Virus record (IMG/VR): IMGVR_UViG_3300012347_000366
Location: 1-64,000 of that record
Direction: 5' to 3' (one strand)
Length of the DNA: 64,000 nucleotides
Source: a virus
Taxonomy: Duplodnaviria; Heunggongvirae; Uroviricota; Caudoviricetes
The notes below the pieces were generated by a model that worked only from the letters and a program-made list of their open reading frames with translations, did no database searches and was not told where the DNA came from. How positions within the stretch are numbered: position 1 is the first letter of the stretch; each line of letters begins with the position of its first letter. The translations under genes and the position numbers were made by a program. Shown in pieces: positions 1 to 64,000 of the stretch.

Positions 1-2
1 GT

Positions 3-131
3 TCTAGCTGTGTTGTTCAACAAGCTATTGGTTATATCAAAGGTACTTGTAACGTTGATGCACAAGTAAAACCCAACGCTTTTGCAGCAAGCTATGCTGC
101 TGACCGATTAAAATTTGTATTGGCTAACTAA
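3..131 (+). CDS. 3' end of an upstream gene truncated by the window edge (hypothetical protein C-terminus)
   Basis: Open frame from window start to TAA at 129-131; no start codon inside the window. Confidence 0.3.
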   Translation, partial: SSCVVQQAIGYIKGTCNVDAQVKPNAFAASYAADRLKFVLAN

Positions 132-132
132 A

Positions 133-336
133 ATGTCAGACCGCTTCGACCTAGAACAAAATATCATGCAATGCTGGAATGTTTGTGATGACATTCAGCT
201 AATGCTAGATCAGTGGGATAAGTTGGATGAAGATGCCAAGCAAAACTATTTGATCGGACTCAAACAAATGTATCAAATGAAGTTTGAGCGACTATGGGAC
301 AACTTTGAAGGTTGTATTCGTCGTAAACAAATTTAA
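133..336 (+). CDS. hypothetical small protein (ORF track 115..336, here started at ATG 133)
   Basis: ORF track entry. ATG at 133 avoids overlap with the upstream stop; no recognisable motifs. Confidence 0.4.
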   Translation: MSDRFDLEQNIMQCWNVCDDIQLMLDQWDKLDEDAKQNYLIGLKQMYQMKFERLWDNFEGCIRRKQI

Positions 337-337
337 C

Positions 338-409
338 GTAGGTGTGGCGGAACGGCTACGCGTCGGATTGCAAATCCGTTCAATGCAGGTTCGAGTCCTG
401 TCACCTACT
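338..409 (+). tRNA. tRNA-Cys (anticodon GCA)
   Basis: Manual cloverleaf: acceptor GTAGGTG/CACCTAC, anticodon stem CGGA/TCCG with loop TTGCAAA, T-arm GCAGG-TTCGAGT-CCTGT, followed by CCA. Confidence 0.75.
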
Positions 410-487
410 CCAGCTTAGCCAAAGTCCATGATGGCTTAAAATAATATTGGCTACCAAAAGGTCAACGCTAATGGTGTAAGCTCACAG

Positions 488-517
488 TTGATAGTTTTTT
501 AGAGAGGTTTCTATAAA
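488..517 (+). promoter_or_regulatory. candidate sigma70-like promoter upstream of the tRNA (TTGATA-18-TATAAA)
   Basis: Hexamers read directly from sequence; spacer is 18 nt, so weaker than the others. Confidence 0.3.
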
Positions 518-530
518 AAACCTGCCCAAT

Positions 531-603
531 GCCGGTTTAGCTCAGTTGGTAGAGCAGCTCCCTTGTAACGAGAAGGTCGCGTGTTCGATTCATGCAACCG
601 GCA
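531..603 (+). tRNA. tRNA, probably Thr (anticodon UGU), with a weakly paired anticodon stem
   Basis: Acceptor GCCGGTT/AACCGGC, D-arm GCTCAGTTGGTAGAGC, T-arm GCGTG-TTCGATT-CATGC, then CCA. Anticodon loop CTTGTAA, but only 3 of 5 stem pairs form. Confidence 0.6.
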
Positions 604-605
604 CC

Positions 606-671
606 ATATATAAGTACACGTCCTAAATGAAAGAAACCTCTGAGGGCTTTAGCGGGGTGTACTTATATATG
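606..671. repeat. perfect 15-bp inverted repeat (606-620 CATATATAAGTACAC / 657-671 GTGTACTTATATATG) around a 36-nt loop, directly abutting the 3' end of the preceding tRNA
   Basis: Read directly; no T-run follows, so it is not a classic terminator. Confidence 0.7.
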
Positions 672-700
672 GTTGTATGAAGCGGACAGAAACAGGTTCT

Positions 701-732
701 GGACGCGGGTTCGACTCCCGCCAGGTCCACCA
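701..732 (+). ncRNA. tRNA-like 3' half or minihelix (T-arm GCGGG-TTCGACT-CCCGC, 3' acceptor strand CAGGTCC-A-CCA) with no convincing 5' half
   Basis: Canonical T-loop and CCA end are seen. The best 5' acceptor partner is GGGCTTT at 644-650 (6 of 7 pairs), but no D-arm or anticodon arm folds. Confidence 0.35.
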
Positions 733-744
733 TAAGGAGTTTGT

Positions 745-849
745 ATGTGGCAAAGATTAGTTAACTGGTTGTTTGATTCTGATAGTTGGGAAGCAACTAA
801 AGAAGCGGCAATTTGGACAGTTGACTGGGTCAACGGAGATACAGACTGA
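745..849 (+). CDS. hypothetical 34-aa Trp-rich peptide (MWQRLVNWLFDSDSWEATKEAAIWTVDWVNGDTD)
   Basis: AAGGAG Shine-Dalgarno at 734-739, 6 nt before the ATG; below the ORF-track size cutoff. Confidence 0.35.
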   Translation: MWQRLVNWLFDSDSWEATKEAAIWTVDWVNGDTD

Positions 850-917
850 TTATGATGGGCCTGCCATGGTTTCGACAGGGCAAAGAGTAAACAAGTAGAC
901 AACTCGGCAATGCGACA

Positions 918-1033
918 GCCGTAGGGTTGGGGATTCCTGGCCGTAACAGCAAAACAAAAATAAACGCAAACGATACACAGTTCGCATTGGTAGCCTAACA
1001 GCCGCCTAGGGTTTGGCCAGTTCCTCGTAACAG
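918..1033 (+). repeat. two copies of a ~33-nt motif (CAGCCGTAGGGTTGGGGATTCCTGGCCGTAACAG / CAGCCGCCTAGGGTTTGGCCAGTTCCTCGTAACAG) in a 200-nt non-coding gap
   Basis: Direct comparison of the two segments. Confidence 0.4.
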
Positions 1034-1059
1034 AATACTGGCCCTAATTTAAGGAACTT

Positions 1060-1653
1060 ATGAAGTCTAATATTCTCGACCCTAAATTGTTTCAGTCGGA
1101 CAAATACTCAAACAATTTTACCAAGCCAGTCGCACACGTTCATGAGTTTTATTTGTCGGGGCCTATTGGCGACGCTGAAGAATACATTGAATGGTTTGAC
1201 GTTATTCGTAACGCATCGGCAACTGATACAATTCGTATTTACATCAACAGTCCTGGTGGTGATTTATTTACCACGCTGCAGTTCTTGCGTGTAATGTCGG
1301 ACACAGATGCTACCGTTGTGTGCAGTGTAGAAGGCGCTTGTATGAGTGCAGCTACCATGATTTTCCTACACGGTCACTCACAAGAAGTAACCCCACATAG
1401 CTTGTTTATGTTCCACAACTATAGTGCTGGAACATTTGGCAAAGGCGGTGAAATGTACGATCAGCTACAGTTTGAGCGTACTTGGTCAGAAAACTTCATG
1501 ACTGAAGTGTATCAAGGCTTTTTGACACCTGAAGAAATCTCCTCAATGATGCACAACAAAGACATTTGGATGGGTTCTGAAGAAGTTGTCCGTCGTCTAA
1601 CAGCTATGCAAGCACAGCGTGAAGCTGAAGCACAGGCCACAGAAGCCGAATAA
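1060..1653 (+). CDS. ClpP-like serine protease (peptidase S14 family)
   Basis: YINSPGGD...VCSVEGACMSAATMIFLHG matches the ClpP Ser-region G-x-S-x-A pattern; a His follows downstream. Confidence 0.6.
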   Translation: MKSNILDPKLFQSDKYSNNFTKPVAHVHEFYLSGPIGDAEEYIEWFDVIRNASATDTIRIYINSPGGDLFTTLQFLRVMSDTDATVVCSVEGACMSAATMIFLHGHSQEVTPHSLFMFHNYSAGTFGKGGEMYDQLQFERTWSENFMTEVYQGFLTPEEISSMMHNKDIWMGSEEVVRRLTAMQAQREAEAQATEAE

Positions 1654-1721
1654 ATCGCAGCGCAGTAAGTGTTATGCGCGTATATAAAACGAAATACTAG
1701 ATGCATGAGATGTGTGTCCTT

Positions 1722-1810
1722 GGAAAGTAATGCAGCGGGGATGGTCCTGCGACTGGCCTTGAAAACCAGGTTCTCAGAAATGGGATGGGGTTCGACTCCT
1801 CTGCTTTCCG
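1722..1810 (+). tRNA. tRNA-Ser (anticodon UGA), class II with long variable arm
   Basis: Acceptor GGAAAGT/GCTTTCC plus G plus CCA, anticodon loop CTTGAAA, long extra arm; closely parallels E. coli tRNA-Ser. Confidence 0.75.
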
Positions 1811-1888
1811 CCATAAGACAGCACACTTGGTGTGGCACATCCATTAAATCAAGCTGGTTTGAGTCCGGCAGCCACAGTGTGCTTTCTT

Positions 1889-2212
1889 ATGGCTATTTCA
1901 TTTAAAAACATCAAAGACCCTAAACTGGGGATAACTGACACAATCACTTTTGGCAAGCTAAAAGGTTGTCGAGTGTGCGATGTAGCCCAAGATCATTACG
2001 AATACTTAATCTGGGCGGAACGTTCTGGTTACGTTAAGTTTCAAACCGAGGCTATTGAGCTTATTCAAGAGCAGGCTAGCTTTGCTCGCTGGAAGATTCA
2101 CGAAGCCGAAGAAGTTGCCCCATACATGGATGGCAACAAATACGAATACTTGGCAGAAATTGCCAGTCGTCAAGACTATGACACATCTTTTGAAGATGAT
2201 GTTCCATTTTAA
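1889..2212 (+). CDS. hypothetical protein (ORF track 1832..2212; start moved to ATG 1889, downstream of the tRNA)
   Basis: The ORF-track start lies inside tRNA-Ser; the internal Met begins MAISFKN. Acidic C-terminus. Confidence 0.45.
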   Translation: MAISFKNIKDPKLGITDTITFGKLKGCRVCDVAQDHYEYLIWAERSGYVKFQTEAIELIQEQASFARWKIHEAEEVAPYMDGNKYEYLAEIASRQDYDTSFEDDVPF

Positions 2213-2213
2213 T

Positions 2214-2284
2214 GCGTGCATAGTTTAATGGTAAAATAGGACGTTGCCAACGTCTTGTCGAGAGTTCGATTCTCTCTGCCCGCA
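2214..2284 (+). tRNA. tRNA-Gly (anticodon GCC)
   Basis: Acceptor GCGTGCA/TGCCCGC, anticodon stem GACG/CGTC with loop TTGCCAA, T-arm GAGAG-TTCGATT-CTCTC, then A and CCA. Confidence 0.8.
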
Positions 2285-2321
2285 CCACAATTACCATTGC
2301 GCCAAACTGGCCAAAATCAAA

Positions 2322-2528
2322 ATGTATAAAGTTTACTGGACAGACAACTACGGCGAAGCAAAAAGTACTGAAATTGCTCAATTAGATAAAACATTGATAT
2401 ATGTAGACTTGTTACGCAAACAAGGTTACAACTACGTTACAATGGTTTCAGACTATGCTGACATGATTGGTAAACCAGGCGCACAAGGCGCTGGTAGTGA
2501 ATGTGTACCACAAATGTTAAACCCATGA
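2322..2528 (+). CDS. hypothetical protein (start adjusted to clear the tRNA)
   Basis: ORF track 2244..2528 begins inside tRNA-Gly; internal Met at 2322 (MYKVYWTDNYGEAK). Confidence 0.4.
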   Translation: MYKVYWTDNYGEAKSTEIAQLDKTLIYVDLLRKQGYNYVTMVSDYADMIGKPGAQGAGSECVPQMLNP

Positions 2529-2698
2529 GTGTGGAATCTCCTTGTGTAAAACTGTGCAAGATAGAGGACGGAGTTTGTGTGGGATGTAAACGAACTCCAG
2601 CAGAATTAACAGACTGGTACAAGCTATCAGACGAACAAAAACTAGAAATACTAGAAAAAATCAAACAGCGCGGGGTTGGTATAGTGGCTGTGCTCTAG
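2525..2698 (+). CDS. small Cys-rich protein (CVKLCKIEDGVCVGCKRTP), ATGA-overlapped with the upstream ORF
   Basis: ATG at 2525 overlaps the upstream TGA. The 3' end overlaps tRNA-Gly(UCC) by ~28 nt. Confidence 0.4.
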   Translation: MSVESPCVKLCKIEDGVCVGCKRTPAELTDWYKLSDEQKLEILEKIKQRGVGIVAVL

Positions 2699-2740
2699 CC
2701 TTCCAAGCTAGTGAGACGAGTTCGATCCTCGTACCCCGCT
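2670..2740 (+). tRNA. tRNA-Gly (anticodon UCC)
   Basis: Acceptor GCGGGGT/ACCCCGC, anticodon stem CTAGC/GCTAG with loop CTTCCAA, T-arm GACGA-GTTCGAT-CCTCG, then T and CCA. Confidence 0.8.
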
Positions 2741-2747
2741 CCAATTT

Positions 2748-2819
2748 GCATCCTTAGCTCAGCGGTAGAGCGGCTCTTTTACACGGAGCGGGTCGGCGGT
2801 TCAAACCCGTCAGGATGTA
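2748..2819 (+). tRNA. tRNA-Val (anticodon UAC)
   Basis: Acceptor GCATCCT/AGGATGT, D-arm GCTCAGCGGTAGAGC, anticodon stem GCTCT/GGAGC with loop TTTACAC, T-arm GGCGG-TTCAAAC-CCGTC, then CCA. Confidence 0.8.
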
Positions 2820-2916
2820 CCAATTAAAACCGCTAAGGACTAACTCGATGTACAGGAGTCTCCAGGGGATGCGGCAATTGGGGTTACCCTTGACCCTAAA
2901 CTACATAAATTTACAC

Positions 2917-2945
2917 TTGAACAAATCCCCTAAAGACGGTATAAT
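2917..2945 (+). promoter_or_regulatory. early sigma70-type promoter TTGAAC-17-TATAAT with upstream AAATTTACACTTG box; -10 lies in the loop of a 9-bp inverted repeat (CCCCTAAAG/CTTTAGGGG)
   Basis: Hexamers and 17-nt spacer read from sequence. Confidence 0.55.
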
Positions 2946-2973
2946 ATATACTTCTTTAGGGGATTTCTGCATT

Positions 2974-3324
2974 ATGAATCCAGATAAAATATTAACAATG
3001 GCAGAATTTGTGGCAGACTTAACAAAGTACCACAACATCGACATTAACTCAATACACGAATTACATCAAATCATGAACACAACAAAAATCACAAATCAAG
3101 CCACAATGCACGACACAGTGCGTAACAAACAGTTTATTATTGGTAGCTTTCAGCCAGCAACTGGACTTAGCTTTGCTGCTATTCCAACTGTGCAATATTC
3201 AGCAACACAAGCTCGTAGTGAGTGCAAACGCCTGGCTAAAATGTATCCAGGTAAGACATTTGTTTATGTGCAGCTGCAAGGTGCTGAAATGACTGTGCCA
3301 CAACCAACTAGTGTTTCAATCTAA
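2974..3324 (+). CDS. hypothetical protein (ORF track 2815..3324; start moved to ATG 2974, downstream of tRNA-Val and the promoter)
   Basis: Internal Met MNPDKIL sits at the expected distance from the promoter. Confidence 0.45.
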   Translation: MNPDKILTMAEFVADLTKYHNIDINSIHELHQIMNTTKITNQATMHDTVRNKQFIIGSFQPATGLSFAAIPTVQYSATQARSECKRLAKMYPGKTFVYVQLQGAEMTVPQPTSVSI

Positions 3325-3332
3325 GGAATTAT

Positions 3333-3629
3333 ATGCGTAAAATTGTATTGTTTTTACATACTGGCTACGTTGGCATGGACTCACATGAGTTTTGGGAAGT
3401 CTCAGATACTGCAACTGACGACGAGTTGTACGCACTATGCTGGGAACGAGCTAAAGACCATGCCGAAATGTACGGCATCTATCCACGTGAGGAATATGTG
3501 GATACTGAAGACTTTGATGAAGATGACGAGTCCTACTCCGACAACATCGAAGGCTATTTTGAAGACTACAATCCAGATGAACACGACGGCCACCGCGTTG
3601 GTAAGGACACTAGCTGGAGCTTATACTAA
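3333..3629 (+). CDS. small highly acidic protein (D/E-rich; DTEDFDEDDESYSDNIEGYFEDYNPDEHDGH)
   Basis: ORF track; AAGGA Shine-Dalgarno upstream; extreme acidic composition. Confidence 0.5.
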   Translation: MRKIVLFLHTGYVGMDSHEFWEVSDTATDDELYALCWERAKDHAEMYGIYPREEYVDTEDFDEDDESYSDNIEGYFEDYNPDEHDGHRVGKDTSWSLY

Positions 3630-4153
3630 TGGCTAATATATTTTTTGCTAGCGACCACCATATTGACCACGCTAATATTCTAACATTCAAACGTGACGAT
3701 GGCACTGCCTTACGCGAGTTTGAGTCAGTTAGTCACATGAATGAACATATTGTTAATTGTCACAACTCAGTGGTACGCCCAGGTGACAAAGTGTACTTTT
3801 TAGGTGACGTAACCATGAGTTCCAAGACTAGTGCACTAGATATTCTATATCGCATGAATGGTGAGAAAATTTTAATCAAAGGCAACCACGACTTGTGCAA
3901 ACTATCTGCGTACGCAGCACATTTCAAAGACGTTCGTGGTAGTCATCAGTTTGAGGGTCTAATCATGACCCATATACCAATTCACTCAGAGAGCTTAGCT
4001 CGCTGGGGATTAAATGTGCATGGACACCTACACTCAAACGTGGTAAAGATGCCGCTATCACAAATTCCAGACCGTCGTTATTTTAATGTTTCGATGGAAC
4101 GTATTAACTATACCCCTATTTCTCTAGAAGAGGTTAAAAAACAATGTCGGTAA
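3629..4153 (+). CDS. Ser/Thr protein phosphatase (calcineurin-like metallophosphoesterase)
   Basis: Motifs SDHHIDH, GD...YFLGD, GNHD and a downstream His cluster. Confidence 0.7.
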   Translation: MANIFFASDHHIDHANILTFKRDDGTALREFESVSHMNEHIVNCHNSVVRPGDKVYFLGDVTMSSKTSALDILYRMNGEKILIKGNHDLCKLSAYAAHFKDVRGSHQFEGLIMTHIPIHSESLARWGLNVHGHLHSNVVKMPLSQIPDRRYFNVSMERINYTPISLEEVKKQCR

Positions 4154-4596
4154 CATTACAAAACCTGGAGAGTGCCTTAGCCGGTGAATCCATGGCCTAT
4201 ACAAAGTATATGTATTTTGCCAAAATTGCTCGTGAAGAAGGTTATTCAGAAGTAGCTGACCACTTTGAGCATACTGCAAGCCAAGAACTAAAGCACGCTT
4301 GGGGTCACTTAGAACTATTAATTGGCAAGCCTAGTACAAAAGTTTGTTTGGAAAAAGCCATTGAAGGCGAAACCTACGAATACACAGAGATGTATCCATT
4401 GTTTGAAGCTAAGGCAATTCGTGAAGGTAATTACGAAGTTGCACAAGAAGCTCGTAACCAAACACAGGAATCTCGTGAGCACGCAGAAGCCTTTATCAAG
4501 GTTCTACAAAAAGCTGAAAAACGCTTTGCAGCACTCAAGCGCGTGGAGCAACGCCACGCAGAAGCATATCAACAAGTTTGGGAAACAGTAAAATGA
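4144..4596 (+). CDS. rubrerythrin/ferritin-like diiron protein lacking a fused rubredoxin domain
   Basis: Two E-x-x-H containing helices (EHTASQELKHAW; EGETYEYTEMY...REHAEAF) typical of a diiron four-helix bundle. Confidence 0.55.
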   Translation: MSVTLQNLESALAGESMAYTKYMYFAKIAREEGYSEVADHFEHTASQELKHAWGHLELLIGKPSTKVCLEKAIEGETYEYTEMYPLFEAKAIREGNYEVAQEARNQTQESREHAEAFIKVLQKAEKRFAALKRVEQRHAEAYQQVWETVK

Positions 4597-4727
4597 CATA
4601 TATTTGTGTAGTATGTGACCACGTTCACGATGAAGCCACCGAAGGTGCTTGGGACACTTTGCCTGATGACTTTGAGTGCCCTGAGTGTGGCGTAGGCAAA
4701 GAAGATTACGTTATTTTCGAGGACTAA
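4593..4727 (+). CDS. rubredoxin-like 44-aa protein (CVVCDHV...CPECG), ATGA-overlapped with the rubrerythrin-like ORF
   Basis: Two CxxC knuckles (C-V-V-C and C-P-E-C-G) at rubredoxin spacing; ATG at 4593 overlaps TGA at 4594-4596. Confidence 0.55.
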   Translation: MTYICVVCDHVHDEATEGAWDTLPDDFECPECGVGKEDYVIFED

Positions 4728-5147
4728 ATGCTAGAGTGCTTAATCTTAGGAGATTCGATTGCTGTTGGTGTTAGTGCCAAGCGTCCAGAGTGTGCCTCAT
4801 ATTCAAAAGGAGGAATTAACACTTGGCAGTGGAATAACAAATACCTAACTAAGAATTTATCTGCAAAAACAGTAATTATTAGTTTGGGTAGTAATGACCA
4901 CAAATATGTTAAAACTCGTCGTGAGTTGGAAAATATGCGTGAACTAGTTCAAGCTGACAGAGTTTACTGGATTCTTCCACACGGTAATTTAAAGGGCAGT
5001 GAAGTACCCATTGAACGTATTCAGCAATATGTAAACGAAGTTGCTGAAATGTATCAAGACGTGGTACTGCCGATCAAATACCCCACTAAAGATAATATCC
5101 ATCCCAGTGATCGGGGATACAAAGATTTAGTAGAAAAAACGCGCTGA
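4728..5147 (+). CDS. SGNH/GDSL-family hydrolase
   Basis: N-terminal GDS block (ILGDSIAVG), a later GSND block, and a C-terminal His region. Confidence 0.5.
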   Translation: MLECLILGDSIAVGVSAKRPECASYSKGGINTWQWNNKYLTKNLSAKTVIISLGSNDHKYVKTRRELENMRELVQADRVYWILPHGNLKGSEVPIERIQQYVNEVAEMYQDVVLPIKYPTKDNIHPSDRGYKDLVEKTR

Positions 5148-5214
5148 TAGCTCAGTTGGTTAGAGCAGCCGACTCATAATCGGTTGGTCGCGGGTTCAAG
5201 TCCTGCTCGGCGCA
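5141..5214 (+). tRNA. tRNA-Met (anticodon CAU); could be an Ile2-type if modified
   Basis: Acceptor GCGCTGA/TCGGCGC, anticodon stem CCGA/TCGG with loop CTCATAA, T-arm GCGGG-TTCAAGT-CCTGC, then A and CCA. Overlaps the stop of the upstream CDS. Confidence 0.8.
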
Positions 5215-5225
5215 CCACTTTTACA

Positions 5226-5253
5226 AGCCCCTCGTCGTGGAGGGGCTTTTTTG
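5226..5253 (+). terminator. rho-independent terminator (AGCCCCTC-GTCGTG-GAGGGGCT then TTTTTT)
   Basis: 8-bp GC-rich stem followed by a T-run. Confidence 0.7.
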
Positions 5254-5270
5254 TTTGTAAAAATATTCAC

Positions 5271-5299
5271 TTGAAATCTTTATTACTTTTTGATATAAT
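5271..5299 (+). promoter_or_regulatory. sigma70-type promoter TTGAAA-17-TATAAT
   Basis: Read from sequence. Confidence 0.5.
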
Positions 5300-5334
5300 T
5301 ATTCTTTAACAACACAAACTAACTTTAAAAACAC

Positions 5335-5700
5335 ATGAAAATTAATTTTGCCCAAGTTACAGCCGCTGACGTCGATATGTTTGGTGAACAAGGTCTTTTT
5401 GGCCCAGATGTTCGTGGTAACTTCTACTACAATCAACTAGAGTATGGTACTAATCCAGGCGGTACTGACGAAGTAGCTATCACTGACGGCGCTGAACGCT
5501 ATATGCCCATTGCCATTGATAGTATACCAGAACTTATTGTAGCTCTTGAAGAAGTCCTGCGTATTGCAGGTGAAATCAAATTTGCCAAAGAAATCACAAC
5601 ATACGTAGAAAGCGACTCAGAAGCCGATGTGGATAATTACCAAGTCAAACACCGCCCAGAATCCGTTCAAGAAGCTATTAAACGAGCTGCTTACTACTGA
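5335..5700 (+). CDS. hypothetical protein
   Basis: ORF track; sits downstream of the promoter. Confidence 0.45.
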   Translation: MKINFAQVTAADVDMFGEQGLFGPDVRGNFYYNQLEYGTNPGGTDEVAITDGAERYMPIAIDSIPELIVALEEVLRIAGEIKFAKEITTYVESDSEADVDNYQVKHRPESVQEAIKRAAYY

Positions 5701-5884
5701 GTATCAAGACGTAACTTTGCAACTACTAAAACAAGTAAGTACAATAGTAAACGAACCTTCCGTGGTAGTACAAACCTACGGCGAAGCTTTCCAAGTACTG
5801 GAATTCTTAGCAACAGCCAAGGCCGTAGAGTTAGTCGAAACGTCCCCCGAATCAAAACAATATAGAATCAGAAAGCTAATGTAA
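5627..5884 (+). CDS. hypothetical protein; start uncertain (overlaps the upstream ORF by 74 nt; a TTG near 5715 is an alternative)
   Basis: ORF track only. Confidence 0.25.
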   Translation: MWIITKSNTAQNPFKKLLNELLTTEYQDVTLQLLKQVSTIVNEPSVVVQTYGEAFQVLEFLATAKAVELVETSPESKQYRIRKLM

Positions 5885-6270
5885 TGGCAACAAAATCTAA
5901 AGCACCAGCCACGCCAGCAGCAGTACCTCAAGGCGTATCTCGTACACAAGCAAACCGTAAGCGTCGTTTGACTAAACTGTTTAAGCAACAGCCCAACAAC
6001 AAACAAATCGAAAACGCATTGCTGGAAGTTGGTTCAAAGCGTAAAGCACCTGTTACTTCTCAGTGGTCGCACAGTGATATTCGCTTGGCTAAGCTGTTCA
6101 AAGAGTTTACTGGTCGCGCTCCCAAAGAGTTGTTTAGCACTAACCCTAAGGTGCAGCAAGCGGCGCTTCAAACTCCAAGTACCAAAATCTTTGATAACTT
6201 GCCCAAGGGCAAAGTTGACTTTAGCATTGGGGCGCGGGCATTCATGCGCGAAGGCAAAACATGGAATTGA
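5884..6270 (+). CDS. basic Lys/Arg-rich protein, possibly nucleic-acid binding
   Basis: Composition only. Confidence 0.4.
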   Translation: MATKSKAPATPAAVPQGVSRTQANRKRRLTKLFKQQPNNKQIENALLEVGSKRKAPVTSQWSHSDIRLAKLFKEFTGRAPKELFSTNPKVQQAALQTPSTKIFDNLPKGKVDFSIGARAFMREGKTWN

Positions 6271-6536
6271 TTGGCTACTACTTGCTATTTGCGTGTAGCC
6301 TATCTCTTGCAACTTGCTATTTCTGGTTTTGGCCAATTCTTCAAGAAGCAAAAGCGGCGGGTATTGTCAACTCATTTACAGAGTATCCAAAACTCAGTTT
6401 GAGTATTTATTTTGTTATTTCTGCTGTAATAGCTCCACTACTGGTATTTCCAATGTTTAACTCAGCTATGGCACTACAGTTTGAAGTTGGTCTAAGAACA
6501 GAAATGCTGAAAACAGATCAAGAAATCTCCAGTTGA
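6261..6536 (+). CDS. small membrane protein (two to three hydrophobic helices)
   Basis: Hydrophobic segments in the translation. Confidence 0.4.
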   Translation: MELIGYYLLFACSLSLATCYFWFWPILQEAKAAGIVNSFTEYPKLSLSIYFVISAVIAPLLVFPMFNSAMALQFEVGLRTEMLKTDQEISS

Positions 6537-6561
6537 ACGCATTAGCTGATCGCTGTATAAT
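6533..6561 (+). promoter_or_regulatory. sigma70-type promoter TTGAAC-17-TATAAT
   Basis: Read from sequence. Confidence 0.5.
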
Positions 6562-6592
6562 ATATACTTAGACAGACAACAAAGGCCAACAC

Positions 6593-6865
6593 ATGAAAAT
6601 CAAAGAATTTACATACACAAAACCCAACGGTGACGTATCACAACGTACTCTGGTGGAACTGGTTACTCCCACTGAGCACATCGAAGGTATCGACGTATCT
6701 GAGCTGGACATGGACGCATATGCTGAGTTTGTTCAAAAACTCAAAGCCTTGGAAGATACCATGTACAATCAACGTATGGCTCTGTATGCTGACTTTGATT
6801 TGTCACACAACTACCGACGTTTTGTTCCCAGTCGCATGACCAATGTTACTACGGAATTCGTCTAA
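6593..6865 (+). CDS. hypothetical protein
   Basis: ORF track; promoter upstream. Confidence 0.45.
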   Translation: MKIKEFTYTKPNGDVSQRTLVELVTPTEHIEGIDVSELDMDAYAEFVQKLKALEDTMYNQRMALYADFDLSHNYRRFVPSRMTNVTTEFV

Positions 6866-6875
6866 AAACTCAAAC

Positions 6876-6904
6876 TTGAATCACACAGCTATACGCTGTA
6901 TAAT
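6876..6904 (+). promoter_or_regulatory. sigma70-type promoter TTGAAT-17-TATAAT
   Basis: Read from sequence. Confidence 0.5.
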
Positions 6905-6933
6905 ACTTATTTAAATCACAGAAAGAACATATC

Positions 6934-7299
6934 ATGGCAGCAACTTGGACAGACGAACTCAAAGCATCGGTTATTGAAAAATACGAAGCCGCAGGCCCAA
7001 CTCCCGAAAACTCTACTGAAATCATCAAAGACATTGCCGAAGAAATCGAAATGTCTCCAAACGGCGTGCGTATGGTGCTGGTGCAAGCTGGCGTTTATGT
7101 CAAGAAAGACCCTGGCGCAGCATCTACCAGCAAGACTAAAACTGCTGCATCTGGCGACAAGCCAGCACGCGTATCAAAAGAATCTGCTATTGCAGACTTG
7201 AAAGCCGCTATCGAAGACGCAGGCAAGCCAGTTGACGAAGACATTTTGTCTAAACTCACCGGCAAAGCCGCAGTGTACTTCCTGTCAGTACTCAAGTAA
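6934..7299 (+). CDS. hypothetical protein
   Basis: ORF track. Confidence 0.45.
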   Translation: MAATWTDELKASVIEKYEAAGPTPENSTEIIKDIAEEIEMSPNGVRMVLVQAGVYVKKDPGAASTSKTKTAASGDKPARVSKESAIADLKAAIEDAGKPVDEDILSKLTGKAAVYFLSVLK

Positions 7300-7303
7300 T
7301 CCA

Positions 7304-7331
7304 AGGCGGCCCAGTGCCGCCTTTATCTTTT
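7304..7331 (+). terminator. rho-independent terminator (AGGCGGC-CCAGT-GCCGCCT then TTATCTTTT)
   Basis: Hairpin followed by a T-rich run. Confidence 0.6.
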
Positions 7332-7342
7332 AAGGAATCAGT

Positions 7343-7561
7343 ATGAAATTTACTCCAACAGATATTTCGACTCTCATGGATCACTATGTTATGACCAAAA
7401 ATCCTAAACTGGGTATTTTCAGTACTGATGCCGCTAGTGCTAATAAGCTCCATAAAATGGGCTTGATAGTAGACAAAGACCCAGGGAAGACAAATCGCCC
7501 CCTTACAGATAAGGGGTTGGCTTTGGCACAATTAATAGTTGACTACACAAACGAGGTATAA
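7343..7561 (+). CDS. hypothetical protein
   Basis: ORF track. Confidence 0.4.
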   Translation: MKFTPTDISTLMDHYVMTKNPKLGIFSTDAASANKLHKMGLIVDKDPGKTNRPLTDKGLALAQLIVDYTNEV

Positions 7562-7562
7562 T

Positions 7563-8189
7563 ATGGCAACACGCAAGAAATCTGCTAGTGAAGAAGAATT
7601 GATGACTCCAGCTAACATTAGTCGAGTTATCCGCCTACTTGAGCCTCAGGAAGAAGGTGTCAAGCCTATTACCAAGAAGGACGCTTGTCAGATTCTTGGT
7701 ATGTCATATAATACAACTCGTCTTGGTGCAATTATTGAGGAGTTCAAGCAAAAGCAGGCGCGTACCGCGCAACGCAAAGCTGAACTGCGAGGCAAGCCTG
7801 CTACCAAAGATGATATTGTTTTTATTATCTCAGAGTACTTAAGTGGTGAAACTGTGGACGCTATCTCCAAGATGACATATCGCAGTCCCACATTTATCAA
7901 GCGTATTCTAGAAGAAAACTCAGTGCCAATTCGTGTGCCTGGGTCAAGCTATTTCAATCCTGAAATGGTTCCAGACGGTGCTCAGCGTGATCGTTTCAAA
8001 GTTGGCGAAGTAGTTTACTCAACCAAGTACGACTCGACTGCGCTAGTTGAGTCTGAAAAGCTCACTGAAAAGTACGGATATATCTACCGCATCTTCTTGT
8101 TGTCAGACAAGTGGTTGCAGTCAGCATGGCAGGAACACTATGAGCTTGCCAGCCTACAACATCTTCGTGATCTAGGAGTACGGATTTGA
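7563..8189 (+). CDS. hypothetical protein, possible HTH DNA-binding (start moved to ATG 7563 to clear the upstream gene)
   Basis: ORF track 7539..8189; internal Met MATRKK directly follows the upstream stop and a GAGG Shine-Dalgarno. Confidence 0.4.
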   Translation: MATRKKSASEEELMTPANISRVIRLLEPQEEGVKPITKKDACQILGMSYNTTRLGAIIEEFKQKQARTAQRKAELRGKPATKDDIVFIISEYLSGETVDAISKMTYRSPTFIKRILEENSVPIRVPGSSYFNPEMVPDGAQRDRFKVGEVVYSTKYDSTALVESEKLTEKYGYIYRIFLLSDKWLQSAWQEHYELASLQHLRDLGVRI

Positions 8190-8350
8190 TTAAAATAATC
8201 ATTGTTTTTGCACTAGTAGCACTACTAGTGGCTTTTGTTTACCATTCGGTTAGCAAGTTTAGTCTTAATGAGTACAAACTTGCTTTTAAAGTTGGGGCGG
8301 CAGCCACAGCTTCCCTTTTAATTCTTTTTGCTATCACACAACTGTTCTAA
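8186..8350 (+). CDS. small hydrophobic membrane protein (54 aa, TTG start, two predicted helices)
   Basis: GGAG 7 nt upstream of TTG at 8186; its stop TAA abuts the ATG of the SPFH gene at 8351. Confidence 0.3.
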   Translation: MIKIIIVFALVALLVAFVYHSVSKFSLNEYKLAFKVGAAATASLLILFAITQLF

Positions 8351-9163
8351 ATGAAAAATATCTTTAAAATTTCTGCTGTTATCGCCGCTGTTGCACTGAC
8401 CAGTGCTTGCACTCGTATTGAAACTGGCGAGGTTGGTGTTCGTGTTGACGCTTACAAACAAGTACAGCCAGGTGAATTGTTGCCAGGCAGCATGAACCAA
8501 ACTATTATTGGCGATGTGTTGACTTTTCCAACCAAAGATGTCAACGTCACGCTGGAAAATATGAGTCCAGTTGCCAAGGATAACTCTACAATGAAGGACT
8601 TGGACGCTGTGGTTGTTTACAACATCAATCCACAAGCTGTTGCTGAATTGTATTCCACTAAGAACAAAAGCTTTCATGCTGAGTTCAGAGGCGATACTTA
8701 CGTGATGTACAACTACATTGTACAAAATTCTCGCAATGCAATTTACAAAGCAGCACGAAAGTACGAAGCCCTGGACATGGCAGACAACCGCACTGAAATG
8801 GAGAACTACATCAAGGAAGAAATCACTCGTAACCTTGCTGAAGAAAAACTGGATGGCTCGATTACTATCAATCAGGTTATGATTCGTAATGTGCAACCAA
8901 GCGATACAGTTGTTGCTAGTGCAAATGACTTGGTTCGTTCTAAGAATGAGTTGAAGCAAAAGGAAGTTGAAGTTAAGACTGCCGAAGCAGAAGCCCGACG
9001 AATTGCGGCACTGGCACAAAACGCAGGTGCTATTCAGTACATGGATGCTCAAGCTCGTATGAAACAAGCTGAAGCAGCTTTTGAAACTGCCAAAGCTATT
9101 GCAACATTCAAAGGTAACACTTTGGTGATCGGTGCAGGTACCAACGTCAACGTTGGCAAGTAA
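8351..9163 (+). CDS. SPFH/band-7 (stomatin/prohibitin-like) domain lipoprotein
   Basis: Lipobox LTSAC after a signal peptide; SPFH-like core (GEVGVRVD...TKD...VVVYNI...) and an Ala/Glu-rich coiled-coil tail (KTAEAEARRIAALAQ). Confidence 0.55.
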   Translation: MKNIFKISAVIAAVALTSACTRIETGEVGVRVDAYKQVQPGELLPGSMNQTIIGDVLTFPTKDVNVTLENMSPVAKDNSTMKDLDAVVVYNINPQAVAELYSTKNKSFHAEFRGDTYVMYNYIVQNSRNAIYKAARKYEALDMADNRTEMENYIKEEITRNLAEEKLDGSITINQVMIRNVQPSDTVVASANDLVRSKNELKQKEVEVKTAEAEARRIAALAQNAGAIQYMDAQARMKQAEAAFETAKAIATFKGNTLVIGAGTNVNVGK

Positions 9164-9171
9164 GGAATACC

Positions 9172-9555
9172 ATGGACTTAGCACTACTAGTATACGCGAT
9201 CAGTACCATTAGTAGCATTAAAATACTACTAGGGTTGTTGATTGCACTATCGGCATTTGCTTGCCTTGGCCTACTTATCTACTTATCCGATCAATACGGT
9301 GACAGCAAAAAACCTTGGATATGGAAGCGTATTAAAATATGGTTTGGTATTGGATTATTTTGCTCGTTTATATCAGTGCTTTTACCTAGTCAGAAAACAG
9401 CGTATACAATGGTAGGTGCTTATGCCGCCCAGCGAGTTGCCGAGAATGAAAAAGTTCAGCAACTGTCAAGCAAAGTTCTAACTATTATTGAACAACGTCT
9501 TGATGGGTATATTCAAGAAGGCATCGACAACTCCAAAGAGAAAGATGTAAAATGA
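9172..9555 (+). CDS. two-TM membrane protein with a cytoplasmic tail, possible NfeD-like partner of the SPFH protein
   Basis: Two hydrophobic helices then a charged C-terminus; only 9 nt downstream of the SPFH gene. Confidence 0.4.
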   Translation: MDLALLVYAISTISSIKILLGLLIALSAFACLGLLIYLSDQYGDSKKPWIWKRIKIWFGIGLFCSFISVLLPSQKTAYTMVGAYAAQRVAENEKVQQLSSKVLTIIEQRLDGYIQEGIDNSKEKDVK

Positions 9556-9812
9556 GACACTGGCTATTTGCTGAACCTGTTGGTACAACAAATGAGCCTG
9601 TGTGGATGGTATACTCTGAGGATGCTATTATTGCCGAGTATTGGGATACTTGGCATCGTCAGGGTATTGCTTACAACAAAGCACACGGGCTTGACGTTAA
9701 CAAAAACATCAGCGCACACAACTGTATACAGGATTGGGTTGTAGTGCGTTGGGCAGTAGAAGCAACACCCGAAAACCTGCTTAAAATTATATCTGCGCCA
9801 AAACCCCAATAA
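9552..9812 (+). CDS. hypothetical protein
   Basis: ORF track; overlaps the upstream gene by 4 nt. Confidence 0.4.
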   Translation: MRHWLFAEPVGTTNEPVWMVYSEDAIIAEYWDTWHRQGIAYNKAHGLDVNKNISAHNCIQDWVVVRWAVEATPENLLKIISAPKPQ

Positions 9813-9818
9813 TTATAC

Positions 9819-10163
9819 ATGATAAAGATTACGTGGCCAGATCTATACTTTGGGCCTATCAACCTATGGAATGTACCAAAACTTATGGACGAGAATATAC
9901 TCTACTCAAAAACAATCGAAGAAAACATGGACAAAGGTTTTCAGGTTCGACTAGCCGTAAATGATTTTCGTGACACAACCTATATTCAGCTTCGTAAGTT
10001 CTTTTTAAGTTACGAAGGGGATTGGGTTCCTAGTCGTGAGGGTGTGAGTATTCCGGCCAGCACTGAAAACATCTATGCACTTCTAGATGGCCTGTTTGAA
10101 ATTTGCAGTGTGGCTGAAGGTGAAGAAATTATCAAACACTACAGTGAGCGGCTAAAATCCTAA
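9819..10163 (+). CDS. hypothetical protein
   Basis: ORF track. Confidence 0.4.
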   Translation: MIKITWPDLYFGPINLWNVPKLMDENILYSKTIEENMDKGFQVRLAVNDFRDTTYIQLRKFFLSYEGDWVPSREGVSIPASTENIYALLDGLFEICSVAEGEEIIKHYSERLKS

Positions 10164-10164
10164 C

Positions 10165-10193
10165 TTGTTTCTGTGACCCTAAACTGTTATAAT
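10165..10193 (+). promoter_or_regulatory. sigma70-type promoter TTGTTT-17-TATAAT; spacer contains the GACCCTAAA motif
   Basis: Read from sequence. Confidence 0.45.
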
Positions 10194-10200
10194 AATATCT

Positions 10201-11151
10201 ATGAACAAAATTACACAATATTTAGATTCGGCTTCAGCCGCTTATTATGCAGGCTCACCATTCATCACAGATGCACAGTTTGATGCGCTTGCTGAAAGTG
10301 TGGGTTATGGTGCTGTGGGTACTAAGCAAAATTCCAAAACTGAACGACACTTGTACCAAATGTACTCGTTGCAAAAATACTATGAAGATGAAGGTACCAG
10401 ACCTCTCCAAGGCGTTCGATCTATTTCTACTAGTGTTAAGCTGGATGGGGCAGCTCTTAGCCTACTTTATGTTGATGGTAATCTTGTTCGAGTTCTTACC
10501 CGTGGGGATGGTGTAGAAGGTCAGATTGTTACTGACAAATTCTTGGGCAATCCTATTGTTCCACAAACAGTGTCCTTTCAGGGCGTACACCAGATCACTG
10601 GTGAGATTGCAGCCCCACTTAATATCGAAAATGCTCGTAACTACGCAGCAGGTGCTCTTAACCTAAAAGATGTTGCTGAGTTTCGGTCACGTGCACTTAG
10701 CTTCTTTGCTTATGGTGTGCAACCTAGCCTATCAGATACTTTTAACAAAGACATGGAGCTGCTAAAATCAGCAGGTTTTAGCGTAATCAATGAACCAGAC
10801 CTCGACAAAATATTTCCGTGTGATGGTATTGTCTTCCGAGTCAATAACAATAAAGAGTTCTACGAAATGGGGTATACGGCCAAGCATCCGCGTGGTGCGT
10901 ATGCTAAAAAAGAACGAGCAGCCCATGTGGAAACAAAACTTTTGGCAGTTGAGTGGCAAGTTGGCAAGTCGGGTAAAGTATCCCCGGTTGCTATTCTGGA
11001 GCCTGTGTATATTGGTGACGCTCTTGTTTCACGAGCTACGCTAAATAACCCAGGGTTTATTGAAATGCTAGACCTGCGTATTGGTGACACAGTTGCTGTT
11101 ATCAGAGCCGGTGAAATCATTCCTTGCATTTTGCATAAAGTTGATGCTTGA
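10201..11151 (+). CDS. ligA: NAD-dependent DNA ligase, subunit A (adenylation domain)
   Basis: KxDG adenylation motif (VKLDGAALSL) and OB-fold region. T5-type ligases are split into two genes. Confidence 0.7.
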   Translation: MNKITQYLDSASAAYYAGSPFITDAQFDALAESVGYGAVGTKQNSKTERHLYQMYSLQKYYEDEGTRPLQGVRSISTSVKLDGAALSLLYVDGNLVRVLTRGDGVEGQIVTDKFLGNPIVPQTVSFQGVHQITGEIAAPLNIENARNYAAGALNLKDVAEFRSRALSFFAYGVQPSLSDTFNKDMELLKSAGFSVINEPDLDKIFPCDGIVFRVNNNKEFYEMGYTAKHPRGAYAKKERAAHVETKLLAVEWQVGKSGKVSPVAILEPVYIGDALVSRATLNNPGFIEMLDLRIGDTVAVIRAGEIIPCILHKVDA

Positions 11152-11168
11152 GCAATAAAAATTTACAC

Positions 11169-11197
11169 TTGTCAAAGCATCCCCAATCAGATATAAT
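11169..11197 (+). promoter_or_regulatory. sigma70-type promoter TTGTCA-17-TATAAT with AAATTTACACTTG box
   Basis: Read from sequence. Confidence 0.55.
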
Positions 11198-11222
11198 ATA
11201 GTCTACAAATTGATAAAACAAC

Positions 11223-11990
11223 ATGAAGATCGAAATCCCAACAACCTGCCCCTGCTGTAGCTACAAACTTGAATTGGTCAACGATCAATTGTTTTGTCGC
11301 AACACAGCTTGCGGTGCTCAGCTTACCAAAAAAGTTGAACACTTCTGCAAGACACTAGGCATCAAAGGTATGGGCCCAAAGTCAGTTGAAAAACTTGACC
11401 TGCAAGATTTGACTGAGCTGTTTTATCTTGATTTGGAAACAGTCTCAGAAGCCCTAGGTAGTGAAAAAACTGCCGCAAAACTACTTGATGAAATCGAACG
11501 AGCCAAATCGGCTGATCTAGCCACAGTGCTAGCAAGTTTCTCGATTACTCTGGTTGGTCAAACGGCTTCTAAGAAAATTTGTGATGTAGTTGAACATATC
11601 GACGAAATCACATACGAAACGTGCAAAGCCGCTGGTTTAGGTGACAAAGTTACCGAAAACCTAATTACTTGGCTAGAAACAGATTTCCCTGATTTGCGAG
11701 AGTTTTTGCCGTTCTCTTTCAAATCTAATCGAAATTCCACATCAAACAGTAACAATAATTCTAAAACTGTTTGTATCACTGGAAAGTTATCTTCTTACAA
11801 AAACAAAGCAGAAGCATATCAAGCTCTGGAAGCTGCTGGATACAAAGCAGTAGAGTCTGTAACAAAAACCACAGACTATTTGGTTGATGAAGAAGATAAA
11901 GCTAGTACAAAACGCAAAAAAGCCGAATCCCTCGGCATCCCAATTATAACAAACCTAAATACTTTCTTGAAAGAAAACAAAAATGACTGA
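11223..11990 (+). CDS. ligB: NAD-dependent DNA ligase, subunit B (Zn finger, HhH, BRCT)
   Basis: CPCC...C..C zinc finger at the N-terminus, HhH-like segments, and a C-terminal BRCT-like block (VCITGKL...AGYKAV...VTKTTDYLV). Confidence 0.65.
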   Translation: MKIEIPTTCPCCSYKLELVNDQLFCRNTACGAQLTKKVEHFCKTLGIKGMGPKSVEKLDLQDLTELFYLDLETVSEALGSEKTAAKLLDEIERAKSADLATVLASFSITLVGQTASKKICDVVEHIDEITYETCKAAGLGDKVTENLITWLETDFPDLREFLPFSFKSNRNSTSNSNNNSKTVCITGKLSSYKNKAEAYQALEAAGYKAVESVTKTTDYLVDEEDKASTKRKKAESLGIPIITNLNTFLKENKND

Positions 11991-12732
11991 AAAAGCTACT
12001 AAAAACTGGTCCGATGAAGCTGTTGACCAACTGATGAACATCGTTGGATCACAAAGCCCTGTTAGCGTTGAGTCTGTTGAGCGTGCTGCTGAACAACTTG
12101 GTAAAACTACTCGTAGTATCGCTTCTAAGCTGCGTCAACTAGACCGTGAAGTTGCTAGTCTTGCCAAGGAAAAAACTTCCGCATTTACTGCTGACGAAGG
12201 CGCTGATCTCGCTGATTTCGTGCAAGCAAATGCCGGTAACTTGACTTACAAAGAAATCGCTGAAAACTTTGCTGGTGGCAAGTTCTCGGCAAAACAAATC
12301 CAAGGTAAATTGCTTGCTTTGGAACTGACTGGTTCAGTGAAGCCAGCAGAAAAAGTGGAAGTTGCTCGCACTTACACTGAAGCCGAAGAAGCCACTTTTG
12401 TGAAAATGGCAGAAGCTGGTAGCTTTATCGAAGATATTGCCAGCAAGTTGAACAAGACTGTTGCTTCAGTTCGTGGTAAGGCTCTGAGCTTGACACGTAA
12501 GGGTCAGATTGCCAAGATTCCCGCACAAAAAGAATCTCATGCTAAAGAATCTGTTGATGCAGTGACTGCACTGGGTACAGCGATTCACACTATGACTGTT
12601 GCTGAAATTGCAGCTGCTGTTGATAAAACAGAACGTGGTCTGCGTACTTTGCTGACTCGCCGTGGTATCAAAGTTGCTGACTATGACGGTGCAGCTAAAA
12701 AAGCTAAGGCCGAAGCCAAAGCAGCCGCTTAA
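11983..12732 (+). CDS. hypothetical protein with four tandem ~50-aa helical repeats and an Ala/Lys-rich tail, possible DNA-binding or regulatory
   Basis: Internal repeat pattern (E..L......IA.KL.KT..S...K.L) seen four times. Confidence 0.4.
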   Translation: MTEKATKNWSDEAVDQLMNIVGSQSPVSVESVERAAEQLGKTTRSIASKLRQLDREVASLAKEKTSAFTADEGADLADFVQANAGNLTYKEIAENFAGGKFSAKQIQGKLLALELTGSVKPAEKVEVARTYTEAEEATFVKMAEAGSFIEDIASKLNKTVASVRGKALSLTRKGQIAKIPAQKESHAKESVDAVTALGTAIHTMTVAEIAAAVDKTERGLRTLLTRRGIKVADYDGAAKKAKAEAKAAA

Positions 12733-12748
12733 TTTGGTTTAACCAATT

Positions 12749-12784
12749 AGCCCGGGAGTCCCATAAAGCTCCCGGGCTTTTTCT
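12749..12784 (+). terminator. rho-independent terminator (AGCCCGGGAG...CTCCCGGGCT then TTTTCT)
   Basis: 10-bp GC stem followed by a T-run. Confidence 0.7.
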
Positions 12785-12802
12785 GTTTAAGGAGTTCATA
12801 GT

Positions 12803-13102
12803 ATGAAAGTAACTATTACATACCATGATAACGAGTCTTTCACGATGGAAGAAGTCGTAAAACAGGCTGTGCATAATTATGGCAAGGCAGCACAGGTAGA
12901 GATTACACCAGAATCTACTATGGCCTATGACCACATCTATTTTGGACTACAGCAGCTTATTACGCATGAGCAGCTTAGTTTGTTATACGATAGTGGTGCA
13001 TCTTATCAACAAGATATTAAAAAGCTACGGGACGAAGTTATGTATAAAGTAACCGAAATCGTAGATCAAGTTCTAATAGACAACGAATCGAAAGTAGGGT
13101 AA
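12803..13102 (+). CDS. hypothetical protein
   Basis: ORF track; AAGGAG Shine-Dalgarno upstream. Confidence 0.45.
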   Translation: MKVTITYHDNESFTMEEVVKQAVHNYGKAAQVEITPESTMAYDHIYFGLQQLITHEQLSLLYDSGASYQQDIKKLRDEVMYKVTEIVDQVLIDNESKVG

Positions 13103-13103
13103 C

Positions 13104-14495
13104 TTGGATACTAGTGCAGTAGTCTTAAACAAATTATTAACTGAGCGTAACCTAGATATCTGGGCAAAGCTGAAGTTGGTATTCTTAGACCCTGCGTACT
13201 CTTCCTTGTATAGCGTCGTTAATAAGTACTACGAGAAGTACAGCGCTATACCGTCATTTGACGATCTTGAGCTAACCTTAAGGGAGGGTCCGGCGTCTAA
13301 AACTCTGGCGACTCTCCGGTTAACCGAGGTACCAGACGTTTCTGCTGAAGTAGCATTGGATGCGTTAATCGACCAATACACTCAGAATGAAACGGTAAAA
13401 TTACTAGATAAATTCGTAGATAAACTACCACTCTACGATACAAACGAAATAAAAGAAAGTCTAGCGACAATTGCGCTGACTATTGAGGAAAAGACACACA
13501 CAAGTGAAAAAGTCTTTACCATGGCTGATATGATGATGTTTCAGCATCCAGAAGACTTGGAGAAAGAACGTGTATATCTTGGACTTAACAATAGCTTTGA
13601 CAGTGTTCTTGGCGGTGTTGCTCGCCAGGAACTTATTCTCATTGGAGGTAAGCGGGGCTCTGGTAAATCTATTGCTAGTAGCAACTTGTTTATTAATCAG
13701 TACGAATCTGGCAACTCAAGCATTTATTTCTCAATTGAGATGACTGCTAAAGAAACGATGGAGCGTAATCTAAGTATCTTAGCTAATGTTAATTTGCAGA
13801 ACCTAAAGCAACACAAACTAACTGATGACGAACTATTACGAGTTGTAAAAGCTCGTGCAGAAATGTTTGTTGGTGGTGAAGACTTAGTTTCAGAGTTTTT
13901 GCGTCATCGTGATCGCTTTAAGTTTGAAGAAATGCTGGTACGTAGTTGCAGTCTAAAGCCTGATAATCAAATGATTATTGTTGACGACCGTGACTTGACC
14001 CTAAGCAGTATCGACTTGCACATTGGCAAAGCCAAAGCAAAGTTCGGCGATAAACTCAAACTAGTAGTGGTAGATTACTTGAACCAAATTGTCCTAGAAG
14101 GTAACGATCAGTATGATTGGAAACCACAAATCGAAGTTTCAAAGAAACTCAAAAACCTTGCACGTAAGTATGAAATCGTCATGGTCAGCCCGTATCAGAT
14201 TGATAAGGACGGGGAAGCCCGCTTTGCGAAAGGTATCTTGGACGCAGCGGATATTGCCCTTACTATGGAAGCGCATGACAAAGAAACTAATGCGATCAGT
14301 TTTGAGACGACAAAAATTCGTGGGGGCAAGGAAATGGCATTTACGTGCCCGATTGACTGGGATAGTCTACGCATCAGCCCACAGAGCGTGGATCGCCCAC
14401 AAGCTAAAGAGACGATAAAGAAAGCCGGTAAGAAAGCACAAGACGATGCTCCACCAGTATCGGATGCTGGTGCTGACTTACCTTGGAACGCATAA
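13104..14495 (+). CDS. DnaB-family replicative helicase-like ATPase (RecA fold); TTG start
   Basis: Walker A GGKRGSGKS, Walker B-like IIVDD, DnaB-like C-terminal domain. Confidence 0.6.
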   Translation: MDTSAVVLNKLLTERNLDIWAKLKLVFLDPAYSSLYSVVNKYYEKYSAIPSFDDLELTLREGPASKTLATLRLTEVPDVSAEVALDALIDQYTQNETVKLLDKFVDKLPLYDTNEIKESLATIALTIEEKTHTSEKVFTMADMMMFQHPEDLEKERVYLGLNNSFDSVLGGVARQELILIGGKRGSGKSIASSNLFINQYESGNSSIYFSIEMTAKETMERNLSILANVNLQNLKQHKLTDDELLRVVKARAEMFVGGEDLVSEFLRHRDRFKFEEMLVRSCSLKPDNQMIIVDDRDLTLSSIDLHIGKAKAKFGDKLKLVVVDYLNQIVLEGNDQYDWKPQIEVSKKLKNLARKYEIVMVSPYQIDKDGEARFAKGILDAADIALTMEAHDKETNAISFETTKIRGGKEMAFTCPIDWDSLRISPQSVDRPQAKETIKKAGKKAQDDAPPVSDAGADLPWNA

Positions 14496-14695
14496 TGTAC
14501 AACACAAACGAATTACGGGAAGTCCTAGACGATGCTGAAATGGCGTATATTAGTGCTGATTTTTGGTTTAGCCGAGATAATCCCGAATTTCCTGTAAATA
14601 TTCACGATCATCCCGAACATCCAGTATGGAAAGAGCTGCTGGCCTTTCAAAACGGATGGTTAGCTTGCAAGAACTTCTACAAAATAAACACATAA
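14483..14695 (+). CDS. hypothetical protein
   Basis: ORF track. Confidence 0.35.
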   Translation: MERIMYNTNELREVLDDAEMAYISADFWFSRDNPEFPVNIHDHPEHPVWKELLAFQNGWLACKNFYKINT

Positions 14696-14696
14696 T

Positions 14697-14906
14697 ATGA
14701 AGTATAATTTAGGATTTAGGGCACTGCTTTCTTGTGAAGAAGCGGCTTTTGATAAATTAATGGGCCAAGTACCCTGTCCTGAATTTCGTAGGGCCGGTAC
14801 TTGGTCAATCTGTGAAATGTGTAACAAAGCGTATGTAGAACACCCATATCTAATACCACACTATATGTTACACCAACTATGTAACGGAGACATTGTAAAA
14901 ACATGA
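14697..14906 (+). CDS. small Cys-rich protein
   Basis: ORF track; 7 Cys in 69 aa. Confidence 0.35.
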   Translation: MKYNLGFRALLSCEEAAFDKLMGQVPCPEFRRAGTWSICEMCNKAYVEHPYLIPHYMLHQLCNGDIVKT

Positions 14907-15757
14907 GCGACCCAGTACTAGAACTTATCCAGAAAAACGACCTGAAGTTTAGTGTTTCGGGTCGCGACTATCTTATCAAATGTTTAAATCCAGACCATCA
15001 AGACTCCAACCCTAGCTTTCGAGTAGACAAAGTAACGGGCGTAGCCCATTGCTTTGCCTGCGGGTTTAAAACAAATCTTTTCAAATACTATGGTGTGTTC
15101 ACCAACCTAGTACCAATGAAGATTCTGGCATTAAAAGAAAAGCTGGATGCACTTAAAAAGTTTGGTCAAGAACTAGACTTGCCACAAGGCTACACACCTT
15201 GGACAAAACAGTTTCGTGGTGTTAGTCCTGCAACCCTCAAACACTTTGGGGCTTTTTATACAAATCAAGTAGAAAAGCTACAAGACCGTATTATCTTTCC
15301 AATCAAAGATATTACCAATAAAACGCAAGTGTTTGTTGGCCGACACACAATGTCCAACGGCAATCCCAGATATATCAACTATCCTCAAGGTGTAAAGATT
15401 CCGCTTTACCCAGCACATTTACCTAGTGGTTACTCATCAATGGTAATTGTTGAGGGCTTGTTTGATATGTTGAACTTATACGACAACGGTTGTGAGAATG
15501 TTGTGTGTGCTTTTGGTACTAACACACTTCAAAACGACACAAAACAAAAGCTGTTGCCATTCAGAGCACAAGGCATCACACACGTTTACTTGCTGTTTGA
15601 TGGTGATGATGCAGGTCGTAGTGCCGCAAAAAACTTAAAGCCACTGCTAGAAGCGGAGGGTTTTATCACAGAAATTGTTGACTTACCTGACGGCACAGAC
15701 CCTGGTGATCTCGATCAAGAAAACGTTCGATCAATCGCAGAGTATGTTAATAAATAA
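14903..15757 (+). CDS. DnaG-type DNA primase (zinc-binding domain plus TOPRIM)
   Basis: CLNPDH...CFAC zinc ribbon; TOPRIM Glu (VIVEG) and DxD (LFDGDDAG). Confidence 0.7.
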   Translation: MSDPVLELIQKNDLKFSVSGRDYLIKCLNPDHQDSNPSFRVDKVTGVAHCFACGFKTNLFKYYGVFTNLVPMKILALKEKLDALKKFGQELDLPQGYTPWTKQFRGVSPATLKHFGAFYTNQVEKLQDRIIFPIKDITNKTQVFVGRHTMSNGNPRYINYPQGVKIPLYPAHLPSGYSSMVIVEGLFDMLNLYDNGCENVVCAFGTNTLQNDTKQKLLPFRAQGITHVYLLFDGDDAGRSAAKNLKPLLEAEGFITEIVDLPDGTDPGDLDQENVRSIAEYVNK

Positions 15758-15759
15758 AC

Positions 15760-15788
15760 TTGAAATGTTAGCTTAGATACGCTATAAT
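15760..15788 (+). promoter_or_regulatory. sigma70-type promoter TTGAAA-17-TATAAT
   Basis: Read from sequence. Confidence 0.5.
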
Positions 15789-15810
15789 AAAGTATCACAA
15801 GGAATTATAA

Positions 15811-18105
15811 ATGAAAATTGCAGTTATTGATAAAGCACCGAACCGCACTCGTTACTCAGACTACTTTGAGTTTGAGTTCGACCATTTTCACATGAGTTCA
15901 GTGCCAATTACTAAGTTGCTGAAAAAAGACGTTGATCTAGAAGTTGACCTTACTGAATACGACTTTGTTATCTTGGTTGGTTCAGAGGCTGCCAAAGAGT
16001 ACGCAAAGATTACGTCGGTTACAAACATGGCCGGACAGCTTGTTAATGACAAGTTCATTGCTATCTCTAATCCAGCTATGTTGAGTTTTAAGCCAGAAGG
16101 TAAGCCTGACTTTCAGCGTGCTGTAGACCGTATTCACAAATATATCAAAGGCCAGCTAAAACCCAATATTCAGGGTGATTTTAAAGGCATTGATGATACT
16201 GCCGAAGCCAAGCGTTTCTTGCGCGAAGTGCTAGAAAACGCCCAAGGCTATGTTGCTTGGGATACGGAAACAACTTGTCTGTACCCACGCGATGGTTATG
16301 TGTTAGGCGTTTCTATGAGTTATAAAACTCAGCATGGTCGATATATTTTAACTGATTGTCTAGACGACGTGTGCCTAGACTTGATGCGTAAGATTGCCCG
16401 TGAGTTTTACACAGTGTTTCACAACATGAAGTTTGACTTTAAGATGATTAAGTATCACCTTGATATCGACTTCCCTCGTGATCGTGTACATGACACAATG
16501 GTTATGCACTACGTGCTAGACGAGACTGATAGTCATGGTTTGAAGCCGCTGGCCCTAAAGTACACAAACTACGGTGATTACGATTCGGAACTAGATGACT
16601 ATAAAAAGGCATACTGTGCTGCCAATGGTATGTTGCAGGATGACTTTACCTATGACCTTATTCCGTTCGACACTATTAGTCGTTACGCTTCGATTGACAC
16701 AGCCGTTACATACGACCTTTTCCATAAGTTCTGGCCCATTGTACGAGCTAATGACAAACTGCGTAAAGTTTATGAAGAAATCCTGATTCCAGGTACACTG
16801 TTCTTGATGGATATGGAAGAAGTTGGTATTCCCATGAGCACAGAGCGCATGGCTGCTGCCAGCAAGTACTTGGACTACGAGATTGAAGAAGCCAAAAAGG
16901 TTGTTTATAGTTTTGAAGCTGTCAAGCAATATGAAAAAGATTCGGGTAAAATCTTCAACCCTAACTCAGTTATGCAGCTTCGTGTTGTGCTTTTTGATTA
17001 TCTGGGACTTAATCCCACTGGTAAGAAAACTGCTACCGGAGCCGTCTCAACTGACGCAGAAGTGCTTGGCGAGTTGTCCGAAGAACATCCACTACCAGCG
17101 GCGATTTTAAAGGTACGACAACTTGGCAAAATTCAAAACACCTATATTTCAAAGATTTTACCGGAAATTGACCGCGATGGTCGTATTCGTACAAATTTTA
17201 ACCTTATCTTTACTACTAGTGGTCGTCTTAGTAGTTCTGGGAAGTTCAATGCTCAGCAAATACCTCGCGACGACCCTATTATCAAAGGTTGTATTCAGGC
17301 TCCAGCTGGCTATAAAATCGTATCGCAGGATTTGACCACAGCCGAAATGTATTATGCGGCTGTGTTATCGGGTGATAAGAATCTACAAGAAGTTTTCAGC
17401 TCAGGCGGTGACTTTCACTCAACGATTGCCAAAATGGTGTTCTCGCTACCATGTGCTGTTGAGGATGTTAAAAAGCTGTTTGGAAGTATGCGTCAGAGTG
17501 CTAAGGCTATTTCATTCGGTATTTTGTACGGTTCCGGAGCTAACAAAGTAGCGGCCACTGTTACCAAAGGTCTGCCAGATGGTGAAAGCTATCCAGTTGA
17601 ACAAGCTCGTGATGATATTAAACAATACTTTACAAAGTTCAGCAAGCTAAAGAAATGGCTTGATGATCGCAAACGTTTTATTGAAACTAATGGTTACACA
17701 TACTCATTCTTTGGCCGGAAACGCCGACTACCTAATGTCTTTAGCGCAGATAAAGGCATTGCAGCCCACGAAGTGCGTTCTGGAATCAACGCCGAAGTTC
17801 AAAGCCTTGCCAGTGATGTTAACTTACTTGGAGCTATGCGAACAGCTAATGAAGTGGCAGCAAAAGGGCTAGATGCTAAAATCTTTATGTTGGTTCATGA
17901 CTCGATTGTTGCGCTAGTAAAAGACGAAGATGTGGTGGAATACTGCGAGATCCTAAAGCGTAACACTCAACACCAGTGGGGGTGCGAGATTCCAAACACC
18001 CCAATCGGTGTGGATCAAGATATTGGAGAGGACTATAGCTTTGGACATTTTGTCGAAACATACGAAATTATCGGAGATAGTTTGGCCCGTGTTCAGGCTG
18101 GGTGA
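15811..18105 (+). CDS. family A DNA polymerase with 3'-5' exonuclease domain
   Basis: Exo I motif WDTETT; pol A motif B (RQSAKAISFGILYG) and motif C (LVHDS). Confidence 0.85.
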   Translation: MKIAVIDKAPNRTRYSDYFEFEFDHFHMSSVPITKLLKKDVDLEVDLTEYDFVILVGSEAAKEYAKITSVTNMAGQLVNDKFIAISNPAMLSFKPEGKPDFQRAVDRIHKYIKGQLKPNIQGDFKGIDDTAEAKRFLREVLENAQGYVAWDTETTCLYPRDGYVLGVSMSYKTQHGRYILTDCLDDVCLDLMRKIAREFYTVFHNMKFDFKMIKYHLDIDFPRDRVHDTMVMHYVLDETDSHGLKPLALKYTNYGDYDSELDDYKKAYCAANGMLQDDFTYDLIPFDTISRYASIDTAVTYDLFHKFWPIVRANDKLRKVYEEILIPGTLFLMDMEEVGIPMSTERMAAASKYLDYEIEEAKKVVYSFEAVKQYEKDSGKIFNPNSVMQLRVVLFDYLGLNPTGKKTATGAVSTDAEVLGELSEEHPLPAAILKVRQLGKIQNTYISKILPEIDRDGRIRTNFNLIFTTSGRLSSSGKFNAQQIPRDDPIIKGCIQAPAGYKIVSQDLTTAEMYYAAVLSGDKNLQEVFSSGGDFHSTIAKMVFSLPCAVEDVKKLFGSMRQSAKAISFGILYGSGANKVAATVTKGLPDGESYPVEQARDDIKQYFTKFSKLKKWLDDRKRFIETNGYTYSFFGRKRRLPNVFSADKGIAAHEVRSGINAEVQSLASDVNLLGAMRTANEVAAKGLDAKIFMLVHDSIVALVKDEDVVEYCEILKRNTQHQWGCEIPNTPIGVDQDIGEDYSFGHFVETYEIIGDSLARVQAG

Positions 18106-18592
18106 GCGCAAACCTGAGCAACATGATGGCTTAGTGTTTTATCACACGCACTATGTTGATGAAGCTAATACCGAGAGTGTAACCTTACGAATTGTAGACG
18201 ACGCTAACCTAAGTGGTAAAACACTTGGGTTACGTCGACTACAGCTTAAAAGCCAGGACGAAAATTTGTTTCCAATTCGCACAGCCATCTACTTTTTAGC
18301 AGACTTAGTAAAACTTGCAAAATCAACAACTTGGTTTGTTGATAGCAGTGGCAGAGTATTTCAATACGAAAAAAATACTCGCGCCAAACTGCAAACAAAA
18401 CCAATCAAACAAGTTTTACCTGCGGATGGTCTAGGGTGTGTGGTTGAATTGGTGGGCATTTCAAGCCGATTCAAATCACTGCAACGTCCTAGTGAACATC
18501 AGCACTTTGCCCGAGTACTAAAACTTGGTATGGGATTTATTTTTTATGGCTTTTGCGAAACAGTTAAGCCAGATAGTTGGAGAATGGTATGA
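18089..18592 (+). CDS. hypothetical protein; start uncertain (GTG at 18089 overlapping the polymerase end; ORF track 18008..18592 begins inside the polymerase)
   Basis: No ATG lies between the polymerase stop and the body of this ORF. Confidence 0.3.
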   Translation: MFRLGERKPEQHDGLVFYHTHYVDEANTESVTLRIVDDANLSGKTLGLRRLQLKSQDENLFPIRTAIYFLADLVKLAKSTTWFVDSSGRVFQYEKNTRAKLQTKPIKQVLPADGLGCVVELVGISSRFKSLQRPSEHQHFARVLKLGMGFIFYGFCETVKPDSWRMV

Positions 18593-18683
18593 AAATAACA
18601 AAACTTAGCTTAGATAAACTTAACAGAATGTTACGACTAGGCTTTGGATTACATGAAGGTGATTGGTTTGCTAGAGTTGATCT

Positions 18684-20003
18684 TTGGTACATCGGTATAA
18701 GGGTAGCATGGCCAAAGCAGTAATATCAAACCGAATATACATGGATAATCCTGGTGTAGAACATACCAAAACAGTTATCAAAGAACTTACTTATAAAATC
18801 AAAAAAGACACTGGTAGCAAGCAATTTGCTACCATTGAAACTATCAAGAACTATAAGGTGCTACCTAAAGGTATCTTGTCAATTCCGCAAGGTCGCCTAG
18901 ACTTAATACCGGAAGACTATGAAATCATTGATAAACGAGTACTTGAGGATGTTCCATTCCCAACACCTAAATTCGGTTTACGACCCGAACAGCAAGTCGT
19001 TTATGACCCAATCGACGATACCTGCTTTATCAATGCCCTTGTGGGATGGGGAAAGACTTTTACAGCCTTACACCTTGCACACAAGTTCGGACAAAAAACT
19101 CTTGTTATTACCCACACCGCAGCCTTACGAGACCAGTGGTGTGAAGAAATCGAAGTCTTATTCGGGACGCAGTGCGGAGTTATTGGTGGTGGACGAATGG
19201 ACCACACCGACCACTTTATCACAGTTGCCAATATCCAAACCTTATCCAAAGTTGCGCCGGAGCTGGCTAAGGAGTTTGGGACTATTATCTTGGACGAAGC
19301 CCACCACTGTCCTGCCACTACATTTGCACAAACAGTGGACGTTTTCCACGCCCGTTACCGCATTGCCTTAAGTGGCACAATGATTCGCAAAGACGGCAAG
19401 CACATACTTTTCCGTGATTACTTTGGGCCGGTTGTTTACAAACCACCGCAGTCTAATACCATGACTCCAACAGTGCACATTGTTAAGTCTGGTATTACAC
19501 TAAAGCCTGGAGCAACTTGGGTTGATAAGATCACGGACTTATGTTCTAGCGAGAACTATCAGCAGTTTATTGCTGGTTTAACCATGATGCACATTGAAGC
19601 TGGGCATCAAGTACTAATCCTTGCAGACAGAGTAGAATTCCTACAGAAAGTTAAAGAATATGTTGGTGAAGATTGCGCGCTTGTTACAGGCGACACCGAG
19701 TTTGAAGAACGAAAACTCGTCAAAGAGCAAATCCTCAGTGGAGAGAAAAAAGCTATTGCAGGCTCAAGGCAAATCTTCTCAGAAGGCATTTCTGTTAACA
19801 GCCTCAGTTGTGTAATCTTAGCAGTACCAATGTCAAACGATAGTTTACTAGAACAGGTCGTTGGTCGCGTACAGCGTATGCACGAGGGCAAACTAGAGCC
19901 GCTAGTTGTAGATATTAACTTTGCCGGTTTTGCCGATAAAAAACAAAACAATGATCGCCTTGCGCTTTATTTGCGTAAAGGCTGGAAGATAGTAACGGTA
20001 TGA
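18684..20003 (+). CDS. SF2 DEAH-type DNA helicase (T5 D10-like)
   Basis: Walker A GWGKT, motif II DEAHH, SF2 C-terminal motifs. A second Met at 18708 is an alternative start. Confidence 0.7.
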   Translation: MVHRYKGSMAKAVISNRIYMDNPGVEHTKTVIKELTYKIKKDTGSKQFATIETIKNYKVLPKGILSIPQGRLDLIPEDYEIIDKRVLEDVPFPTPKFGLRPEQQVVYDPIDDTCFINALVGWGKTFTALHLAHKFGQKTLVITHTAALRDQWCEEIEVLFGTQCGVIGGGRMDHTDHFITVANIQTLSKVAPELAKEFGTIILDEAHHCPATTFAQTVDVFHARYRIALSGTMIRKDGKHILFRDYFGPVVYKPPQSNTMTPTVHIVKSGITLKPGATWVDKITDLCSSENYQQFIAGLTMMHIEAGHQVLILADRVEFLQKVKEYVGEDCALVTGDTEFEERKLVKEQILSGEKKAIAGSRQIFSEGISVNSLSCVILAVPMSNDSLLEQVVGRVQRMHEGKLEPLVVDINFAGFADKKQNNDRLALYLRKGWKIVTV

Positions 20004-20014
20004 CAAATTTACAC

Positions 20015-20043
20015 TTGTCAGCACTTGGTCATTATGATATAAT
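20015..20043 (+). promoter_or_regulatory. sigma70-type promoter TTGTCA-17-TATAAT with AAATTTACACTTG box
   Basis: Read from sequence. Confidence 0.55.
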
Positions 20044-20061
20044 ATAGTCTGAGTTCAAGAT

Positions 20062-20439
20062 ATGGCACTCTTTTTCAACTTAGAATTACTGGAAGCAGAA
20101 TCTCAATGTGACCCTAAACTAATGTTAAGTATGCTTGAGCGGCATTTTGGCAGAAAGCTAATACCTAAAAACCATCGTGATAGAGTTACACTCAAAAACT
20201 TATCAGGACACAGCTTCTTACTAAATGCCTATCAGCTTTTTACTGACACAGCAGATATTGCACACAAAGCGCAATACATAAGATTAGCAGGACGACGCGA
20301 TTACAGTTTATACAAATTATATCGCGTTACTTACCTAGACTTAAGTTACTTTAAGGATATCGATACCAGCCTACTACAAACTAATCCTCTGCTCACAATA
20401 ACACAAAACAAAATATATTTCAAATACGAAAGCAACTAA
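20062..20439 (+). CDS. hypothetical protein
   Basis: ORF track. Confidence 0.4.
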   Translation: MALFFNLELLEAESQCDPKLMLSMLERHFGRKLIPKNHRDRVTLKNLSGHSFLLNAYQLFTDTADIAHKAQYIRLAGRRDYSLYKLYRVTYLDLSYFKDIDTSLLQTNPLLTITQNKIYFKYESN

Positions 20440-20441
20440 AA

Positions 20442-21083
20442 ATGGCAATTTCATTTAAAAACACCAAAGGCAAGGCTCAATCTAACAAAGTTGAGGCATA
20501 CGAATACAAAGACGGCGAAAACACAGTGCGATTGGTTGGCGGAGTTCTTCCCCGCTATATCTACTGGGTTAAGGGCAGCAACAACAAAGACATTCCAATC
20601 GAGTGCTTGGCTTTCAGTCGTGACAAAGAAAAGTTTGATAATCTGGAAAAAGATCATGTCCCAACATACTTTCCAGACCTGAAGTGTTCTTGGAGCTACA
20701 CAGTTAACTGTATTGACCCCAAAGACGGTAAAGTTAAGGCGCTGAACTTGAAAAAGAAACTGTTTGAACAAATTGTTTCAACAGCAGCTGACCTGGAACT
20801 TGACCCAACAGATTTTGACGAAGGCTTTGACATTGTATTCAACCGTGTTAAAACAGGCCCATTGGCTTTTAACATCAGCTACGATCTTAAGCCACTAAAG
20901 TGCAAAAAACGTGCTCTTACACCAGAAGAACGCGAAGTAGCTCAGGCTGCTAAAAACATTGACGAAAAGTACCCTCGTCCAACCGAAGCCGAAGTATTGG
21001 CATTGTTGGAAAAGATTACCTCTAATACTGATGACGAAGCTGGCGACGATGCCGCTCAAGAAGCAGTTAAAGAACTAGGTTAA
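20442..21083 (+). CDS. hypothetical protein with acidic C-terminal tail (DDEAGDDAAQEAVKEL), possible ssDNA-binding protein
   Basis: Acidic tails are typical of phage SSBs; sits in the replication module. Inference only. Confidence 0.35.
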   Translation: MAISFKNTKGKAQSNKVEAYEYKDGENTVRLVGGVLPRYIYWVKGSNNKDIPIECLAFSRDKEKFDNLEKDHVPTYFPDLKCSWSYTVNCIDPKDGKVKALNLKKKLFEQIVSTAADLELDPTDFDEGFDIVFNRVKTGPLAFNISYDLKPLKCKKRALTPEEREVAQAAKNIDEKYPRPTEAEVLALLEKITSNTDDEAGDDAAQEAVKELG

Positions 21084-21093
21084 TATACCAATA

Positions 21094-21133
21094 GCCCGTT
21101 AGATCTAAAAGGTTTAACGGGCTTTCTTATCTT
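21094..21133 (+). terminator. rho-independent terminator (GCCCGTTA...TAACGGGC then TTTCTTATCTT)
   Basis: 8-bp stem followed by a T-rich run. Confidence 0.6.
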
Positions 21134-21140
21134 ATACACA

Positions 21141-22106
21141 ATGAAAATACTATTTACAGCTGACGTACACATTAAGCTAGGTCAGAAGAATGTTCCAGTA
21201 GACTGGGCGCGTAATAGATTTAAGATGTTTTGTGAGCAGTTTGCTGAAATGCAGGCCGATGCTGATTTGGTAATTGTTGGTGGTGATGTATTCGACCGAT
21301 TACCAACAATGGACGAAGTAGAGCTTTACTTTGACTTTGTTGAGAGTTTTAAAAAGCCCACCTTAATCTATCCAGGCAATCATGAAATGTTAAAGAAAGA
21401 TACCACTTTCTTGTCAAATCTCAAAAAGTCCACACACCGACTAAACCCGCTGGTACGTCTAGTGGATGACTACTACGAGAATGTTGGGTTTGATTTAGAC
21501 ATTATTCCGTACAACAAGCTCAAAGATTTTGAAAAGTATGGTCGTGAGTTCTCTGGGCGTATCTTATGCACTCACGTTCGTGCAGAGATTCCTCCACACG
21601 TTAAACCAGAAGTAGACTTGGATATTTTTAACCGCTGGGACATAGTCTTGGCAGGTGACTTGCACTCATATGAAAACTCTCAGCGCAATATTCTTTATCC
21701 TGGCAGCCCTTATACTACTAGCTTTCACCGAAGCAGAGTCGACACTGGCGCTATTATCCTTGATGCTGATAATCTCAGTCATGAGTGGCGGAAATTCAAC
21801 TTACCGCAGCTCATCAAGAAAACAATCACTGCCGAAGAGGCCGCCACCTCCGCCAATGCCACCTCCTTTGACCACACAATCTATGAGGTGCAAGGCGATA
21901 TGCAAGAACTCGGAGAATTGCAAGATTCAGAGTTAATTGCTTCAAAAGTTATTAAACGCGACACAGATTCTGCACTAATGCTAGACCCTGAAATGTCGCT
22001 GGACGCTGAAGTCAAAGAATACTTGACTTATATATTAGAACTACCAGAACCAACTATTGATAAGGTTCTACAGGAGATGCAAAATCATGCTGAAAAACTT
22101 ACGTAA
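21141..22106 (+). CDS. Mre11/SbcD-like nuclease (T5 D13-like recombination endonuclease subunit)
   Basis: Metallophosphatase motifs DVH, GGDVFDR, GNHE, and a later His block. Confidence 0.7.
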   Translation: MKILFTADVHIKLGQKNVPVDWARNRFKMFCEQFAEMQADADLVIVGGDVFDRLPTMDEVELYFDFVESFKKPTLIYPGNHEMLKKDTTFLSNLKKSTHRLNPLVRLVDDYYENVGFDLDIIPYNKLKDFEKYGREFSGRILCTHVRAEIPPHVKPEVDLDIFNRWDIVLAGDLHSYENSQRNILYPGSPYTTSFHRSRVDTGAIILDADNLSHEWRKFNLPQLIKKTITAEEAATSANATSFDHTIYEVQGDMQELGELQDSELIASKVIKRDTDSALMLDPEMSLDAEVKEYLTYILELPEPTIDKVLQEMQNHAEKLT

Positions 22107-22362
22107 CTCAACTGCCGAAGTATGGTCACAAACTAACTGCCCTGCTTGTACCGAAGCCAAACGTATGCTAGACAACTTTGGAGTTCAGTATACTGAAAAA
22201 ATGCTAGGCATTAACGGTTTTACCAAAAAAGACTTGATTGAAAAAGTTCCACACGCTCGTAGCGTTCCGCAGATTTTTCTCAATGGTGAATATGTGGGCG
22301 GATTGCAAGAGCTAAAAAAGAAACTAGCAGATGATAACAATAAAAACACTAGCATGGTCTAA
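22087..22362 (+). CDS. glutaredoxin-like protein (CPAC active site); start taken at internal ATG 22087
   Basis: CPAC then ...ARSVPQIFLNGEYVGG, the classical glutaredoxin GSH-site signature. Confidence 0.6.
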   Translation: MLKNLRNSTAEVWSQTNCPACTEAKRMLDNFGVQYTEKMLGINGFTKKDLIEKVPHARSVPQIFLNGEYVGGLQELKKKLADDNNKNTSMV

Positions 22363-24169
22363 CGCTTTCAGTTACGGTGCAGACAACAAGATTGACTTTG
22401 CTGCTGCACCTCTTACACAACTTGTAGGTAAGAATGGTCACGGCAAAAGCTCTATTGCACTGATCTTAGAAGAAGTACTTTTTAACAAGAACTCCAAGTC
22501 TATTAAAAAGGCAGACATTATTAACCGCTATGTTAAAGCCAAGTCTTATACAATTGAGCTGGTATTAGACAAAGATGGTACTGAGTACAAGATTGTAACT
22601 GTTCGTGGTAGTACACAAACTGTTAAATTATACAAAGACGGTGCGGATATTAGTGCACACACTAGTACACAAACTTACAAGAACATAGAAGAAATTCTAG
22701 GCTTTGATCACAAAACATTCTCACAGATTGTTTACCAAAGTAGCTCTAGTAGCCTAGAGTTTTTAACTGCTCCTGATACAGCTCGTAAAAAGTTCTTGAT
22801 TGAGATTTTAAATTTAGGCAAGTATACACAGGCACAAGAAGTTTTCAAAGAAACAGCGCAAGAACTCAGCAAAGATATTGCACAAGTTCAGGCACAAGTT
22901 AACACAGTTAATGCTTGGCTAAACAAGTACTCGGGTACTGACCTAACGCTAAAAGAATATTGCGAGGTTCCCGTGGTGGACGATGCACTAATAACTGAAT
23001 CCACAGAAGTAGACAAACAACTAAAAAGCTTGGAGTTTATCAATAAAAAGATTACTCAAAACAATACTTATCGGCAAGTACAAGCAAAAATCAAGTTATT
23101 TCCTATTCCAGAAAAGCCAACTGAAGACCCTAAGCCGTTGCAAACAGAAGCTGGTGCACTAACCACCCAATCTGTGGAATTGTCAAAAACCATTCGCGAT
23201 TCGCAAGCATTTACCAAAAAGATCAGTGCTTTGCACGGAACGTGCCCGACTTGTTTGCAAGAAATTGATGAAGCCAAAATTGCTGAATTGATTGCAGAAC
23301 AAACAAAAATTCAAGAATCTGCGCAAGCCAGTAGTACTCGCATTGCTAACAGGTTAATGGAACTTGAAGAATTGCGTAGTGCTATTTCCAAAAAGCTGCA
23401 AGCCTGGGATACTGCCAACAAATCAAAAGAAGAGTGGGAGCGTTACCATGCACTAATTGATGATAGTATCCAAACAGATTTGCTAGACAAAAATGAACTA
23501 GAATCTAAGTTTATTGGACTACAAAAGTCTATTGTTGCCTTAAAAGAAGCTATTGCTCAAGCTGAAAAGCGTAACCTATCAGCAAGCGCACATAATGCCA
23601 AAGTTGAGATTGTTTCCAAGCAAATGGTCGAAATGAATGAGGAGTTAGAAAACTACTCAGTTAAGCTGCATGAGCTTTCAGAGCGCATGAGTATTATTAA
23701 CGTGTTGACTAAAACTTTTTCAACAACAGGTTTGGTTGCCTACAAGATCGAATGCTTGGTAAAAGACTTGGAAGAAATCACTAACAAATACTTGGTAGAC
23801 TTATCTGATGGAAGATTCCAAATTGCTTTCCGAGTAAACGCAAGCGATAAGTTAAACGTTGTTATCACAGATAACGGCAAAGATATTGAAATGTTAGCAC
23901 TGTCGGGAGGCGAACGTGCTAGAGTAAACGTAGCAACGCTTTTAGCTATACGTAAACTAATGCAAACTTTATCTAGTTCTAGAATTAACTTATTGATTCT
24001 GGACGAGACGGTTGAGACATTAGACGTAGATGGCAAAGAGCGTTTAATTGAAGTTTTATTGCGGGAAGAGCACTTAAATACCTTTTTAGTGTCTCATGGC
24101 TTTAGCCACCCACTGCTAGAAAAAGTAAACGTGGTGAAAAGCAATAACATATCACAAATTGAGGTATAA
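22331..24169 (+). CDS. Rad50/SbcC-like ATPase (T5 D12-like recombination endonuclease subunit)
   Basis: Walker A GKNGHGKSS, long coiled coil with CPTC zinc hook, ABC signature LSGGERARV, Walker B LLILDE. Confidence 0.75.
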   Translation: MITIKTLAWSNAFSYGADNKIDFAAAPLTQLVGKNGHGKSSIALILEEVLFNKNSKSIKKADIINRYVKAKSYTIELVLDKDGTEYKIVTVRGSTQTVKLYKDGADISAHTSTQTYKNIEEILGFDHKTFSQIVYQSSSSSLEFLTAPDTARKKFLIEILNLGKYTQAQEVFKETAQELSKDIAQVQAQVNTVNAWLNKYSGTDLTLKEYCEVPVVDDALITESTEVDKQLKSLEFINKKITQNNTYRQVQAKIKLFPIPEKPTEDPKPLQTEAGALTTQSVELSKTIRDSQAFTKKISALHGTCPTCLQEIDEAKIAELIAEQTKIQESAQASSTRIANRLMELEELRSAISKKLQAWDTANKSKEEWERYHALIDDSIQTDLLDKNELESKFIGLQKSIVALKEAIAQAEKRNLSASAHNAKVEIVSKQMVEMNEELENYSVKLHELSERMSIINVLTKTFSTTGLVAYKIECLVKDLEEITNKYLVDLSDGRFQIAFRVNASDKLNVVITDNGKDIEMLALSGGERARVNVATLLAIRKLMQTLSSSRINLLILDETVETLDVDGKERLIEVLLREEHLNTFLVSHGFSHPLLEKVNVVKSNNISQIEV

Positions 24170-24464
24170 AATGATTAAAATAGAACGAATTAGCGCTATT
24201 AAGCCTACTATCGAACGCAATGGTGTTCGTCAACCAGTAACACAGAACATGGTGGTAACACAAGCCGAACTAGACAGTATGGAAGCTGAGTCTGGTAGCA
24301 TCATGTATAGTGTTGATGAGCTGGAGGTAAAAACGGTTGATTTTCAACCCAGCAAAGCCACCACACCACCAGCTACTGAGCCAGCCACACCCACAGAGCC
24401 AGTACCTGCCGCCAAGGCTACCAAGCCTATCGTACAACCTGTACGTAAAACACCGCGTGCATAA
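24159..24464 (+). CDS. hypothetical protein with Pro/Thr-rich tail
   Basis: ORF track. Confidence 0.4.
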   Translation: MRYKMIKIERISAIKPTIERNGVRQPVTQNMVVTQAELDSMEAESGSIMYSVDELEVKTVDFQPSKATTPPATEPATPTEPVPAAKATKPIVQPVRKTPRA

Positions 24465-24922
24465 TGGTCGTAGACGCTAGAGCTAAAGGAGCACGTACTG
24501 AAACCACAGTACGTGATCTTTTAAAGAAACATACCGGTTTAGGGTGGGAGCGAGTACCTGGAAGTGGTGCCTTAGACCCTAAACATTTGCTAAAAGGCGA
24601 TCTTTATGTGCCTGGGCGAACTAATCTATGGTGTGTGGAAGTCAAAGGTTACGCAGAAGACCACCTTACTTCGCATCTGTTAACTTCAAAAACTCCGCAA
24701 CTAGTGGAATTTTGGGAACAAACTACACGTCAAGGCAAACAAGTAGAAAAGAAACCGCTTTTAATATTCAAGTTTAACAGAAGCAAAGTATTTGTGGCTT
24801 TTGACGATATGCCTAATTCGCAAAACTACCGATGCATTTACTACAATCACGAAACTCATGAGTTCTATGTAGCACTCCTAGAGGATTGGTTAAAGTATGA
24901 GCAACCTGAATTTGTAACTTGA
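24464..24922 (+). CDS. PD-(D/E)xK-type nuclease, possible Holliday-junction resolvase-like
   Basis: E...D(LYV)...EVK spacing (TETTVRD...GDLYVPG...VEVKG) resembles Hjc/RecU-type cores. Inference from motif only. Confidence 0.4.
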   Translation: MVVDARAKGARTETTVRDLLKKHTGLGWERVPGSGALDPKHLLKGDLYVPGRTNLWCVEVKGYAEDHLTSHLLTSKTPQLVEFWEQTTRQGKQVEKKPLLIFKFNRSKVFVAFDDMPNSQNYRCIYYNHETHEFYVALLEDWLKYEQPEFVT

Positions 24923-24947
24923 TTTAATAAGGTTAACAGTGTATAAT
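24919..24947 (+). promoter_or_regulatory. sigma70-type promoter TTGATT-17-TATAAT
   Basis: Read from sequence. Confidence 0.5.
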
Positions 24948-24974
24948 ATACACTTAACCACAAGAATATAACCA

Positions 24975-25820
24975 ATGAGTATTACATTTAAACAAGCTAC
25001 TGCAACCAATAATACACTTTTGATTGTAGACGCACTAAACTTGGCTTTTCGCTATAAGCATAGTGGAGCTACTGACTTCGCATTAGACTACATTCGCACA
25101 GTAGACAGTCTTAAAAAATCTTATAAAGCTTCGCACGTTATTATTGCTTGCGATCAAGGTAGTTCCACCTATCGCAAGGCACTTAGCCCTGAATACAAGC
25201 AAAACCGCAAAGACAAACAAGCTGAACAAACAGACGCTGAACGCGCTGCTTTTGAAATCTTTTTTGAAGACTTCTTAGCCACAATCAAACAAATCGAAGA
25301 AACCACAAGCTATCCAGTGCTAAAGTTTCAGGGCGTTGAGGCTGATGACATTGCCGCATACATTGTGTCACAAAAGTCTAAACTCAGCACTGACGATATT
25401 TGGTTGATCTCTAGTGATCGAGACTGGGATTTGTTGGTTGGCCCAGGCGTATCACGATTCTCCTATGTTACACGCAAGGAGGTTACCATTGACAACTGGA
25501 ATGACCACTATGACTTTGATCCAGAAGACTACATCAGCATTAAGTGTTTGATGGGAGATAGTGGCGATAATGTACTAGGCGTTGACAAGGTTGGCCCCAA
25601 ACGTGCAATTGAGTTGGTCAAGCAGTATGGCACAGCCTATGACATTGCTGCTAGTATTCCAATTCCTGGTAAGTATGTTTATATTCAAAACTTAAACAAG
25701 TGTAAAGATTTGTTGCTACTCAACTACCAGCTAATGGATTTGGTTACACATTGTGCCGAAGCCATTGGCGAAGAAAACCTCAAAACAATCAACGAAACAC
25801 TAGAAATTTACCTTAAATGA
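24975..25820 (+). CDS. flap endonuclease / 5'-3' exonuclease (T5 D15-like)
   Basis: N-terminal acidic motif LIVDALNLAFR, H3TH region LMGDSGDNVLGV. Confidence 0.7.
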   Translation: MSITFKQATATNNTLLIVDALNLAFRYKHSGATDFALDYIRTVDSLKKSYKASHVIIACDQGSSTYRKALSPEYKQNRKDKQAEQTDAERAAFEIFFEDFLATIKQIEETTSYPVLKFQGVEADDIAAYIVSQKSKLSTDDIWLISSDRDWDLLVGPGVSRFSYVTRKEVTIDNWNDHYDFDPEDYISIKCLMGDSGDNVLGVDKVGPKRAIELVKQYGTAYDIAASIPIPGKYVYIQNLNKCKDLLLLNYQLMDLVTHCAEAIGEENLKTINETLEIYLK

Positions 25821-26311
25821 GCAACTTTTTTAACATTAACCCAAAATACGATCACAATCGTGATTGTGTAATCAGACAGCAACTAGAATGTCAAGTACAA
25901 TCTGGAGCCCACCTGCCCAAACGAGCTCACCCAACAGATGCTGGTGCTGACCTTTTTGCATGGCTTCCAGAAGGTGAATACCCTTGTATTGAAATCTATC
26001 CCGGCGAACAAAAACTTGTGGATACGGGTATAGCGATCAAAATTCCAGAAGGCTACGGAGGCTTTATTTTCAATCGCAGCTCGCAAGGGAAAAGAGGCAT
26101 TACAATCCCACATAGTGTTGGTGTAATTGACTCCGATTATCGTGGAAATTTAAAAGTTTTGCTAAAAAATATTTCAGAAGACCCTTATAAAATCGAGCAC
26201 GGCGACCGTATTGCTCAGCTGGTGATTATGCCAGTTTTGCTGCCTGAGTTTAAGGATATTTGGAACGATACTGCAAGAGGTGCTGGCGGTTTCGGCAGTA
26301 CTGGAACTTAA
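25817..26311 (+). CDS. dut: dUTPase
   Basis: Motif 3 GVIDSDYRG and C-terminal RGAGGFGSTG motif 5. Confidence 0.8.
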   Translation: MSNFFNINPKYDHNRDCVIRQQLECQVQSGAHLPKRAHPTDAGADLFAWLPEGEYPCIEIYPGEQKLVDTGIAIKIPEGYGGFIFNRSSQGKRGITIPHSVGVIDSDYRGNLKVLLKNISEDPYKIEHGDRIAQLVIMPVLLPEFKDIWNDTARGAGGFGSTGT

Positions 26312-26506
26312 ATGCAAGAATTAAAGTACGTGTTAGTAGCTGTAGTAGCTATACTCATTATATTAGTAAGTAGTTTGCATTATACCGCTAACGAAAATCG
26401 CAAAGCATATTATGCTTGCCTAGAGCTAAGTGAAAAATTAGCTGAACAACAAAAACAACCTGATGGTGGCGTACGTATTGTATCGCTGCCATACTGTAGA
26501 ACTTAA
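26312..26506 (+). CDS. small single-TM membrane protein
   Basis: Hydrophobic N-terminus. Confidence 0.4.
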   Translation: MQELKYVLVAVVAILIILVSSLHYTANENRKAYYACLELSEKLAEQQKQPDGGVRIVSLPYCRT

Positions 26507-26514
26507 GGAATTAG

Positions 26515-28482
26515 ATGAACACACCATCAACACGAGCGCAGGTAATTACACGTCGTACATATAATCGCCCAACTTCAGACGACGGAAAACAATTTGAAAC
26601 ATGGCAAGAAACGGTAGCTCGCGTTATCGATCACCAAGAGTGGTTGTGGGAACGAGCAGCAGGGCGCGAACTCAATGACCAAGAGTATGCAGAGCTTTAT
26701 GATCTTGAACAGCTAATGCTAGATCGCAAAGTATTGATGAGTGGTCGTACGCTTTGGCTTGGTGGAACTAATGTTGCTAAAACTCGTGAAGCATCGCAAT
26801 TTAATTGCAGCTTTACACACGTTGAAACAATCTATGACGTAGTTGATGTACTATGGTTGTTGTTACAAGGTTGTGGTGTTGGGTTCAAGCCAATTGTTGG
26901 AACACTAAACGGATTCTCAAAGCCAATTAAAAATATTCGAGTAGTGCGTAGTACTCGTACTGAAAAAGGTGGTAATGAACATAATACCGAAACGTTTGAT
27001 GCTGACACCAAGACTTGGACAATCACAGTTGGAGACAGCGCAGAGGCTTGGGCAAAGTCTATTGGTAAGCTGCTTGCGGGTAAGTATCCTGCTGATACTC
27101 TTGTGCTTGACTTTAGTCAGCTGCGACCTGCTGGTGAAAGGCTAAAAGGTTATGGATGGATTTCTAGTGGCGATGCGGCTATTAGCACTGCTTATATTGC
27201 TATTGCCAATATTCTTAATGGCCGTGCAGACAGCTTACTTACCCGTATGGATATTTTGGATATCGTTAACCACTTGGGTACTATTCTTAGCTCTCGCAGA
27301 AGTGCTGAAATTGCGCTGTTTGATTATGACCAACCTGAATGGCAGGAGTTTGCAGTAGCCAAGAAAGACTGGTGGTTGCACAACAATGCACATCGCACAC
27401 AGTCTAACAATAGCTTGGTATTTAAAAAGAAGCCACTAAAATCTGACTTAGAGCGTATCTTTGGCATGATGATTGAAGCAGGTGGATCAGAGCCGGGCTT
27501 TATCAATGAAGTTGAAGCACTACGTCGCGCTCCATGGTTCAAAGGCGCAAACCCTTGTGTTGAGATTTTGCTAGGCAACAAAGCGTTCTGTAACTTAACA
27601 GAAACTGATATTGCTAAGTTCAAGGGCGACACAGCGGGTTTACACGCAGCGATTAGACTTGCAGCCCGTGCAAACTATCGTCAAACCTGCGTTAACCTGC
27701 AGGACGGAATTCTTCAAGAGTCTTGGCATCTTAACAATTACTTCTTGCGTCTTTGCGGAGTTGGCTTAACAGGTATTGCAATGCGTCCAGACATGGGTAG
27801 CTATGATTACGAATACTTGAAGCGTACTGCTACTGGTGCTGCTATTGGTATGGCTCAAGAACTTGGCTTACCAGCACCTAAAAACGTTACTTGTATCAAG
27901 CCATCAGGCACCTTGTCAAAGATCATGGATACCACAGAAGGTGTTCACAAACCACTAGGAAAGTACATTTTCAACAATGTTCAATTTAGTAAGCATGACC
28001 CGGTGGTTGAGAAACTACGTGAAGCGGGTTACCGTGTTATTAATCATCCTGTTGATGATTCTGGAGTGCTTGTTACGTTTCCGGTGATGTGGGATGGAGT
28101 TCCATTCGACAAAGTAGCTGGAAAAGAAGTTAATCTTGAGTCAGCAATTGTACAACTTGAGCGTTACAAGCTGCTACAAACATCTTGGAACCAGCAAAAC
28201 ACGTCGGTAACTATCAGTTACGATCCAAGCGAAGTTCCTGGAATCATTGAGTGGTTGTTAGACAATTGGGATTGCTATGTTGGTGTGAGTTTCATCTACC
28301 GCACAGACCCAACTAAAACTGCCAAAGACCTTGGTTACTTGTACTTGCCACAAGAAGTTACTACAGAAGAAGCTTACATGGAATATGTAAAAACTTTAAC
28401 TACAGTTGATCTTAACAACACAAACAGCTTTGATGAAATCACTGATGCTGAATGTGCCACAGGCGCTTGCCCGATTAAATAA
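26515..28482 (+). CDS. ribonucleotide reductase, single-chain catalytic subunit, probably class II (B12-dependent) type
   Basis: Active-site loop GANPCVEIL (N-x-C-x-E), C-terminal Cys pair (CATGAC). No glycyl-radical RVxGY motif and no adjacent small-subunit gene. Confidence 0.6.
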   Translation: MNTPSTRAQVITRRTYNRPTSDDGKQFETWQETVARVIDHQEWLWERAAGRELNDQEYAELYDLEQLMLDRKVLMSGRTLWLGGTNVAKTREASQFNCSFTHVETIYDVVDVLWLLLQGCGVGFKPIVGTLNGFSKPIKNIRVVRSTRTEKGGNEHNTETFDADTKTWTITVGDSAEAWAKSIGKLLAGKYPADTLVLDFSQLRPAGERLKGYGWISSGDAAISTAYIAIANILNGRADSLLTRMDILDIVNHLGTILSSRRSAEIALFDYDQPEWQEFAVAKKDWWLHNNAHRTQSNNSLVFKKKPLKSDLERIFGMMIEAGGSEPGFINEVEALRRAPWFKGANPCVEILLGNKAFCNLTETDIAKFKGDTAGLHAAIRLAARANYRQTCVNLQDGILQESWHLNNYFLRLCGVGLTGIAMRPDMGSYDYEYLKRTATGAAIGMAQELGLPAPKNVTCIKPSGTLSKIMDTTEGVHKPLGKYIFNNVQFSKHDPVVEKLREAGYRVINHPVDDSGVLVTFPVMWDGVPFDKVAGKEVNLESAIVQLERYKLLQTSWNQQNTSVTISYDPSEVPGIIEWLLDNWDCYVGVSFIYRTDPTKTAKDLGYLYLPQEVTTEEAYMEYVKTLTTVDLNNTNSFDEITDAECATGACPIK

Positions 28483-28495
28483 ACCCAATTAAATT

Positions 28496-28678
28496 ATGAA
28501 CGACATTAAATTCACCTTATCTGATCTATCTATTGACGAAGTCAATGCTATTTTAGCAGCATTACAGGAATTGCCGGGTAAAATCTGCAATCCTATGACG
28601 CAAAAGATTCGACAACAAGCAGAAGCTCAAATTCCAAAGTCCGAGCCAACTATGCAAGACTTGGCTACACCAGCCTAA
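28496..28678 (+). CDS. hypothetical small protein
   Basis: ORF track. Confidence 0.35.
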   Translation: MNDIKFTLSDLSIDEVNAILAALQELPGKICNPMTQKIRQQAEAQIPKSEPTMQDLATPA

Positions 28679-28691
28679 GGTTTAGCCAAAC

Positions 28692-28727
28692 AAAAAGCCC
28701 CGTATATTGCTATACGGGGCTTTTTCT
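28692..28727. terminator. bidirectional rho-independent terminator between the convergent early (+) and late (-) transcription units
   Basis: AGCCCCGTATA-TTGC-TATACGGGGCT flanked by an A-run upstream and a T-run downstream. Confidence 0.7.
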
Positions 28728-29120
28728 TTATCCGTCCGAAGACTCCAGTAAGTTAGCTGCAAATACCAAGTCTTTGGCATCCGTTCGCTCACGCATGATT
28801 TGATCGCGCTTTTGAGTGCTCCAGGTGTAACCACCATCGCCACCCCACAAGTCCCATGCCACGCGTCCTTTGCTTGGAAAACCTTCTTCACCACTGTTAA
28901 ATCCAGTGGCTTTTTTGTCTACTTCATGACGAGAGAAGAAGCTATACATTCGTAGTACGGTTGTTCCAGTTAGTGGATCACGATCTTTTAGTTGATTAGC
29001 ACGAGCTAGCCCAACTAGTGTACCTCCTGGCTTACCTTCGTCTTTCCACTTTAGGGCACGTTTGGCTGCTGTAGCCATGCCTTCTGTAGGTGTATATGTT
29101 TCTGCCATATTATTCCTCAT
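28728..29120 (-). CDS. hypothetical protein
   Basis: ORF track. Confidence 0.45.
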   Translation of the reverse strand: MRNNMAETYTPTEGMATAAKRALKWKDEGKPGGTLVGLARANQLKDRDPLTGTTVLRMYSFFSRHEVDKKATGFNSGEEGFPSKGRVAWDLWGGDGGYTWSTQKRDQIMRERTDAKDLVFAANLLESSDG

Positions 29121-29604
29121 CTTTCGTGGGAGTTACAAAAGATACATTTGCATTATCTGGATCCATTGTAGGGTCTTCCCAATCATCACAAGTGCGTAGT
29201 GCACTGCAAGTAATTGACCAAAGAGTACATACTGCACTAGGCATACCTGCAATATCTGCCCATTTGGGAGTTACTGGCAGTTCGCTGGCCTTTAGTTGGG
29301 CACCGGGTGATGCTGGTAGTGCGCTCATGATTTCTGGACTATTATCATAGTGAGCGCAATTCATACAAAGTCGAGTGCGTGCTACACCTTCTGGTACGTT
29401 CCACAAACTCATTTTATCACCCCAATAGAGTACGCTGGGTTGACGTGGGTCAGCAGGACCAAGATTGGCACGTTCAATGCACACCAAATGGTTTGCTAAA
29501 TTTAAGTCTTTGTAGCGTAGTGCTACTGGTAGTGTATCTGCCATATTAATTCCTATAAGCCATAATAATCTGCTTACACATTTTACTACGTACAATATCT
29601 TCAT
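29110..29604 (-). CDS. hypothetical protein
   Basis: ORF track. Confidence 0.45.
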   Translation of the reverse strand: MKILYVVKCVSRLLWLIGINMADTLPVALRYKDLNLANHLVCIERANLGPADPRQPSVLYWGDKMSLWNVPEGVARTRLCMNCAHYDNSPEIMSALPASPGAQLKASELPVTPKWADIAGMPSAVCTLWSITCSALRTCDDWEDPTMDPDNANVSFVTPTKDEE

Positions 29605-30304
29605 CTAGGAATTCGATAACCTCGATTCCGTCGATACCTTCTAGCCGATCTACGGCATCTTCTAATCCTGAATCTGGAATATCTGATTGCTCAGTGTCTC
29701 CTGAAAAGATCATTTTACAATTTTTACCAATACGCGATAAAAGCATTTTCATTTCTTCACGAGTACAGTTTTGTGCCTCGTCAACTAACACAATGCAATT
29801 ATCAAATGTTGTACCTCGCAAAAACCCTAGTGGAGTAGGGTCAATGTCTTTTGACTTCAAGCAATATTCGTAAAAACCTTTTCCAAGCGCTTTTGTAAAG
29901 ATTGAGTCAAAAGGCAGTAAGTACGGTGCGTATTTCTCTTCTAAAGTACCTGGTAGGAATCCTAATCCACGGCCAGTTTCAATATTAGGTCGTGTTAGGA
30001 TAACTTTATCTATTCGCTTGTGAAATAACTCCGATGCAGCATAACTAGCTGCAATAAATGTTTTACCAGTACCAGCAGAGCCTATACCAAATATAACGTC
30101 GTTGTTTTTAATAGCGTCTAGATATTCACCTTGAACGAAGTTTAGTGGCTGAACTTCTTTAAAGGTATAATTACGTTGAGGGACAGGTTCGCTTAGTCCA
30201 GCGTGTTTCTCACTGCGCAGCCTAGATTTTTCCTCTTGCGAAGGGCGATTACTAGACTTCTTTGCTGGAAAGGTGCGATGGTTTTTACCACTATTTCTTG
30301 CCAT
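29546..30304 (-). CDS. phoH: PhoH-like ATPase
   Basis: Walker A GSAGTGKTF, Walker B VLVDEAQN, PhoH C-terminal region. Confidence 0.8.
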   Translation of the reverse strand: MARNSGKNHRTFPAKKSSNRPSQEEKSRLRSEKHAGLSEPVPQRNYTFKEVQPLNFVQGEYLDAIKNNDVIFGIGSAGTGKTFIAASYAASELFHKRIDKVILTRPNIETGRGLGFLPGTLEEKYAPYLLPFDSIFTKALGKGFYEYCLKSKDIDPTPLGFLRGTTFDNCIVLVDEAQNCTREEMKMLLSRIGKNCKMIFSGDTEQSDIPDSGLEDAVDRLEGIDGIEVIEFLDEDIVRSKMCKQIIMAYRN

Positions 30305-30327
30305 GTACTTCCTTGTTGGGTTATAAA

Positions 30328-30359
30328 GTAGGGTGTAAGTGTAAATTATACCACCCTAC
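30328..30359 (-). terminator. hairpin GTAGGGTG...CACCCTAC overlapping the phoH promoter -10; possible terminator for the upstream small-gene run
   Basis: 8-bp stem with a 16-nt loop; T-rich on the minus strand after the stem. Confidence 0.3.
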
Positions 30360-30373
30360 AAAAAATATGTCAA
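30345..30373 (-). promoter_or_regulatory. perfect consensus sigma70 promoter TTGACA-17-TATAAT (minus strand) upstream of phoH
   Basis: Plus-strand TGTCAA at 30368-30373 and ATTATA at 30345-30350, 17-nt spacer. Confidence 0.55.
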
Positions 30374-30381
30374 ATAAAAAT

Positions 30382-30585
30382 TTACTTAGCCTTTTTGTCC
30401 GGTACTTTTGTACCTTCAAGCTTTTCGTGAATTTTTACTTGCTTACATACTTGCTTGGTCTTTTTGGTTTTAGCATCAGTTTGGTCAATACAAACCTTTT
30501 TAGTTTCAGCTGCAAATGCTGGATGATTGTAGCTAAGTACAAACATACCTAAAACTACTAATACTGAATAAAATAATCGTTTCAT
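30382..30585 (-). CDS. small secreted Lys-rich protein (signal peptide, 2 Cys)
   Basis: N-terminal hydrophobic signal ending AFAA. Confidence 0.45.
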   Translation of the reverse strand: MKRLFYSVLVVLGMFVLSYNHPAFAAETKKVCIDQTDAKTKKTKQVCKQVKIHEKLEGTKVPDKKAK

Positions 30586-31050
30586 TTAAATCTCCGGTTG
30601 TGGGGCTGGTTGTGGAGCAGGCTTTCCATTGACCATACGAATTTCAGCCTGCGCCGATGTACCATTGAATCCTGGGGTTGTAGAAAATCCCGGTGAGAAT
30701 GATGGTTCTTGCTTAACTACAGGCGGCACGTAGCTGGTTTTAGCAGCAGCTGCCGCGTTGTCTTGTGCTTGTTTCATTAGTGCAATTGATGCATCTACTT
30801 CTTCCTTACTTCCACCCGCCAACATAATTCCTGATAATGTACCAGTTAAAAATGTAGCAATTGGCACAATTAATTCAAAAAACTTTTGGTCGATTGGACT
30901 GATTGCGTTTAGTGGTTGTGTTACAAATATCAAGCTATACAAAACAACAAAAACAATTCCTGTTAGTGTAAGGGCTAAACATACACCAATAAAGAACTTA
31001 AGACGAGCCATTAACTGCTCGTCGGTATAGATAAAACTATTATTTGACAT
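30586..31050 (-). CDS. membrane protein with two TM helices and a Pro/Ala-rich C-terminus (PAPQPAPQPEI)
   Basis: Two hydrophobic helices. Confidence 0.45.
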   Translation of the reverse strand: MSNNSFIYTDEQLMARLKFFIGVCLALTLTGIVFVVLYSLIFVTQPLNAISPIDQKFFELIVPIATFLTGTLSGIMLAGGSKEEVDASIALMKQAQDNAAAAAKTSYVPPVVKQEPSFSPGFSTTPGFNGTSAQAEIRMVNGKPAPQPAPQPEI

Positions 31051-31321
31051 TAGGGCACCCTGGAGTAGATTGATTTAGTTGTTGTTTGGCTAGTACATTT
31101 TGAGGCTCTTCTGGAGCACCTAAACGCGGATCACGCTGGCCTTTGAAAACATGCTCTGGACAGGTACGTGTTACATCACATTGTGGTTTTTGGCACATAG
31201 GCTTATCCCAGTTTGTTGGGTCTTGACATGGATATCTAAAGCGGTCGCCACCAAAAACCGCTAATCCAATTGGTAGTAGTAGCAAAAACGCCAACCACTT
31301 TACCATTCTTAAATCGTTCAT
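31040..31321 (-). CDS. small secreted or membrane-anchored Cys-rich protein (6 Cys)
   Basis: N-terminal hydrophobic segment; Cys-rich mature part. Confidence 0.45.
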   Translation of the reverse strand: MNDLRMVKWLAFLLLLPIGLAVFGGDRFRYPCQDPTNWDKPMCQKPQCDVTRTCPEHVFKGQRDPRLGAPEEPQNVLAKQQLNQSTPGCPNVK

Positions 31322-31322
31322 A

Positions 31323-31877
31323 TTACTTTCCTGCTAGTGGATTATCTATTGCTTTTTGTATTTTTGAGTCTACCGAGCTGGCTAACTTCTCAATCTTGTT
31401 ATCTGTATCTCGCTTTAACTTATCCATATCATCACGAGTACGCTGTATTGATTGCTCAACATTCTTGGCAACAAGTTTTAAGTCTTGGTCTGTTTCACGC
31501 TGTGCTACTTTTACTGCACGCTCTACTTGCTCTACTACACTTTCATTACGACGAATATCTGTTTTTAAGTCGTTTTTTATGTCACGAGTATAGTCAGTGG
31601 TTTTAGTAGAGTTTTCTTCGATCACAGCCAAACGCTTATCAAAATCCGATAGATCAGGACTTACGTACTCTGCTATCTTTTTCTTCATGCCTTGATAGTC
31701 TTTGTATACTTCAAAGGCTCCGTATAAACCTCCCAGCAATGAGCTAGCAAGTGTAAACGCTACCATTAATTTAGCAGGAGTAAACTCGTAACCGCCGATA
31801 CTAATAACAGTATCCTTACTAGCATATTTTTTAGTAGCAGCTTCTAGTTCCTCTACTTTTTTGTCTAAGTTTGACAT
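31323..31877 (-). CDS. membrane-anchored coiled-coil protein (one TM near residue 40, long charged helical C-terminal region)
   Basis: Hydrophobic segment AKLMVAFTLASSLLGGLYGAF then a heptad-rich, charged sequence. Confidence 0.45.
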   Translation of the reverse strand: MSNLDKKVEELEAATKKYASKDTVISIGGYEFTPAKLMVAFTLASSLLGGLYGAFEVYKDYQGMKKKIAEYVSPDLSDFDKRLAVIEENSTKTTDYTRDIKNDLKTDIRRNESVVEQVERAVKVAQRETDQDLKLVAKNVEQSIQRTRDDMDKLKRDTDNKIEKLASSVDSKIQKAIDNPLAGK

Positions 31878-31885
31878 AAGTCTCC

Positions 31886-32302
31886 TTACTTAGGTGTATT
31901 CTCAAAACGCAAGCTTTTGAGATTATTTAGTTCCCGTTCCAGACGTTGAACTTCAATACGCTTTTTCCGTAGCTCAAGCTGGTAGAGTTCATTGCAATCT
32001 AGGCGCTCTCGTGGTGCACCTATTGGTATAGTAATCCTGCCGTATACTCCAATATCTCTGGCTTGATTAACTGGACTAGTACTAACAGTATTTGGATTAC
32101 TGTTTATAACGCCCACAACACCAAACTCTACATTAGTGCTGGAACCTATTGCCATTGAACAGTCAAGACCATCTGCACGGAAGCTATCACTTTGATAACT
32201 ACCTGAGCTACCTGGTAGCGACAAATTTAATGAGTTGGCCTGTGCGTGTGCTAAACCTGTGGCAAACAGCAGTAAAATACCACAATATATTAATCTAATC
32301 AT
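31886..32302 (-). CDS. secreted protein (signal peptide ending GLAHA) with a C-terminal coiled coil
   Basis: Signal-peptide-like N-terminus. Confidence 0.45.
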   Translation of the reverse strand: MIRLIYCGILLLFATGLAHAQANSLNLSLPGSSGSYQSDSFRADGLDCSMAIGSSTNVEFGVVGVINSNPNTVSTSPVNQARDIGVYGRITIPIGAPRERLDCNELYQLELRKKRIEVQRLERELNNLKSLRFENTPK

Positions 32303-32691
32303 TATTTAACTTTAGAACATATTTTTGAGGAAATTACTGTATCTTTTACATCTTCACGTCTAAGACGTGATTCGGTGCAAATGTACACTACTTTTTTGAG
32401 ATCAGAGCTTTTAACATATACGCTTATCTTTTTGGTTTCCAAGTACTTTATGTGTATGATCTTACTTTCAGCTGCAAAACTTATTGGTTCCCAGTTTTCA
32501 GTAAATACTCCTAGTTCGTAGTACTCAACCTCTGAGCGTTTATTAAACAGTTCCATTTTTGTTTGAACAACACCGTCAACAAACGATTGCTCAAACTGAG
32601 GGTAGGTTGGTGTAAACTGATGTGAGTGTGCTAAACCACACACCCACATCAATCCAGCTATAATTATAGCACGCATAGTATTACAGGGCAA
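32302..32691 (-). CDS. secreted protein (signal peptide)
   Basis: Signal-peptide-like N-terminus MRAIIIAGLMWVCGLAHS. Confidence 0.45.
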   Translation of the reverse strand: MPCNTMRAIIIAGLMWVCGLAHSHQFTPTYPQFEQSFVDGVVQTKMELFNKRSEVEYYELGVFTENWEPISFAAESKIIHIKYLETKKISVYVKSSDLKKVVYICTESRLRREDVKDTVISSKICSKVK

Positions 32692-33172
32692 TACACTCGG
32701 CTAAAACAACTGCCTTATACTCACCTGCTGGAAACGACTTATTATAGCCGTACTGTGCTTTGGAAGTAGCACTGAACCATACTGTGCCAGGCACACTTAG
32801 GTCAATTTCAGTTGTGTTGTTGTACACTCGCTTGGTATTTGTATACGCAGACATACCTGCATCAGTAACCTTGCTGACCGCCACACTACCTACCCAAGTA
32901 ACTGAATCCGTTAGTGCTGGGCTAGAAGTAAATGCACTTGGTACTGTGATTAGTGCTTTGTAGAAACCTGCTTCTACAACATCGTATCTGATAACAGGAG
33001 TAACACCACCATCAGTACGCTCGGTACTTAGCATACCAGGGCCTGGGTTACCATATACTCCGGGTGTGTCGGTGTTAATAACACACTTAGATGAAACCAT
33101 GCCACGAATAGGCACTTCTGCGGCTTGTGCACTAAAGCACAGTGCCAGGGTTAGTAATAAAGATTTAATCAT
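32681..33172 (-). CDS. secreted beta-rich protein (signal peptide ending AQAA; Cys near each end), pilin or adhesin-like size
   Basis: Signal peptide; composition resembles small Ig-fold subunits. Inference only. Confidence 0.45.
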   Translation of the reverse strand: MIKSLLLTLALCFSAQAAEVPIRGMVSSKCVINTDTPGVYGNPGPGMLSTERTDGGVTPVIRYDVVEAGFYKALITVPSAFTSSPALTDSVTWVGSVAVSKVTDAGMSAYTNTKRVYNNTTEIDLSVPGTVWFSATSKAQYGYNKSFPAGEYKAVVLAECIAL

Positions 33173-34001
33173 TTTTTATTCCTTGATTATATTGTTGGTT
33201 AATCATCCTTGTGTGCAACAGCTCTTGACTATAATTAAGTCTTAAGCTATTCTTGGAATCTGGCAGTCGTTTATCTACTAGCTTTACGCTGTCGGAATAA
33301 ACTCCTCCAAATAATGCTCGGCTATAAGAAACCGGTAGTGTATTAGCTGACTCTAGCGCACGGGAAACTGTTAAGTCGGCTAACGAATTTGTTGCAGACT
33401 TTTTTAAAAGCTGTGGCTTTTTTAGTTGTTCAGACTCAAATAGCTGCTTAAAGGTTGCTTGTGTATCTTCAGTTTCTGAGACCAGTTTAGTTTCTGGCAA
33501 CTCTGTTTGTAAATTAGCCTGAATATTAGGCAAGGAGACTTTGTAGTTTGGGCAGCTTGGGTCAGTGGTAGTACTATCAAAACAAGTGTCATACCTATAA
33601 CTATAAAATACCTGTGGGTCTTGTATACTGCCTATGCCCGCAGTTGAAATCCTACCAGGACCCCACAAGTTAACAGGTATATTGTCTACTGCAACAGTTC
33701 GTGTTAGAGTATTCCCAGGTCTACCTGTCCAATCATCTTGTGATCTAAACACATAGCCTGTGTTTGTGGTGTTGGCATTTTCAACTGTTACTAGTAGTGG
33801 ATCTGGCGCAAGTTTTACAGCAGTATAGCGATAGCTAACAGCATTAACCGTTAGTCCTGTGTACTGTGGTAGTACTTGCGTCATTGCCCAAGTTAATCCT
33901 TGATCTGCAGCATTTTTTGTTTGAGCATTAAATGTTTCAGAGTAAGAGTAAGAGCAGCAAAGCAAGCAAACCACCAGCACCAAATAGTGTTTTAGTCTCA
34001 T
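33165..34001 (-). CDS. secreted protein (start taken at Met MRLKHYLVLVVCLL, which gives a signal peptide; ORF track 33165..34094)
   Basis: AAGGA Shine-Dalgarno 7 nt upstream of the ATG at 34001. Two Cys in the mature part. Confidence 0.45.
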   Translation of the reverse strand: MRLKHYLVLVVCLLCCSYSYSETFNAQTKNAADQGLTWAMTQVLPQYTGLTVNAVSYRYTAVKLAPDPLLVTVENANTTNTGYVFRSQDDWTGRPGNTLTRTVAVDNIPVNLWGPGRISTAGIGSIQDPQVFYSYRYDTCFDSTTTDPSCPNYKVSLPNIQANLQTELPETKLVSETEDTQATFKQLFESEQLKKPQLLKKSATNSLADLTVSRALESANTLPVSYSRALFGGVYSDSVKLVDKRLPDSKNSLRLNYSQELLHTRMINQQYNQGIKND

Positions 34002-34461
34002 TGCTTGTTCCTTGAGTGTTTTGTTTAATACCAGGCTGTTGTGCTTCATTGGCTTTCCAAGCTGCACGAGCCTCAGAACCAATAGCTCCGTCATAAGGAC
34101 AAGGAGTACCAGCCATCATCATTGCATCAAACACACGTCGATCTTGACAAAGTGTTGAAACTGCTGCTACCTTCATGCCCATGTCATAAAGCGTTTTTGA
34201 TAGCTTTAAGCGTTCGCAGTTAAGGTCAATTACAGTAGCTCCAGCACTAATACCCAAGATTTGGGTTTGTACAGCACCAGCTACACCCACAGTACACAAA
34301 TCAGTATTAGCTGTGTTTATGGTAGGGCTTATAGCACTGGCTGGAGGCGATTTAACAGTACTGTCACTACGACTGGTCACAGTACTGTTTGTGTTTACAT
34401 CTTGTGCATGTACTGTACCTGTGACTAGTAGTGAAACCGCTAAGATAAGTTGCTTTAGCAA
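33937..34461 (-). CDS. secreted Ser/Thr-rich protein (signal peptide ending VHA). Its 3' end overlaps the next gene by ~64 nt, out of frame
   Basis: Signal peptide; four Cys. Confidence 0.45.
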   Translation of the reverse strand: MLKQLILAVSLLVTGTVHAQDVNTNSTVTSRSDSTVKSPPASAISPTINTANTDLCTVGVAGAVQTQILGISAGATVIDLNCERLKLSKTLYDMGMKVAAVSTLCQDRRVFDAMMMAGTPCPYDGAIGSEARAAWKANEAQQPGIKQNTQGTSNETKTLFGAGGLLALLLLLLL

Positions 34462-34462
34462 G

Positions 34463-35086
34463 TTATGCTCCTAGTACGTGTAACGCATGGTTGTAGTGCT
34501 TGATTCGATCATCAAGGCCAATAGTACCGCCATTGATACGCTTGGTTAGTGTTAAGATATCACCACGATCAGCCCACTGATTTAGGTTGTTTGTTTCCCA
34601 GAACCAGCAAGCACTTTGAGCAGCACCTTCAAAGGTTTCCAAGTATTCAGCGGCCTCTTCAACAGTAATATTTAAACTAGCTGCAAACCACGAATAGTTG
34701 TCTTTTCCAGTTAGCTGAATCAATCCACGACCGCAATAACGGTAACCATCACCAGTTTCAGGACCGCCATTGCCCATACGATTGGCATATACTAAGTTGG
34801 CAATTGCTTGCTGTTTGTTGGGCATACTTGCATACTCTTGTGCCATTGCATCCGTGGTAAAATACTTGGGAAAGATTTTACGAAGGGTAACAGCTTTGTA
34901 GTTTAAGTTTTCCTTTAGCGCAGTAAACCCACCTGACTCATGTGCGCACTGTGCAACAAAGGCAGCAATACGCTGAGCTGTATTGATTTCGTATTCCGGA
35001 AGCAGCTGCGCTAGAGCATTATGCCACTGCTTGACATACGGATTCTTTGGAAGTAGTTGTTGCAGTTGTTGCAGAGATAATTCCAT
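34463..35086 (-). CDS. endolysin, glycoside hydrolase family 19-like (lysozyme/chitinase fold)
   Basis: GH19 signature blocks AQCAHESGGF and GRGLIQLTG. Confidence 0.7.
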   Translation of the reverse strand: MELSLQQLQQLLPKNPYVKQWHNALAQLLPEYEINTAQRIAAFVAQCAHESGGFTALKENLNYKAVTLRKIFPKYFTTDAMAQEYASMPNKQQAIANLVYANRMGNGGPETGDGYRYCGRGLIQLTGKDNYSWFAASLNITVEEAAEYLETFEGAAQSACWFWETNNLNQWADRGDILTLTKRINGGTIGLDDRIKHYNHALHVLGA

Positions 35087-35352
35087 TATTTCAAGCTTTC
35101 ATAAAGGGTTTTTTGTTCACTATACCAACGCTGCCAGGCTTCCAATTTGGCAGCACATATGTAGTATTCGGTATAGTTGGTGGTTACGGTTTTGGCCACT
35201 TGGCTCAGTTTAGGGTCTTGTTCTAGCTGCTTTAAGTCTACACAACGCTCTTGCACTAATGTACCTGGAGCTGGTGGAAACTTTGCAGTTACTGGCACAA
35301 CTGTTGAGCAAGCCGTTAAACCTAAGGCTAATAATAGTGCTAGTAGTTTCAT
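35086..35352 (-). CDS. o-spanin-like outer-membrane lipoprotein
   Basis: Lipobox LTAC-S after a signal peptide, small size, extra Cys residues. Overlaps the upstream gene by 4 nt and abuts the endolysin. Confidence 0.6.
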   Translation of the reverse strand: MKLLALLLALGLTACSTVVPVTAKFPPAPGTLVQERCVDLKQLEQDPKLSQVAKTVTTNYTEYYICAAKLEAWQRWYSEQKTLYESLK

Positions 35353-35768
35353 TTTGGTGCCTCTGCTGCACGATTGTGTGCTTGAACAAACTCTGGAGAA
35401 ATCACACAGGTTCCGTCACTTTTGACAACTTCGCGGTCTATGTATTGGACCACATCTTGCCCACGAGTTTTAACCACTTGCACTTTTGTGACTACTCGTT
35501 CTTTTATTTCGGTGTTTACAACCTGTGATTGTTGTTCTAGTGCGGTGACTTTGGCCTGCAGCTCTTGTGCGGCAGATTTCCAGGCATTATCACAATAAAG
35601 CATACCCAAAATAAAAATTGTTGCGGCTATGGTTGTATAAGCCAAACTTTTGATAATTAACGCATACGTTTTTAATTGAGGCAAACTGCTCAAGAAAACA
35701 GCGATTATTGCGCTGCCCAACAGCAACAACCAAAACCAGTCTGGAATAATTTTAAAAATAAAAAACAT
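35349..35768 (-). CDS. i-spanin-like inner-membrane protein (N-terminal hydrophobic region with two segments, then a coiled coil). A holin role is not excluded
   Basis: Hydrophobic N-terminus followed by LQAKVTALEQQSQVVNTEIKER coiled coil; positioned 5' of the lipoprotein. Confidence 0.5.
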   Translation of the reverse strand: MFFIFKIIPDWFWLLLLGSAIIAVFLSSLPQLKTYALIIKSLAYTTIAATIFILGMLYCDNAWKSAAQELQAKVTALEQQSQVVNTEIKERVVTKVQVVKTRGQDVVQYIDREVVKSDGTCVISPEFVQAHNRAAEAPK

Positions 35769-35783
35769 TTTTGATTCCTTGAC

Positions 35784-35808
35784 TAAAAGCGGCGTATTGC
35801 CGCCTTTA
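35784..35808 (-). terminator. weak terminator-like hairpin (GCGGC/GCCGC) with T-run on the minus strand
   Basis: Read from sequence. Confidence 0.3.
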
Positions 35809-35813
35809 GTGGT

Positions 35814-36167
35814 TTAAGGTGCTGGAGCTTCTGCGGCAGGTTCCACAGGTGCCCAAGGCATTGCAACAGGCGCTAGCTGTGCCTTGGCCACTTCACGATC
35901 AAGCACACTTTGAATATGTGCCTGAATACTTGGGATGCGCGTATCATGTGCTTCAACCCACGCAATAACCTGCGCTTCAGTTAAGTTTTGAAGTGGAATA
36001 AATCCCTCCGATTGAGGGTCGGGCACTACAGTGCTTTGGGGTAGTTCAAACACTTGACCGGCTTCGGTGCCGATTAGTGTCCAATCTACTTGCTTAACTG
36101 CATTTTCAATGCCGTTAACAGTTTGGGTACGAAGACCTGTGATTTTGATTGTAAAAGTTGCGGACAT
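35814..36167 (-). CDS. hypothetical protein
   Basis: ORF track. Confidence 0.45.
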   Translation of the reverse strand: MSATFTIKITGLRTQTVNGIENAVKQVDWTLIGTEAGQVFELPQSTVVPDPQSEGFIPLQNLTEAQVIAWVEAHDTRIPSIQAHIQSVLDREVAKAQLAPVAMPWAPVEPAAEAPAP

Positions 36168-36185
36168 TAATGTCTCCGGGTTAGG

Positions 36186-36428
36186 TTAAGTGGTAATAGC
36201 TGGCATTACAGCTTTGAGTTCTGATACCGAGTTTGCTGAATCAATTGCAGCCTGCATACTAGCGTACTTGTCGCGTACTGCTTGTCGTGCAGCTTCAGCA
36301 TTTAGTGCACTAGTACCAGGTATCTGTTTAGCAATAATCTCATCGTACGGCTTGAATTCTTCGGCACGAGCAGCTCGCCTTATTTCATGTGCAATGTCTT
36401 TTGCTTTATTGATATTTATGAGGATCAC
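36186..36428 (-). CDS. hypothetical protein
   Basis: ORF track. Confidence 0.4.
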   Translation of the reverse strand: MILININKAKDIAHEIRRAARAEEFKPYDEIIAKQIPGTSALNAEAARQAVRDKYASMQAAIDSANSVSELKAVMPAITT

Positions 36429-36679
36429 TGATTTATCTCCGGAAATTCACTAGACGCTGCACCGAAGCCATCAGTTAGTATAGCCTGGTCAATTTCCCAG
36501 GCCGATCGAAAGGTTCGGTCGCTGGGAATACTGTCTACGTCTACTATTTTGAATGGCTTGCCTGCCGGCACATCTTTAAGCGCAATGGCTTCAATACCAT
36601 ATTGATTAAGGACTTCCGGCGCTGGAATGATTATAGCTACTCCCCCTTCATCTGTTTGATATATGATTCGTTTGGTCAT
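36425..36679 (-). CDS. hypothetical protein
   Basis: ORF track; 4-nt overlap with the next gene. Confidence 0.4.
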   Translation of the reverse strand: MTKRIIYQTDEGGVAIIIPAPEVLNQYGIEAIALKDVPAGKPFKIVDVDSIPSDRTFRSAWEIDQAILTDGFGAASSEFPEINQ

Positions 36680-36688
36680 AAATGTACC

Positions 36689-39600
36689 TTATCTAAAAAT
36701 TGCTGCATGAATTAAGCTAATGTCGGCTAAAGCGCCTGCGTTTACGCCCGCTGCAAAGCTGCGTGTAAGAATGCCTACCCCGGCAGTGGTCTGGGCACCA
36801 AACTGCGATTCCCGCGACGTAACCGAGGTGCCTTCGTTGGCCACAGACAGCGCGACGTAGTTAGTGTCCGGCATGGCTGTTGTGAAGTTCACGGTATACG
36901 TTCCAACGCCACCATCTGTGATACTGGACACGTTACCAGAAGCTCGGATTGCTACGGTGCCAGTGCCATTGAAGTTTACCCAGGCTCGCGCAGCAAAAAT
37001 CGGGCGACCATTATAAATAAACTCATTTGTACCAACACTAAAGATCGTATTAGCACTTGTAGTATTATCTATTACCTCAAATACTTGGCTTGCATTAGTT
37101 CCGCCAAGCCTTACACTTAATGTACCTGTAGCCCTATTTTGGTTACAACCTAATAGGGCAGTGCCTGTATTTGCATTAAAAAGAAGAAAGTTGCTAACGC
37201 TGAACCCAATTTGACCAGATACCGTGCCTCCAACAATAGGTAGGGAGTAGCTGCTGGCATTACCGGCGTGTAAAACAATATTTCCACTAGGGCCGCGAAG
37301 CGAACTTGCATTGCCCCCATACTGTAAGTACAAATCTTTGATAGTAGCGGTATTGGAGAAGTACTCCAGGTTATTAGGAGAGGTGACTTTCAGGTAATTT
37401 CCAGCAGTATCAACAATTCTGTCAGTGTAGTAAGTGCTGTAATTACCCGCATGAAGTACGTTGTTACCCTTGTATGTAAATGCATTTGTACCTGCAACAA
37501 GAATCCTGACTGAGTTCCACTGCCAATCAGCGATTTCAAAGTACGAGTTGGTGTTACCACCACCAAGCTGCACGGTCATAATGCCTGCGGCCAGATTCGA
37601 CGCACGTCCGATCTTCGCCTCGCCACTGTTTGTGGGGAGGTTGAATAGCGAGCCCAGACTGATGGCCCCTGTCATGGAACCGCCGCTTGTAGGCAAGTAG
37701 CCACTCAGTGAAGCGCTGGTGACATAACCGCTATCGTTGGTGAACGACGACACGGCTGTAGGCCTGCCGCTCACGTTCGTCCATGCCACCGAGCCTGCGC
37801 TACCAGTGACGGAGATTCCCCATGTGCCAGATGCGCCGGTGCCTGTTAGAGAGGGGCTGTAGCTGGTGTAGTTCTGGTTAGTCAGAACCTTGTTCCACGT
37901 TGTCCAGGCCGCACCATCCCAGCCGCCACGGAAGATCAGATCGTTACCGTTGTGGCTGATATAGACTTGCGAGCGGCTAGAGCTTGAACCGGTGCTGAGG
38001 TTAAGTAATGTGCCGTACTGGTATGAGGCGGCGGTCGGACCGTTTGTGGTGCTTGTAAAGTTTGTGGGCGTTACTTGGATCAAGCTGTTCTGATAGCTGT
38101 TCCCCAGGTCATTCCAGTCGATGCTGGTTGATGCAGCACCCAACGCTCGGATGATGCCGTTGTAGCTGGTGTAGTTGCCTGCGTGCAGAAGCGTACGGTG
38201 AGTCGTTCCGTCGTAGAACGACCCGCCGCCATAGACGTAGGTGCCACTTGTTCCTTTGATGTAAGTGCCGAGACCAGCTGTGGCGTTGTACCCGACCGTG
38301 TCCGACTGACCACCCAAATTGATGACTGACCCAGAGTTGAGACTCAGGTTGCCACTCAACGTACCTCCACTCAAAGGCAGTGCGTAGCTGTTGTAGTTGC
38401 CAGCAGTCAAAACTTGGCTGCCGTTCTGGGTAATTGCACCAGCCGTGTTCAGAGCGCCGACAGCACTCAATGTCATCGTTGAAGTAAACGAGATGGCAGC
38501 GCCTGCTGTGCCGGATGCTGCTGCTCTCCAGACATGACTTCCAGCTCCTTGGTAATACTGACTTGCAGTACCAGTGGCAATGTATCTGTCAGTTCCGTCA
38601 TATCGGAAGTTTTGAGACAGTAATACATAAGACGCGCTACCAGCCAAAGAAGATTGAGCACCTAACTGGAAAGCACTATAAGTTGTCCATGTGTCGGGAG
38701 TACGTCCCAAGGCGAGGTTGCCAAATGGATCTAGCCGCATTTTTTCAGTAAGCGAAGTGCCGTTATGCGTTGAGAACGCCATAAAGCTGGCATTGCCAGA
38801 AGCTCCCGCTTGTGCAAAATCAATCCCACCAATGTTGGTTGCGGCTTGACCGCCAGCAGTAGAGGCAGCAACGATATATCCAGCAGACTGGCCAGCACCA
38901 GCAGGACGACCGCGCATTTCAAGGCGACCGTAGCTGCTGCTGTTAACAGCACCTTCTGCCATAATGGTAGTTGCACCGCTTGTACCATACGCGTGAACCT
39001 TGCCAGCAGTAGAGGCAGTACCAACACCCAGATTTGTTCCATTGAACGTTAGAGCACTACCAGAGGTCAGTACTTTGGAGCCATTGAGGTAGGTAACTCC
39101 GTTGGCTGTTCCACCTGAAAGCGTTACATCACCAGTTAATGTACCTCCACTTATTGGTAGTGCATAACTATTATAGTTGAGGGCATGTAGTACTACTTGC
39201 CCAGCAATGCTCATATCCGTATTGGCGTTAAAACTAGCGGCAGTAAAAACACCATAGCTCGATAGTTCTGCTACTGCCGACGGCTGGCCGATAGAAGTTC
39301 CGGTTTCCCATACCCACCCGTTGTAGCCCATACCGTCGTCATCAATAAATGAGTGAAGTGCGGCACCATAAACATTCCAACCGGAGGCTGATGTGATATT
39401 CCCACTTGGACCGCAGCCGGTTTGGCCACCATAGTCTGCGTAGTATTCAGTCCATGTCTTAGATGTGCTACTATACCAGTTTATTCCAGAAGCTAAAGTA
39501 TTAGCAGAAGGAATACGGAGACTAGAAACCGTTAACGGTCCTTGTAGGGTACCGCCGGTTAGTGGAAAATACTGGTGTGTATGAATAGCAGCAGCAGCAT

Positions 39601-41095
39601 CTGTGATGCCGTAACCGGCAAGAGTAGTTGGTTTGCTAGTAATACCACTCCACGCCACACTTCCGGCTGAGCCAGTGGTATTTTGATTCCAGGTTGGTAC
39701 AGTACCTGTTAGCTTTGAGTAGTTAACAGAGGTAAGCCAAGCAGGGTCTGCATAAGAACCGCTTGAGCGTAAAACTGTTGAGTCAGCAGCAAAAACACCA
39801 GCATTTAGTGAAAGGCCGTCACCTGCAGTATATGTTGTGCCAACCGAAAGTAGATTAGAACTAACACTATTACCAGCAGCTGTTAGGTCAATATAAGCAC
39901 CACGATTTGGAGAACCTTGCTCAAAAATTCGGATCTTGTTTTGGTAAATGTCTACTACTACGCCACTACCAGCAATCGAGTTGTTGGTCTGTGGTTTTGC
40001 TAAAAAGAGTTCTCCACCTTCGTCATTAATAGAGTTTAAACTCTTTAAGTTACCAGTGGCTACAACGTCAGTACCCGTTATGGCTGCTGGAGTGGTGCCA
40101 CCAATAACTGTATTATCTATGGTAGTACCAGAGATACCGCCGTTTTTCCAAACACCAGCTGCACTGTCGTAACTAAGTACATTGCCGCCGGTCACAGATG
40201 AAATTAGTACATTGTGTAGTTCATCTAATTCATAACCATTATCAACTTTTACGTAGATTGAGCCAGCATTGGCGTGAACACGCTCAACCCAGCCCAATAT
40301 AACTGTGTGATTTGGAGCAGCTGGTCTGGTAGTTGTATACGCACCTGCTGTTGCTGCTGATAAATATAATGCAGCTCCGGCTGTTAGTGCAGAAGTATCT
40401 AATTTTGGAAGTGTTCCAGATACCTGAACAAAGCCTTCGGAACCATTTGCAATAGCTTCGGTAACAAAACCAATAGTGCCGGCAGAAGTTGATTCTGCGT
40501 TTGCTCTGGCAAGGCGTACATCTACTCGGTTACCTTGTGCTCCGGTTATATAAACAACCTGGCCTTTGGTCATTGCAGAGCCGCTGCCGTTATAAACTCG
40601 GGCAAATTCTTGCTGACCTAGCTTATAAGTTACTGTACCACCTTTTAGACCTGATTCAAGTGTACCATTTCCGCTGTCCCAAGCAAGTGTTCCTTCTACT
40701 ACTGTTGGAGGTGTAGTAGTTGTGTCGAACTGTTCTGATAAAATACCTGCTAAACTGCCGGTATCGTCTAGTGTAACAGTGGAATTTTGAACAAGTTTAC
40801 CTGTTGTAGTATCAAATCTAACAAGTGAGTTATCTGTTGAGGAAACTGGCCCTACTACATCGCCGGTGTTAGTTGTATATCCAGCTGGATTTGTAGAGTT
40901 ATATGGAGTAAACCCTAGTGCACCAGTAACATCGCCAGATTCTAGTGTAACATCTCCGGTTCTAGTATTAAAACTAGATACTGGGTCTGCTAGTGATACG
41001 GAAGTCCATGAAACACCATTGAACTTCCAAGCCTTTCCGCCTGCTGTATAAACTTGGTCTAGTACTGGATTTGAGGGGAAATTCAATGCAGTCAT
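36689..41095 (-). CDS. large tail fibre protein, L-shaped-fibre (T5 pb1)-like, 1468 aa
   Basis: Very long Gly/Ser/Thr/Ala-rich beta-repeat protein in the tail module; size matches T5 pb1. Confidence 0.6.
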   Translation of the reverse strand: MTALNFPSNPVLDQVYTAGGKAWKFNGVSWTSVSLADPVSSFNTRTGDVTLESGDVTGALGFTPYNSTNPAGYTTNTGDVVGPVSSTDNSLVRFDTTTGKLVQNSTVTLDDTGSLAGILSEQFDTTTTPPTVVEGTLAWDSGNGTLESGLKGGTVTYKLGQQEFARVYNGSGSAMTKGQVVYITGAQGNRVDVRLARANAESTSAGTIGFVTEAIANGSEGFVQVSGTLPKLDTSALTAGAALYLSAATAGAYTTTRPAAPNHTVILGWVERVHANAGSIYVKVDNGYELDELHNVLISSVTGGNVLSYDSAAGVWKNGGISGTTIDNTVIGGTTPAAITGTDVVATGNLKSLNSINDEGGELFLAKPQTNNSIAGSGVVVDIYQNKIRIFEQGSPNRGAYIDLTAAGNSVSSNLLSVGTTYTAGDGLSLNAGVFAADSTVLRSSGSYADPAWLTSVNYSKLTGTVPTWNQNTTGSAGSVAWSGITSKPTTLAGYGITDAAAAIHTHQYFPLTGGTLQGPLTVSSLRIPSANTLASGINWYSSTSKTWTEYYADYGGQTGCGPSGNITSASGWNVYGAALHSFIDDDGMGYNGWVWETGTSIGQPSAVAELSSYGVFTAASFNANTDMSIAGQVVLHALNYNSYALPISGGTLTGDVTLSGGTANGVTYLNGSKVLTSGSALTFNGTNLGVGTASTAGKVHAYGTSGATTIMAEGAVNSSSYGRLEMRGRPAGAGQSAGYIVAASTAGGQAATNIGGIDFAQAGASGNASFMAFSTHNGTSLTEKMRLDPFGNLALGRTPDTWTTYSAFQLGAQSSLAGSASYVLLSQNFRYDGTDRYIATGTASQYYQGAGSHVWRAAASGTAGAAISFTSTMTLSAVGALNTAGAITQNGSQVLTAGNYNSYALPLSGGTLSGNLSLNSGSVINLGGQSDTVGYNATAGLGTYIKGTSGTYVYGGGSFYDGTTHRTLLHAGNYTSYNGIIRALGAASTSIDWNDLGNSYQNSLIQVTPTNFTSTTNGPTAASYQYGTLLNLSTGSSSSRSQVYISHNGNDLIFRGGWDGAAWTTWNKVLTNQNYTSYSPSLTGTGASGTWGISVTGSAGSVAWTNVSGRPTAVSSFTNDSGYVTSASLSGYLPTSGGSMTGAISLGSLFNLPTNSGEAKIGRASNLAAGIMTVQLGGGNTNSYFEIADWQWNSVRILVAGTNAFTYKGNNVLHAGNYSTYYTDRIVDTAGNYLKVTSPNNLEYFSNTATIKDLYLQYGGNASSLRGPSGNIVLHAGNASSYSLPIVGGTVSGQIGFSVSNFLLFNANTGTALLGCNQNRATGTLSVRLGGTNASQVFEVIDNTTSANTIFSVGTNEFIYNGRPIFAARAWVNFNGTGTVAIRASGNVSSITDGGVGTYTVNFTTAMPDTNYVALSVANEGTSVTSRESQFGAQTTAGVGILTRSFAAGVNAGALADISLIHAAIFR

Positions 41096-41113
41096 TTAAT
41101 ATTCCTATTTTTG

Positions 41114-41284
41114 TTATTCAAGGGAATAAGCCGTCTCTGGATTATTAACGCTTGGATCAATTAGTGGGTCTAGTGCAATCTTTAAACGCTTGATTGCACT
41201 TGCAGATAAGTTTTGTTTGATTAGCTCAAAGGTACCCCAAAGAGCTATATCATTACTTTGTATAGTCAGTGCTAATAGTGCCAT
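41114..41284 (-). CDS. possible 56-aa ORF filling the 190-nt gap between fibre genes
   Basis: ATG directly after the upstream stop (TAATATG); below the ORF-track cutoff. Confidence 0.25.
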   Translation of the reverse strand: MALLALTIQSNDIALWGTFELIKQNLSASAIKRLKIALDPLIDPSVNNPETAYSLE

Positions 41285-41285
41285 A

Positions 41286-42344
41286 TTAATCCGTTTTCAT
41301 AATTACGCCAAAACCAGCACCACAGTTAAAGAATGTGTACGAATCTCCACCAACCTCAACTTCATCACCAGTAGTTCCAAGGTTGGCTTTTGTCCAGTAG
41401 ATGGGTACAACACCTGTTACAAATTGTGTTGGATAACCAAGCTCTCCGACCTGAAAGTAGACCGGCCCAATCTGATATTTAGGTGCTCCTGTTGCACTAA
41501 TGGAGTTGTTACGATAGGTTGTCGACGCTTGCGCAAAGTTGCCAAGATTCGCAGTAGACGCTTCAGTGAGATCATACGTTCCGTAGAAAGTGCCTGTGTT
41601 GACGTTCGTTACTGCAATCGCGGCAGCCATCCAGCCTGGTGACTGTGTAAGCGTGTAGCTGGTTGGTGAAATAATCGCAAATCGAGAGGTAGCCGATGAA
41701 GTCGAATGAGAATATTGGACAACTGGGGCGCGGTTATAGAACTCGTGAACATCTGTACTGGTTGTTTCCCACACGGCGTTTAAGCCCGAAATTACAATAC
41801 CTTCAACGATAATGGTGATGTGTCTTGGGGTAGCAATAACGTGAAAGATGGCATTTGCCGCACTACAAATTGTTAAACTGTTGGTTTCGCCAATACCTTC
41901 AGCAGAACCAGCAGCAACACGAGGGCCTTCGTTGGTAGTAGTACCGGTTGCTGTGATGCCAGCAGCCGCCGTGAGTGCAAAAGTATACGCAGCCGCAGGG
42001 GCACCTCGCCAACAAAGAGTGAGTACTGCGTATTTTAATCGCGACGGTTGGTTTAAGCATGGAGCCGAGAATCCTAGGTTGTAAGGACTATCAGTTGTGT
42101 ATCCATACGGAGAAGTAGTGTCTGCGGCAGATCCTACAGCAGCAATTGACGGCTGATCAGCGGCGTTTAGTCCACCAACATATGTCCAACCTGCTGGAGT
42201 AGGGTCTACGATAATAGACGAAGTTTTGTTAAATGCTGTAACCAGATCAAGGCTTGGGGCTTCAGAAGTGATTAATCGACCAATGTCACGCATCGCTCTA
42301 ACAGCACTGATAATTGATGGCCCTACTACAAGTTTTGCGTACAT
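41286..42344 (-). CDS. tail fibre or receptor-binding-like structural protein, 352 aa
   Basis: Composition and position in the fibre module. Confidence 0.4.
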   Translation of the reverse strand: MYAKLVVGPSIISAVRAMRDIGRLITSEAPSLDLVTAFNKTSSIIVDPTPAGWTYVGGLNAADQPSIAAVGSAADTTSPYGYTTDSPYNLGFSAPCLNQPSRLKYAVLTLCWRGAPAAAYTFALTAAAGITATGTTTNEGPRVAAGSAEGIGETNSLTICSAANAIFHVIATPRHITIIVEGIVISGLNAVWETTSTDVHEFYNRAPVVQYSHSTSSATSRFAIISPTSYTLTQSPGWMAAAIAVTNVNTGTFYGTYDLTEASTANLGNFAQASTTYRNNSISATGAPKYQIGPVYFQVGELGYPTQFVTGVVPIYWTKANLGTTGDEVEVGGDSYTFFNCGAGFGVIMKTD

Positions 42345-42550
42345 TAGTTTGTTCCTTGTGTGTTATCTGCAAAAACCGTAATGCGGCTGTCAGCAGGCGG
42401 AACTGTGTCCGTGATAAAATAGTTAGTGTAATTTGTGGTTATGTAATTGACATTTTGACCACTTAAAACACTTAAAAGCTCTTCGGCAGTGCCAGTAAAT
42501 TGATAGATTACGTGTGCTCCGAAGTATTTATTAATTTGTTCTTGGTTCAT
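42344..42550 (-). CDS. hypothetical small protein
   Basis: ORF track; abuts the upstream gene. Confidence 0.35.
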   Translation of the reverse strand: MNQEQINKYFGAHVIYQFTGTAEELLSVLSGQNVNYITTNYTNYFITDTVPPADSRITVFADNTQGTN

Positions 42551-42553
42551 AAA

Positions 42554-43021
42554 TTATCCTGCGTAATAGCTAAAACGTACCGACAGACCTGCGGCTCTGC
42601 GAAGTGTGCCTGTTTGTAGTATATTTACATACAAATATTCACCAGGCTGAAATTGCTTGGCAACAACGTACCCAGCACTTTTTGCATTCATAGGTAGCTG
42701 ATATGTTCCAAACTCTACTGAGCTAGCAAAACTTGTACCAATACGTGCAGAAATTATAAGAGGCTGTCCGCCAGGTGCTGTAGCGGCACCAATGTCTATT
42801 CTGGTAAGAATTGCGTTATTGGGACTGAGTAGGATACCTAATCCACCGCCTAGGTTTAGTGTTGGTACTGCCTGAACTCTAGCTGCGGCCGCAATAGTTC
42901 TTACTAAAAGTTTAGTGCCTGCAATCAGCTTATCAGCACCTGCTCCAGCTGTAGTCTGTACGTTTGTAAATATTTTTCCCACAGTATTATCAATGAGGAA
43001 ACTACGTGTTCGTCTAGTCAT
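42554..43021 (-). CDS. hypothetical structural protein
   Basis: ORF track. Confidence 0.4.
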   Translation of the reverse strand: MTRRTRSFLIDNTVGKIFTNVQTTAGAGADKLIAGTKLLVRTIAAAARVQAVPTLNLGGGLGILLSPNNAILTRIDIGAATAPGGQPLIISARIGTSFASSVEFGTYQLPMNAKSAGYVVAKQFQPGEYLYVNILQTGTLRRAAGLSVRFSYYAG

Positions 43022-43022
43022 A

Positions 43023-43736
43023 TTATACCTCTACCGTACTAACGACGGCTTTCCAAGTAAACGCCTTACCGGTAACACCTGTAACATATATACCAAAAGC
43101 ATTTGCTGTATCATTGGCGCGTATATCTACGTTTAAATTTATGTCTGTGCGAGCTACTACTACTTCGTATATATTACCAACATCCGATACCGTGCCATTG
43201 TCATTTCTTGCCAAGCTTTTTAGAGTGAACATCGCCACGTCACCAGGAACATCTGTTCTTTTTGCAACAATATCTACTGTGTATGCACAAACAGTGTCTA
43301 AGGCAACAGGCATACGCTGATTTAGTACACCATCAATAAAGATCTCGGTTTCAGTGTTATCAGTAGTTGTACCAGATACAACGTATTGATTTGAGTATAC
43401 ACTTGTAGCAGCTTCAGCAGTAACAGCCGCGCTTTTTTCACTTGAGTTGGTATCTACCCACTGAGAGGAGCTTCCGTCATTATAATAAATTTTAAGCGTT
43501 CCGGAGCTGGAGTCCCACCATAGTGCATTATCTTGAGGAGATTCTGGAGGCGTGGTACCCACGGTAACACCCGAACCAGTATTGCCACCAATCTCAACAA
43601 TGGTTTCAGTACCATCATTGCGTTTTAAAAATAACTTACCATCGTATGTATTGATGGCAAGTTCTCCGAGTACTAAATCCCCAACAGCTGGGGCCTTTCC
43701 TGGCACATTACTGCGCTTTATCTTGATTTCTGCCAT
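43023..43736 (-). CDS. tail fibre-like protein with conserved N-terminus MAEIKIKRSNVPG...GELA
   Basis: N-terminal motif shared with the next fibre gene. Confidence 0.45.
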   Translation of the reverse strand: MAEIKIKRSNVPGKAPAVGDLVLGELAINTYDGKLFLKRNDGTETIVEIGGNTGSGVTVGTTPPESPQDNALWWDSSSGTLKIYYNDGSSSQWVDTNSSEKSAAVTAEAATSVYSNQYVVSGTTTDNTETEIFIDGVLNQRMPVALDTVCAYTVDIVAKRTDVPGDVAMFTLKSLARNDNGTVSDVGNIYEVVVARTDINLNVDIRANDTANAFGIYVTGVTGKAFTWKAVVSTVEV

Positions 43737-43774
43737 ATGGCTACCCTTTGTGCTTATATAAGCAGGTGTTAATT

Positions 43775-45097
43775 TTAGTAAGTTCCGCCGTCAACAGTTG
43801 CTAGTGCAACCAGACCTGCTGTAACTGAGAAATATGTAGAATCAAATTTGGCTAAACCAAGTACGCTAGTAGTAGCTGTAGGGATAGCTGTACTAGAGGC
43901 TGCAGTAATTAGACCTTTTGCGTTTACTGTAAAGGTCGGTACACTTGTACCACTACCAAAACTTCCAGTATTTGAATTAACTGTGGCCAGTGTAATAGCT
44001 GAACTAGCGTCTGCACTGCCATCAAAGTTAACGCTCCAACTTGCATCACCTGTTGCCGCAATACTGCGTGCAGTTGCTAGTTTAGTAGAAGTATCTGCGT
44101 TACCAACTAATGCGGCATATACATTGGCAACTACTAAATCTTTGTTTAGGTTCCAGCGGTCATTGGTACTTGTATAGGTAAGTGTAGCGCCAGCACCTGC
44201 AACTGTTAATCCGGCGCCGTTAGCTTCAGTAGCATTTGCAGCGTCTTTAGCCAAGGTAAGATTAATATCGCTGATGGCAACGGCTGTTGAGTTAACTGTG
44301 GTAGTTGTACCTTGTACAGTTAAGTTACCTGTAATAGTAGCGTTACCGTCTACACTAATATTAGTAGCACTAATATCGTCTGAGTTTAGCGTACCATTAA
44401 CAGTTACGTTGTTGAATGTTACGTTAGAAGTTGTGTTAACAGCCTGACCAATTGCAAAACTTACTTGGTTATCGGTTACCGTGGTTGTTACGCCAGTACC
44501 GCCAGCAAATGTCAAAGTGTCCGTACCTAAGGTAACTGTATCAGTACCAGTACCGCCAGCAATGCTTAGGGCTGTGGAGATATTGGCTGTTGTTACACCT
44601 GTAACTAAGCCTTTTGCGTTAACTGTTACAACTGGAATCTGTGTAGTACTACCATAAGTACCTACATTTGAGTTAACTGTTGCTAGCGTAAGTGCTGTGG
44701 TGGCATTTGCGCTACCATCAATGCTAGCCCAGGTTGCTGTGGCGTCACCTGTTAGGGCGATTGAACGTGCTGTTAACCAGCTGCCCGCTGTTGTTGCGTT
44801 ACCTGCTAGTGCAGCAGTAATTATATTAGCTGCGAAATTACCACTTGCATCGCGACGTACGAGTGCGCTTGCGGTGTTGTTTGCAGTAGCTGCAATAATC
44901 TGATCGGTGAAATATTTACCACCAATTACGACGTGATTTACTGCATTACCATCTGTTTCGGTACCCATACCGATGTATAGTCGATCTCCGCCGTTGGACC
45001 CGTTGTCTGCTAGTGCGCTGTAAGCTAACTCACCGGCACCTAGTACTTGAGGGTTACCACTAACCTCTGATCGTTTGATCTTAATAATACTTGCCAT
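43775..45097 (-). CDS. tail fibre-like protein with N-terminal IKIKRS...GELA motif and an internal tandem duplication
   Basis: Two ~60-aa segments both end LATVNSN.G..GS.T..P..TVNAKGL. Confidence 0.5.
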   Translation of the reverse strand: MASIIKIKRSEVSGNPQVLGAGELAYSALADNGSNGGDRLYIGMGTETDGNAVNHVVIGGKYFTDQIIAATANNTASALVRRDASGNFAANIITAALAGNATTAGSWLTARSIALTGDATATWASIDGSANATTALTLATVNSNVGTYGSTTQIPVVTVNAKGLVTGVTTANISTALSIAGGTGTDTVTLGTDTLTFAGGTGVTTTVTDNQVSFAIGQAVNTTSNVTFNNVTVNGTLNSDDISATNISVDGNATITGNLTVQGTTTTVNSTAVAISDINLTLAKDAANATEANGAGLTVAGAGATLTYTSTNDRWNLNKDLVVANVYAALVGNADTSTKLATARSIAATGDASWSVNFDGSADASSAITLATVNSNTGSFGSGTSVPTFTVNAKGLITAASSTAIPTATTSVLGLAKFDSTYFSVTAGLVALATVDGGTY

Positions 45098-45110
45098 TAT
45101 TATTCCTTAA

Positions 45111-45386
45111 TTAAAATTGTCCTGCTTCTAAGATCTGCTTGTCCAATCGTTGCGTGGCTTGCCACTTAGAAGAAGATGAGTTGTATACTAACAAAGACCC
45201 GTCTGACAATCCAGTTAAGTCCAAGTCTTGGGCTTGGGAAAGATCCGTTATTCCATCCTGTCCGGCGGGCCCCATTATGCCTGTAACTACTACGAAGCTA
45301 CCGTCCGATTCAGTAACTACGGTACCGCTAGCACCCGAATCTACAACAACTGCTTGCTCTTGTGATGCTATAACTAGTGAGTCCAT
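45111..45386 (-). CDS. hypothetical protein
   Basis: ORF track. Confidence 0.35.
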   Translation of the reverse strand: MDSLVIASQEQAVVVDSGASGTVVTESDGSFVVVTGIMGPAGQDGITDLSQAQDLDLTGLSDGSLLVYNSSSSKWQATQRLDKQILEAGQF

Positions 45387-45970
45387 TATCGTGTAACCTC
45401 ACGCTGTAGGCTGATATTTCCTGTTGCGAAGTTTATAACTTGCGCGTCTTTTATAAGCTCAAGGTTATAAACAGCACTAACAAAATCAAAAGCTTCTGTT
45501 ATGTTGCTTGGAATAGTAAGTGTAATTGTTTTTGCAGTATTATCGAACACGATCCCTGAGTTTTCAGTGGTTAGTGTATGCAATACATCAGGACTATTTA
45601 ATTTAGCACGTAATTGCATACGTGCAGTATAGTTGGTCAAATCAACAGGCTGATTGTATTCAAGCACGCCACCGCTAGCATAAGCTGTATAGGCTAGTGA
45701 ATTGATCTGGTTTAGGGTAACTGTGTTACTGGTAGTTTCAGTAACTGTGTGATAAGTTTCAGAGTTATTGATCTCTTTCATACCTAGCACGTTGGTAACA
45801 CGTGTTCTCCAACCAACAGGTAATCCGTGGTTGGCTGAGGTAATTACTACTGGAGCACTTTTTGCAATATTTGTAATCGGTGCGTATACTTTTGTAGACG
45901 ACTCCCAACGCAATACTTGTGTAAAAGTACTACCTTCATAAATCTTTAAATTTAGTTTTATTGGCTGCAT
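45386..45970 (-). CDS. hypothetical structural protein
   Basis: ORF track. Confidence 0.4.
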   Translation of the reverse strand: MQPIKLNLKIYEGSTFTQVLRWESSTKVYAPITNIAKSAPVVITSANHGLPVGWRTRVTNVLGMKEINNSETYHTVTETTSNTVTLNQINSLAYTAYASGGVLEYNQPVDLTNYTARMQLRAKLNSPDVLHTLTTENSGIVFDNTAKTITLTIPSNITEAFDFVSAVYNLELIKDAQVINFATGNISLQREVTR

Positions 45971-45972
45971 TA

Positions 45973-46314
45973 TTAGTCGCCTTTCTTTTCATCTGATAGT
46001 GATTTGAACTTGCGTACTTGATTAGTAAGAGCACCTACTTCAACTTGCAGTCGTTGATTTTCTATAGAAAGTTTTTGTAATTGTTGATTCAAATTAATTA
46101 CTTCCGTGTGTAGTCTACCCAACTCTACACTTAGTGCAGAATTCTGAGTACTCATGCGTTCTAGCTCTGTGTGCATGAGTGTTATAACACTGGTCTCTGC
46201 ACTGGTACTTTTCCACTCTTTTAGTAACTTCTGTAAGCCAATGAAAAGAGTAATTATTGCCAGAGCCGAGGCCCCTAGCACTTGGATAAAATTATCTGTT
46301 ACGACACCTAGCAT
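45973..46314 (-). CDS. membrane-anchored coiled-coil protein (one N-terminal TM, heptad-rich C-terminus)
   Basis: Hydrophobic ALAIITLFIGL then LERMSTQNSALSVELGRLHTEVINLNQQLQKLSIENQRLQVEV. Confidence 0.45.
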   Translation of the reverse strand: MLGVVTDNFIQVLGASALAIITLFIGLQKLLKEWKSTSAETSVITLMHTELERMSTQNSALSVELGRLHTEVINLNQQLQKLSIENQRLQVEVGALTNQVRKFKSLSDEKKGD

Positions 46315-46440
46315 CTTAGGGCCTCCATTTAAAACTAGCGGTAGCCAGTACTGGTTGATACGGTTTAGGTTTATTTATGGGATACTAGGCAATAGGTATT
46401 TAGTGAACTGAAATTACAATGCCTTGAAATATTTTGTACT

Positions 46441-46469
46441 ATTATAACATAAGACCAAAGTTTTGTCAA
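46441..46469 (-). promoter_or_regulatory. perfect consensus sigma70 promoter TTGACA-17-TATAAT (minus strand)
   Basis: Plus-strand TGTCAA at 46464-46469 and ATTATA at 46441-46446. Confidence 0.55.
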
Positions 46470-46471
46470 TG

Positions 46472-46510
46472 CAAAAAAATACCCAGGGTGTTTAGTCCTG
46501 GGTATTTTTA
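46472..46510. terminator. bidirectional rho-independent terminator (ACCCAGG-GTGTTTAGT-CCTGGGT flanked by A-run and T-run)
   Basis: 7-bp GC-rich stem; A7 upstream and T5 downstream. Confidence 0.65.
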
Positions 46511-46527
46511 TCAGCTAGTAAAAATTG

Positions 46528-49500
46528 TTATCCGCACAAGTAAATACAAGCTACTTGCTTTGGTGAAGTATCTCCTGCTTCCCACACAACACCGTTACGT
46601 GCGCGTGCAACAGTATAGTTGCGTACCAAATCATCTGGTTGACGCATACCTTTGCCAGGGGTATTAGAAGTACAAATTAAATCACCTGCTTCAATATTAC
46701 CACCTTCACTACAAACGTTTATAACACCTTCACCAACAGCATTAAAAGCAATGCGGTCGTAAGCTTTAACGTATTCGGTTTTTTGCGTTTCACTTAAGTT
46801 CTCCATTGCTGCTGGCATAGTATAAATATCATACTCAATATTCATTACGTATACACCAACTGCGCGCTTGTCCAGGGCTGTATTTGAAACTTTGTTAATA
46901 AAGATACTGTTTGATGTATTTTTTATGATAACTAGTTCTGAGTCAACTACAATGTCCCCGGCTAGAATAGTAGTACCTTTTAGTACCAAACCGTCGTGTG
47001 AGCCGGTAAACGGACCGTAGTTTACTCCGTTGCCTGAAGCATAATGGTCATAAGTATTACCCTGCATATACGTACCGTATAAGCAGTTCTTGGAAACATA
47101 GCCATACACTTCACTATCAACTGTAATTCCTGTAAGTCCTGTTGATAGCGTAGGAAGAGTACTATTATACCTATTAGCAGGTATTATTGTAGAACAGATG
47201 TACAGTCCTGGGTATGCTCCAAGAGCATTAACAGAGGTAGGGCTTGTTGGGTGTCTGACAATGCTATTTGAAGGGGAATCTAGATAGTTTGGCACTACTC
47301 CAGAACTATTAACGTCAATACGCAATTCACCTTTGGTAATTGCAAGCCATGATCTATTTACAGTAAGAACTCCACTACTAAGCGAAGTATATGAAGTATC
47401 AGATGTTATTAAAGTTCCATCAGGTATGCCACTGCTTAGTGTGCTGCCACGAGCAGATATTAGTTCATAACCATCCCTACTAAAACAAATACCTCGACCA
47501 TCTTCTGCTGTACCACCTATACGTGCAAAACCATATCCATTAGCATATCCGCCATTAGAAATCCTGTCTTCCATCAAAAAGCCCCAGCCGTTTGTATCAG
47601 ACTTTTTAGGCTTACCAATATTAATACCAAAACCCTGATTTTTAGCCGCAGCATTAGTCGGGTTAGAAAAGTAACCGCCCCAAGCTGAAATGTCGATACC
47701 GTACCAAATGTCCTTACTGGTAGGTCCGTCAAAATAGCCTGTTCCAATAATAGAAATACCTACATTAGAACTTTGAATTGCTATACCATAAGATAAACCT
47801 GCACCCACGACGCCTGGGTTAGGGTAGTTATTGGTTTGGTTGCTAATCTGAATACCAACCGACTCTTTAGTTTCAACGTAAATTGCAGGTGCTTGATAAG
47901 ATCTGGCTAGTACTCCAATACGTTTAGAATCTATGCGACCAAATTCGCCGATGGCTGGTGTAGTTACTGTTAGTCCACTAATGTACTGAATATATTCTGT
48001 ACTGACTTCACCTATGTTCGCTAATCTGCCGTATGTTTCTGGTGTAGTACCAAGTGCACCGGTTAGCTGTAATTGGTTATTATCAGTATCATTAATAGTA
48101 ATACGTCTAGAAGCGGTAACATCTGAAGTAGTTTGATAAGTACGGCCAGTAATAGTACCAGCAGTAATTGTATCTGCATTAATGCTACCAATAACACCAC
48201 TTTCAGCAGTGATTGTACCGGTTGCCATGTTGGCTGCAGTAATTGTATCTTCAACAATTAAACTACCAGTAATATAGCTAGCAAACTGTGCCCATGATGT
48301 TGTGTACTTGTAAACAATACTTGCATTAAAGTTGTTGTAAGTAATAGTAGCAATATCCCCAGCTATAGGAGTACGCCCAATAGCTGATGTAACTTCTGCG
48401 TTAGTAGGAACTCCACTATCGTTAGCACTACGTATGATTACAAATGTTGCACTTCCACTTGTGCCACTTGTACCATTTGCGCCATTGTAGGCAACAGACT
48501 TAATAGCAAAGCCAGTACTGGTCCAGTCTAAGGTACTGGTTGTGGTAGTTGCTGATACTACTAATGGCACAGTTATTGACCACAAATAGCTGCCTGCAGT
48601 GGTGTTACTTGGTGCACTAGTTGACCAACCACTAGGCGCTGTGTAAGCTCCAGTTGACCAAGTATACGTGCTGGGGGTTGTTGGGCGTGTGGGAGGTGTG
48701 CTGGTTGTTGTCCACTGATAGATAGTTGGAAACGCAGCCATTGTTCCGCTTGCACCGGCCTGTCCAGTCGCACCATCTTGCGTAACCGTCATCTTTACTT
48801 GCTTTTGCAGCGGAGCACTTAGGTTAGAGCCTGTTACTGTTAGTGTAACGGTAATTGGATTTGTTGCTGTGGGCGTTAACACTACAGATTGTGTGTTTGT
48901 GGCACTTAAACTACCATTTGTAACTGTCCAGGCGTACACAGGGTTTGAAACATAAGCAGTTACTGCTGTTAACGCGGCAGTAGCAGGAAGAATCACACCG
49001 GCTACATTACGATTGAATCCAGTTATTCCGCTTATATCAATTGAGGGTCCGGGAGTACCATCGTAACTAGCGGCTGTTTGGATGGTTTTGGAGATTGGCT
49101 CAAGTAAATTCACCCCATCTACTGTTAGTGTTACACTGATTAAATCAGAACTAGGAGTAATTGTTAGCGTGGAGTTTGTTAGTGGGCTAGAAGTATTAGC
49201 TCCTGTTACCGACCACAAGTACGTAGGTGACTCTATATTGGCAATACTTGCGCTTACCTCAAAGTTTGGTGGTGTGTAACTACTACCATCATAACTTGTA
49301 TTAAACTTAGCAATGCCATTTATGTCCACAGAAGGGGCTGCAGACATACGCGATTTGGCAATAGTTTGTGTGGTTACTACAGTAAAGAAATCGCCTGAAA
49401 AGCTTGTGCCAGTAATAGTAAAAGAAACAGATCCTTTGTCTTCACTTAAACCTGTGATATTTGCGGTAGTTAAGTAAGTCCCACTATCCGTAATATAACC

Positions 49501-50001
49501 CACAGGCACAGATATGTTTGTGAAACCAGTAGTTACTTTCCACGTTCCAGCTGTGGTACCAACACCGTCGTATACTAGCTCACTGCTAGCTTCATATACG
49601 CGTAGTGTAGTACCTGTGCCTTCAAAAGATGTTACTGTACCATCCCAAGTAGCAGGAACTACAGTAACTGCATTAGAGTTACGAACGTCTACAGTTACTC
49701 CGCTTAAGGGTATACCGGATAGTGTTTCTGAGTCATCGTAAACAGACTCATCCAAAAAGGATAGTAGCGCATACTTTACATAGTATGTTGTGCTTGGATT
49801 TAGGTTTGGTATAAGTACGTTTAAACCATCGCCTTCATAGGCAAGAGTACCTTGTGTTTCTGTATTAAAATTTGGTACAGTGGTACTGTACCAAACCTTA
49901 ATTCCAACAAGGTCGTCTCTTATAAGCCCAGTAGTAGAATCCACCGGAGTGGAAACTACTAGCTGGAGCCCTTTTACTGTTGGAAATAATTGTGCTGCCA
50001 T
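46528..50001 (-). CDS. large Ser/Thr-rich tail fibre or central fibre protein (1157 aa), T5 pb4-like by position
   Basis: Size, composition, and position next to the tail tip gene. Confidence 0.5.
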   Translation of the reverse strand: MAAQLFPTVKGLQLVVSTPVDSTTGLIRDDLVGIKVWYSTTVPNFNTETQGTLAYEGDGLNVLIPNLNPSTTYYVKYALLSFLDESVYDDSETLSGIPLSGVTVDVRNSNAVTVVPATWDGTVTSFEGTGTTLRVYEASSELVYDGVGTTAGTWKVTTGFTNISVPVGYITDSGTYLTTANITGLSEDKGSVSFTITGTSFSGDFFTVVTTQTIAKSRMSAAPSVDINGIAKFNTSYDGSSYTPPNFEVSASIANIESPTYLWSVTGANTSSPLTNSTLTITPSSDLISVTLTVDGVNLLEPISKTIQTAASYDGTPGPSIDISGITGFNRNVAGVILPATAALTAVTAYVSNPVYAWTVTNGSLSATNTQSVVLTPTATNPITVTLTVTGSNLSAPLQKQVKMTVTQDGATGQAGASGTMAAFPTIYQWTTTSTPPTRPTTPSTYTWSTGAYTAPSGWSTSAPSNTTAGSYLWSITVPLVVSATTTTSTLDWTSTGFAIKSVAYNGANGTSGTSGSATFVIIRSANDSGVPTNAEVTSAIGRTPIAGDIATITYNNFNASIVYKYTTSWAQFASYITGSLIVEDTITAANMATGTITAESGVIGSINADTITAGTITGRTYQTTSDVTASRRITINDTDNNQLQLTGALGTTPETYGRLANIGEVSTEYIQYISGLTVTTPAIGEFGRIDSKRIGVLARSYQAPAIYVETKESVGIQISNQTNNYPNPGVVGAGLSYGIAIQSSNVGISIIGTGYFDGPTSKDIWYGIDISAWGGYFSNPTNAAAKNQGFGINIGKPKKSDTNGWGFLMEDRISNGGYANGYGFARIGGTAEDGRGICFSRDGYELISARGSTLSSGIPDGTLITSDTSYTSLSSGVLTVNRSWLAITKGELRIDVNSSGVVPNYLDSPSNSIVRHPTSPTSVNALGAYPGLYICSTIIPANRYNSTLPTLSTGLTGITVDSEVYGYVSKNCLYGTYMQGNTYDHYASGNGVNYGPFTGSHDGLVLKGTTILAGDIVVDSELVIIKNTSNSIFINKVSNTALDKRAVGVYVMNIEYDIYTMPAAMENLSETQKTEYVKAYDRIAFNAVGEGVINVCSEGGNIEAGDLICTSNTPGKGMRQPDDLVRNYTVARARNGVVWEAGDTSPKQVACIYLCG

Positions 50002-50008
50002 TTTATCC

Positions 50009-53000
50009 TTATGGTATTATGGTTTGTAAGGTTATAGACCCAACAGCGCTGGTTAGGCTTTCATTGTCGGATATATCTACAACTCTACAAGCAACTCTGT
50101 ATTTTGTACCAGCTTCGCTGATTCTAGGAGATGCGAACTGCATTAAATCAATATCTATAAAGTCTGTTTGTGTTAACCCTACAAATATACTTGGATCTGT
50201 ATTTGTCCAAAAGTCTCCGCTACCAGAATCTTTAAATACTTTTACTTTGAAATATTTAAATGTATTGGGTAAGGAGTCTACTAAGCATTTAACTCGCAAG
50301 TACTTACCAACTCTTGTAACTTCAATAGTTTGTACAGTGTTATTATTAACTGTGAGTCCTTGAACTGTGTGGTTTTGCCATTGAGTCCACACACCAGAAG
50401 TACCGTCTTTGGATACGTAACGAAGTCTGATGCGATAAGCTACACCAACAGAAACATTAGGAATAATTGTAGAACCTTTTTGGTACTCTACAAAAATTGA
50501 TCTAAGGTTAACACTGCTATCTGAAGAAGCCAAATCATATTGAATTTCTACCGAGTGTGTGCTAGTAGGTAGCTCGCCTGCATTAAAGTAAGTTAGGTTA
50601 ATGTTGTAAATTTGAGCAACAATATCCATTGCAGACTCATCACTGGTTAAACCAGTTAACTGAGGCACCTTGTTTCCAAATGTACTAAGCTGTAACACAG
50701 GAGGCAGCGTAATTTGTGATTCAAATACTAGCTGTTCACTCATGTCTAAGTAGTCTGGGAATATGTTGTAGTCTTTGGTAACTCCATAGTCAACCAGTGT
50801 TAAGCGAGCACTATTATTACTTGAAGGCTCTATGCTTAAAACTATTAAGTCTTGTGCTTCTTGGTTTAGGGTACCAAACAAAAACAAGTCCTCTGCAGCT
50901 ATTTCACTGTTAATAATAGGCGTAGTAAGATCAACTACGTTATACTCACCGGCTTCGCTTACATTTACAAGGGTTTTTGTAACAGAAGCTCCAGTGCTAG
51001 TTCTAAAACGAATGGTGTGGGACACACCCGGCTGCATTGGTACGGCTTCATCTAGTTCAATCTGAGTACTTGATAAAATATTCTTAACTCTGCCTGAGCC
51101 TAGGCCCCACATAGGTACATCGTGCATTACTTTAACACGATCGCCTCGGTTACATACCAAATACTCAATATCGGAGTTTAGCGTATAAACTTCTGGGCGC
51201 AGTTTCATTTGTGCCATGTGCCACTTTGCATGGTCAATTACCAAAGATTTTTTAGTTACACCAGGTAATGTGATACTTTCAAATAAGCTAGCATTACCCG
51301 AATTCTTGCCGGTGTCATAAACAATAATCTCGGCTTCTTGATAGTCGCTATCTTGATCGTAGTAGTTAATTCTTAAACCGTCCGGACGTTTTGGTAAAGC
51401 TTTAGTGCCTTCAAAATTCCAACTATTGTGCGGTGTAAAGTGCTGCACAACGTTATCTCTTGGCTCGTCGATTACCACTGTCCACTTACCATCTACAAGT
51501 GCCGGACTAGCTCTGCCTGCGGCACAAATATCGCGTACTACCTCTAAAACACCGCGTGCTGTACCAAGTATTCCATTATATTCGAATCCATGTGATTCGC
51601 AATACTCGTAAAAATACTGTAGCTGATCTAAGTTAATCTGTGAATCGGCATTAGTAACTTTTCGTGGGTTGGCTGGATGTTCTAGTACATAACGCATTAG
51701 CGCTGCTGGATTGCTTGTAGCACCATTTACCCACTGCGAACCGTTCCACTTCTTACACCAGGTCTGTACAACTGCACTAATACCTTGTATACTACCACTA
51801 AGTTGGTCAGTGGCTTTTATCTTAAATGCAGTTTTTGCTATTTTTGTACCGAGTGGATCAACTGCAGGGGTTGCATTACGCAAGAAAGTTACGTTTTGAA
51901 GAACAGAAGTAAAATAGTACCTGTAGTTTGGGTTGTCTTCAGTATTATCTCCTGTCTCTCGGCGTACTCTTACAATCATTTGATCGTAATTTAAATTACC
52001 ATAAGTTCTTGTGTAGGTAAATCCATCTTTTTTAACAGTGTCATTACCTACGTAAAAAGTTTCTAATAATGACCAAGTAGTTCCAGCATCTGTGGAGTAT
52101 TCTGCTCTGAACTTAACATTGGTATAGTACGAGTTACCTGCACCCTCTCCCTTAGTTGCAATTCGACGTAAACCCTGTGGAAAATGTAGTGCTAATGTAA
52201 CTGAATTGACTGGTACTGGTAGTCCTGTATCTGCACTGGTCTCAACCGTGGTAGCAGCTTCGGTCCAAGGTCCTGGGATTACCCCTTCTGCTGTTATAAC
52301 ATACGAACCACTTAAGTTTTCCTGTGCTATTTCTAATGTTATGCTTGAAGTGGGTATATCCGATACATCGTCTATATTAAATGATACTGTTTTAACTGTA
52401 CTACTGGTATTAGTTACAGCAACATTAGATAATTGATTAGTAGAAAGATTCCATCCTGCATGACCTGATGGAACCGTAAAAACTATCGTAGCTTGTTGAC
52501 CAATGACCCACCCAGCATTGTCGCTAAAATTATACTGTAAGCGCGAGACTGCTGGATATGGTAGTCCAGACCCTTCGTCTACACCTGCCGGATAGTTTGT
52601 AACTGTGCCGGTAACAGTTCTTGAGTTAATTTCAGGGTTACCTTCACAGGTTAATTCAATTTGAGTATTTGCTTGTGTAACATCTTTTCCGTATATAGCA
52701 TCAAAATTTCTTTTTGTTTCTGCGGTTGGCTCGGCAATGCGATCTAGTGTGATTTTTGTATAGTCTGTATAGCTGGTTAGTGGTACATCGCCGATTTTAA
52801 AGCTAGCATCATCAATACTTAGCGGGCCATACCCCCATACTAAAAGCATAGATAAGTAGCTATCTCGCTCATTCTCATAAGTCAAGTAGTTAAACGAACC
52901 AAGTAGTGGAGTAACACGTGCTTTACCAAGTACCACAGGGATTGCTCCGTATGGATTAACTTGGTTGGAGCCGCCATTAACCATTAGCTGACGTTCTGCA

Positions 53001-53857
53001 CTTCCAGGGTCAATACTACTACCCATAGTAGGTGGACGTATTGGTGCAATAGCATTAATTAAAACAGAGCCCAGTAGCATGACGCCTGCCTGTGCAGCTG
53101 CTAGAAATATTGGGGTCCCTCCAAGTGCGGCAGCAACATATGCTCCTGTAGTAGTACCTAAAGCACTTAAAGCTATTTGTGGGGCGACCCAAGCTAACGC
53201 AACAATTGCTACAAGTCTAAGTGCCTCTTTTCCAGGTACTGCCCTGTACTCTATAACGTCACCTAGATTGATCGTAGTTTTTGCCCAAGCCTCTTGTGGT
53301 ACAACTATACCATTAATTAGTACACTGATTCTACTCTTTAATTCTGGCTGAACGTTGTATTCTGTACAAATATTATGTACAAGCTCTAGTACTCTGGTAC
53401 CTGGAACTACTGTGCTTACGTACTGTTGTGTTTTTAGTGGGTGCGGTATAGAGTTTAATACTACGCCAGCACTCTCGGAATACTTAAAATAACCAACAAT
53501 GCGCTTTGACCACTTAGGGCTTTCTAGTGACTCAATAACACTGTCGCGACCTTCACGAACGTGAATAAATTTATGACCTTCTACTACCACACCTATATGT
53601 GACTCAGTACCAAACATTCTAAACAGCACTGCGCAACCTGGTTCTGGACTACTTAATGTTTCCCAGCCTTCTTGGTATTGTGCAAATAATTCACCGATTC
53701 TGGCGTCATCGCTTAATTCATAGTCTTCACTAAAGCTAGGTAAATTAATATTGTATTCTTGTTTGTAGATTAAGCGAACTAAACCCCAGCAGTCTACTCC
53801 GCTAGTATCTCTGCCCTTTTCTTGGAAAGGTATACCTATGTATTTTTCAAAATTCAT
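50009..53857 (-). CDS. tail tip / baseplate hub protein with N-terminal NlpC/P60 peptidase domain fused to a gpJ-like body (1282 aa)
   Basis: N-terminal GVDCWGLVRLIY Cys block and downstream His typical of NlpC/P60 (lambda gpK-like); remainder is a long beta-rich tail tip body. Confidence 0.55.
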   Translation of the reverse strand: MNFEKYIGIPFQEKGRDTSGVDCWGLVRLIYKQEYNINLPSFSEDYELSDDARIGELFAQYQEGWETLSSPEPGCAVLFRMFGTESHIGVVVEGHKFIHVREGRDSVIESLESPKWSKRIVGYFKYSESAGVVLNSIPHPLKTQQYVSTVVPGTRVLELVHNICTEYNVQPELKSRISVLINGIVVPQEAWAKTTINLGDVIEYRAVPGKEALRLVAIVALAWVAPQIALSALGTTTGAYVAAALGGTPIFLAAAQAGVMLLGSVLINAIAPIRPPTMGSSIDPGSAERQLMVNGGSNQVNPYGAIPVVLGKARVTPLLGSFNYLTYENERDSYLSMLLVWGYGPLSIDDASFKIGDVPLTSYTDYTKITLDRIAEPTAETKRNFDAIYGKDVTQANTQIELTCEGNPEINSRTVTGTVTNYPAGVDEGSGLPYPAVSRLQYNFSDNAGWVIGQQATIVFTVPSGHAGWNLSTNQLSNVAVTNTSSTVKTVSFNIDDVSDIPTSSITLEIAQENLSGSYVITAEGVIPGPWTEAATTVETSADTGLPVPVNSVTLALHFPQGLRRIATKGEGAGNSYYTNVKFRAEYSTDAGTTWSLLETFYVGNDTVKKDGFTYTRTYGNLNYDQMIVRVRRETGDNTEDNPNYRYYFTSVLQNVTFLRNATPAVDPLGTKIAKTAFKIKATDQLSGSIQGISAVVQTWCKKWNGSQWVNGATSNPAALMRYVLEHPANPRKVTNADSQINLDQLQYFYEYCESHGFEYNGILGTARGVLEVVRDICAAGRASPALVDGKWTVVIDEPRDNVVQHFTPHNSWNFEGTKALPKRPDGLRINYYDQDSDYQEAEIIVYDTGKNSGNASLFESITLPGVTKKSLVIDHAKWHMAQMKLRPEVYTLNSDIEYLVCNRGDRVKVMHDVPMWGLGSGRVKNILSSTQIELDEAVPMQPGVSHTIRFRTSTGASVTKTLVNVSEAGEYNVVDLTTPIINSEIAAEDLFLFGTLNQEAQDLIVLSIEPSSNNSARLTLVDYGVTKDYNIFPDYLDMSEQLVFESQITLPPVLQLSTFGNKVPQLTGLTSDESAMDIVAQIYNINLTYFNAGELPTSTHSVEIQYDLASSDSSVNLRSIFVEYQKGSTIIPNVSVGVAYRIRLRYVSKDGTSGVWTQWQNHTVQGLTVNNNTVQTIEVTRVGKYLRVKCLVDSLPNTFKYFKVKVFKDSGSGDFWTNTDPSIFVGLTQTDFIDIDLMQFASPRISEAGTKYRVACRVVDISDNESLTSAVGSITLQTIIP

Positions 53858-53866
53858 AATATTCCT

Positions 53867-54388
53867 TTAAAACATTCCAGGAAAGTATCTGGGGGTAAAT
53901 GCATGCATGGGGAAGGGTTCACGCTCATAATCAATCATAGCTAAATCAGCAGTAACAGACTCGGCGTTGTAAGTAAAATTGTTTATATAAAAATATTCAA
54001 AGGATACTTCTACTGTGTCAGGGCTTTTTGTTAATATTAGCTCTAATTTAATTCTAGGAGGGGCTGTGATAGATCGTACTATAGGTATAATGTATCTCGT
54101 TACATCGTTTAATATAATAGAGCAACGTGGTGCCTGTGCCTCGTCTTCACTTGGTAGCGATATTTGCATAGGTAAAAATATGTAGTCGTTACCATTACTA
54201 GTTACACCATAAGTAACTTCAGTGTCAGTTTCAGTAATACGCTTAGTATACCCGTCCGCTAGGCGTGCTATTACTTCCGATTCATTTATTGGATCATAAA
54301 TAGTTAGTAGTGTAATTAGGTCGGCATCAGAATCAGGCGAAAATATAGCCTTTACGGCTGCAGGTGACATTGAAGTTAGACGACTCAT
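53867..54388 (-). CDS. minor tail protein (lambda gpL-like by position)
   Basis: Position between the tape measure-proximal gene and the tip protein; size. Confidence 0.4.
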   Translation of the reverse strand: MSRLTSMSPAAVKAIFSPDSDADLITLLTIYDPINESEVIARLADGYTKRITETDTEVTYGVTSNGNDYIFLPMQISLPSEDEAQAPRCSIILNDVTRYIIPIVRSITAPPRIKLELILTKSPDTVEVSFEYFYINNFTYNAESVTADLAMIDYEREPFPMHAFTPRYFPGMF

Positions 54389-54750
54389 GGTAGTATTTCT
54401 AGCTGTAGTGATACTGTCCAGTAACCTGGAGCCAAGTATGTAAATGTATAAAGTTGTCCGTCGCCTTGAGGTACTATTCGGACTTCTACTGTGGTATTTA
54501 AACGTGGATGCGTAAAACCAAAACGAGCAGTTCCTTTGATGGTTTCTTCAATAAAACTCTCTAGTGTTTGCGTTTGCTGAGTAGTCATTATAAACGATAC
54601 TTGCAAACCTTGTGGACGTTGACCACGACGACGCTGTTTGGCAGGCCCAGAATCCATGGGAGTTCTTAGTATAAGAACTCCACCAGTCTCCGCAAAACCT
54701 TTTTGCGGAGACTGTGGTAAGGATGCTGGCCATACGTAAGTATAGGCCAT
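54385..54750 (-). CDS. minor tail / distal tail protein (lambda gpM-like by position)
   Basis: Immediately downstream of the tape measure gene; size. Confidence 0.4.
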   Translation of the reverse strand: MAYTYVWPASLPQSPQKGFAETGGVLILRTPMDSGPAKQRRRGQRPQGLQVSFIMTTQQTQTLESFIEETIKGTARFGFTHPRLNTTVEVRIVPQGDGQLYTFTYLAPGYWTVSLQLEILP

Positions 54751-54753
54751 ATT

Positions 54754-57700
54754 TTATCTCCTAATTAGTTGTGGACGTAATCCAAAAGTACTACCCACAG
54801 CTTTTTGTGAAGCACTACCGCTACGGGATATTTCACCTGCAGTCATGTCACCAATAGTTACCTCTATACGACGATTGCCGCGAGAGTCTGTGGTTTCTTT
54901 TGTCTCTGCTTGTGCGGTAGAGTAATTATTAACCACCACCTCTGTGTTACCGCCGCTCACACCAGCGCGAACACCAAGATTACCTTGGCCGTCACGGGTT
55001 AGTGGCATGATAGCTTCTGGACCTGCTTCACCCATTAAGCCAGTACCTTTGGCGAATTTGAATAGTGTTGGTGAATCAACAATTTGATTTGTAAACGCAC
55101 CGCCTTTGGCAAAAGCCTGTATACTGTAATCAAAAGCGCCACCTTGTGCAAAATATCCGCCGCCAGGTTTCATTGTTGCGGCAGTGCCAACCGATCCAAC
55201 GCTAGAAGTGCCGCCACCTAAAAAGCTAGATACAAAGCTGCTTATACCTGGGCGTAGTGCAGACCATATTTGACTAGTAGCCATGCGTAGCTCTATGCGG
55301 GCGATGTCCTCTAACATAGATGTAGCTAAGTCTTTAAAACTAAACTTACCTGTTTTTGCAAACTCAAGTATAGCATCAGCCATATTTTCAAAAGAATTCT
55401 TAAATACTTCTTCATACTTTATCTGTTTGCTAGCTAAAGTCTCTGTTATATCAGCAGCACGTAGTTTATCTTGGTAGTCTCTTTCAGCAGCACTTCTGCT
55501 AACAGAATCGCGCTCTGCAATAAGGGCTATTTCACGCTCTAACTCAGGAGTTTTACCAAACTGCTCTTGCTTTATTTTTAGATTTTCTAGTTCAATATTC
55601 TTAGACTTATCTAATTGTAGTAGTGTTTTTGATCTTTCTATTTCAGCATCTTGCAGTGCCAAAGACTTAGTTTTTGCCACTATCTGCTGTTCAGTCATCG
55701 AACCTGTAGCGGAAGCTAAGGCTAATGAATCTCTTTCACTTTGTACTAGTTGTTTTTGCGTCTCCAAGTTTTCTAAGCCTTTAAGGGCACGAATCTCGGC
55801 TTCATTAATGGCTATACTTGAACGCTCTTTTTGAGCCTCTAGTTCTGCATTAGCAGTTGCTTTAGTACTTGCAGCTGTTCCTGTAGCTCCGCTTACTGCA
55901 GCTGTACGTCCAAGTTCTGTGGCAATTTGTTGCTGACTTTGTTTTGCAACTTCTGGAGATAGCTTATACTTATCAGTTAGAACACGTACTTGCGCTGCCT
56001 GAAGTTCTGCAGGCATTTTATCTAAAACAAACTGTCTTGCTGCTTGATCTTTTGTAAACTGCTCTGCACTTTTTGCTTTAAGCTCACTACTAACTTTACT
56101 ATCTTGATATCTTTGTTGCTCAATTTCTGCCAACTTCATTTCTGTTTGAAGTTTGGCACGTAGCTGCTTATCCTCATTATCAAGCAACTCTAATGAGGCT
56201 TTCATATTTATGTCTTTTATTTTAGCAAGTCGCGCTTCATTATCTTCACGAACTTTTTGTATGTTCATTATAGCTTTTTGCGCAGCTGGGTCTTCTTTTA
56301 CATATTTTTGTAATTCGCTTACGTTACCTGATTTTAGTGCGGACATTTTACCAGTAATACGGTCCACATCTTTTTGTGCAGCATCGCGTAGCGCTTGACC
56401 ACCTTCTCGACCACCACTCATTTCAGCAGCTTTTAGCTTTTCCTGTGCAGCAGTTAACTCAAGCTGAATACGAAGTAAATCAATAGAGTTTACTAAATTT
56501 TCGTTAGATTTCTTTAATTGAAACTCTACATTAATTGCATCTTTTGCTAATTTTGCACTCTCTAGTATACTTGCTTCTGTTTTAACTGGAACGGCTTGTA
56601 GTACTTGTTGCTTAAAACCAATGTCTATTTGAGCTATGCGCAGCTTAGTTTGTGCAAAAACTAACTCAACTTGCTTTTCTACTGCCTCTCCAAGTATCTT
56701 TCCTGCCTGTGTTGCTACTTCTTTTAAGCCAGATTCTGCTTGACGAACGTCTAACTGCAACTTAGGTATCTGCTGTTGTAGTGATGCTCTTTCAGCAACT
56801 AATCCGGCGGACTCTCCTGTGCGTAAGCCAAAAGTTTTAAGTCGTTGGTTAATTTCTTCAATACGTGCTCTGGCTTTGTCTAGGTCACTGATCTGTGATT
56901 TTAAACCAAACTGCATATTAGTGTAATTATTAGCTAATGCCTGTAGTTGAACGGCTTGTTCTTGTGGCAGTAACTCTAACTTAGTTGCACCAGTAAATAT
57001 ATTTTTAAATTCTGCAGCGGCTGCAGTAGAGTCCTTAAAAGCATTTTTAAGACTAAACACATTTTTTGTAGCGGACATTAAGAAAGTATCTAGCTGTGAA
57101 CTACCAAATACGCTAGTAGAAAAACTAGTGAAAGCATCTGCGGCGGCTTTTCCGGTTTCTTTTACATCCTGTGTAAGTGCCTGACTATTTTTAAGAATTT
57201 TTGAGCTTTGAGCAATTATTTCATTAACATTTTTTGCAGTTTGTACTAAGTCTTTAGATGGGACTTTAGCAAGAGCAGAAGCTACACCTTCTAGACCTAA
57301 GTCCGTAGTGCCGAGGGCACCTTTTAGCTTACCTTCAAGTGCTTGCTTAATTTCCCCTTCTGGAGCTAAATCAATTGCTGAAGCGATTGATTCTGTAAAG
57401 CCTTTGGAGAAAACGGATCTTAAATCCCCACCCCAAATTGTTTTGAAACCATCAATAAATCTATCCCAGCCACTAGCTAAAGCATCTGCAGTGCCTAGGG
57501 CTTTTGCTGTGGATGCTAAACTATCTGTTAGGTTTGTAAATGCGTTTGCTTTGGCGTTTATGCTTTCAGTAGTAAGAGTATTACCAAACTTCTCTAAAAC
57601 ATTAGTTGCTGTTTTGGTAGCTTCGCCTAGCCCATCCACGGAGGTTTTAAATGCATCTACTGCAGTACCGTTTTTAGAAAACAAGGCATTAAGTGCACCA

Positions 57701-59376
57701 AATACAACAAGTGCAATTTCCAGGTACATAAAAGCACCCATCAAGGATTTGCCTAGTATACCTGCAGCTGTACCAATACCGGCAAAAGTACCAGTTACTA
57801 CAGTTTTGAACTTGTCAATTCTGCCAATATCTTTGCTGGCCATTGTTTCGGAGTAAAAACCACCAAGACCTTGGCGTATACCTTGTTGCTCTACACGCTC
57901 GCCAACGCCACTTAGCAGGTTTAGTTTTGCTGCTTTAGCACGTGAATCTATAACGATTTGTTCTCGCTGCCATTCTTCGCTTCCACGGCGCGATCTTTTA
58001 CTTGCCTGTGCCTCTACTAAGTCATTTGCGGAAGATAGATCTTTGGTTAAGTCCAAGATCTTTTGTTGTGCCATTTGTACTTTGACTAAACTAGCTGCGT
58101 GTTGTAAACTAGCTGAAGTATTGTCGTTTGTTTTCTTTGTTACGTCGCTTTTGATAGCAACTAGCTCTTTTTCAGATAGTAGTCTATCTCTTTGCAGTGC
58201 GCGTAAAGTATCATTTGGTTTTTTGTAGATATTATCTAATTCTACAAACTGGCGTTTTGCTTGCTTGAATTCTGCTTCGGCATCGCGTAAAGCTTGCTGA
58301 ATTTGTGGAACTTTTGCACGTTGTTGTGCACGCTCAACGAACGCTTCACCAAAACTTGTGTTAATTTCTTGTGCACGCTTAGCAGCATCTTCTGCAGCTA
58401 GCTTCATGCCATTTCTCCAGCTAGTTAAAGCTGGTAGTGCTTGCTGTGTTATCTTTACAGCGGCTGCAGCAATTGCCACACCAATAAGAGCTGTGTTATC
58501 TGCAAGTAACTTAGCTACTGGGCCTACAACTGTGTTTACAGTTTCTAGGATACTCTGACCTACGTTCTTTAAACTAGCTAATAGCTTGTCGTAAGGGTTG
58601 CTGTCTTGAGCTATTTCGCTAAACTTTTGTCTGCCTTCTGCAAGAACTGCGTTGGCAAATGCTTGGCGTCTTTCAAAATCAGTTAGTGCACTAGCACTTT
58701 TACCAACACTGCGTGCGTATTGTTCTGTTGCGGTACCTACTTTAGTAAAGATACCTAATTCGTCCAAAAGTTCTGGTTCTAGCTTAGTAATACCGCGAGT
58801 AAGACGACTAACAGCATCACTCATGTTTACACCCAAAGCCTGACTAGCACCTTTGGCTACTTGTCCAAGCTCCATGAACTGCTTGCTGCTTAATCCGCTA
58901 GTAGTAGCTTTTGCGGTAGCTTCCATAGCTTCTCGTAAGCTAATGGCACCATCGCTGGCTGCAGCAAACTGCTTGGCTAAACCACCCATGGCTACGCCGC
59001 TGGCAGCACCTAGTTGATCCAGCCCACGAACCATCATGGTGGTATTCATGGCTTCACGAAGCGCGCCAAAAGCAGCACTTACCGCAAATAAGTTAGCAGC
59101 ATAAGTTGCGTATAAGCGAACTAAACCACCAAGACCTTGAGCTTGGTTTGCAAAATCACGGCCACTGGCTCCGGTTGCACTCATAGAACCACGAGCTTGA
59201 CCATAGGCAGTACTTTCTGTACTTGTTGATGCATATGCCGATTTAACGGCCTTGCTTGAGCTAAGTGTTTGAGATTTTGATAATTCTTTATTTAAGTTCT
59301 GAACTTCGCTGGTACGCTTTTTAATGCTACCGCTACCGTCCTGTAGACTTAAGTCTATTTTTACTTGATTGGCCAT
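54754..59376 (-). CDS. tail tape measure protein (1540 aa)
   Basis: Very long Ala/Gln/Lys-rich coiled-coil protein downstream of the G/GT chaperones. Confidence 0.8.
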   Translation of the reverse strand: MANQVKIDLSLQDGSGSIKKRTSEVQNLNKELSKSQTLSSSKAVKSAYASTSTESTAYGQARGSMSATGASGRDFANQAQGLGGLVRLYATYAANLFAVSAAFGALREAMNTTMMVRGLDQLGAASGVAMGGLAKQFAAASDGAISLREAMEATAKATTSGLSSKQFMELGQVAKGASQALGVNMSDAVSRLTRGITKLEPELLDELGIFTKVGTATEQYARSVGKSASALTDFERRQAFANAVLAEGRQKFSEIAQDSNPYDKLLASLKNVGQSILETVNTVVGPVAKLLADNTALIGVAIAAAAVKITQQALPALTSWRNGMKLAAEDAAKRAQEINTSFGEAFVERAQQRAKVPQIQQALRDAEAEFKQAKRQFVELDNIYKKPNDTLRALQRDRLLSEKELVAIKSDVTKKTNDNTSASLQHAASLVKVQMAQQKILDLTKDLSSANDLVEAQASKRSRRGSEEWQREQIVIDSRAKAAKLNLLSGVGERVEQQGIRQGLGGFYSETMASKDIGRIDKFKTVVTGTFAGIGTAAGILGKSLMGAFMYLEIALVVFGALNALFSKNGTAVDAFKTSVDGLGEATKTATNVLEKFGNTLTTESINAKANAFTNLTDSLASTAKALGTADALASGWDRFIDGFKTIWGGDLRSVFSKGFTESIASAIDLAPEGEIKQALEGKLKGALGTTDLGLEGVASALAKVPSKDLVQTAKNVNEIIAQSSKILKNSQALTQDVKETGKAAADAFTSFSTSVFGSSQLDTFLMSATKNVFSLKNAFKDSTAAAAEFKNIFTGATKLELLPQEQAVQLQALANNYTNMQFGLKSQISDLDKARARIEEINQRLKTFGLRTGESAGLVAERASLQQQIPKLQLDVRQAESGLKEVATQAGKILGEAVEKQVELVFAQTKLRIAQIDIGFKQQVLQAVPVKTEASILESAKLAKDAINVEFQLKKSNENLVNSIDLLRIQLELTAAQEKLKAAEMSGGREGGQALRDAAQKDVDRITGKMSALKSGNVSELQKYVKEDPAAQKAIMNIQKVREDNEARLAKIKDINMKASLELLDNEDKQLRAKLQTEMKLAEIEQQRYQDSKVSSELKAKSAEQFTKDQAARQFVLDKMPAELQAAQVRVLTDKYKLSPEVAKQSQQQIATELGRTAAVSGATGTAASTKATANAELEAQKERSSIAINEAEIRALKGLENLETQKQLVQSERDSLALASATGSMTEQQIVAKTKSLALQDAEIERSKTLLQLDKSKNIELENLKIKQEQFGKTPELEREIALIAERDSVSRSAAERDYQDKLRAADITETLASKQIKYEEVFKNSFENMADAILEFAKTGKFSFKDLATSMLEDIARIELRMATSQIWSALRPGISSFVSSFLGGGTSSVGSVGTAATMKPGGGYFAQGGAFDYSIQAFAKGGAFTNQIVDSPTLFKFAKGTGLMGEAGPEAIMPLTRDGQGNLGVRAGVSGGNTEVVVNNYSTAQAETKETTDSRGNRRIEVTIGDMTAGEISRSGSASQKAVGSTFGLRPQLIRR

Positions 59377-59434
59377 CTATACTCCTTGCTGGATTGGTGG
59401 CGAAAAATTTTCGAGTATGTTTATACTAGTGATC

Positions 59435-59463
59435 ATTATATCAGTTAAGCGGCAAAATGTCAA
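59435..59463 (-). promoter_or_regulatory. perfect consensus sigma70 promoter TTGACA-17-TATAAT (minus strand) upstream of the tape measure gene
   Basis: Plus-strand TGTCAA at 59458-59463 and ATTATA at 59435-59440. Confidence 0.55.
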
Positions 59464-59480
59464 ACCAAAAAATTTTGAAC

Positions 59481-59513
59481 ATAAAAAAGCCCGCTAATAT
59501 TACTTAGCGGGCT
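59481..59513 (-). terminator. rho-independent terminator (10-bp stem AGCCCGCTAA/TTAGCGGGCT); the chaperone stop codon lies in the loop and a T-run follows on the minus strand
   Basis: Read from sequence. Confidence 0.6.
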
Positions 59514-59814
59514 CTTGTGCTTTTAGTTTATTTATTTCGTTTGATCGAACATCATCAATCATACGAACTAACATAGTAACAAACTTTTGCTCTTGCGGCT
59601 CTACTTCGGTGGCTTCTAGTAAGTCTTTGATACCTATTAAGCTTTTGCCTAAATAGTGACCATTCATAGTATCCCACTCATCTCGCAACATACGGTAAAC
59701 ACCAAATGCTTGCTGCAATTCAAGTGGAAAGTCTTCAAAATCAACCGGAATTTCAGACTCGATAACGGGCATATTCATCATTTCGCACATTTCAAAGTAC
59801 GAATCTTTGGTCAT
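59500..59814 (-). CDS. tail assembly chaperone T segment (the -1 frame extension of the G/GT product); may also be translated alone from its ATG
   Basis: Continuous -1 frame runs from the upstream slippery site into this ORF. Confidence 0.55.
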   Translation of the reverse strand: MTKDSYFEMCEMMNMPVIESEIPVDFEDFPLELQQAFGVYRMLRDEWDTMNGHYLGKSLIGIKDLLEATEVEPQEQKFVTMLVRMIDDVRSNEINKLKAQEPAK

Positions 59815-59855
59815 GTGAATAGCACCGTTTTGAATGTAACTTACTAGCTGTCGGT

Positions 59856-60272
59856 TTACTTCTGTGAGCTGCTCGTTGAAAAGTTTCCCAGGTCAGTTAC
59901 CTGCTCACTGATGAATCCATCAAAGTTACTAGAGTTTTTCATCAAGTAAAGGGCATTTTCTGCACTGTACTCTAGTTCTGCTTCCATGTCTTGACCAGTT
60001 AGGTCAACAGGAGCTAATTGCTCTAAATAACTTAGTTTTAAACCACCCCAGCCTTTTACAGCGTTTTCGACATAAAGCTGCAAGAACAAGTCTTCATTAA
60101 ACTCTTCTGCTGCCTGACGATTTTTAAATGTGGTTTTTGTGGACTTTTTGCGAATGTTTAGTAGAGTTTCGCGACTTAAAAAAGCCAAGTTAACTACAAA
60201 GCCAGGCATGCCTGGGTATTCAACTTCAACGGCTTTTGAAGGTACTAAAAGTGATTTTAAAGATAGTGACAT
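59856..60272 (-). CDS. tail assembly chaperone (lambda gpG-like)
   Basis: Position immediately 5' of the tape measure gene plus the canonical slippery site. Confidence 0.6.
   Translation of the reverse strand: MSLSLKSLLVPSKAVEVEYPGMPGFVVNLAFLSRETLLNIRKKSTKTTFKNRQAAEEFNEDLFLQLYVENAVKGWGGLKLSYLEQLAPVDLTGQDMEAELEYSAENALYLMKNSSNFDGFISEQVTDLGNFSTSSSQK
59883..59889 (-). other. -1 programmed ribosomal frameshift slippery heptamer G GGA AAC near the 3' end of the tail assembly chaperone gene
   Basis: Minus-strand CTG GGA AAC TTT. The -1 frame from the slip site has no stop until the end of the 59500..59814 ORF. Confidence 0.6.
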
Positions 60273-60290
60273 GTTATACTTATATTAGTG

Positions 60291-60322
60291 AAAAAAGCGG
60301 TACCGGGGATCAGTCCGGTACC
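60291..60322 (-). terminator. rho-independent terminator after the tail tube gene (GGTACCGG-GGATCAGT-CCGGTACC with T6 on the minus strand)
   Basis: Perfect 8-bp palindromic stem; A6 on the plus strand just before it. Confidence 0.7.
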
Positions 60323-60341
60323 TTGAAAAACTAAATGCTGA

Positions 60342-61478
60342 TTAAGCAGCGTTAGTTGTGTAGTAACGAACTTCTAGTTCGTTAGCTGCCCCAATATCAA
60401 ATGCGCTGCTTGCAGAGCCTTGAGCAGTAAAGTTAATTGTTGTAGAAATAACTTGTTCTGTGGTTACGCTTGGAATTGTTAGCACGGCTGCTGGCATTTC
60501 AAACTCAACGCGAGTAGCGTTTGTACCGCCACCAACTTGAATTTCAATAGCAAAAGCTGGGTCAACGTCTGTTGTAGAACCAGCCAGCATGTCGGCTAGT
60601 AAGCCTGCTGTGTTTGTGCTTCCTGCACGTAGGTAAGCATTTAAGCTACCACTAATAGCACGAGTACCTGTGAAGTATGTAAACGGACGGTTTACAACAC
60701 CCAAGTTAGCTGGTGTTAAGTATGTTAGGTTGTTGGCAATTGTTAGTGAACCACCAGTAATAGCAACAGTGTACTCTGTACCAGTTCCACCAATTTCACC
60801 AGCAATTGTCATTGTAGACAGTTTGTTGGCAATAAATGGGGCTGTTGTATTCTTGCCTTTGGCAGTACCGGATAAACCACCACCAAATGTTACTGTAGCA
60901 CCTGTAGTAGCTGTTAGACCACTTAGTTGACGTAGGATAGCACCTTTACCAGCCCAAGCAACCATAGCAATAGCGTCTAAGCCGAAGTCTACAGTAGCAG
61001 TATCTAGAGCACAGTTATCGATAACATAGCTAACACCGTCAATAACAATAATCATACCAAACTTTTGTAGTTGGTGTGATTGTGAATTGGCTACAACCAA
61101 TGTTGCTGCTGAAGTATCTTCTGACCATGCTGGGTTTGTACCACCAATAGGGTCTGTGGCAAATAGCGCGTTCCACAGCACAGATTCTTCACAAGTGATA
61201 TTTGTTCCGCCATCAGCAGGACGCATATAAGTTGAGAAGCTGAAGTCAACTGGCTCTAGTGCAGTGTTAAAACTACGCTGGCCACGAACAGGAGCTGCAC
61301 CTGCTTCGTTTAAGGTAACTGTATCAGCAGTTGTATTTTGTGAGAAGCTAAAGCCGTCCAGAACCTGAATTTCACGGGTATTAGTTGGTAAAAACCCTGA
61401 GGCCGCTACTACACCTGTTTCAGCATTAACGTTAGTCGTAAAGAACATACGACTATTACGGATTAAATTAAATGACAT
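60342..61478 (-). CDS. major tail tube protein (T5 pb6-like), 378 aa
   Basis: Position, typical terminator after the gene, and an N-terminus (MSFNLIRNSRMFFTT...VTLNEAGAAPVRGQRSFN...FSFSTY) that resembles T5 pb6 as I recall it. No database search was run. Confidence 0.6.
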   Translation of the reverse strand: MSFNLIRNSRMFFTTNVNAETGVVAASGFLPTNTREIQVLDGFSFSQNTTADTVTLNEAGAAPVRGQRSFNTALEPVDFSFSTYMRPADGGTNITCEESVLWNALFATDPIGGTNPAWSEDTSAATLVVANSQSHQLQKFGMIIVIDGVSYVIDNCALDTATVDFGLDAIAMVAWAGKGAILRQLSGLTATTGATVTFGGGLSGTAKGKNTTAPFIANKLSTMTIAGEIGGTGTEYTVAITGGSLTIANNLTYLTPANLGVVNRPFTYFTGTRAISGSLNAYLRAGSTNTAGLLADMLAGSTTDVDPAFAIEIQVGGGTNATRVEFEMPAAVLTIPSVTTEQVISTTINFTAQGSASSAFDIGAANELEVRYYTTNAA

Positions 61479-61558
61479 ATTTCATTTCCTTTTTTGATTA
61501 GCGTCGTATTGCTTTATACTAGATATTTACCTGTGGCCGGCAACTTTGACGCGATTGC

Positions 61559-61996
61559 TTACATAATCTGGTAACGGACTTGTAAGTTAATTTCTCCAAC
61601 CGCATAAGGGGCTAATAGCCCTTCATCTGTGGTTATAGACTGAATTAATATTTCAGTGGTTTCGTAATGCTTGGTTTCATCGTAAACCAACACACGGTTA
61701 GCGTCTATGCAACGCTCTAAGTCTTCTAGTAGCTGCTCTAGTTCAGTTTGTGCTTCTTCACCGCGACAATAAACTTTTACACTTACACCTAAGTATCCCC
61801 AAGCAAAGTCGCCGGGTAAGTACTCGCGCTGTTCTGAGCCAGGGGTACAATACACACTTGGGAAGTCTTCGACTTCATCCCAGAATTTTAGTTTTGGGTA
61901 AGCGTTATTTGACAAGTTTGTTTGATAAGGGGCTTGCCCGTCTAGCAGTTTGAATTTTTCAGCTAAGGCTTTTATAATTGAGGTTCTACGACTCAT
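61559..61996 (-). CDS. tail terminator or neck protein (by position)
   Basis: Small gene just upstream of the tail tube gene. Confidence 0.35.
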   Translation of the reverse strand: MSRRTSIIKALAEKFKLLDGQAPYQTNLSNNAYPKLKFWDEVEDFPSVYCTPGSEQREYLPGDFAWGYLGVSVKVYCRGEEAQTELEQLLEDLERCIDANRVLVYDETKHYETTEILIQSITTDEGLLAPYAVGEINLQVRYQIM

Positions 61997-63393
61997 ATGG
62001 CAACGGCTCTCAGTCTGTTTGCAACTTGGGTTTCGGCAATTTCACGAATTGACTTTGATATCAGCAATTTAGGGTCACGTGAACGTGGGTTTTGTTGCTG
62101 ACCACCATCCGAGAATGTTGCATAAGGGTTTTTCATATAGGTATAAAAAGCTGTTATCATACCTGCTCGGGATTCTGACAAGCTCTCAACTTTCGCCGAT
62201 GCCGCAAGGCGGCCGGTGCGATAGTTTAGTACGTTACGACTATTTCCATCACCCATGTTAGCACTTATAACGTCTTGAAGTTGACGGTTTATAAGGTTTT
62301 GTAGGCTTGTTAAATTAGTTTGAGGTTCTTGCTGTGGTTTCTGAAATTTAGGAACTGCTTTTACGGAAGCTTTAAGCTTACGTACTTGAGCCAAGTCCTT
62401 TTTAATCTGACCATTTACAGCTGAGGTATTTATTTTGGCAGCTTTAGTTTTTGCTACTTCAACTTTTTGTGAAGTGTACTCTCTTGAAGCTATTTGCTTG
62501 CCACGTAAAGCATTTACGATAGTCTCTTCTATTAAATCCAACATAGAAGGAGAACCTTTTGTACCTACTAACTTCTCTACGTTGTCTTCCATTAAGCGAC
62601 GTATGCGCTGTTCGGCATCACCTTCAGTAAACTTTATGCCGCCGGCAGTAAAGGTTACAGCTCCTGGGTTCAGGTATTTTCGTACCGCTTTAGATAGGGT
62701 TGCTTGAGCTCTTCCAGCAGCTTCGTTATCTTCAACTAGCTGCATTTCAACTAAGTAATTACTAGCTCTTTTCTTATATTTTGCGTATAGGCCGTATTTA
62801 GGTGTTTTTAAATTAGAAGTGGCTAAATCCTCTTCTTCTAATTGTTTTTCTAAGTCTTCTAAGAACCCAACTAATAAAGAGCGTGCTTGATCAGTTAAGG
62901 TAGTATTGTTTGCCAGTGATTTTTTCGTTAAGGCTAACTTTTTTGGGAATATACCAAAAACGTGACCTTTTTGAAAGAAATTACTTATAGATATTTCAGG
63001 ATCTCTGCTACGGGCTTCAGCTAAAACGTCTTCAAACCCAGTATCTAACAGTGTAGATATATTACCCATACTGATTCGTGGATAATACAATGCCTGGCCT
63101 TCTACGTATGGTTCAGTGATACTCTTACCCACAGAACCTTTTCCGTACTTTACACCAGCTAGCTTAGTAAATACTTCCGTTACTTTTTCTGGAGAGGCTT
63201 TGGCTCCCGACAATTTTTCTATTATATCGGAAACAGTTTTTGTAGTAATATAGAATGAATTAAATTCCTTACTAGACTCTTTCTTTCGTATATCTTTGGC
63301 AGCCATCTTTAAGATGTTGTCAGTACTCAGTCGCTGGAACCATGCTTTAAGAGCAGGCGATTTAAGAGCCTCGCTAAACTCTTTTATACTCAT
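61993..63393 (-). CDS. virion structural protein of the head-tail joining / neck region (466 aa)
   Basis: Position between the adaptor and the tail terminator; no diagnostic motif seen. Confidence 0.35.
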   Translation of the reverse strand: MSIKEFSEALKSPALKAWFQRLSTDNILKMAAKDIRKKESSKEFNSFYITTKTVSDIIEKLSGAKASPEKVTEVFTKLAGVKYGKGSVGKSITEPYVEGQALYYPRISMGNISTLLDTGFEDVLAEARSRDPEISISNFFQKGHVFGIFPKKLALTKKSLANNTTLTDQARSLLVGFLEDLEKQLEEEDLATSNLKTPKYGLYAKYKKRASNYLVEMQLVEDNEAAGRAQATLSKAVRKYLNPGAVTFTAGGIKFTEGDAEQRIRRLMEDNVEKLVGTKGSPSMLDLIEETIVNALRGKQIASREYTSQKVEVAKTKAAKINTSAVNGQIKKDLAQVRKLKASVKAVPKFQKPQQEPQTNLTSLQNLINRQLQDVISANMGDGNSRNVLNYRTGRLAASAKVESLSESRAGMITAFYTYMKNPYATFSDGGQQQNPRSRDPKLLISKSIREIAETQVANRLRAVAI

Positions 63394-63965
63394 GTATAAT
63401 CCGCTACGTACAGGTCTAGCACACGTTTAATGTGTGCAGGGAAGTTATTGTTCATGATGTATTCAAGCTGTACGCTACCGCCACCCCCAGGTGTGCGATT
63501 GTTGTGTACGCTTGCATCATTTTTACGATAATAAGTAACTAAGTCTAGAACAGCTAGTTTTAAATCTTCAGGAACTGTTTCGTATCCTGCAAAATAGCTT
63601 ACTTGATATCCGTTAACAGCGCGTGTAAAACCTTGTTGGCCTAGCGATGTAATTGTGTTATCTTCTGCGTCAAGTACCCAATCTGTGAACTCTGCGAGTT
63701 CTTTGTAGTTTTGTCCAAAGTCTGTGCTTTGTTCAACTGACACAATTTGTGTTACAGGACCTTCTTTTAATATGATTTTTTCAAACCCGCCGTTTGAGCG
63801 CTGTACAAGCATATCATCTAAACCGTCGACAAAACTGCGACGGCAATATGTTTTTACTAGTTCCGATACTTTGGGAATTAGTAAGTCAATTTCTGCATCA
63901 TGGTTTGTGCTAGAGATACCTGCATAGGTTTTATATTCGGATTTTGTTACGAGATTTTTACCCAT
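63390..63965 (-). CDS. head-tail connector / adaptor protein (gp6-like)
   Basis: N-terminal region SEYKTYAGISSTNHDAEIDLLIPKVSELVKTYCRRSF matches the conserved start of gp6-like head-tail connector proteins, from memory. Confidence 0.45.
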   Translation of the reverse strand: MGKNLVTKSEYKTYAGISSTNHDAEIDLLIPKVSELVKTYCRRSFVDGLDDMLVQRSNGGFEKIILKEGPVTQIVSVEQSTDFGQNYKELAEFTDWVLDAEDNTITSLGQQGFTRAVNGYQVSYFAGYETVPEDLKLAVLDLVTYYRKNDASVHNNRTPGGGGSVQLEYIMNNNFPAHIKRVLDLYVADYT

Positions 63966-64000
63966 AGTACCCTTTCTGTCTTTTATAAAGGCTCACAAAG

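Follow-up and report, generated by a model that had tools for sequence, protein, structure and literature searches.

The window analyzed here is a stretch of 64,000 nucleotides from a Caudoviricetes record (IMGVR_UViG_3300012347_000366, positions 1 to 64,000), in which a small group of membrane-protein genes directly follows a D2-like early gene. The features of interest are these:

7303 to 7323, + strand: terminator-like hairpin (consensus scan: 8-bp stem, 6 GC pairs, T-rich tail)
7539 to 8189, + strand: D2-like early gene (phrog_3611, E 2e-48)
8174 to 8178, + strand: Shine-Dalgarno AGGAG, 7 nt upstream of the TTG of the next gene
8186 to 8350, + strand: 54-aa two-helix (hairpin) membrane protein with a TTG start (topology, conserved position, dN/dS)
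8351 to 9163, + strand: SPFH/band-7 lipoprotein of 270 aa (Pfam, phrog_200, AF2, Foldseek, lipobox)
9172 to 9555, + strand: two-TM protein of 127 aa with a helical C-terminal tail (phrog_3878, topology)

Gene content and order mark this stretch as early genes of a divergent T5-like phage, as the original prediction had it, with D2 upstream and a split NAD-dependent ligase and a D5-like gene downstream, in the order found in Epseptimavirus. By tblastn the D2-like gene aligns to D2 of Epseptimavirus and other Demerecviridae at no more than 37% identity, and megablast of positions 7500 to 10200 against phage genomes gave no match. Between D2 and the ligase gene, Epseptimavirus carries other genes, and no homologue was found in cultured T5-like phages (Demerecviridae) at E ≤ 1e-5, which supports the view that the SPFH gene lies outside the canonical T5 set. 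The host is probably a betaproteobacterium. From the terminator-like hairpin at 7303 to 7323 as far as the ligase gene, the consensus scan turned up no further site of this kind; D2, the hairpin ORF, the SPFH gene and the small genes that follow are therefore probably cotranscribed. From this, and from the overlap of the module with the D2 gene, we infer early expression.

The protein encoded at 8351 to 9163 has the SPFH fold and carries a conserved lipoprotein signal. The Band_7 profile of Pfam (PF01145) gives the 270-aa ORF 61.3 bits where 23.6 is required (E 1.6e-16); residues 22 to 215 align to profile positions 2 to 176 of 176, so that the SPFH core proposed originally is matched by the whole profile; phrog_200, annotated as "lipoprotein," matches at E 1.3e-35. 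The domain is preceded by a signal peptide (residues 1 to 19) and by the LTSAC lipobox, whose Cys20 (codon at 8408 to 8410) is the predicted lipidation site, one residue ahead of the start of the domain. The lipobox, likewise part of the original prediction, holds up well: MKNIFKISAVIAAVALTSAC satisfies the PROSITE PS51257 rule, as do 229 of 239 database homologues, the Cys is kept in 234 of them, and it is followed by Thr-Arg in 224 (Cys-Thr-Arg). It is also invariant in an alignment that takes in phage homologues of 23 to 45% identity. The protein stays ~83% identical at a dS of 1.0 to 1.8, where synonymous sites are saturated, and its dN/dS is 0.04 to 0.15.

An AF2 monomer model built from a 70-sequence alignment (42 to 90% identity) reached a pLDDT of 77.9, with ~90 in the core; a shallow alignment of 73 to 90% identical sequences had given 50. 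The Ala/Glu-rich tail noted earlier is modeled as one long helix (residues 185 to 252), followed by two short C-terminal strands (residues 257 to 267). In a Foldseek search of the PDB, the top matches were PHB1/2, HflK/C, stomatin, erlin and QmcA, with E values down to 4e-11, and flotillin was also matched. Some 250 to 290 columns align to full-length cage subunits (9o9z, 9cz2, 7vhq, 7wi3, 9z7u and 8z5g) at a probability of 1.0, and this full-length alignment of the model is suggestive of a ring or dome assembly.

Such matches invite the reading that the protein mimics HflK/C, its dome enclosing or modulating FtsH or another inner-membrane quality-control factor and thereby stabilizing membrane proteins of the phage or the host while infection proceeds. 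HflK/C chains (9cz2, 7vhq, 7wi3 and 9paw) are among the best full-length structural matches, the E. coli HflK/C-FtsH cage has the same periplasm-facing dome that we propose here, and the exported 270-aa protein must face the periplasm, as HflK/C does. The automatic JGI name is "regulator of protease activity HflC," and an HflK/C-like role has also been guessed for Burkholderia phage CSP3 (PMC10269572). We nevertheless think this unlikely, as identity to HflK/C is only 14 to 20% and the match to prohibitin, stomatin and erlin is just as good. A single-sequence search of the PDB with the 270-aa protein gave no match, and a profile search of the PDB found neither HflK nor HflC, its best match being QmcA at E 0.05. 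Moreover, HflK/C consists of two paralogues that each have an N-terminal TM helix and together bind FtsH as a heteromer, whereas the window has one SPFH lipoprotein, with no TM helix, no detectable sequence similarity to HflK/C and no link to FtsH.

The ORF at 8186 to 8350, originally described as a TTG-start, two-helix ORF abutting the SPFH gene, is a real gene under selection that encodes a two-helix membrane protein. Its TTG and the TGA that ends the D2 gene overlap (ATTTGA), and its TAA stop adjoins the SPFH ATG directly, an arrangement consistent with translational coupling. Hydrophobic segments occupy residues 1 to 19 and about 32 to 54, and the protein must sit in the inner membrane. 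The TAGGAGT motif is kept in six of six T5-like loci, and T5-like relatives carry a hairpin ORF at the same position (L007, L008, L024, L053 and L078), with an ATG start in L053 and a dN/dS of 0.12 to 0.34 across the group. The hairpin protein is 27 to 44% identical where the SPFH protein is 83% identical, and the divergence of the two is weakly correlated (r = 0.23).

Beyond what the original prediction supposed, the upstream ORF proves to be a conserved SPFH partner, since in 76 of 79 IMG/VR loci the SPFH gene is immediately preceded by a two-TM ORF of ~58 aa. This hairpin family has two TM helices, a short basic loop and a conserved ...LF end, and the 54-aa protein fits it in topology and position. 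The family has no Pfam model and comprises at least 350 database clusters, all of 58 aa among the 120 listed. Against the family profile the 54-aa ORF scores a marginal 13.7 bits, a value exceeded by 1 of 200 shuffles. Gene callers missed it on window-like contigs, as they did its equivalents in L115 and L118, and hydrophobic AT-rich ORFs arise easily, so that one could take the small ORFs for chance ORFs and the SPFH gene alone for real. With length, topology and position so widely kept, the Shine-Dalgarno site conserved, dN/dS below 0.35 and a start codon that is either TTG or ATG while its position stays the same, that explanation is scarcely credible, and we rejected it.

The pair is found in many phages whose backbones are unrelated. 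A relative of the 270-aa protein is encoded by 478 IMG/VR contigs; T5-like flanks are present in only 5 of 80 fetched loci, and no other flanking family occurs in more than 22. These flanking genes were counted per family, as single-linkage clustering merged all loci into one uninformative cluster. When the search is started from the hairpin, a Band_7 gene comes next in all eight places. Among cultured phages, seven of eight lineages have the upstream hairpin and the SPFH gene (CBA120, nACB1, BUCT-ZZ01, phiAB441, AbTZA1, B3 and BCSR5), the SPFH locus of phage Bestia having no hairpin gene upstream. In many loci the pair is accompanied by a 28-aa single-helix micropeptide. The view that a phage copy of an SPFH gene is unusual therefore holds for T5-like phages only; phrog_200 SPFH proteins are annotated in Kuttervirus and in T4-like, N4-like and jumbo phages. 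Pairing with a hairpin seems not to have been described so far.

Nor is the pair confined to phages. It occurs in one betaproteobacterial chromosome, that of Parvibium lacunae, between aspS and a NUDIX gene, where the hairpin ORF is 60 aa long and uncalled, and we dropped the idea of a phage-specific hairpin on this account. Homologues in Bdellovibrionota and Leptospiraceae, at 56 to 67% identity, have no hairpin gene, which together with Bestia indicates that the partner is not obligatory. Some SPFH proteins (P0313, P0319, P0320, P0323, L098 and that of phage B3) bear an uncleaved TM anchor in place of the lipobox, and in P0319 the hairpin gene is still upstream.

Lysis cassettes typically contain small two-TM proteins and lipoproteins, and CBA120 has an Rz-like spanin gene ~2.4 kb upstream of its module, which raises the question of a lysis-timing device: the hairpin would be the holin or antiholin, and the lipoprotein would act like a spanin or regulate a holin. 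This is very unlikely in our estimation, for the hairpin ends inside TM2 with its conserved ...LF and has no charged C-terminal tail, the module overlaps a gene of the early replication region, and no endolysin gene adjoins it here or in related loci. The SPFH fold of the 270-aa protein is, moreover, unlike known o-spanins, and a bacterial chromosome carries the same pair. A class II holin in particular was discarded, given the missing charged tail and the early replication setting.

Downstream, a two-TM protein of 127 aa does begin shortly after the SPFH gene, 8 nt past its stop, and is matched by phrog_3878 at E 1.3e-25. The idea that it is a flanking part of the module did not survive comparison. 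Among T5-like loci the gene is present only in the window and in L007, and four T5-like relatives keep the hairpin and SPFH genes without it; since it is missing from these closest relatives, we do not count it as a module member. Phage AP22 and Aeromonas T5-like phages (AhSzq-1) also have a member of the family but no SPFH gene, and the 127-aa protein is an independent accessory membrane protein. The proposed analogy to SPFH/NfeD pairs fails as well: neither the 54-aa nor the 127-aa protein matches NfeD (PF01957) or an OB-fold family in Pfam at E ≤ 1, NCBIfam gave no relevant match, and 54 aa is too short for such a domain, so that an NfeD-like partner was abandoned.

Several known systems invite comparison. 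Kuttervirus CBA120 orf126/orf127A (phrog_200) likewise combines an SPFH protein of ~265 aa, with a lipobox Cys before the domain, and an abutting two-TM ORF. It differs in its Ackermannviridae backbone, the SPFH proteins are 28% identical, and its hairpin is 69 aa long; the 54-aa protein has no detectable homology to the hairpins of CBA120 or the Acinetobacter phages. Operons of the SPFH-NfeD type, such as QmcA-YbbJ of E. coli (PDB 8z5g), PH1511-PH1510 of Pyrococcus and FloT-YuaF of B. subtilis, also cotranscribe an SPFH scaffold and a small membrane partner, and QmcA aligns to the AF2 model over ~260 columns. Unlike these, the partner here has 54 to 58 aa and no NfeD or OB domain, and the SPFH protein is lipid anchored and exported rather than TM anchored. 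A precedent for such recruitment is B. subtilis SamG/SamH-SamI (YdjGHI), where small membrane proteins of the same operon reportedly recruit a TM-less SPFH protein (bioRxiv 10.64898/2026.02.06.704340). SamI, however, is cytosolic, linked to PspA and has no lipoprotein signal.

Taken together, these observations lead us to favor, with moderate confidence, an early two-gene cassette whose SPFH protein forms a lipid-anchored dome at the inner membrane, on its periplasmic side, with the hairpin as partner within the membrane. The SPFH protein would be exported, lipidated and oligomerized, with the long helix and the strands at its C-terminus as contacts, in the manner of HflK/C, prohibitin, stomatin and QmcA, the dome being held by lipid anchors rather than TM helices. 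The hairpin would then be either a rim or anchor component of this dome at the periplasmic inner-membrane face or a client enclosed by it. We place the dome at the inner membrane because the hairpin belongs there and because TM anchors occur at the position of the lipobox in variant proteins.

The residue after the lipidation Cys speaks against that placement. In E. coli, the Lol rule is that Asp at +2 retains a lipoprotein in the inner membrane; the window protein has Thr and by this rule would be directed to the outer membrane and so be separated from the hairpin, though the rule may not be that of the host. The protein could accordingly be an outer-membrane lipoprotein akin to T5 Llp or Cor, brought by Lol to the inner leaflet of that membrane, that blocks a receptor or stiffens the membrane while the hairpin acts separately in the inner membrane. 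The phage lipoproteins Llp and Cor are exclusion factors, and T5 Llp, T1/phi80 Cor, T4 Imm and Sp are small early or constitutive envelope exclusion proteins of virulent phages, some of them lipoproteins, and serve as the functional model for an exclusion role. To our knowledge, none of these is related to the window proteins in sequence or fold. T5 Llp, of ~60 aa, is encoded next to a receptor-binding protein gene, whereas the SPFH gene lies among replication genes. Variants with a TM anchor, furthermore, have no route to the outer membrane, and still their juxtamembrane sequence is the same and the hairpin gene is retained; strict linkage to an inner-membrane hairpin also favors action in one membrane. 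The Pasteurella prophage SPFH protein PM0222 was found in outer-membrane vesicles (PMC9872710), but it is not detectably related, the homologue search having given no Pasteurella or Mannheimia match. On balance we judge an outer-membrane role improbable and retain the inner-membrane dome.

As to purpose, such a dome might insulate or stabilize a patch of the host envelope early in infection. Protection of the envelope after injection, or exclusion of superinfecting DNA, is the leading idea and is speculative; an HflK/C-like effect on FtsH would be the main alternative. PADLOC defense models gave no match to the three proteins at E ≤ 0.1, and the literature on phage SPFH proteins (exclusion, anti-defense, cyanophage, Bdellovibrio) yielded annotations or speculation only. 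Tentatively, and with more doubt than confidence, hairpin and SPFH protein, often with the 28-aa micropeptide, can be pictured as a widespread phage device in its own right that walls off a patch of host inner membrane with a lipid-anchored cage. If so, it would represent a new class of envelope takeover or superinfection exclusion among large virulent phages, kept under very strong purifying selection.

SPFH proteins are ancient membrane organizers whose bacterial roles are largely unresolved, and the reason for their presence in phages has been stated as unknown (PMC13239085). What is added here is that a phage SPFH protein, present in hundreds of phage genomes unrelated to one another, is paired with a tiny, mostly uncalled hairpin and sometimes with a 28-aa micropeptide, partner genes that routine gene calling overlooks. 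The same arrangement is at hand in cultured carriers, namely Kuttervirus CBA120 and Acinetobacter phages, and a natural lipid-anchored SPFH variant should be of use to cell biologists. The SPFH lipoproteins of Bdellovibrionota, Leptospiraceae and Parvibium lacunae (45% identical) share the Cys-TRIETGEVG start with the window protein; all stand in chromosomal housekeeping contexts, and of these only Parvibium has the hairpin ORF.

Three open reading frames (ORFs) follow the early gene D2 (window 7539-8189, plus strand), and the coordinates originally predicted for them proved exact when the sequence was read:

8186-8350, plus strand: 54-aa two-helix ORF with a TTG start, here the hairpin ORF
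8351-9163, plus strand: 270-aa SPFH (band-7) lipoprotein
9172-9555, plus strand: 127-aa protein with two transmembrane (TM) segments

Both the SPFH domain and the lipobox predicted for the 270-aa product are borne out. Band_7 (PF01145) matches it over the whole profile at 61.3 bits (E 1.6e-16; Pfam cut-off, 23.6 bits), phrog_200 ("lipoprotein") matches at E 1.3e-35, and the N-terminus, MKNIFKISAVIAAVALTSAC, conforms to the PROSITE lipobox rule. Cys20 is invariant in an alignment reaching down to homologues of just 28 to 42% identity; a Cys lies immediately N-terminal of the SPFH domain in 234 of 239 database homologues, with Thr-Arg next in 224. The AlphaFold model, built on 70 sequences of 42 to 90% identity, has a pLDDT of 77.9, with a core at ~90 (a shallower alignment gave 50), and shows a single long helix (residues 185-252) followed by two short strands at the C-terminal end. 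Its top Foldseek matches in the PDB are SPFH cage subunits only: prohibitin is the best named (9o9z, E 4e-11), joined by HflK/C (9cz2, 7vhq, 7wi3), stomatin, erlin, QmcA (8z5g), and flotillin, over ~250 to 290 columns at 13 to 20% identity. In sequence-only PDB searches with the protein, the best match was QmcA, at E 0.05. Cage-subunit matches at such identity indicate a superfamily member, yet one distant from every solved structure.

Synonymous sites in the SPFH gene are saturated (dS 1.0 to 1.8) and dN/dS is 0.04 to 0.15, so its high identity stems from selection and not from recent transfer; this constraint is uncommonly strong for a phage accessory gene. On one IMG/VR contig (3300012933_000331, 102 kb), the SPFH protein is identical to that of the window and the flanking proteins are only 94 to 99% identical, so the window derives from a close relative and not from this contig itself. 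A 288-aa GTG ORF on the minus strand (8318-9184) runs antisense to the entire SPFH gene and is most likely spurious, as the homology and selection evidence is all on the plus strand.

The SPFH gene has a near-universal hairpin partner that appears to be new and is mostly missed by annotation pipelines. In IMG/VR, 478 contigs encode an SPFH relative, the best 80 being 70 to 100% identical. Only 5 of these 80 loci have T5-like flanks; the others lie in mosaic contexts, on contigs of up to 367 kb, and the most frequent flanking gene family occurs at no more than 22 loci. Directly 5' of the SPFH gene, on the same strand, an ORF of ~58 aa with two hydrophobic helices is present at 76 of the 79 loci, among the best 80, where the SPFH ORF was recovered. 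These proteins align as one family, with an MIK start, helix 1, a short basic loop (often R-x-(M/L)-(S/T)-G-K-E-x3-L-T-K), and a helix 2 ending in LF. Used as a database query, the alignment finds at least 350 clusters; among the matches listed (120 clusters), every protein is 58 or 59 aa long and Pfam domains are absent. With one hairpin protein as query, a Band_7 gene adjoins in all eight places examined.

The pair also occurs in cultured phages whose SPFH proteins are just 23 to 45% identical. The arrangement is kept in CBA120 (Ackermannviridae), nACB1 (Schitoviridae), BUCT-ZZ01 and B3 (annotated as Synechococcus phages), the Acinetobacter phages phiAB441 and AbTZA1 (the latter T4-like), and the Burkholderia jumbo phage BCSR5, where a tRNA gene lies between the two genes. 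Among the cultured phages examined, Acinetobacter phage Bestia is the sole exception, with an SPFH gene and no upstream hairpin. The 58-aa family profile detects the hairpin of BCSR5 (24 bits) and, weakly, that of the bacterium Parvibium lacunae, and leaves those of CBA120 and the Acinetobacter phages undetected. Hairpins share 44% identity where their SPFH proteins share 83%, hairpin identity is 27% when the T5-like clade is compared with the other loci, and hairpin and SPFH identities are only weakly correlated (r = 0.23). The partner is thus conserved less in sequence than in position, size, and topology.

An optional third gene also appears to be new. In ~22 related loci (L010, L011, L013, L014, L023, L025, L026, L031, and others; in L011 at 3905-4000), the 95-nt "gap" between hairpin and SPFH genes is filled by a 28-aa single-helix ORF with the consensus M-x-x-D-x-x-L-R-P-L-Y-F-x-L-G-F-x-x-C-F-x-L-F-x-x-G-V-I, one example of this single-TM micropeptide being MINDRWLRPLYFALGFVFCFYLFSTGVI. 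Having its own AAGGA site and a stop abutting the SPFH ATG, it makes the module a three-gene one at these loci; the window has no such ORF.

The 54-aa TTG ORF of the window is a genuine gene. The start codon overlaps the TGA stop of D2 (ATTTGA), AGGAG lies 7 nt upstream, and its TAA stop directly abuts the SPFH ATG. Five T5-like relatives share the ORF and its TAGGAGT motif, one with ATG in place of TTG, and dN/dS across the T5-like loci is 0.12 to 0.31. Automatic gene calls missed it on two contigs with an identical SPFH protein. From sequence comparison, homology of its product to the 58-aa family is possible but marginal (13.7 bits; 1 of 200 shuffles scored higher).

The 127-aa protein does not belong to this module. 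It is a member of the phrog_3878 family (E 1.3e-25), with two TM segments, a conserved motif, PSQKTAYTMVGAY, and then a helical tail. Four T5-like relatives that keep the hairpin and SPFH genes lack it, and homologues without SPFH occur in AP22 (in the structural region) and in Aeromonas T5-like phages. The only other phage found with both is phiAB441, where the pair (2671-3750) and the 127-aa homologue (5135-5545) lie within a single gene block, separated by 1.4 kb. The suggested likeness to SPFH/NfeD modules survives as gene order only, as neither the 127-aa protein nor the hairpin matches an NfeD or OB-fold family in Pfam. SPFH-NfeD operons are among the closest mechanistic precedents for the pair, the other being B. 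subtilis SamG/H-SamI.

The pair is not limited to phages, as shown by the chromosome of P. lacunae (Alcaligenaceae; QPGB01000006.1), where an uncalled 60-aa two-TM ORF (4805-4987) precedes an SPFH lipoprotein gene by 13 nt; aspS flanks the two genes on one side, NUDIX and phospholipase-D-type genes on the other. By identity (56 to 67%), the nearest cellular homologues are lipoproteins encoded on the chromosomes of predatory Bdellovibrionota and of Leptospiraceae, the SPFH subfamily being common to phages and predatory bacteria. No upstream hairpin ORF was found beside the Bdellovibrio, Bacteriovorax, and Leptospiraceae SPFH genes (L087-L097, L099).

The SPFH protein is predicted to be exported and lipid-anchored at Cys20, its SPFH domain beginning one residue past the predicted lipidated Cys. 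If the protein behaves as the SPFH proteins of known assemblies do, its long helix and C-terminal strands would drive formation of a dome around a membrane disc, with many N-terminal lipids standing in for the TM helices of known domes. An outer-membrane location would agree with Thr at +2, an outer-membrane sorting signal by the E. coli rule (which may not be the host's), and with the presence of a Pasteurella prophage SPFH protein in outer-membrane vesicles (PMC9872710). However, the inner membrane is the only possible location for the hairpin, and several SPFH homologues have an uncleaved TM anchor at the lipobox position, one of them on a phage contig with a hairpin gene; we therefore favor the inner membrane, on its periplasmic side, as the putative site of the dome.

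The pair overlaps early gene D2, and a sequence scan found no terminator-like site from there to the ligase gene. Phage lipoproteins have a record as exclusion factors. Given this record and early expression in large virulent phages, the leading, if speculative, guess is that the pair protects the envelope or excludes superinfecting phages, the main rival being an HflK/C-like effect on FtsH. A role in lysis timing is unlikely, since the hairpin lacks a charged tail, the pair sits in an early operon, and the same pair is found on a cellular chromosome.

SPFH genes are widely annotated in phages and giant viruses, and the lipoprotein form in phages has its own PHROG, phrog_200. No functional study came up in our literature search on phage SPFH proteins; one paper states that the reason for their presence in phages "remains unclear" (PMC13239085). 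The original prediction that a phage copy is unusual thus applies to T5-like phages and not to phages at large. As predicted, the gene lies outside the usual T5 set, with no homologue in cultured T5-like phages at E<=1e-5, and an SPFH lipoprotein in a T5-like phage appears to be new. The phage in the window is T5-like but divergent: Demerecviridae D2 proteins share no more than 37% identity with its D2 homologue, downstream of the pair the split NAD-dependent ligase and the D5-like gene come in Epseptimavirus order, and megablast against 50,697 phage records found no close relative. Epseptimavirus has different small genes between D2 and ligase. Other features of the region are as follows:

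575-1063, plus strand: phage-borne tmRNA (Rfam beta_tmRNA, RF01850; 113 bits, gathering score 84; E 1e-33)
338-5217, plus strand: tRNA cluster (Cys, Tyr, two Gly, Val, Met; ARAGORN, five confirmed by Rfam)
4144-4596, plus strand: rubrerythrin gene (PF02915, E 1.9e-16)
4728-5147, plus strand: GDSL-lipase-like ORF, just under the Pfam cut-off
9819-10163, plus strand: 114-aa ORF with a PC4-type single-stranded-DNA-binding domain (PF02229, E 5.5e-7)

The tmRNA is unusual in a T5-like phage. The tmRNA_permuted model (RF04321) scores 118 bits at 671-998, and ARAGORN calls a permuted tmRNA with the tag ANDTQFALVA*; this betaproteobacterial type suggests a betaproteobacterial host. The rubrerythrin and GDSL-lipase-like ORFs, possibly auxiliary genes, sit within the tRNA-rich early region, and the PC4-type ORF lies just 5' of the ligase gene.

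What the first reader, a model, noticed from the sequence alone, without database searches (positions are those of the whole stretch)
30382..34461. Nine consecutive small envelope-targeted genes between phoH and the lysis cassette
All nine adjacent minus-strand ORFs encode a Sec-type signal peptide or N-terminal TM helices. They are 67, 154, 93, 184, 138, 129, 163, ~279 and 174 aa long. Several carry paired Cys, two have C-terminal coiled coils, and most overlap their neighbours by 1-10 nt (one pair by ~64 nt), which suggests translational coupling. None has a motif I can assign. As a unit it has no counterpart in the canonical T5 map as I remember it, where only the single llp lipoprotein is envelope-targeted. 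Possible roles are superinfection exclusion or receptor masking, a periplasmic assembly system, or lysis timing control.
Basis: partly seen in the sequence, partly recalled or inferred. Interest (0 to 1): 0.75.

Follow-up and report, generated by a model that had tools for sequence, protein, structure and literature searches.

The report
Mobile secreted-protein cassette beside phage lysis genes
Nine back-to-back phage genes all send their products into the bacterial envelope; six form a widespread, uncharacterised mobile cassette, probably acting at cell lysis or virus release, and three look like leftover lysis genes.

Summary
Nine tightly packed minus-strand genes (30382-34461) all carry a cleavable Sec signal or membrane anchor. 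This is rare elsewhere in the window.

The block is not one unit.
- g3-g2-g1 sit directly after the endolysin in a relative (L090). They look like lysis-cassette genes, with g2 the likely holin.
- g9-g8-g7-g6-g5-g4 is a separate mobile cassette. In 52 of 52 g9-anchored viral contigs with enough sequence, g4 follows g9. Forty-one contigs have the same six-gene order; the rest have g9-g8-g4 or g9-?-g4.
- The core g9/g8/g4 occurs in SAR11 and Roseobacter phages. The trio g7/g6/g5 occurs in cultured Vibrio phages, including T5-like Ceto.

None of the nine matches Pfam or NCBIfam. Profile searches of g4, g5, g7 and g9 found no related solved structure. Models of g7 and g8 give generic beta-sandwich and jelly-roll folds with no enzyme fold.

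The cassette usually lies beside or inside lysis clusters built on at least four endolysin types. In T4-like contigs it stands alone.

Best guess, confidence about 0.4: an inner-membrane-anchored periplasmic complex acting at lysis or egress. Superinfection exclusion or receptor masking is a serious rival. Function is unproven.

The parts
33937..34461 (-). g9, 174 aa. It has a Sec signal (cleavage about VHA/QD), an S/T/N-rich stalk, a conserved 4-Cys domain (SPPxSAIxP...QTQILG...NCERLK...MGMKVAAVS..CQD..VF.AM..GTPCP) and a C-terminal hydrophobic tail LLALLLLLLL. It is the first gene of the cassette core.
   Evidence: The family has at least 7,998 clusters at 90% identity and 1,567 at 50%, with no Pfam match and no source name. 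Homologues occur in Pelagibacter, Roseobacter, Ralstonia and Achromobacter phages.
33165..34001 (-). g8, 278 aa from MRLKHY. It has a Sec signal (conserved CSYSYS/E), an N-terminal jelly-roll domain, a disordered charged linker and a conserved C-terminal helix (..LPDS....SQE.LH..M...QY). It is the fastest-evolving member. Its start overlaps the g9 tail by 65 nt.
32681..33172 (-). g7, 163 aa. A secreted beta-sandwich with an unstructured mature N-terminus (EVPIRGMVSSKC) and two invariant Cys (C30, C160). It is the first gene of the inserted trio.
32302..32676 (-). g6, 124 aa from the ATG at 32676 (129 aa if the TTG at 32691 is used). A small secreted beta-rich protein whose mature N-terminus is HQFTPTYP, with 2 conserved Cys.
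   Evidence: It matches phrog_25455, the family of Ceto gp146.
31886..32302 (-). g5, 138 aa. A secreted protein with a disulfide-bracketed beta region (LDC...RLDC), a C-terminal heptad helix and a conserved FEN end. In one lineage (L014) the signal looks lipoprotein-like.
   Evidence: Alignment. It matches phrog_37374. Homologues occur in 184 Vibrio phage records.
31323..31877 (-). g4, 184 aa. A type II inner-membrane anchor (TM 37-55), a periplasmic coiled-coil-like domain of about 125 aa, and an invariant C-terminal NP(L/M) motif (..AIDNPLAGK). It is the last gene of the cassette core.
   Evidence: Alignment. It follows g9 in 52 of 52 loci with enough downstream sequence. Only weak coiled-coil-type PDB matches were found. 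It is not related to the window's i-spanin (hhalign probability 0.5%).
31040..31321 (-). g3, 93 aa. An N-terminal membrane anchor plus a Cys-rich periplasmic domain (GDRFRYPCQDP.NWD..C..P.CD.TRTCP). A lysis-cassette partner of g2.
   Evidence: g3 and g2 lie directly after the GH19 endolysin in L090. They follow the g4-like gene in MW202675 and occur as a pair in DSL-LC01.
30586..31050 (-). g2, 154 aa. It has two hydrophobic spans and a long C-terminal tail, and is the most conserved gene of the block (median 88%). It is the best holin candidate for the cytoplasmic GH19 endolysin.
   Evidence: It matches phrog_25359 at 2.5e-17. No annotated holin family matched the other small or membrane-type ORFs tested in the window.
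30382..30585 (-). g1, 67 aa. A Sec signal followed by a 42-aa mature peptide with 13 Lys, net charge about +7 and 2 Cys. It is the last gene before the phoH promoter.
   Evidence: It is found only in the T5-like relatives and in L090, where it ends the lysis cassette.
34463..35086 (-). GH19-type endolysin with no signal sequence.
   Evidence: Matches phrog_181 at 9.7e-74, and weakly Pfam Glyco_hydro_19.
35086..35352 (-). o-spanin candidate, 88 aa, lipobox LTAC.
   Evidence: Matches Rz-like spanin PHROGs at 2.5e-5 and 2.5e-4. Sequence.
35349..35768 (-). i-spanin candidate, 139 aa.
   Evidence: Matches phrog_8821 (Rz-like spanin) at 1.5e-4 and phrog_4952 at 3.3e-10.
30345..30373 (-). A perfect sigma-70-type promoter (TTGACA, 17 nt, TATAAT, with an extended -10 TG) between g1 and phoH. 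It marks the downstream end of the late block.
   Evidence: It is the only 12/12 match in 28400-41400.

Best explanation
The nine genes are a composite at the distal end of the late operon. The order is tail fibre, spanins, endolysin, then the block.

(1) g3-g2-g1 are the remainder of the lysis cassette. g2 is the probable two-span holin for the signal-less GH19 endolysin. g3 is a membrane-anchored, Cys-rich partner. g1 is a secreted polycationic peptide.

(2) g9-g8-g7-g6-g5-g4 is a self-contained mobile cassette.
- Its universal core is g9 (periplasmic 4-Cys domain tethered to the inner membrane by a C-terminal tail), g8 (secreted jelly-roll domain, flexible linker, C-terminal helix) and g4 (inner-membrane anchor, long coiled coil, invariant C-terminal NPL peptide).
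- A secreted trio, g7-g6-g5 (two beta-sandwich proteins and a disulfide-bonded beta-plus-helix protein), has been inserted between g8 and g4.

Proposed mechanism: the products assemble into an inner-membrane-anchored complex that reaches across the periplasm. It contains no enzyme and works by binding. It acts late, at the lysis or egress step, either helping or timing disruption of the outer layers of the envelope.

Shown: secretion and anchor signals, synteny, mobility, conservation, position, and absence of catalytic folds in the two modelled members, g7 and g8.

Inferred: complex formation, late timing, and any role in lysis.
For: Composite nature:
- L090 has g9-g8-g4, then a 172-aa gene, i-spanin, o-spanin, GH19 endolysin, g3, g2, a 72-aa TM protein and g1.
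- Only close T5-like relatives keep g3-g1 next to g4.

Cassette integrity:
- In 52 of 52 g9-anchored IMG/VR loci with at least 3.6 kb downstream, g4 follows g9. Forty-one show g9-g8-g7-g6-g5-g4, eight show g9-g8-g4 and three show g9-?-g4.
- The overlap between the g9 tail and the g8 signal peptide is conserved, which points to coupled translation.

Link to lysis:
- The cassette lies beside or inside lysis clusters built on different endolysins: GH19 (window; MW202675; L090), T4-lysozyme-like phrog_7 (L035 type), phrog_315 (L014) and M15 (Ceto, trio only).
- An endolysin lies within 6 kb in 17 of 52 loci, detected with only six seed sequences. In 13 loci it lies 0.4-1.2 kb after g4.
- Spanin-like pairs or small lipoproteins precede g9 in the window, L014/L016, CRP-810 and MW202675.
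- Nine GH24-endolysin loci show no lipobox ORF within 6 kb on either side, which leaves room for an outer-membrane role.

Other points:
- g4 has i-spanin-like topology.
- There is no internal promoter or terminator in the window block, and phoH has its own perfect promoter.
- The g9 domain is 51% identical between this T5-like phage and a SAR11 podovirus. That suggests a conserved envelope target rather than a strain-specific receptor.

Precedents for extra lysis factors: Lcc6 (bioRxiv 10.1101/2024.01.23.576932), LysZ (bioRxiv 10.1101/2025.06.24.661397) and the phiKT disruptin (bioRxiv 10.1101/515445).
Against: - No member is homologous to any known lysis protein. g4 against the window's i-spanin gives hhalign probability 0.5%, and PHROG hits are all to families of unknown function.
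- The window phage already has a spanin pair, an endolysin and a holin candidate, so the cassette is not needed for a canonical lysis set.
- In T4-like contigs (L011, L033) the cassette is an isolated operon among replication genes and a tRNA gene, away from any detected lysis gene.
- In two unrelated Vibrio phages the trio travels with a large, possibly fibre-like gene. In one of them (vB_VhaS-tm) it lies between capsid and head-tail adaptor genes, not near lysis genes.
- Ends of late operons next to lysis and tail-fibre genes are also the usual landing sites for accessory 'moron' genes, so position alone does not decide the matter.
- No lipoprotein or outer-membrane beta-barrel was identified in the cassette that would anchor it to the outer membrane.
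- Timing is inferred from operon position only.
Confidence: 0.4

Rival explanations
1. Superinfection exclusion or receptor masking. The secreted proteins bind envelope components from the periplasmic side, as T5 Llp does with FhuA. This would block later infections, or stop released progeny from being wasted on cell debris. g9 and g4 would be a conserved scaffold, and the fast-evolving g8 (with g7) would be the specificity parts.
For: - In Vibrio phages Ceto and vB_VhaS-tm the only shared stretch is a large non-secreted, possibly fibre-like gene (phrog_10818), the g7/g6/g5 trio and a small lipoprotein. This pattern resembles a receptor-binding protein gene moving together with its cognate blocker.
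- The cassette often follows tail-fibre genes.
- In T4-like contigs it is a stand-alone, moron-like operon.
- g8 is the most variable member, with 49% median identity against 87% for the endolysin.
- The modelled folds are binding-type beta-sandwiches with no catalytic fold.
Against: - The g9 and g4 families are conserved across phages of alpha-, beta- and gamma-proteobacterial hosts. That is unexpected for receptor-specific blockers.
- In the window the block has no promoter of its own and sits at the end of the late operon, which is too late for classical exclusion.
- Six proteins is far more than any known exclusion system uses.
- The window cassette contains no lipoprotein.
- The cassette lies between spanin and holin-endolysin genes in several lineages.
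Confidence: 0.28
2. A fimbria-like or surface-layer polymer. g7 would be a pilin-like subunit that polymerises by donating its N-terminal strand. g6 would be a small chaperone-like partner. g5 and g8 would be outer-membrane or tip parts. g9 and g4 would be the inner-membrane base.
For: - The mature N-terminus of g7 (EVPIRGMVSSKCVI) shows the alternating hydrophobic-Gly pattern followed by a Cys that, from my own recall and not tested here, type 1 pilin N-termini show.
- That N-terminus is unstructured in the model (pLDDT 64-70 for residues 11-30), ahead of a confident beta-sandwich.
- g6 is a small secreted beta-rich protein encoded next to g7.
Against: - There is no usher-sized or secretin-like protein and no ATPase.
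- Pfam fimbrial, chaperone and usher models do not match.
- The g7 model has a complete C-terminal strand.
- The core g9-g8-g4 works without the trio in many phages.
Confidence: 0.08
3. Unrelated small accessory genes that merely accumulate at a permissive site. There would be no joint function and no complex.
For: - The block is demonstrably composite.
- Parts occur separately: g9 alone in several pelagiphages, the g3-g2 pair alone in DSL-LC01, and the trio alone in Vibrio phages.
Against: - Gene order is strictly conserved, and g9 and g4 co-occur in 52 of 52 loci across phage lineages with unrelated flanks.
- The g9/g8 dual-coding overlap is conserved.
- Start-stop junctions are tight.
- g4, g5 and g8 each have an invariant C-terminal peptide motif of the kind used for partner binding.
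Confidence: 0.07

Closest known systems
Two-component spanins (lambda Rz/Rz1 type) and the unimolecular spanin (T1 gp11)
   Same: - g4 has the i-spanin layout: an N-terminal inner-membrane anchor, a periplasmic coiled coil and a conserved C-terminal partner-binding end.
- g9 has a C-terminal membrane anchor, as the unimolecular spanin does.
- The cassette sits in or beside lysis clusters.
- Disulfide-capable Cys are conserved.
   Different: - There is no outer-membrane lipoprotein partner and no sequence relation (hhalign probability 0.5%).
- It has three to six components instead of one or two.
- The window phage carries a separate canonical spanin pair.
T5 Llp lipoprotein with receptor-binding protein pb5 (receptor masking)
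   Same: - It is an envelope-targeted product of a T5-like phage.
- In Vibrio phages the trio, together with a small lipoprotein, moves with a large, possibly fibre-like gene. This is how llp stays next to the pb5 gene.
   Different: - Llp is a single small lipoprotein. From my own knowledge it is made early.
- Here there are six non-lipoproteins at the end of a late operon.
- The families span phages of many host classes.
Chaperone-usher pili
   Same: - g7 is a secreted beta-sandwich of about 145 residues, with a pilin-like N-terminal extension and a Cys in the first strand.
- It is encoded next to a small secreted beta-rich protein (g6).
   Different: - There is no usher and no two-domain PapD-like chaperone.
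- No Pfam match was found.
- Structural similarity is only generic.
Holin with antiholin or other accessory lysis membrane proteins (T4 T/RI; LambdaSo Lcc6; corynephage LysZ)
   Same: - g2 (two hydrophobic spans) and g3 (anchor plus periplasmic domain) lie directly beside the endolysin in a relative.
- The window's endolysin has no export signal and so needs a holin.
   Different: - No holin family model matches g2.
- The C-terminal tail of g2 is long and not basic.
- No functional test has been done.
phiKT gp28 'disruptin' (cationic peptide that breaks the outer membrane)
   Same: The mature g1 peptide is short (42 aa), strongly cationic (about +7) and encoded at the end of a lysis cassette.
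   Different: - g1 has a cleavable signal peptide, two Cys and few hydrophobic residues, so an amphipathic LL-37-like helix is doubtful.
- Homology was not tested.

Membership tests
Two-component spanin (i-spanin/o-spanin) | The i-spanin has an N-terminal transmembrane anchor and a periplasmic coiled coil. | tested here: met
   g4 has a TM at 37-55 and a helical, heptad-like periplasmic part. It gives weak coiled-coil-type matches only.
Two-component spanin (i-spanin/o-spanin) | The o-spanin is a small outer-membrane lipoprotein with a lipobox Cys. | tested here: not met
   None of g5-g9 has a lipobox in the window. Only the g5 homologue of L014 has a possible one. The window's true lipoprotein is the separate 88-aa ORF at 35086-35352.
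Two-component spanin (i-spanin/o-spanin) | Sequence relation to known spanin families. | tested here: not met
   No spanin PHROG matches g4 or g5. Profile-profile comparison of g4 with the window's i-spanin gives probability 0.5%.
Unimolecular spanin (T1 gp11 type) | An N-terminal lipoprotein signal and a C-terminal transmembrane domain in one chain. | tested here: not met
   g9 has the C-terminal hydrophobic tail, but its N-terminal signal is signal-peptidase-I type (VHA/QD) with no lipobox Cys.
Chaperone-usher pilus system | An outer-membrane usher of about 800 aa. | tested here: not met
   No such ORF lies in or beside the cassette in the window or in about 130 related loci. The large Vibrio phage neighbours have no signal peptide and no Pfam match.
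Chaperone-usher pilus system | A two-domain PapD-like periplasmic chaperone. | tested here: not met
   g6 is a single domain of about 105 residues with no Pfam match at E<=1.
Chaperone-usher pilus system | A pilin with an incomplete Ig fold completed by a donated N-terminal strand. | tested here: inconclusive
Llp/Cor-type receptor-masking lipoprotein | A single small outer-membrane lipoprotein encoded next to the receptor-binding protein gene. | tested here: not met
   The window cassette contains no lipoprotein, and it is separated from the tail-fibre gene by lysis genes. A lipoprotein (Ceto gp148) does accompany the trio in Vibrio phages.
Holin (for g2) | A small membrane protein with at least one TM, encoded beside the endolysin, where the endolysin lacks an export signal. 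| tested here: met
   g2 has two hydrophobic spans. The GH19 endolysin has no signal sequence. g3 and g2 directly follow the endolysin in L090 and precede it in MW202675.
Holin (for g2) | Match to a described holin family, or demonstrated lethal hole formation. | tested here: not met
   g2 matches only phrog_25359, of unknown function, and no Pfam or NCBIfam holin model. Function cannot be tested with these tools.
Disruptin (phiKT gp28) (for g1) | A short cationic amphipathic peptide that disrupts the outer membrane and complements spanin mutants. | not tested
   Only charge and length were compared (42 aa, 13 Lys). The description of gp28 is from bioRxiv 10.1101/515445. No sequence comparison or assay was done.

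The most novel reading that the evidence does not exclude
The g9-g8-g4 core, with or without the g7-g6-g5 trio, is a new class of multi-protein, non-enzymatic, non-lipoprotein machine that spans the envelope. Aquatic phages, including phages of SAR11 and Roseobacter, would use it to complete or time envelope disruption. It would then be the functional equivalent of, or a controller for, spanins in the many phages where no spanin can be found.
Probability: 0.25. Interest if true: 0.85.

Novelty: categorically new. Interest (0 to 1): 0.68.

Why it matters
- The g9 family alone has at least 1,500 clusters at 50% identity, and at least 594 loci in IMG/VR. It occurs in phages of some of the most abundant marine bacteria. 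Yet no member of the cassette has a name, a Pfam family or a structural relative.
- About 15% of phages of Gram-negative hosts have no recognisable spanin (bioRxiv 10.1101/515445).
- A conserved, envelope-resident cassette lodged in lysis clusters is a concrete candidate for the missing step, or for a new kind of lysis control or progeny protection.
- Culturable carriers exist: HTVC115P, CRP-207, CRP-810 and Ceto-like Vibrio phages. The question is therefore directly testable.
- Even if the function proves to be exclusion, a six-protein periplasmic exclusion system would be unprecedented.
- The 'categorically new' rating rests on the absence of any detectable relation to known systems, not on a demonstrated new function. 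The g3-g2-g1 part is more likely a set of new members of a known kind (lysis cassette).

Tried and rejected
- Near-identity DNA search of the block against 50,697 phage records found no match.
- Pfam, NCBIfam and PHROGs on all nine proteins gave no functional family.
- Pfam on partner proteins in pelagiphages, roseophages and Vibrio phages gave nothing. The deposited labels 'OmpA family protein', 'lysozyme' and 'TonB' are therefore unsupported.
- PDB profile searches for g7, g9 and g5 gave nothing. For g4 they gave only coiled-coil composition hits (ApoA-IV, influenza HA2), which I do not take as homology.
- The curli idea, prompted by similar protein sizes, was dropped because no Csg Pfam model matched.
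- The chaperone-usher idea was kept only as a weak rival.
- Domain-fusion search: ten long members of the g9 family showed only low-complexity N/T/S stalks or K/E-rich tails, with no informative fused domain.
- Bacterial genome scan for g7 found only four small MAG contigs, so there are no prophage or cellular copies and no host clue.
- Structure search against afdb50 was unavailable. BFVD gave nothing significant.
- Similarity between the Vibrio phage large proteins and any window protein: none.
- Literature searches for HTVC115P, spanins in pelagiphages, Ceto and vB_VhaS-tm found no description of these genes.

Full report
**What the window is.** The major tail protein (60342-61478, minus strand) is about 34% identical to those of T5-like Vibrio, Serratia and Klebsiella phages. 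There is a tRNA cluster at 338-5217. PhoH is at most 43% identical to any cultured phage PhoH. The 4-kb block has no near-identity DNA match among 50,697 phage records. The window therefore comes from an uncultured, distant T5-like siphovirus. On the minus strand the order is:
- a tail-fibre-like gene (36689-41095);
- three small ORFs;
- i-spanin (35349-35768), o-spanin lipoprotein (35086-35352) and a GH19 endolysin (34463-35086);
- the nine genes g9 to g1;
- a perfect TTGACA-17-TATAAT promoter (30373-30345);
- phoH.

No other strong promoter or terminator lies in the block. It is therefore most simply read as the tail end of the late transcript. This is an inference.

**The observation.** All nine ORFs are present.
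- A rule-based check finds cleavable Sec-type signals in g9, g8, g7, g6, g5 and g1, signal anchors in g4 and g3, and two hydrophobic spans in g2. g9 also has a C-terminal hydrophobic tail.
- These features are kept in 14-32 homologues of each family.
- Elsewhere in the window, N-terminal hydrophobic segments are rare.
- Junctions are tight, ranging from an 11-nt overlap to an 8-nt gap, apart from a 65-nt g9/g8 overlap.
- In that overlap the same DNA encodes g9's poly-Leu tail in one frame and g8's signal peptide in another. Both readings are conserved in relatives.
- Minor corrections: g8 is 278 aa, and g6 most likely starts at the ATG at 32676 (124 aa).

**The block is composite.** I compared the window's proteins with 47 related viral contigs by tblastn.
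- g9-g8-g7-g6-g5-g4 is colinear in all of them, including contigs whose flanks are unrelated.
- g3, g2 and g1 accompany the cassette only in close T5-like relatives.

A second sample of 80 loci was anchored on g9 alone, out of at least 594 in IMG/VR. I searched it with profiles built here.
- Of 52 loci with at least 3.6 kb downstream of g9, all 52 have g4.
- Forty-one have the six-gene order, eight have g9-g8-g4, and three have g9, an undetected gene, then g4.
- The unit is therefore a three-gene core (g9, g8, g4) with an optional trio (g7, g6, g5) inserted between g8 and g4.

Locus L090 settles the status of the other three genes. Its order is g9, a long g8, g4, a 172-aa gene, i-spanin, o-spanin, GH19 endolysin, g3, g2, a 72-aa membrane protein and g1. 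So g3-g2-g1 belong with the endolysin. In the window lineage the six-gene cassette sits between the endolysin and g3.

**Where the parts occur in cultured phages.**
- Core: Pelagibacter phage HTVC115P has gp54 (g9, 51% identity), gp53 (weak g8 match, same C-terminal motif) and gp49 (g4, 44%).
- Core: Roseobacter phages CRP-810 and CRP-207 and two spring-water phages (MW202481, MW202675) have g9-like and g4-like genes separated by a secreted protein in the g8 position.
- MW202675 reads, in order: i-spanin-like, lipoprotein, g9-like, secreted 256-aa protein, g4-like, g3-like, g2-like, secreted nuclease, GH19 endolysin.
- The deposited names 'OmpA family protein', 'lysozyme' and 'TonB' for these genes have no Pfam support.
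- Trio: g7 has no tblastn match in cultured phages. Profiles do find g7-, g6- and g5-like genes in Vibrio phage Ceto (Demerecviridae) and vB_VhaS-tm (Queuovirinae).
- Those two genomes share only one stretch: a large phrog_10818 protein, the trio and a small lipoprotein.
- In Ceto this stretch lies just upstream of the T5-type holin and M15 endolysin. In vB_VhaS-tm it lies between capsid and head-tail adaptor genes.

**What the proteins are.**
- None of the nine matches Pfam or NCBIfam. The PHROG matches are all to families of unknown function.
- PDB profile searches for g9 and g5 are empty. g4 gives only coiled-coil-type matches.
- The g9 family is very large: at least 7,998 clusters at 90% identity and 1,567 at 50%. 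Its longer members add only N/T/S-rich stalks or K/E-rich helical tails.
- g4 ends in an invariant NP(L/M) motif, g5 in FEN, and g8 in LH..M...QY. Such conserved ends are typical of partner-binding peptides. This is an inference.
- Among 19 close relatives, median identity is 87% for the endolysin, 88% for g2, 78% for g9, 72-73% for g7, g5 and g4, 59% for g6, and only 49% for g8.

**Position relative to lysis genes.** The cassette is next to, or inside, lysis clusters that use different endolysins:
- GH19 in the window, L090 and MW202675;
- a T4-lysozyme-like enzyme in the L035 type;
- phrog_315 in L014;
- M15 in Ceto (trio only).

With only six endolysin seed sequences, an endolysin was detected within 6 kb in 17 of 52 loci. 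In 13 loci it lay 0.4-1.2 kb after g4, with small membrane proteins in between. Spanin-like pairs or small lipoproteins precede g9 in several lineages. Nine GH24-endolysin loci have no lipobox ORF within 6 kb on either side. My lipobox pattern is strict, and it missed one real o-spanin.

Against a strict link to lysis: in T4-like contigs (L011, L033) the six genes form an isolated operon between replication genes and a tRNA-Leu gene.

**How it most likely works.**
- I read g2 as the holin. It has two spans, sits beside the endolysin in L090 and MW202675, and the endolysin has no signal sequence. No holin family matched the other small or membrane-type ORFs I tested in the window.
- g3 may be its membrane-anchored partner.
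- g1 is a secreted polycationic peptide, possibly acting on the outer membrane as the phiKT disruptin does (bioRxiv 10.1101/515445). This last point is speculation.
- For the cassette, I propose an inner-membrane-anchored, non-enzymatic complex reaching across the periplasm. g9 (C-terminal tail) and g4 (N-terminal anchor, coiled coil) would hold it in the inner membrane. g8, and where present g7, g6 and g5, would be the distal, binding parts. It would act at the lysis or egress stage.
- Only the anatomy, synteny and positions are shown. The complex, the timing and the role are inferred. Confidence is about 0.4.

**The main rival.** The main rival is exclusion or receptor masking, at about 0.28.
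- For it: the trio moves together with a large, possibly fibre-like gene in Vibrio phages; the cassette stands alone in T4-like genomes; g8 evolves fast.
- Against it: g9 and g4 are deeply conserved across phages of different host classes; the cassette sits late in the operon; it has six components.

A fimbria-like polymer (0.08) and a chance collection of accessory genes (0.07) are less likely. The reasons are given under the rival explanations.

**Comparison with known systems and novelty.** The cassette fails the defining tests for all of these:
- spanins: no lipoprotein and no homology;
- the unimolecular spanin: no lipobox;
- chaperone-usher pili: no usher and no PapD-like chaperone;
- Llp-type blockers: no lipoprotein.

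It resembles spanins only in the topology of g4. I found no description of these genes in the searchable literature. Recent papers do show that lysis cassettes can hide extra, unrelated factors: Lcc6 (bioRxiv 10.1101/2024.01.23.576932) and LysZ (bioRxiv 10.1101/2025.06.24.661397).

On present evidence the cassette belongs to no known kind of system. That judgement rests on the absence of any detectable relation, not on a demonstrated new function. The g3-g2-g1 part is more ordinary.

**Verdict.** The 'single unit' reading is corrected to a composite. The function is open but testable in cultured phages. Interest is 0.68.

Noticed in passing
window 33937-34001 (minus strand): A dual-coding overlap. 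The same 65 nt encode g9's C-terminal poly-Leu tail in one frame and g8's signal peptide (..LLCCSYSYS) in another. Both readings are conserved across relatives, and a g9/g8' overlap persists even in roseophage-type versions.
   Followed up: partly
window 30345-30373 (minus strand): A perfect sigma-70 consensus promoter (TTGACA, 17 nt, TATAAT, with an extended -10 TG) lies directly upstream of phoH. It is the only 12/12 match in 13 kb. It suggests that phoH and the genes after it are transcribed by unmodified host polymerase, separately from the late block.
   Followed up: partly
window 338-5217 (plus strand): A cluster of seven tRNA genes: Cys, Tyr, Gly twice, Val, Met and one of unclear identity. 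ARAGORN also calls a permuted tmRNA-like element at 640-1089 with tag ANDTQFALVA, which may be a false positive.
   Followed up: no
window 8351-9163 and 9172-9555 (plus strand): On the opposite strand, which probably carries early genes, a 270-aa ORF matches phrog_200 ('lipoprotein', 1.3e-35). It is followed by a 127-aa protein with two hydrophobic spans (phrog_3878, unknown function). This is a second, separate pair of envelope-directed genes.
   Followed up: no
window 45973-46314 (minus strand): A 113-aa ORF with an N-terminal hydrophobic segment lies inside the tail gene module. It gives weak matches to 'hol-like' and Rz-like spanin PHROGs (E 5e-4 to 2e-3).
   Followed up: no
L052 (Roseobacter phage CRP-810) 5001-6809; L053 (CRP-207) 1834-3873; L002 8347-9453: The deposited product names 'OmpA family protein', 'lysozyme', 'putative lysozyme' and 'transport protein tonB' fall on g9-like, g4-like and g8-position genes. 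These have no Pfam support for those names and are probably mis-annotated.
   Followed up: yes
L057 (MW202675.1) 3443-3850: A thermonuclease-like protein with a signal peptide is encoded between the g2-like gene and the GH19 endolysin. It appears to be a secreted nuclease inside a lysis cluster.
   Followed up: no
L033 2012-5512 (minus strand): The family B DNA polymerase of this T4-like contig is split into two ORFs (429 and 450 aa). A 177-aa HNH-like ORF and a 100-aa ORF lie between them. In L011 the same polymerase is a single 844-aa ORF.
   Followed up: no
L055 (Vibrio phage Ceto) 6549-7273: The g6-like and g5-like genes of Ceto appear to be mis-called in the deposited annotation. gp146 starts too late, and the g5-like ORF is split between gp146 and gp147.
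   Followed up: partly
window 31323-31877 (g4), profile A7: The g4 family profile gives repeated weak matches (E about 1e-3) to the long helical hairpin region of influenza haemagglutinin HA2 (residues 35-131), and a better one to apolipoprotein A-IV (6e-6). These are most likely coiled-coil composition effects. They are curious nonetheless, given that spanins are membrane-fusion devices.
   Followed up: no
L088 8810-9328 and L090 6075-6593: In the three-gene form of the cassette, a conserved 172-aa protein with no obvious signal sequence (MDP(I/V)TLL...) directly follows g4. It may be a further, lineage-specific member.
   Followed up: no
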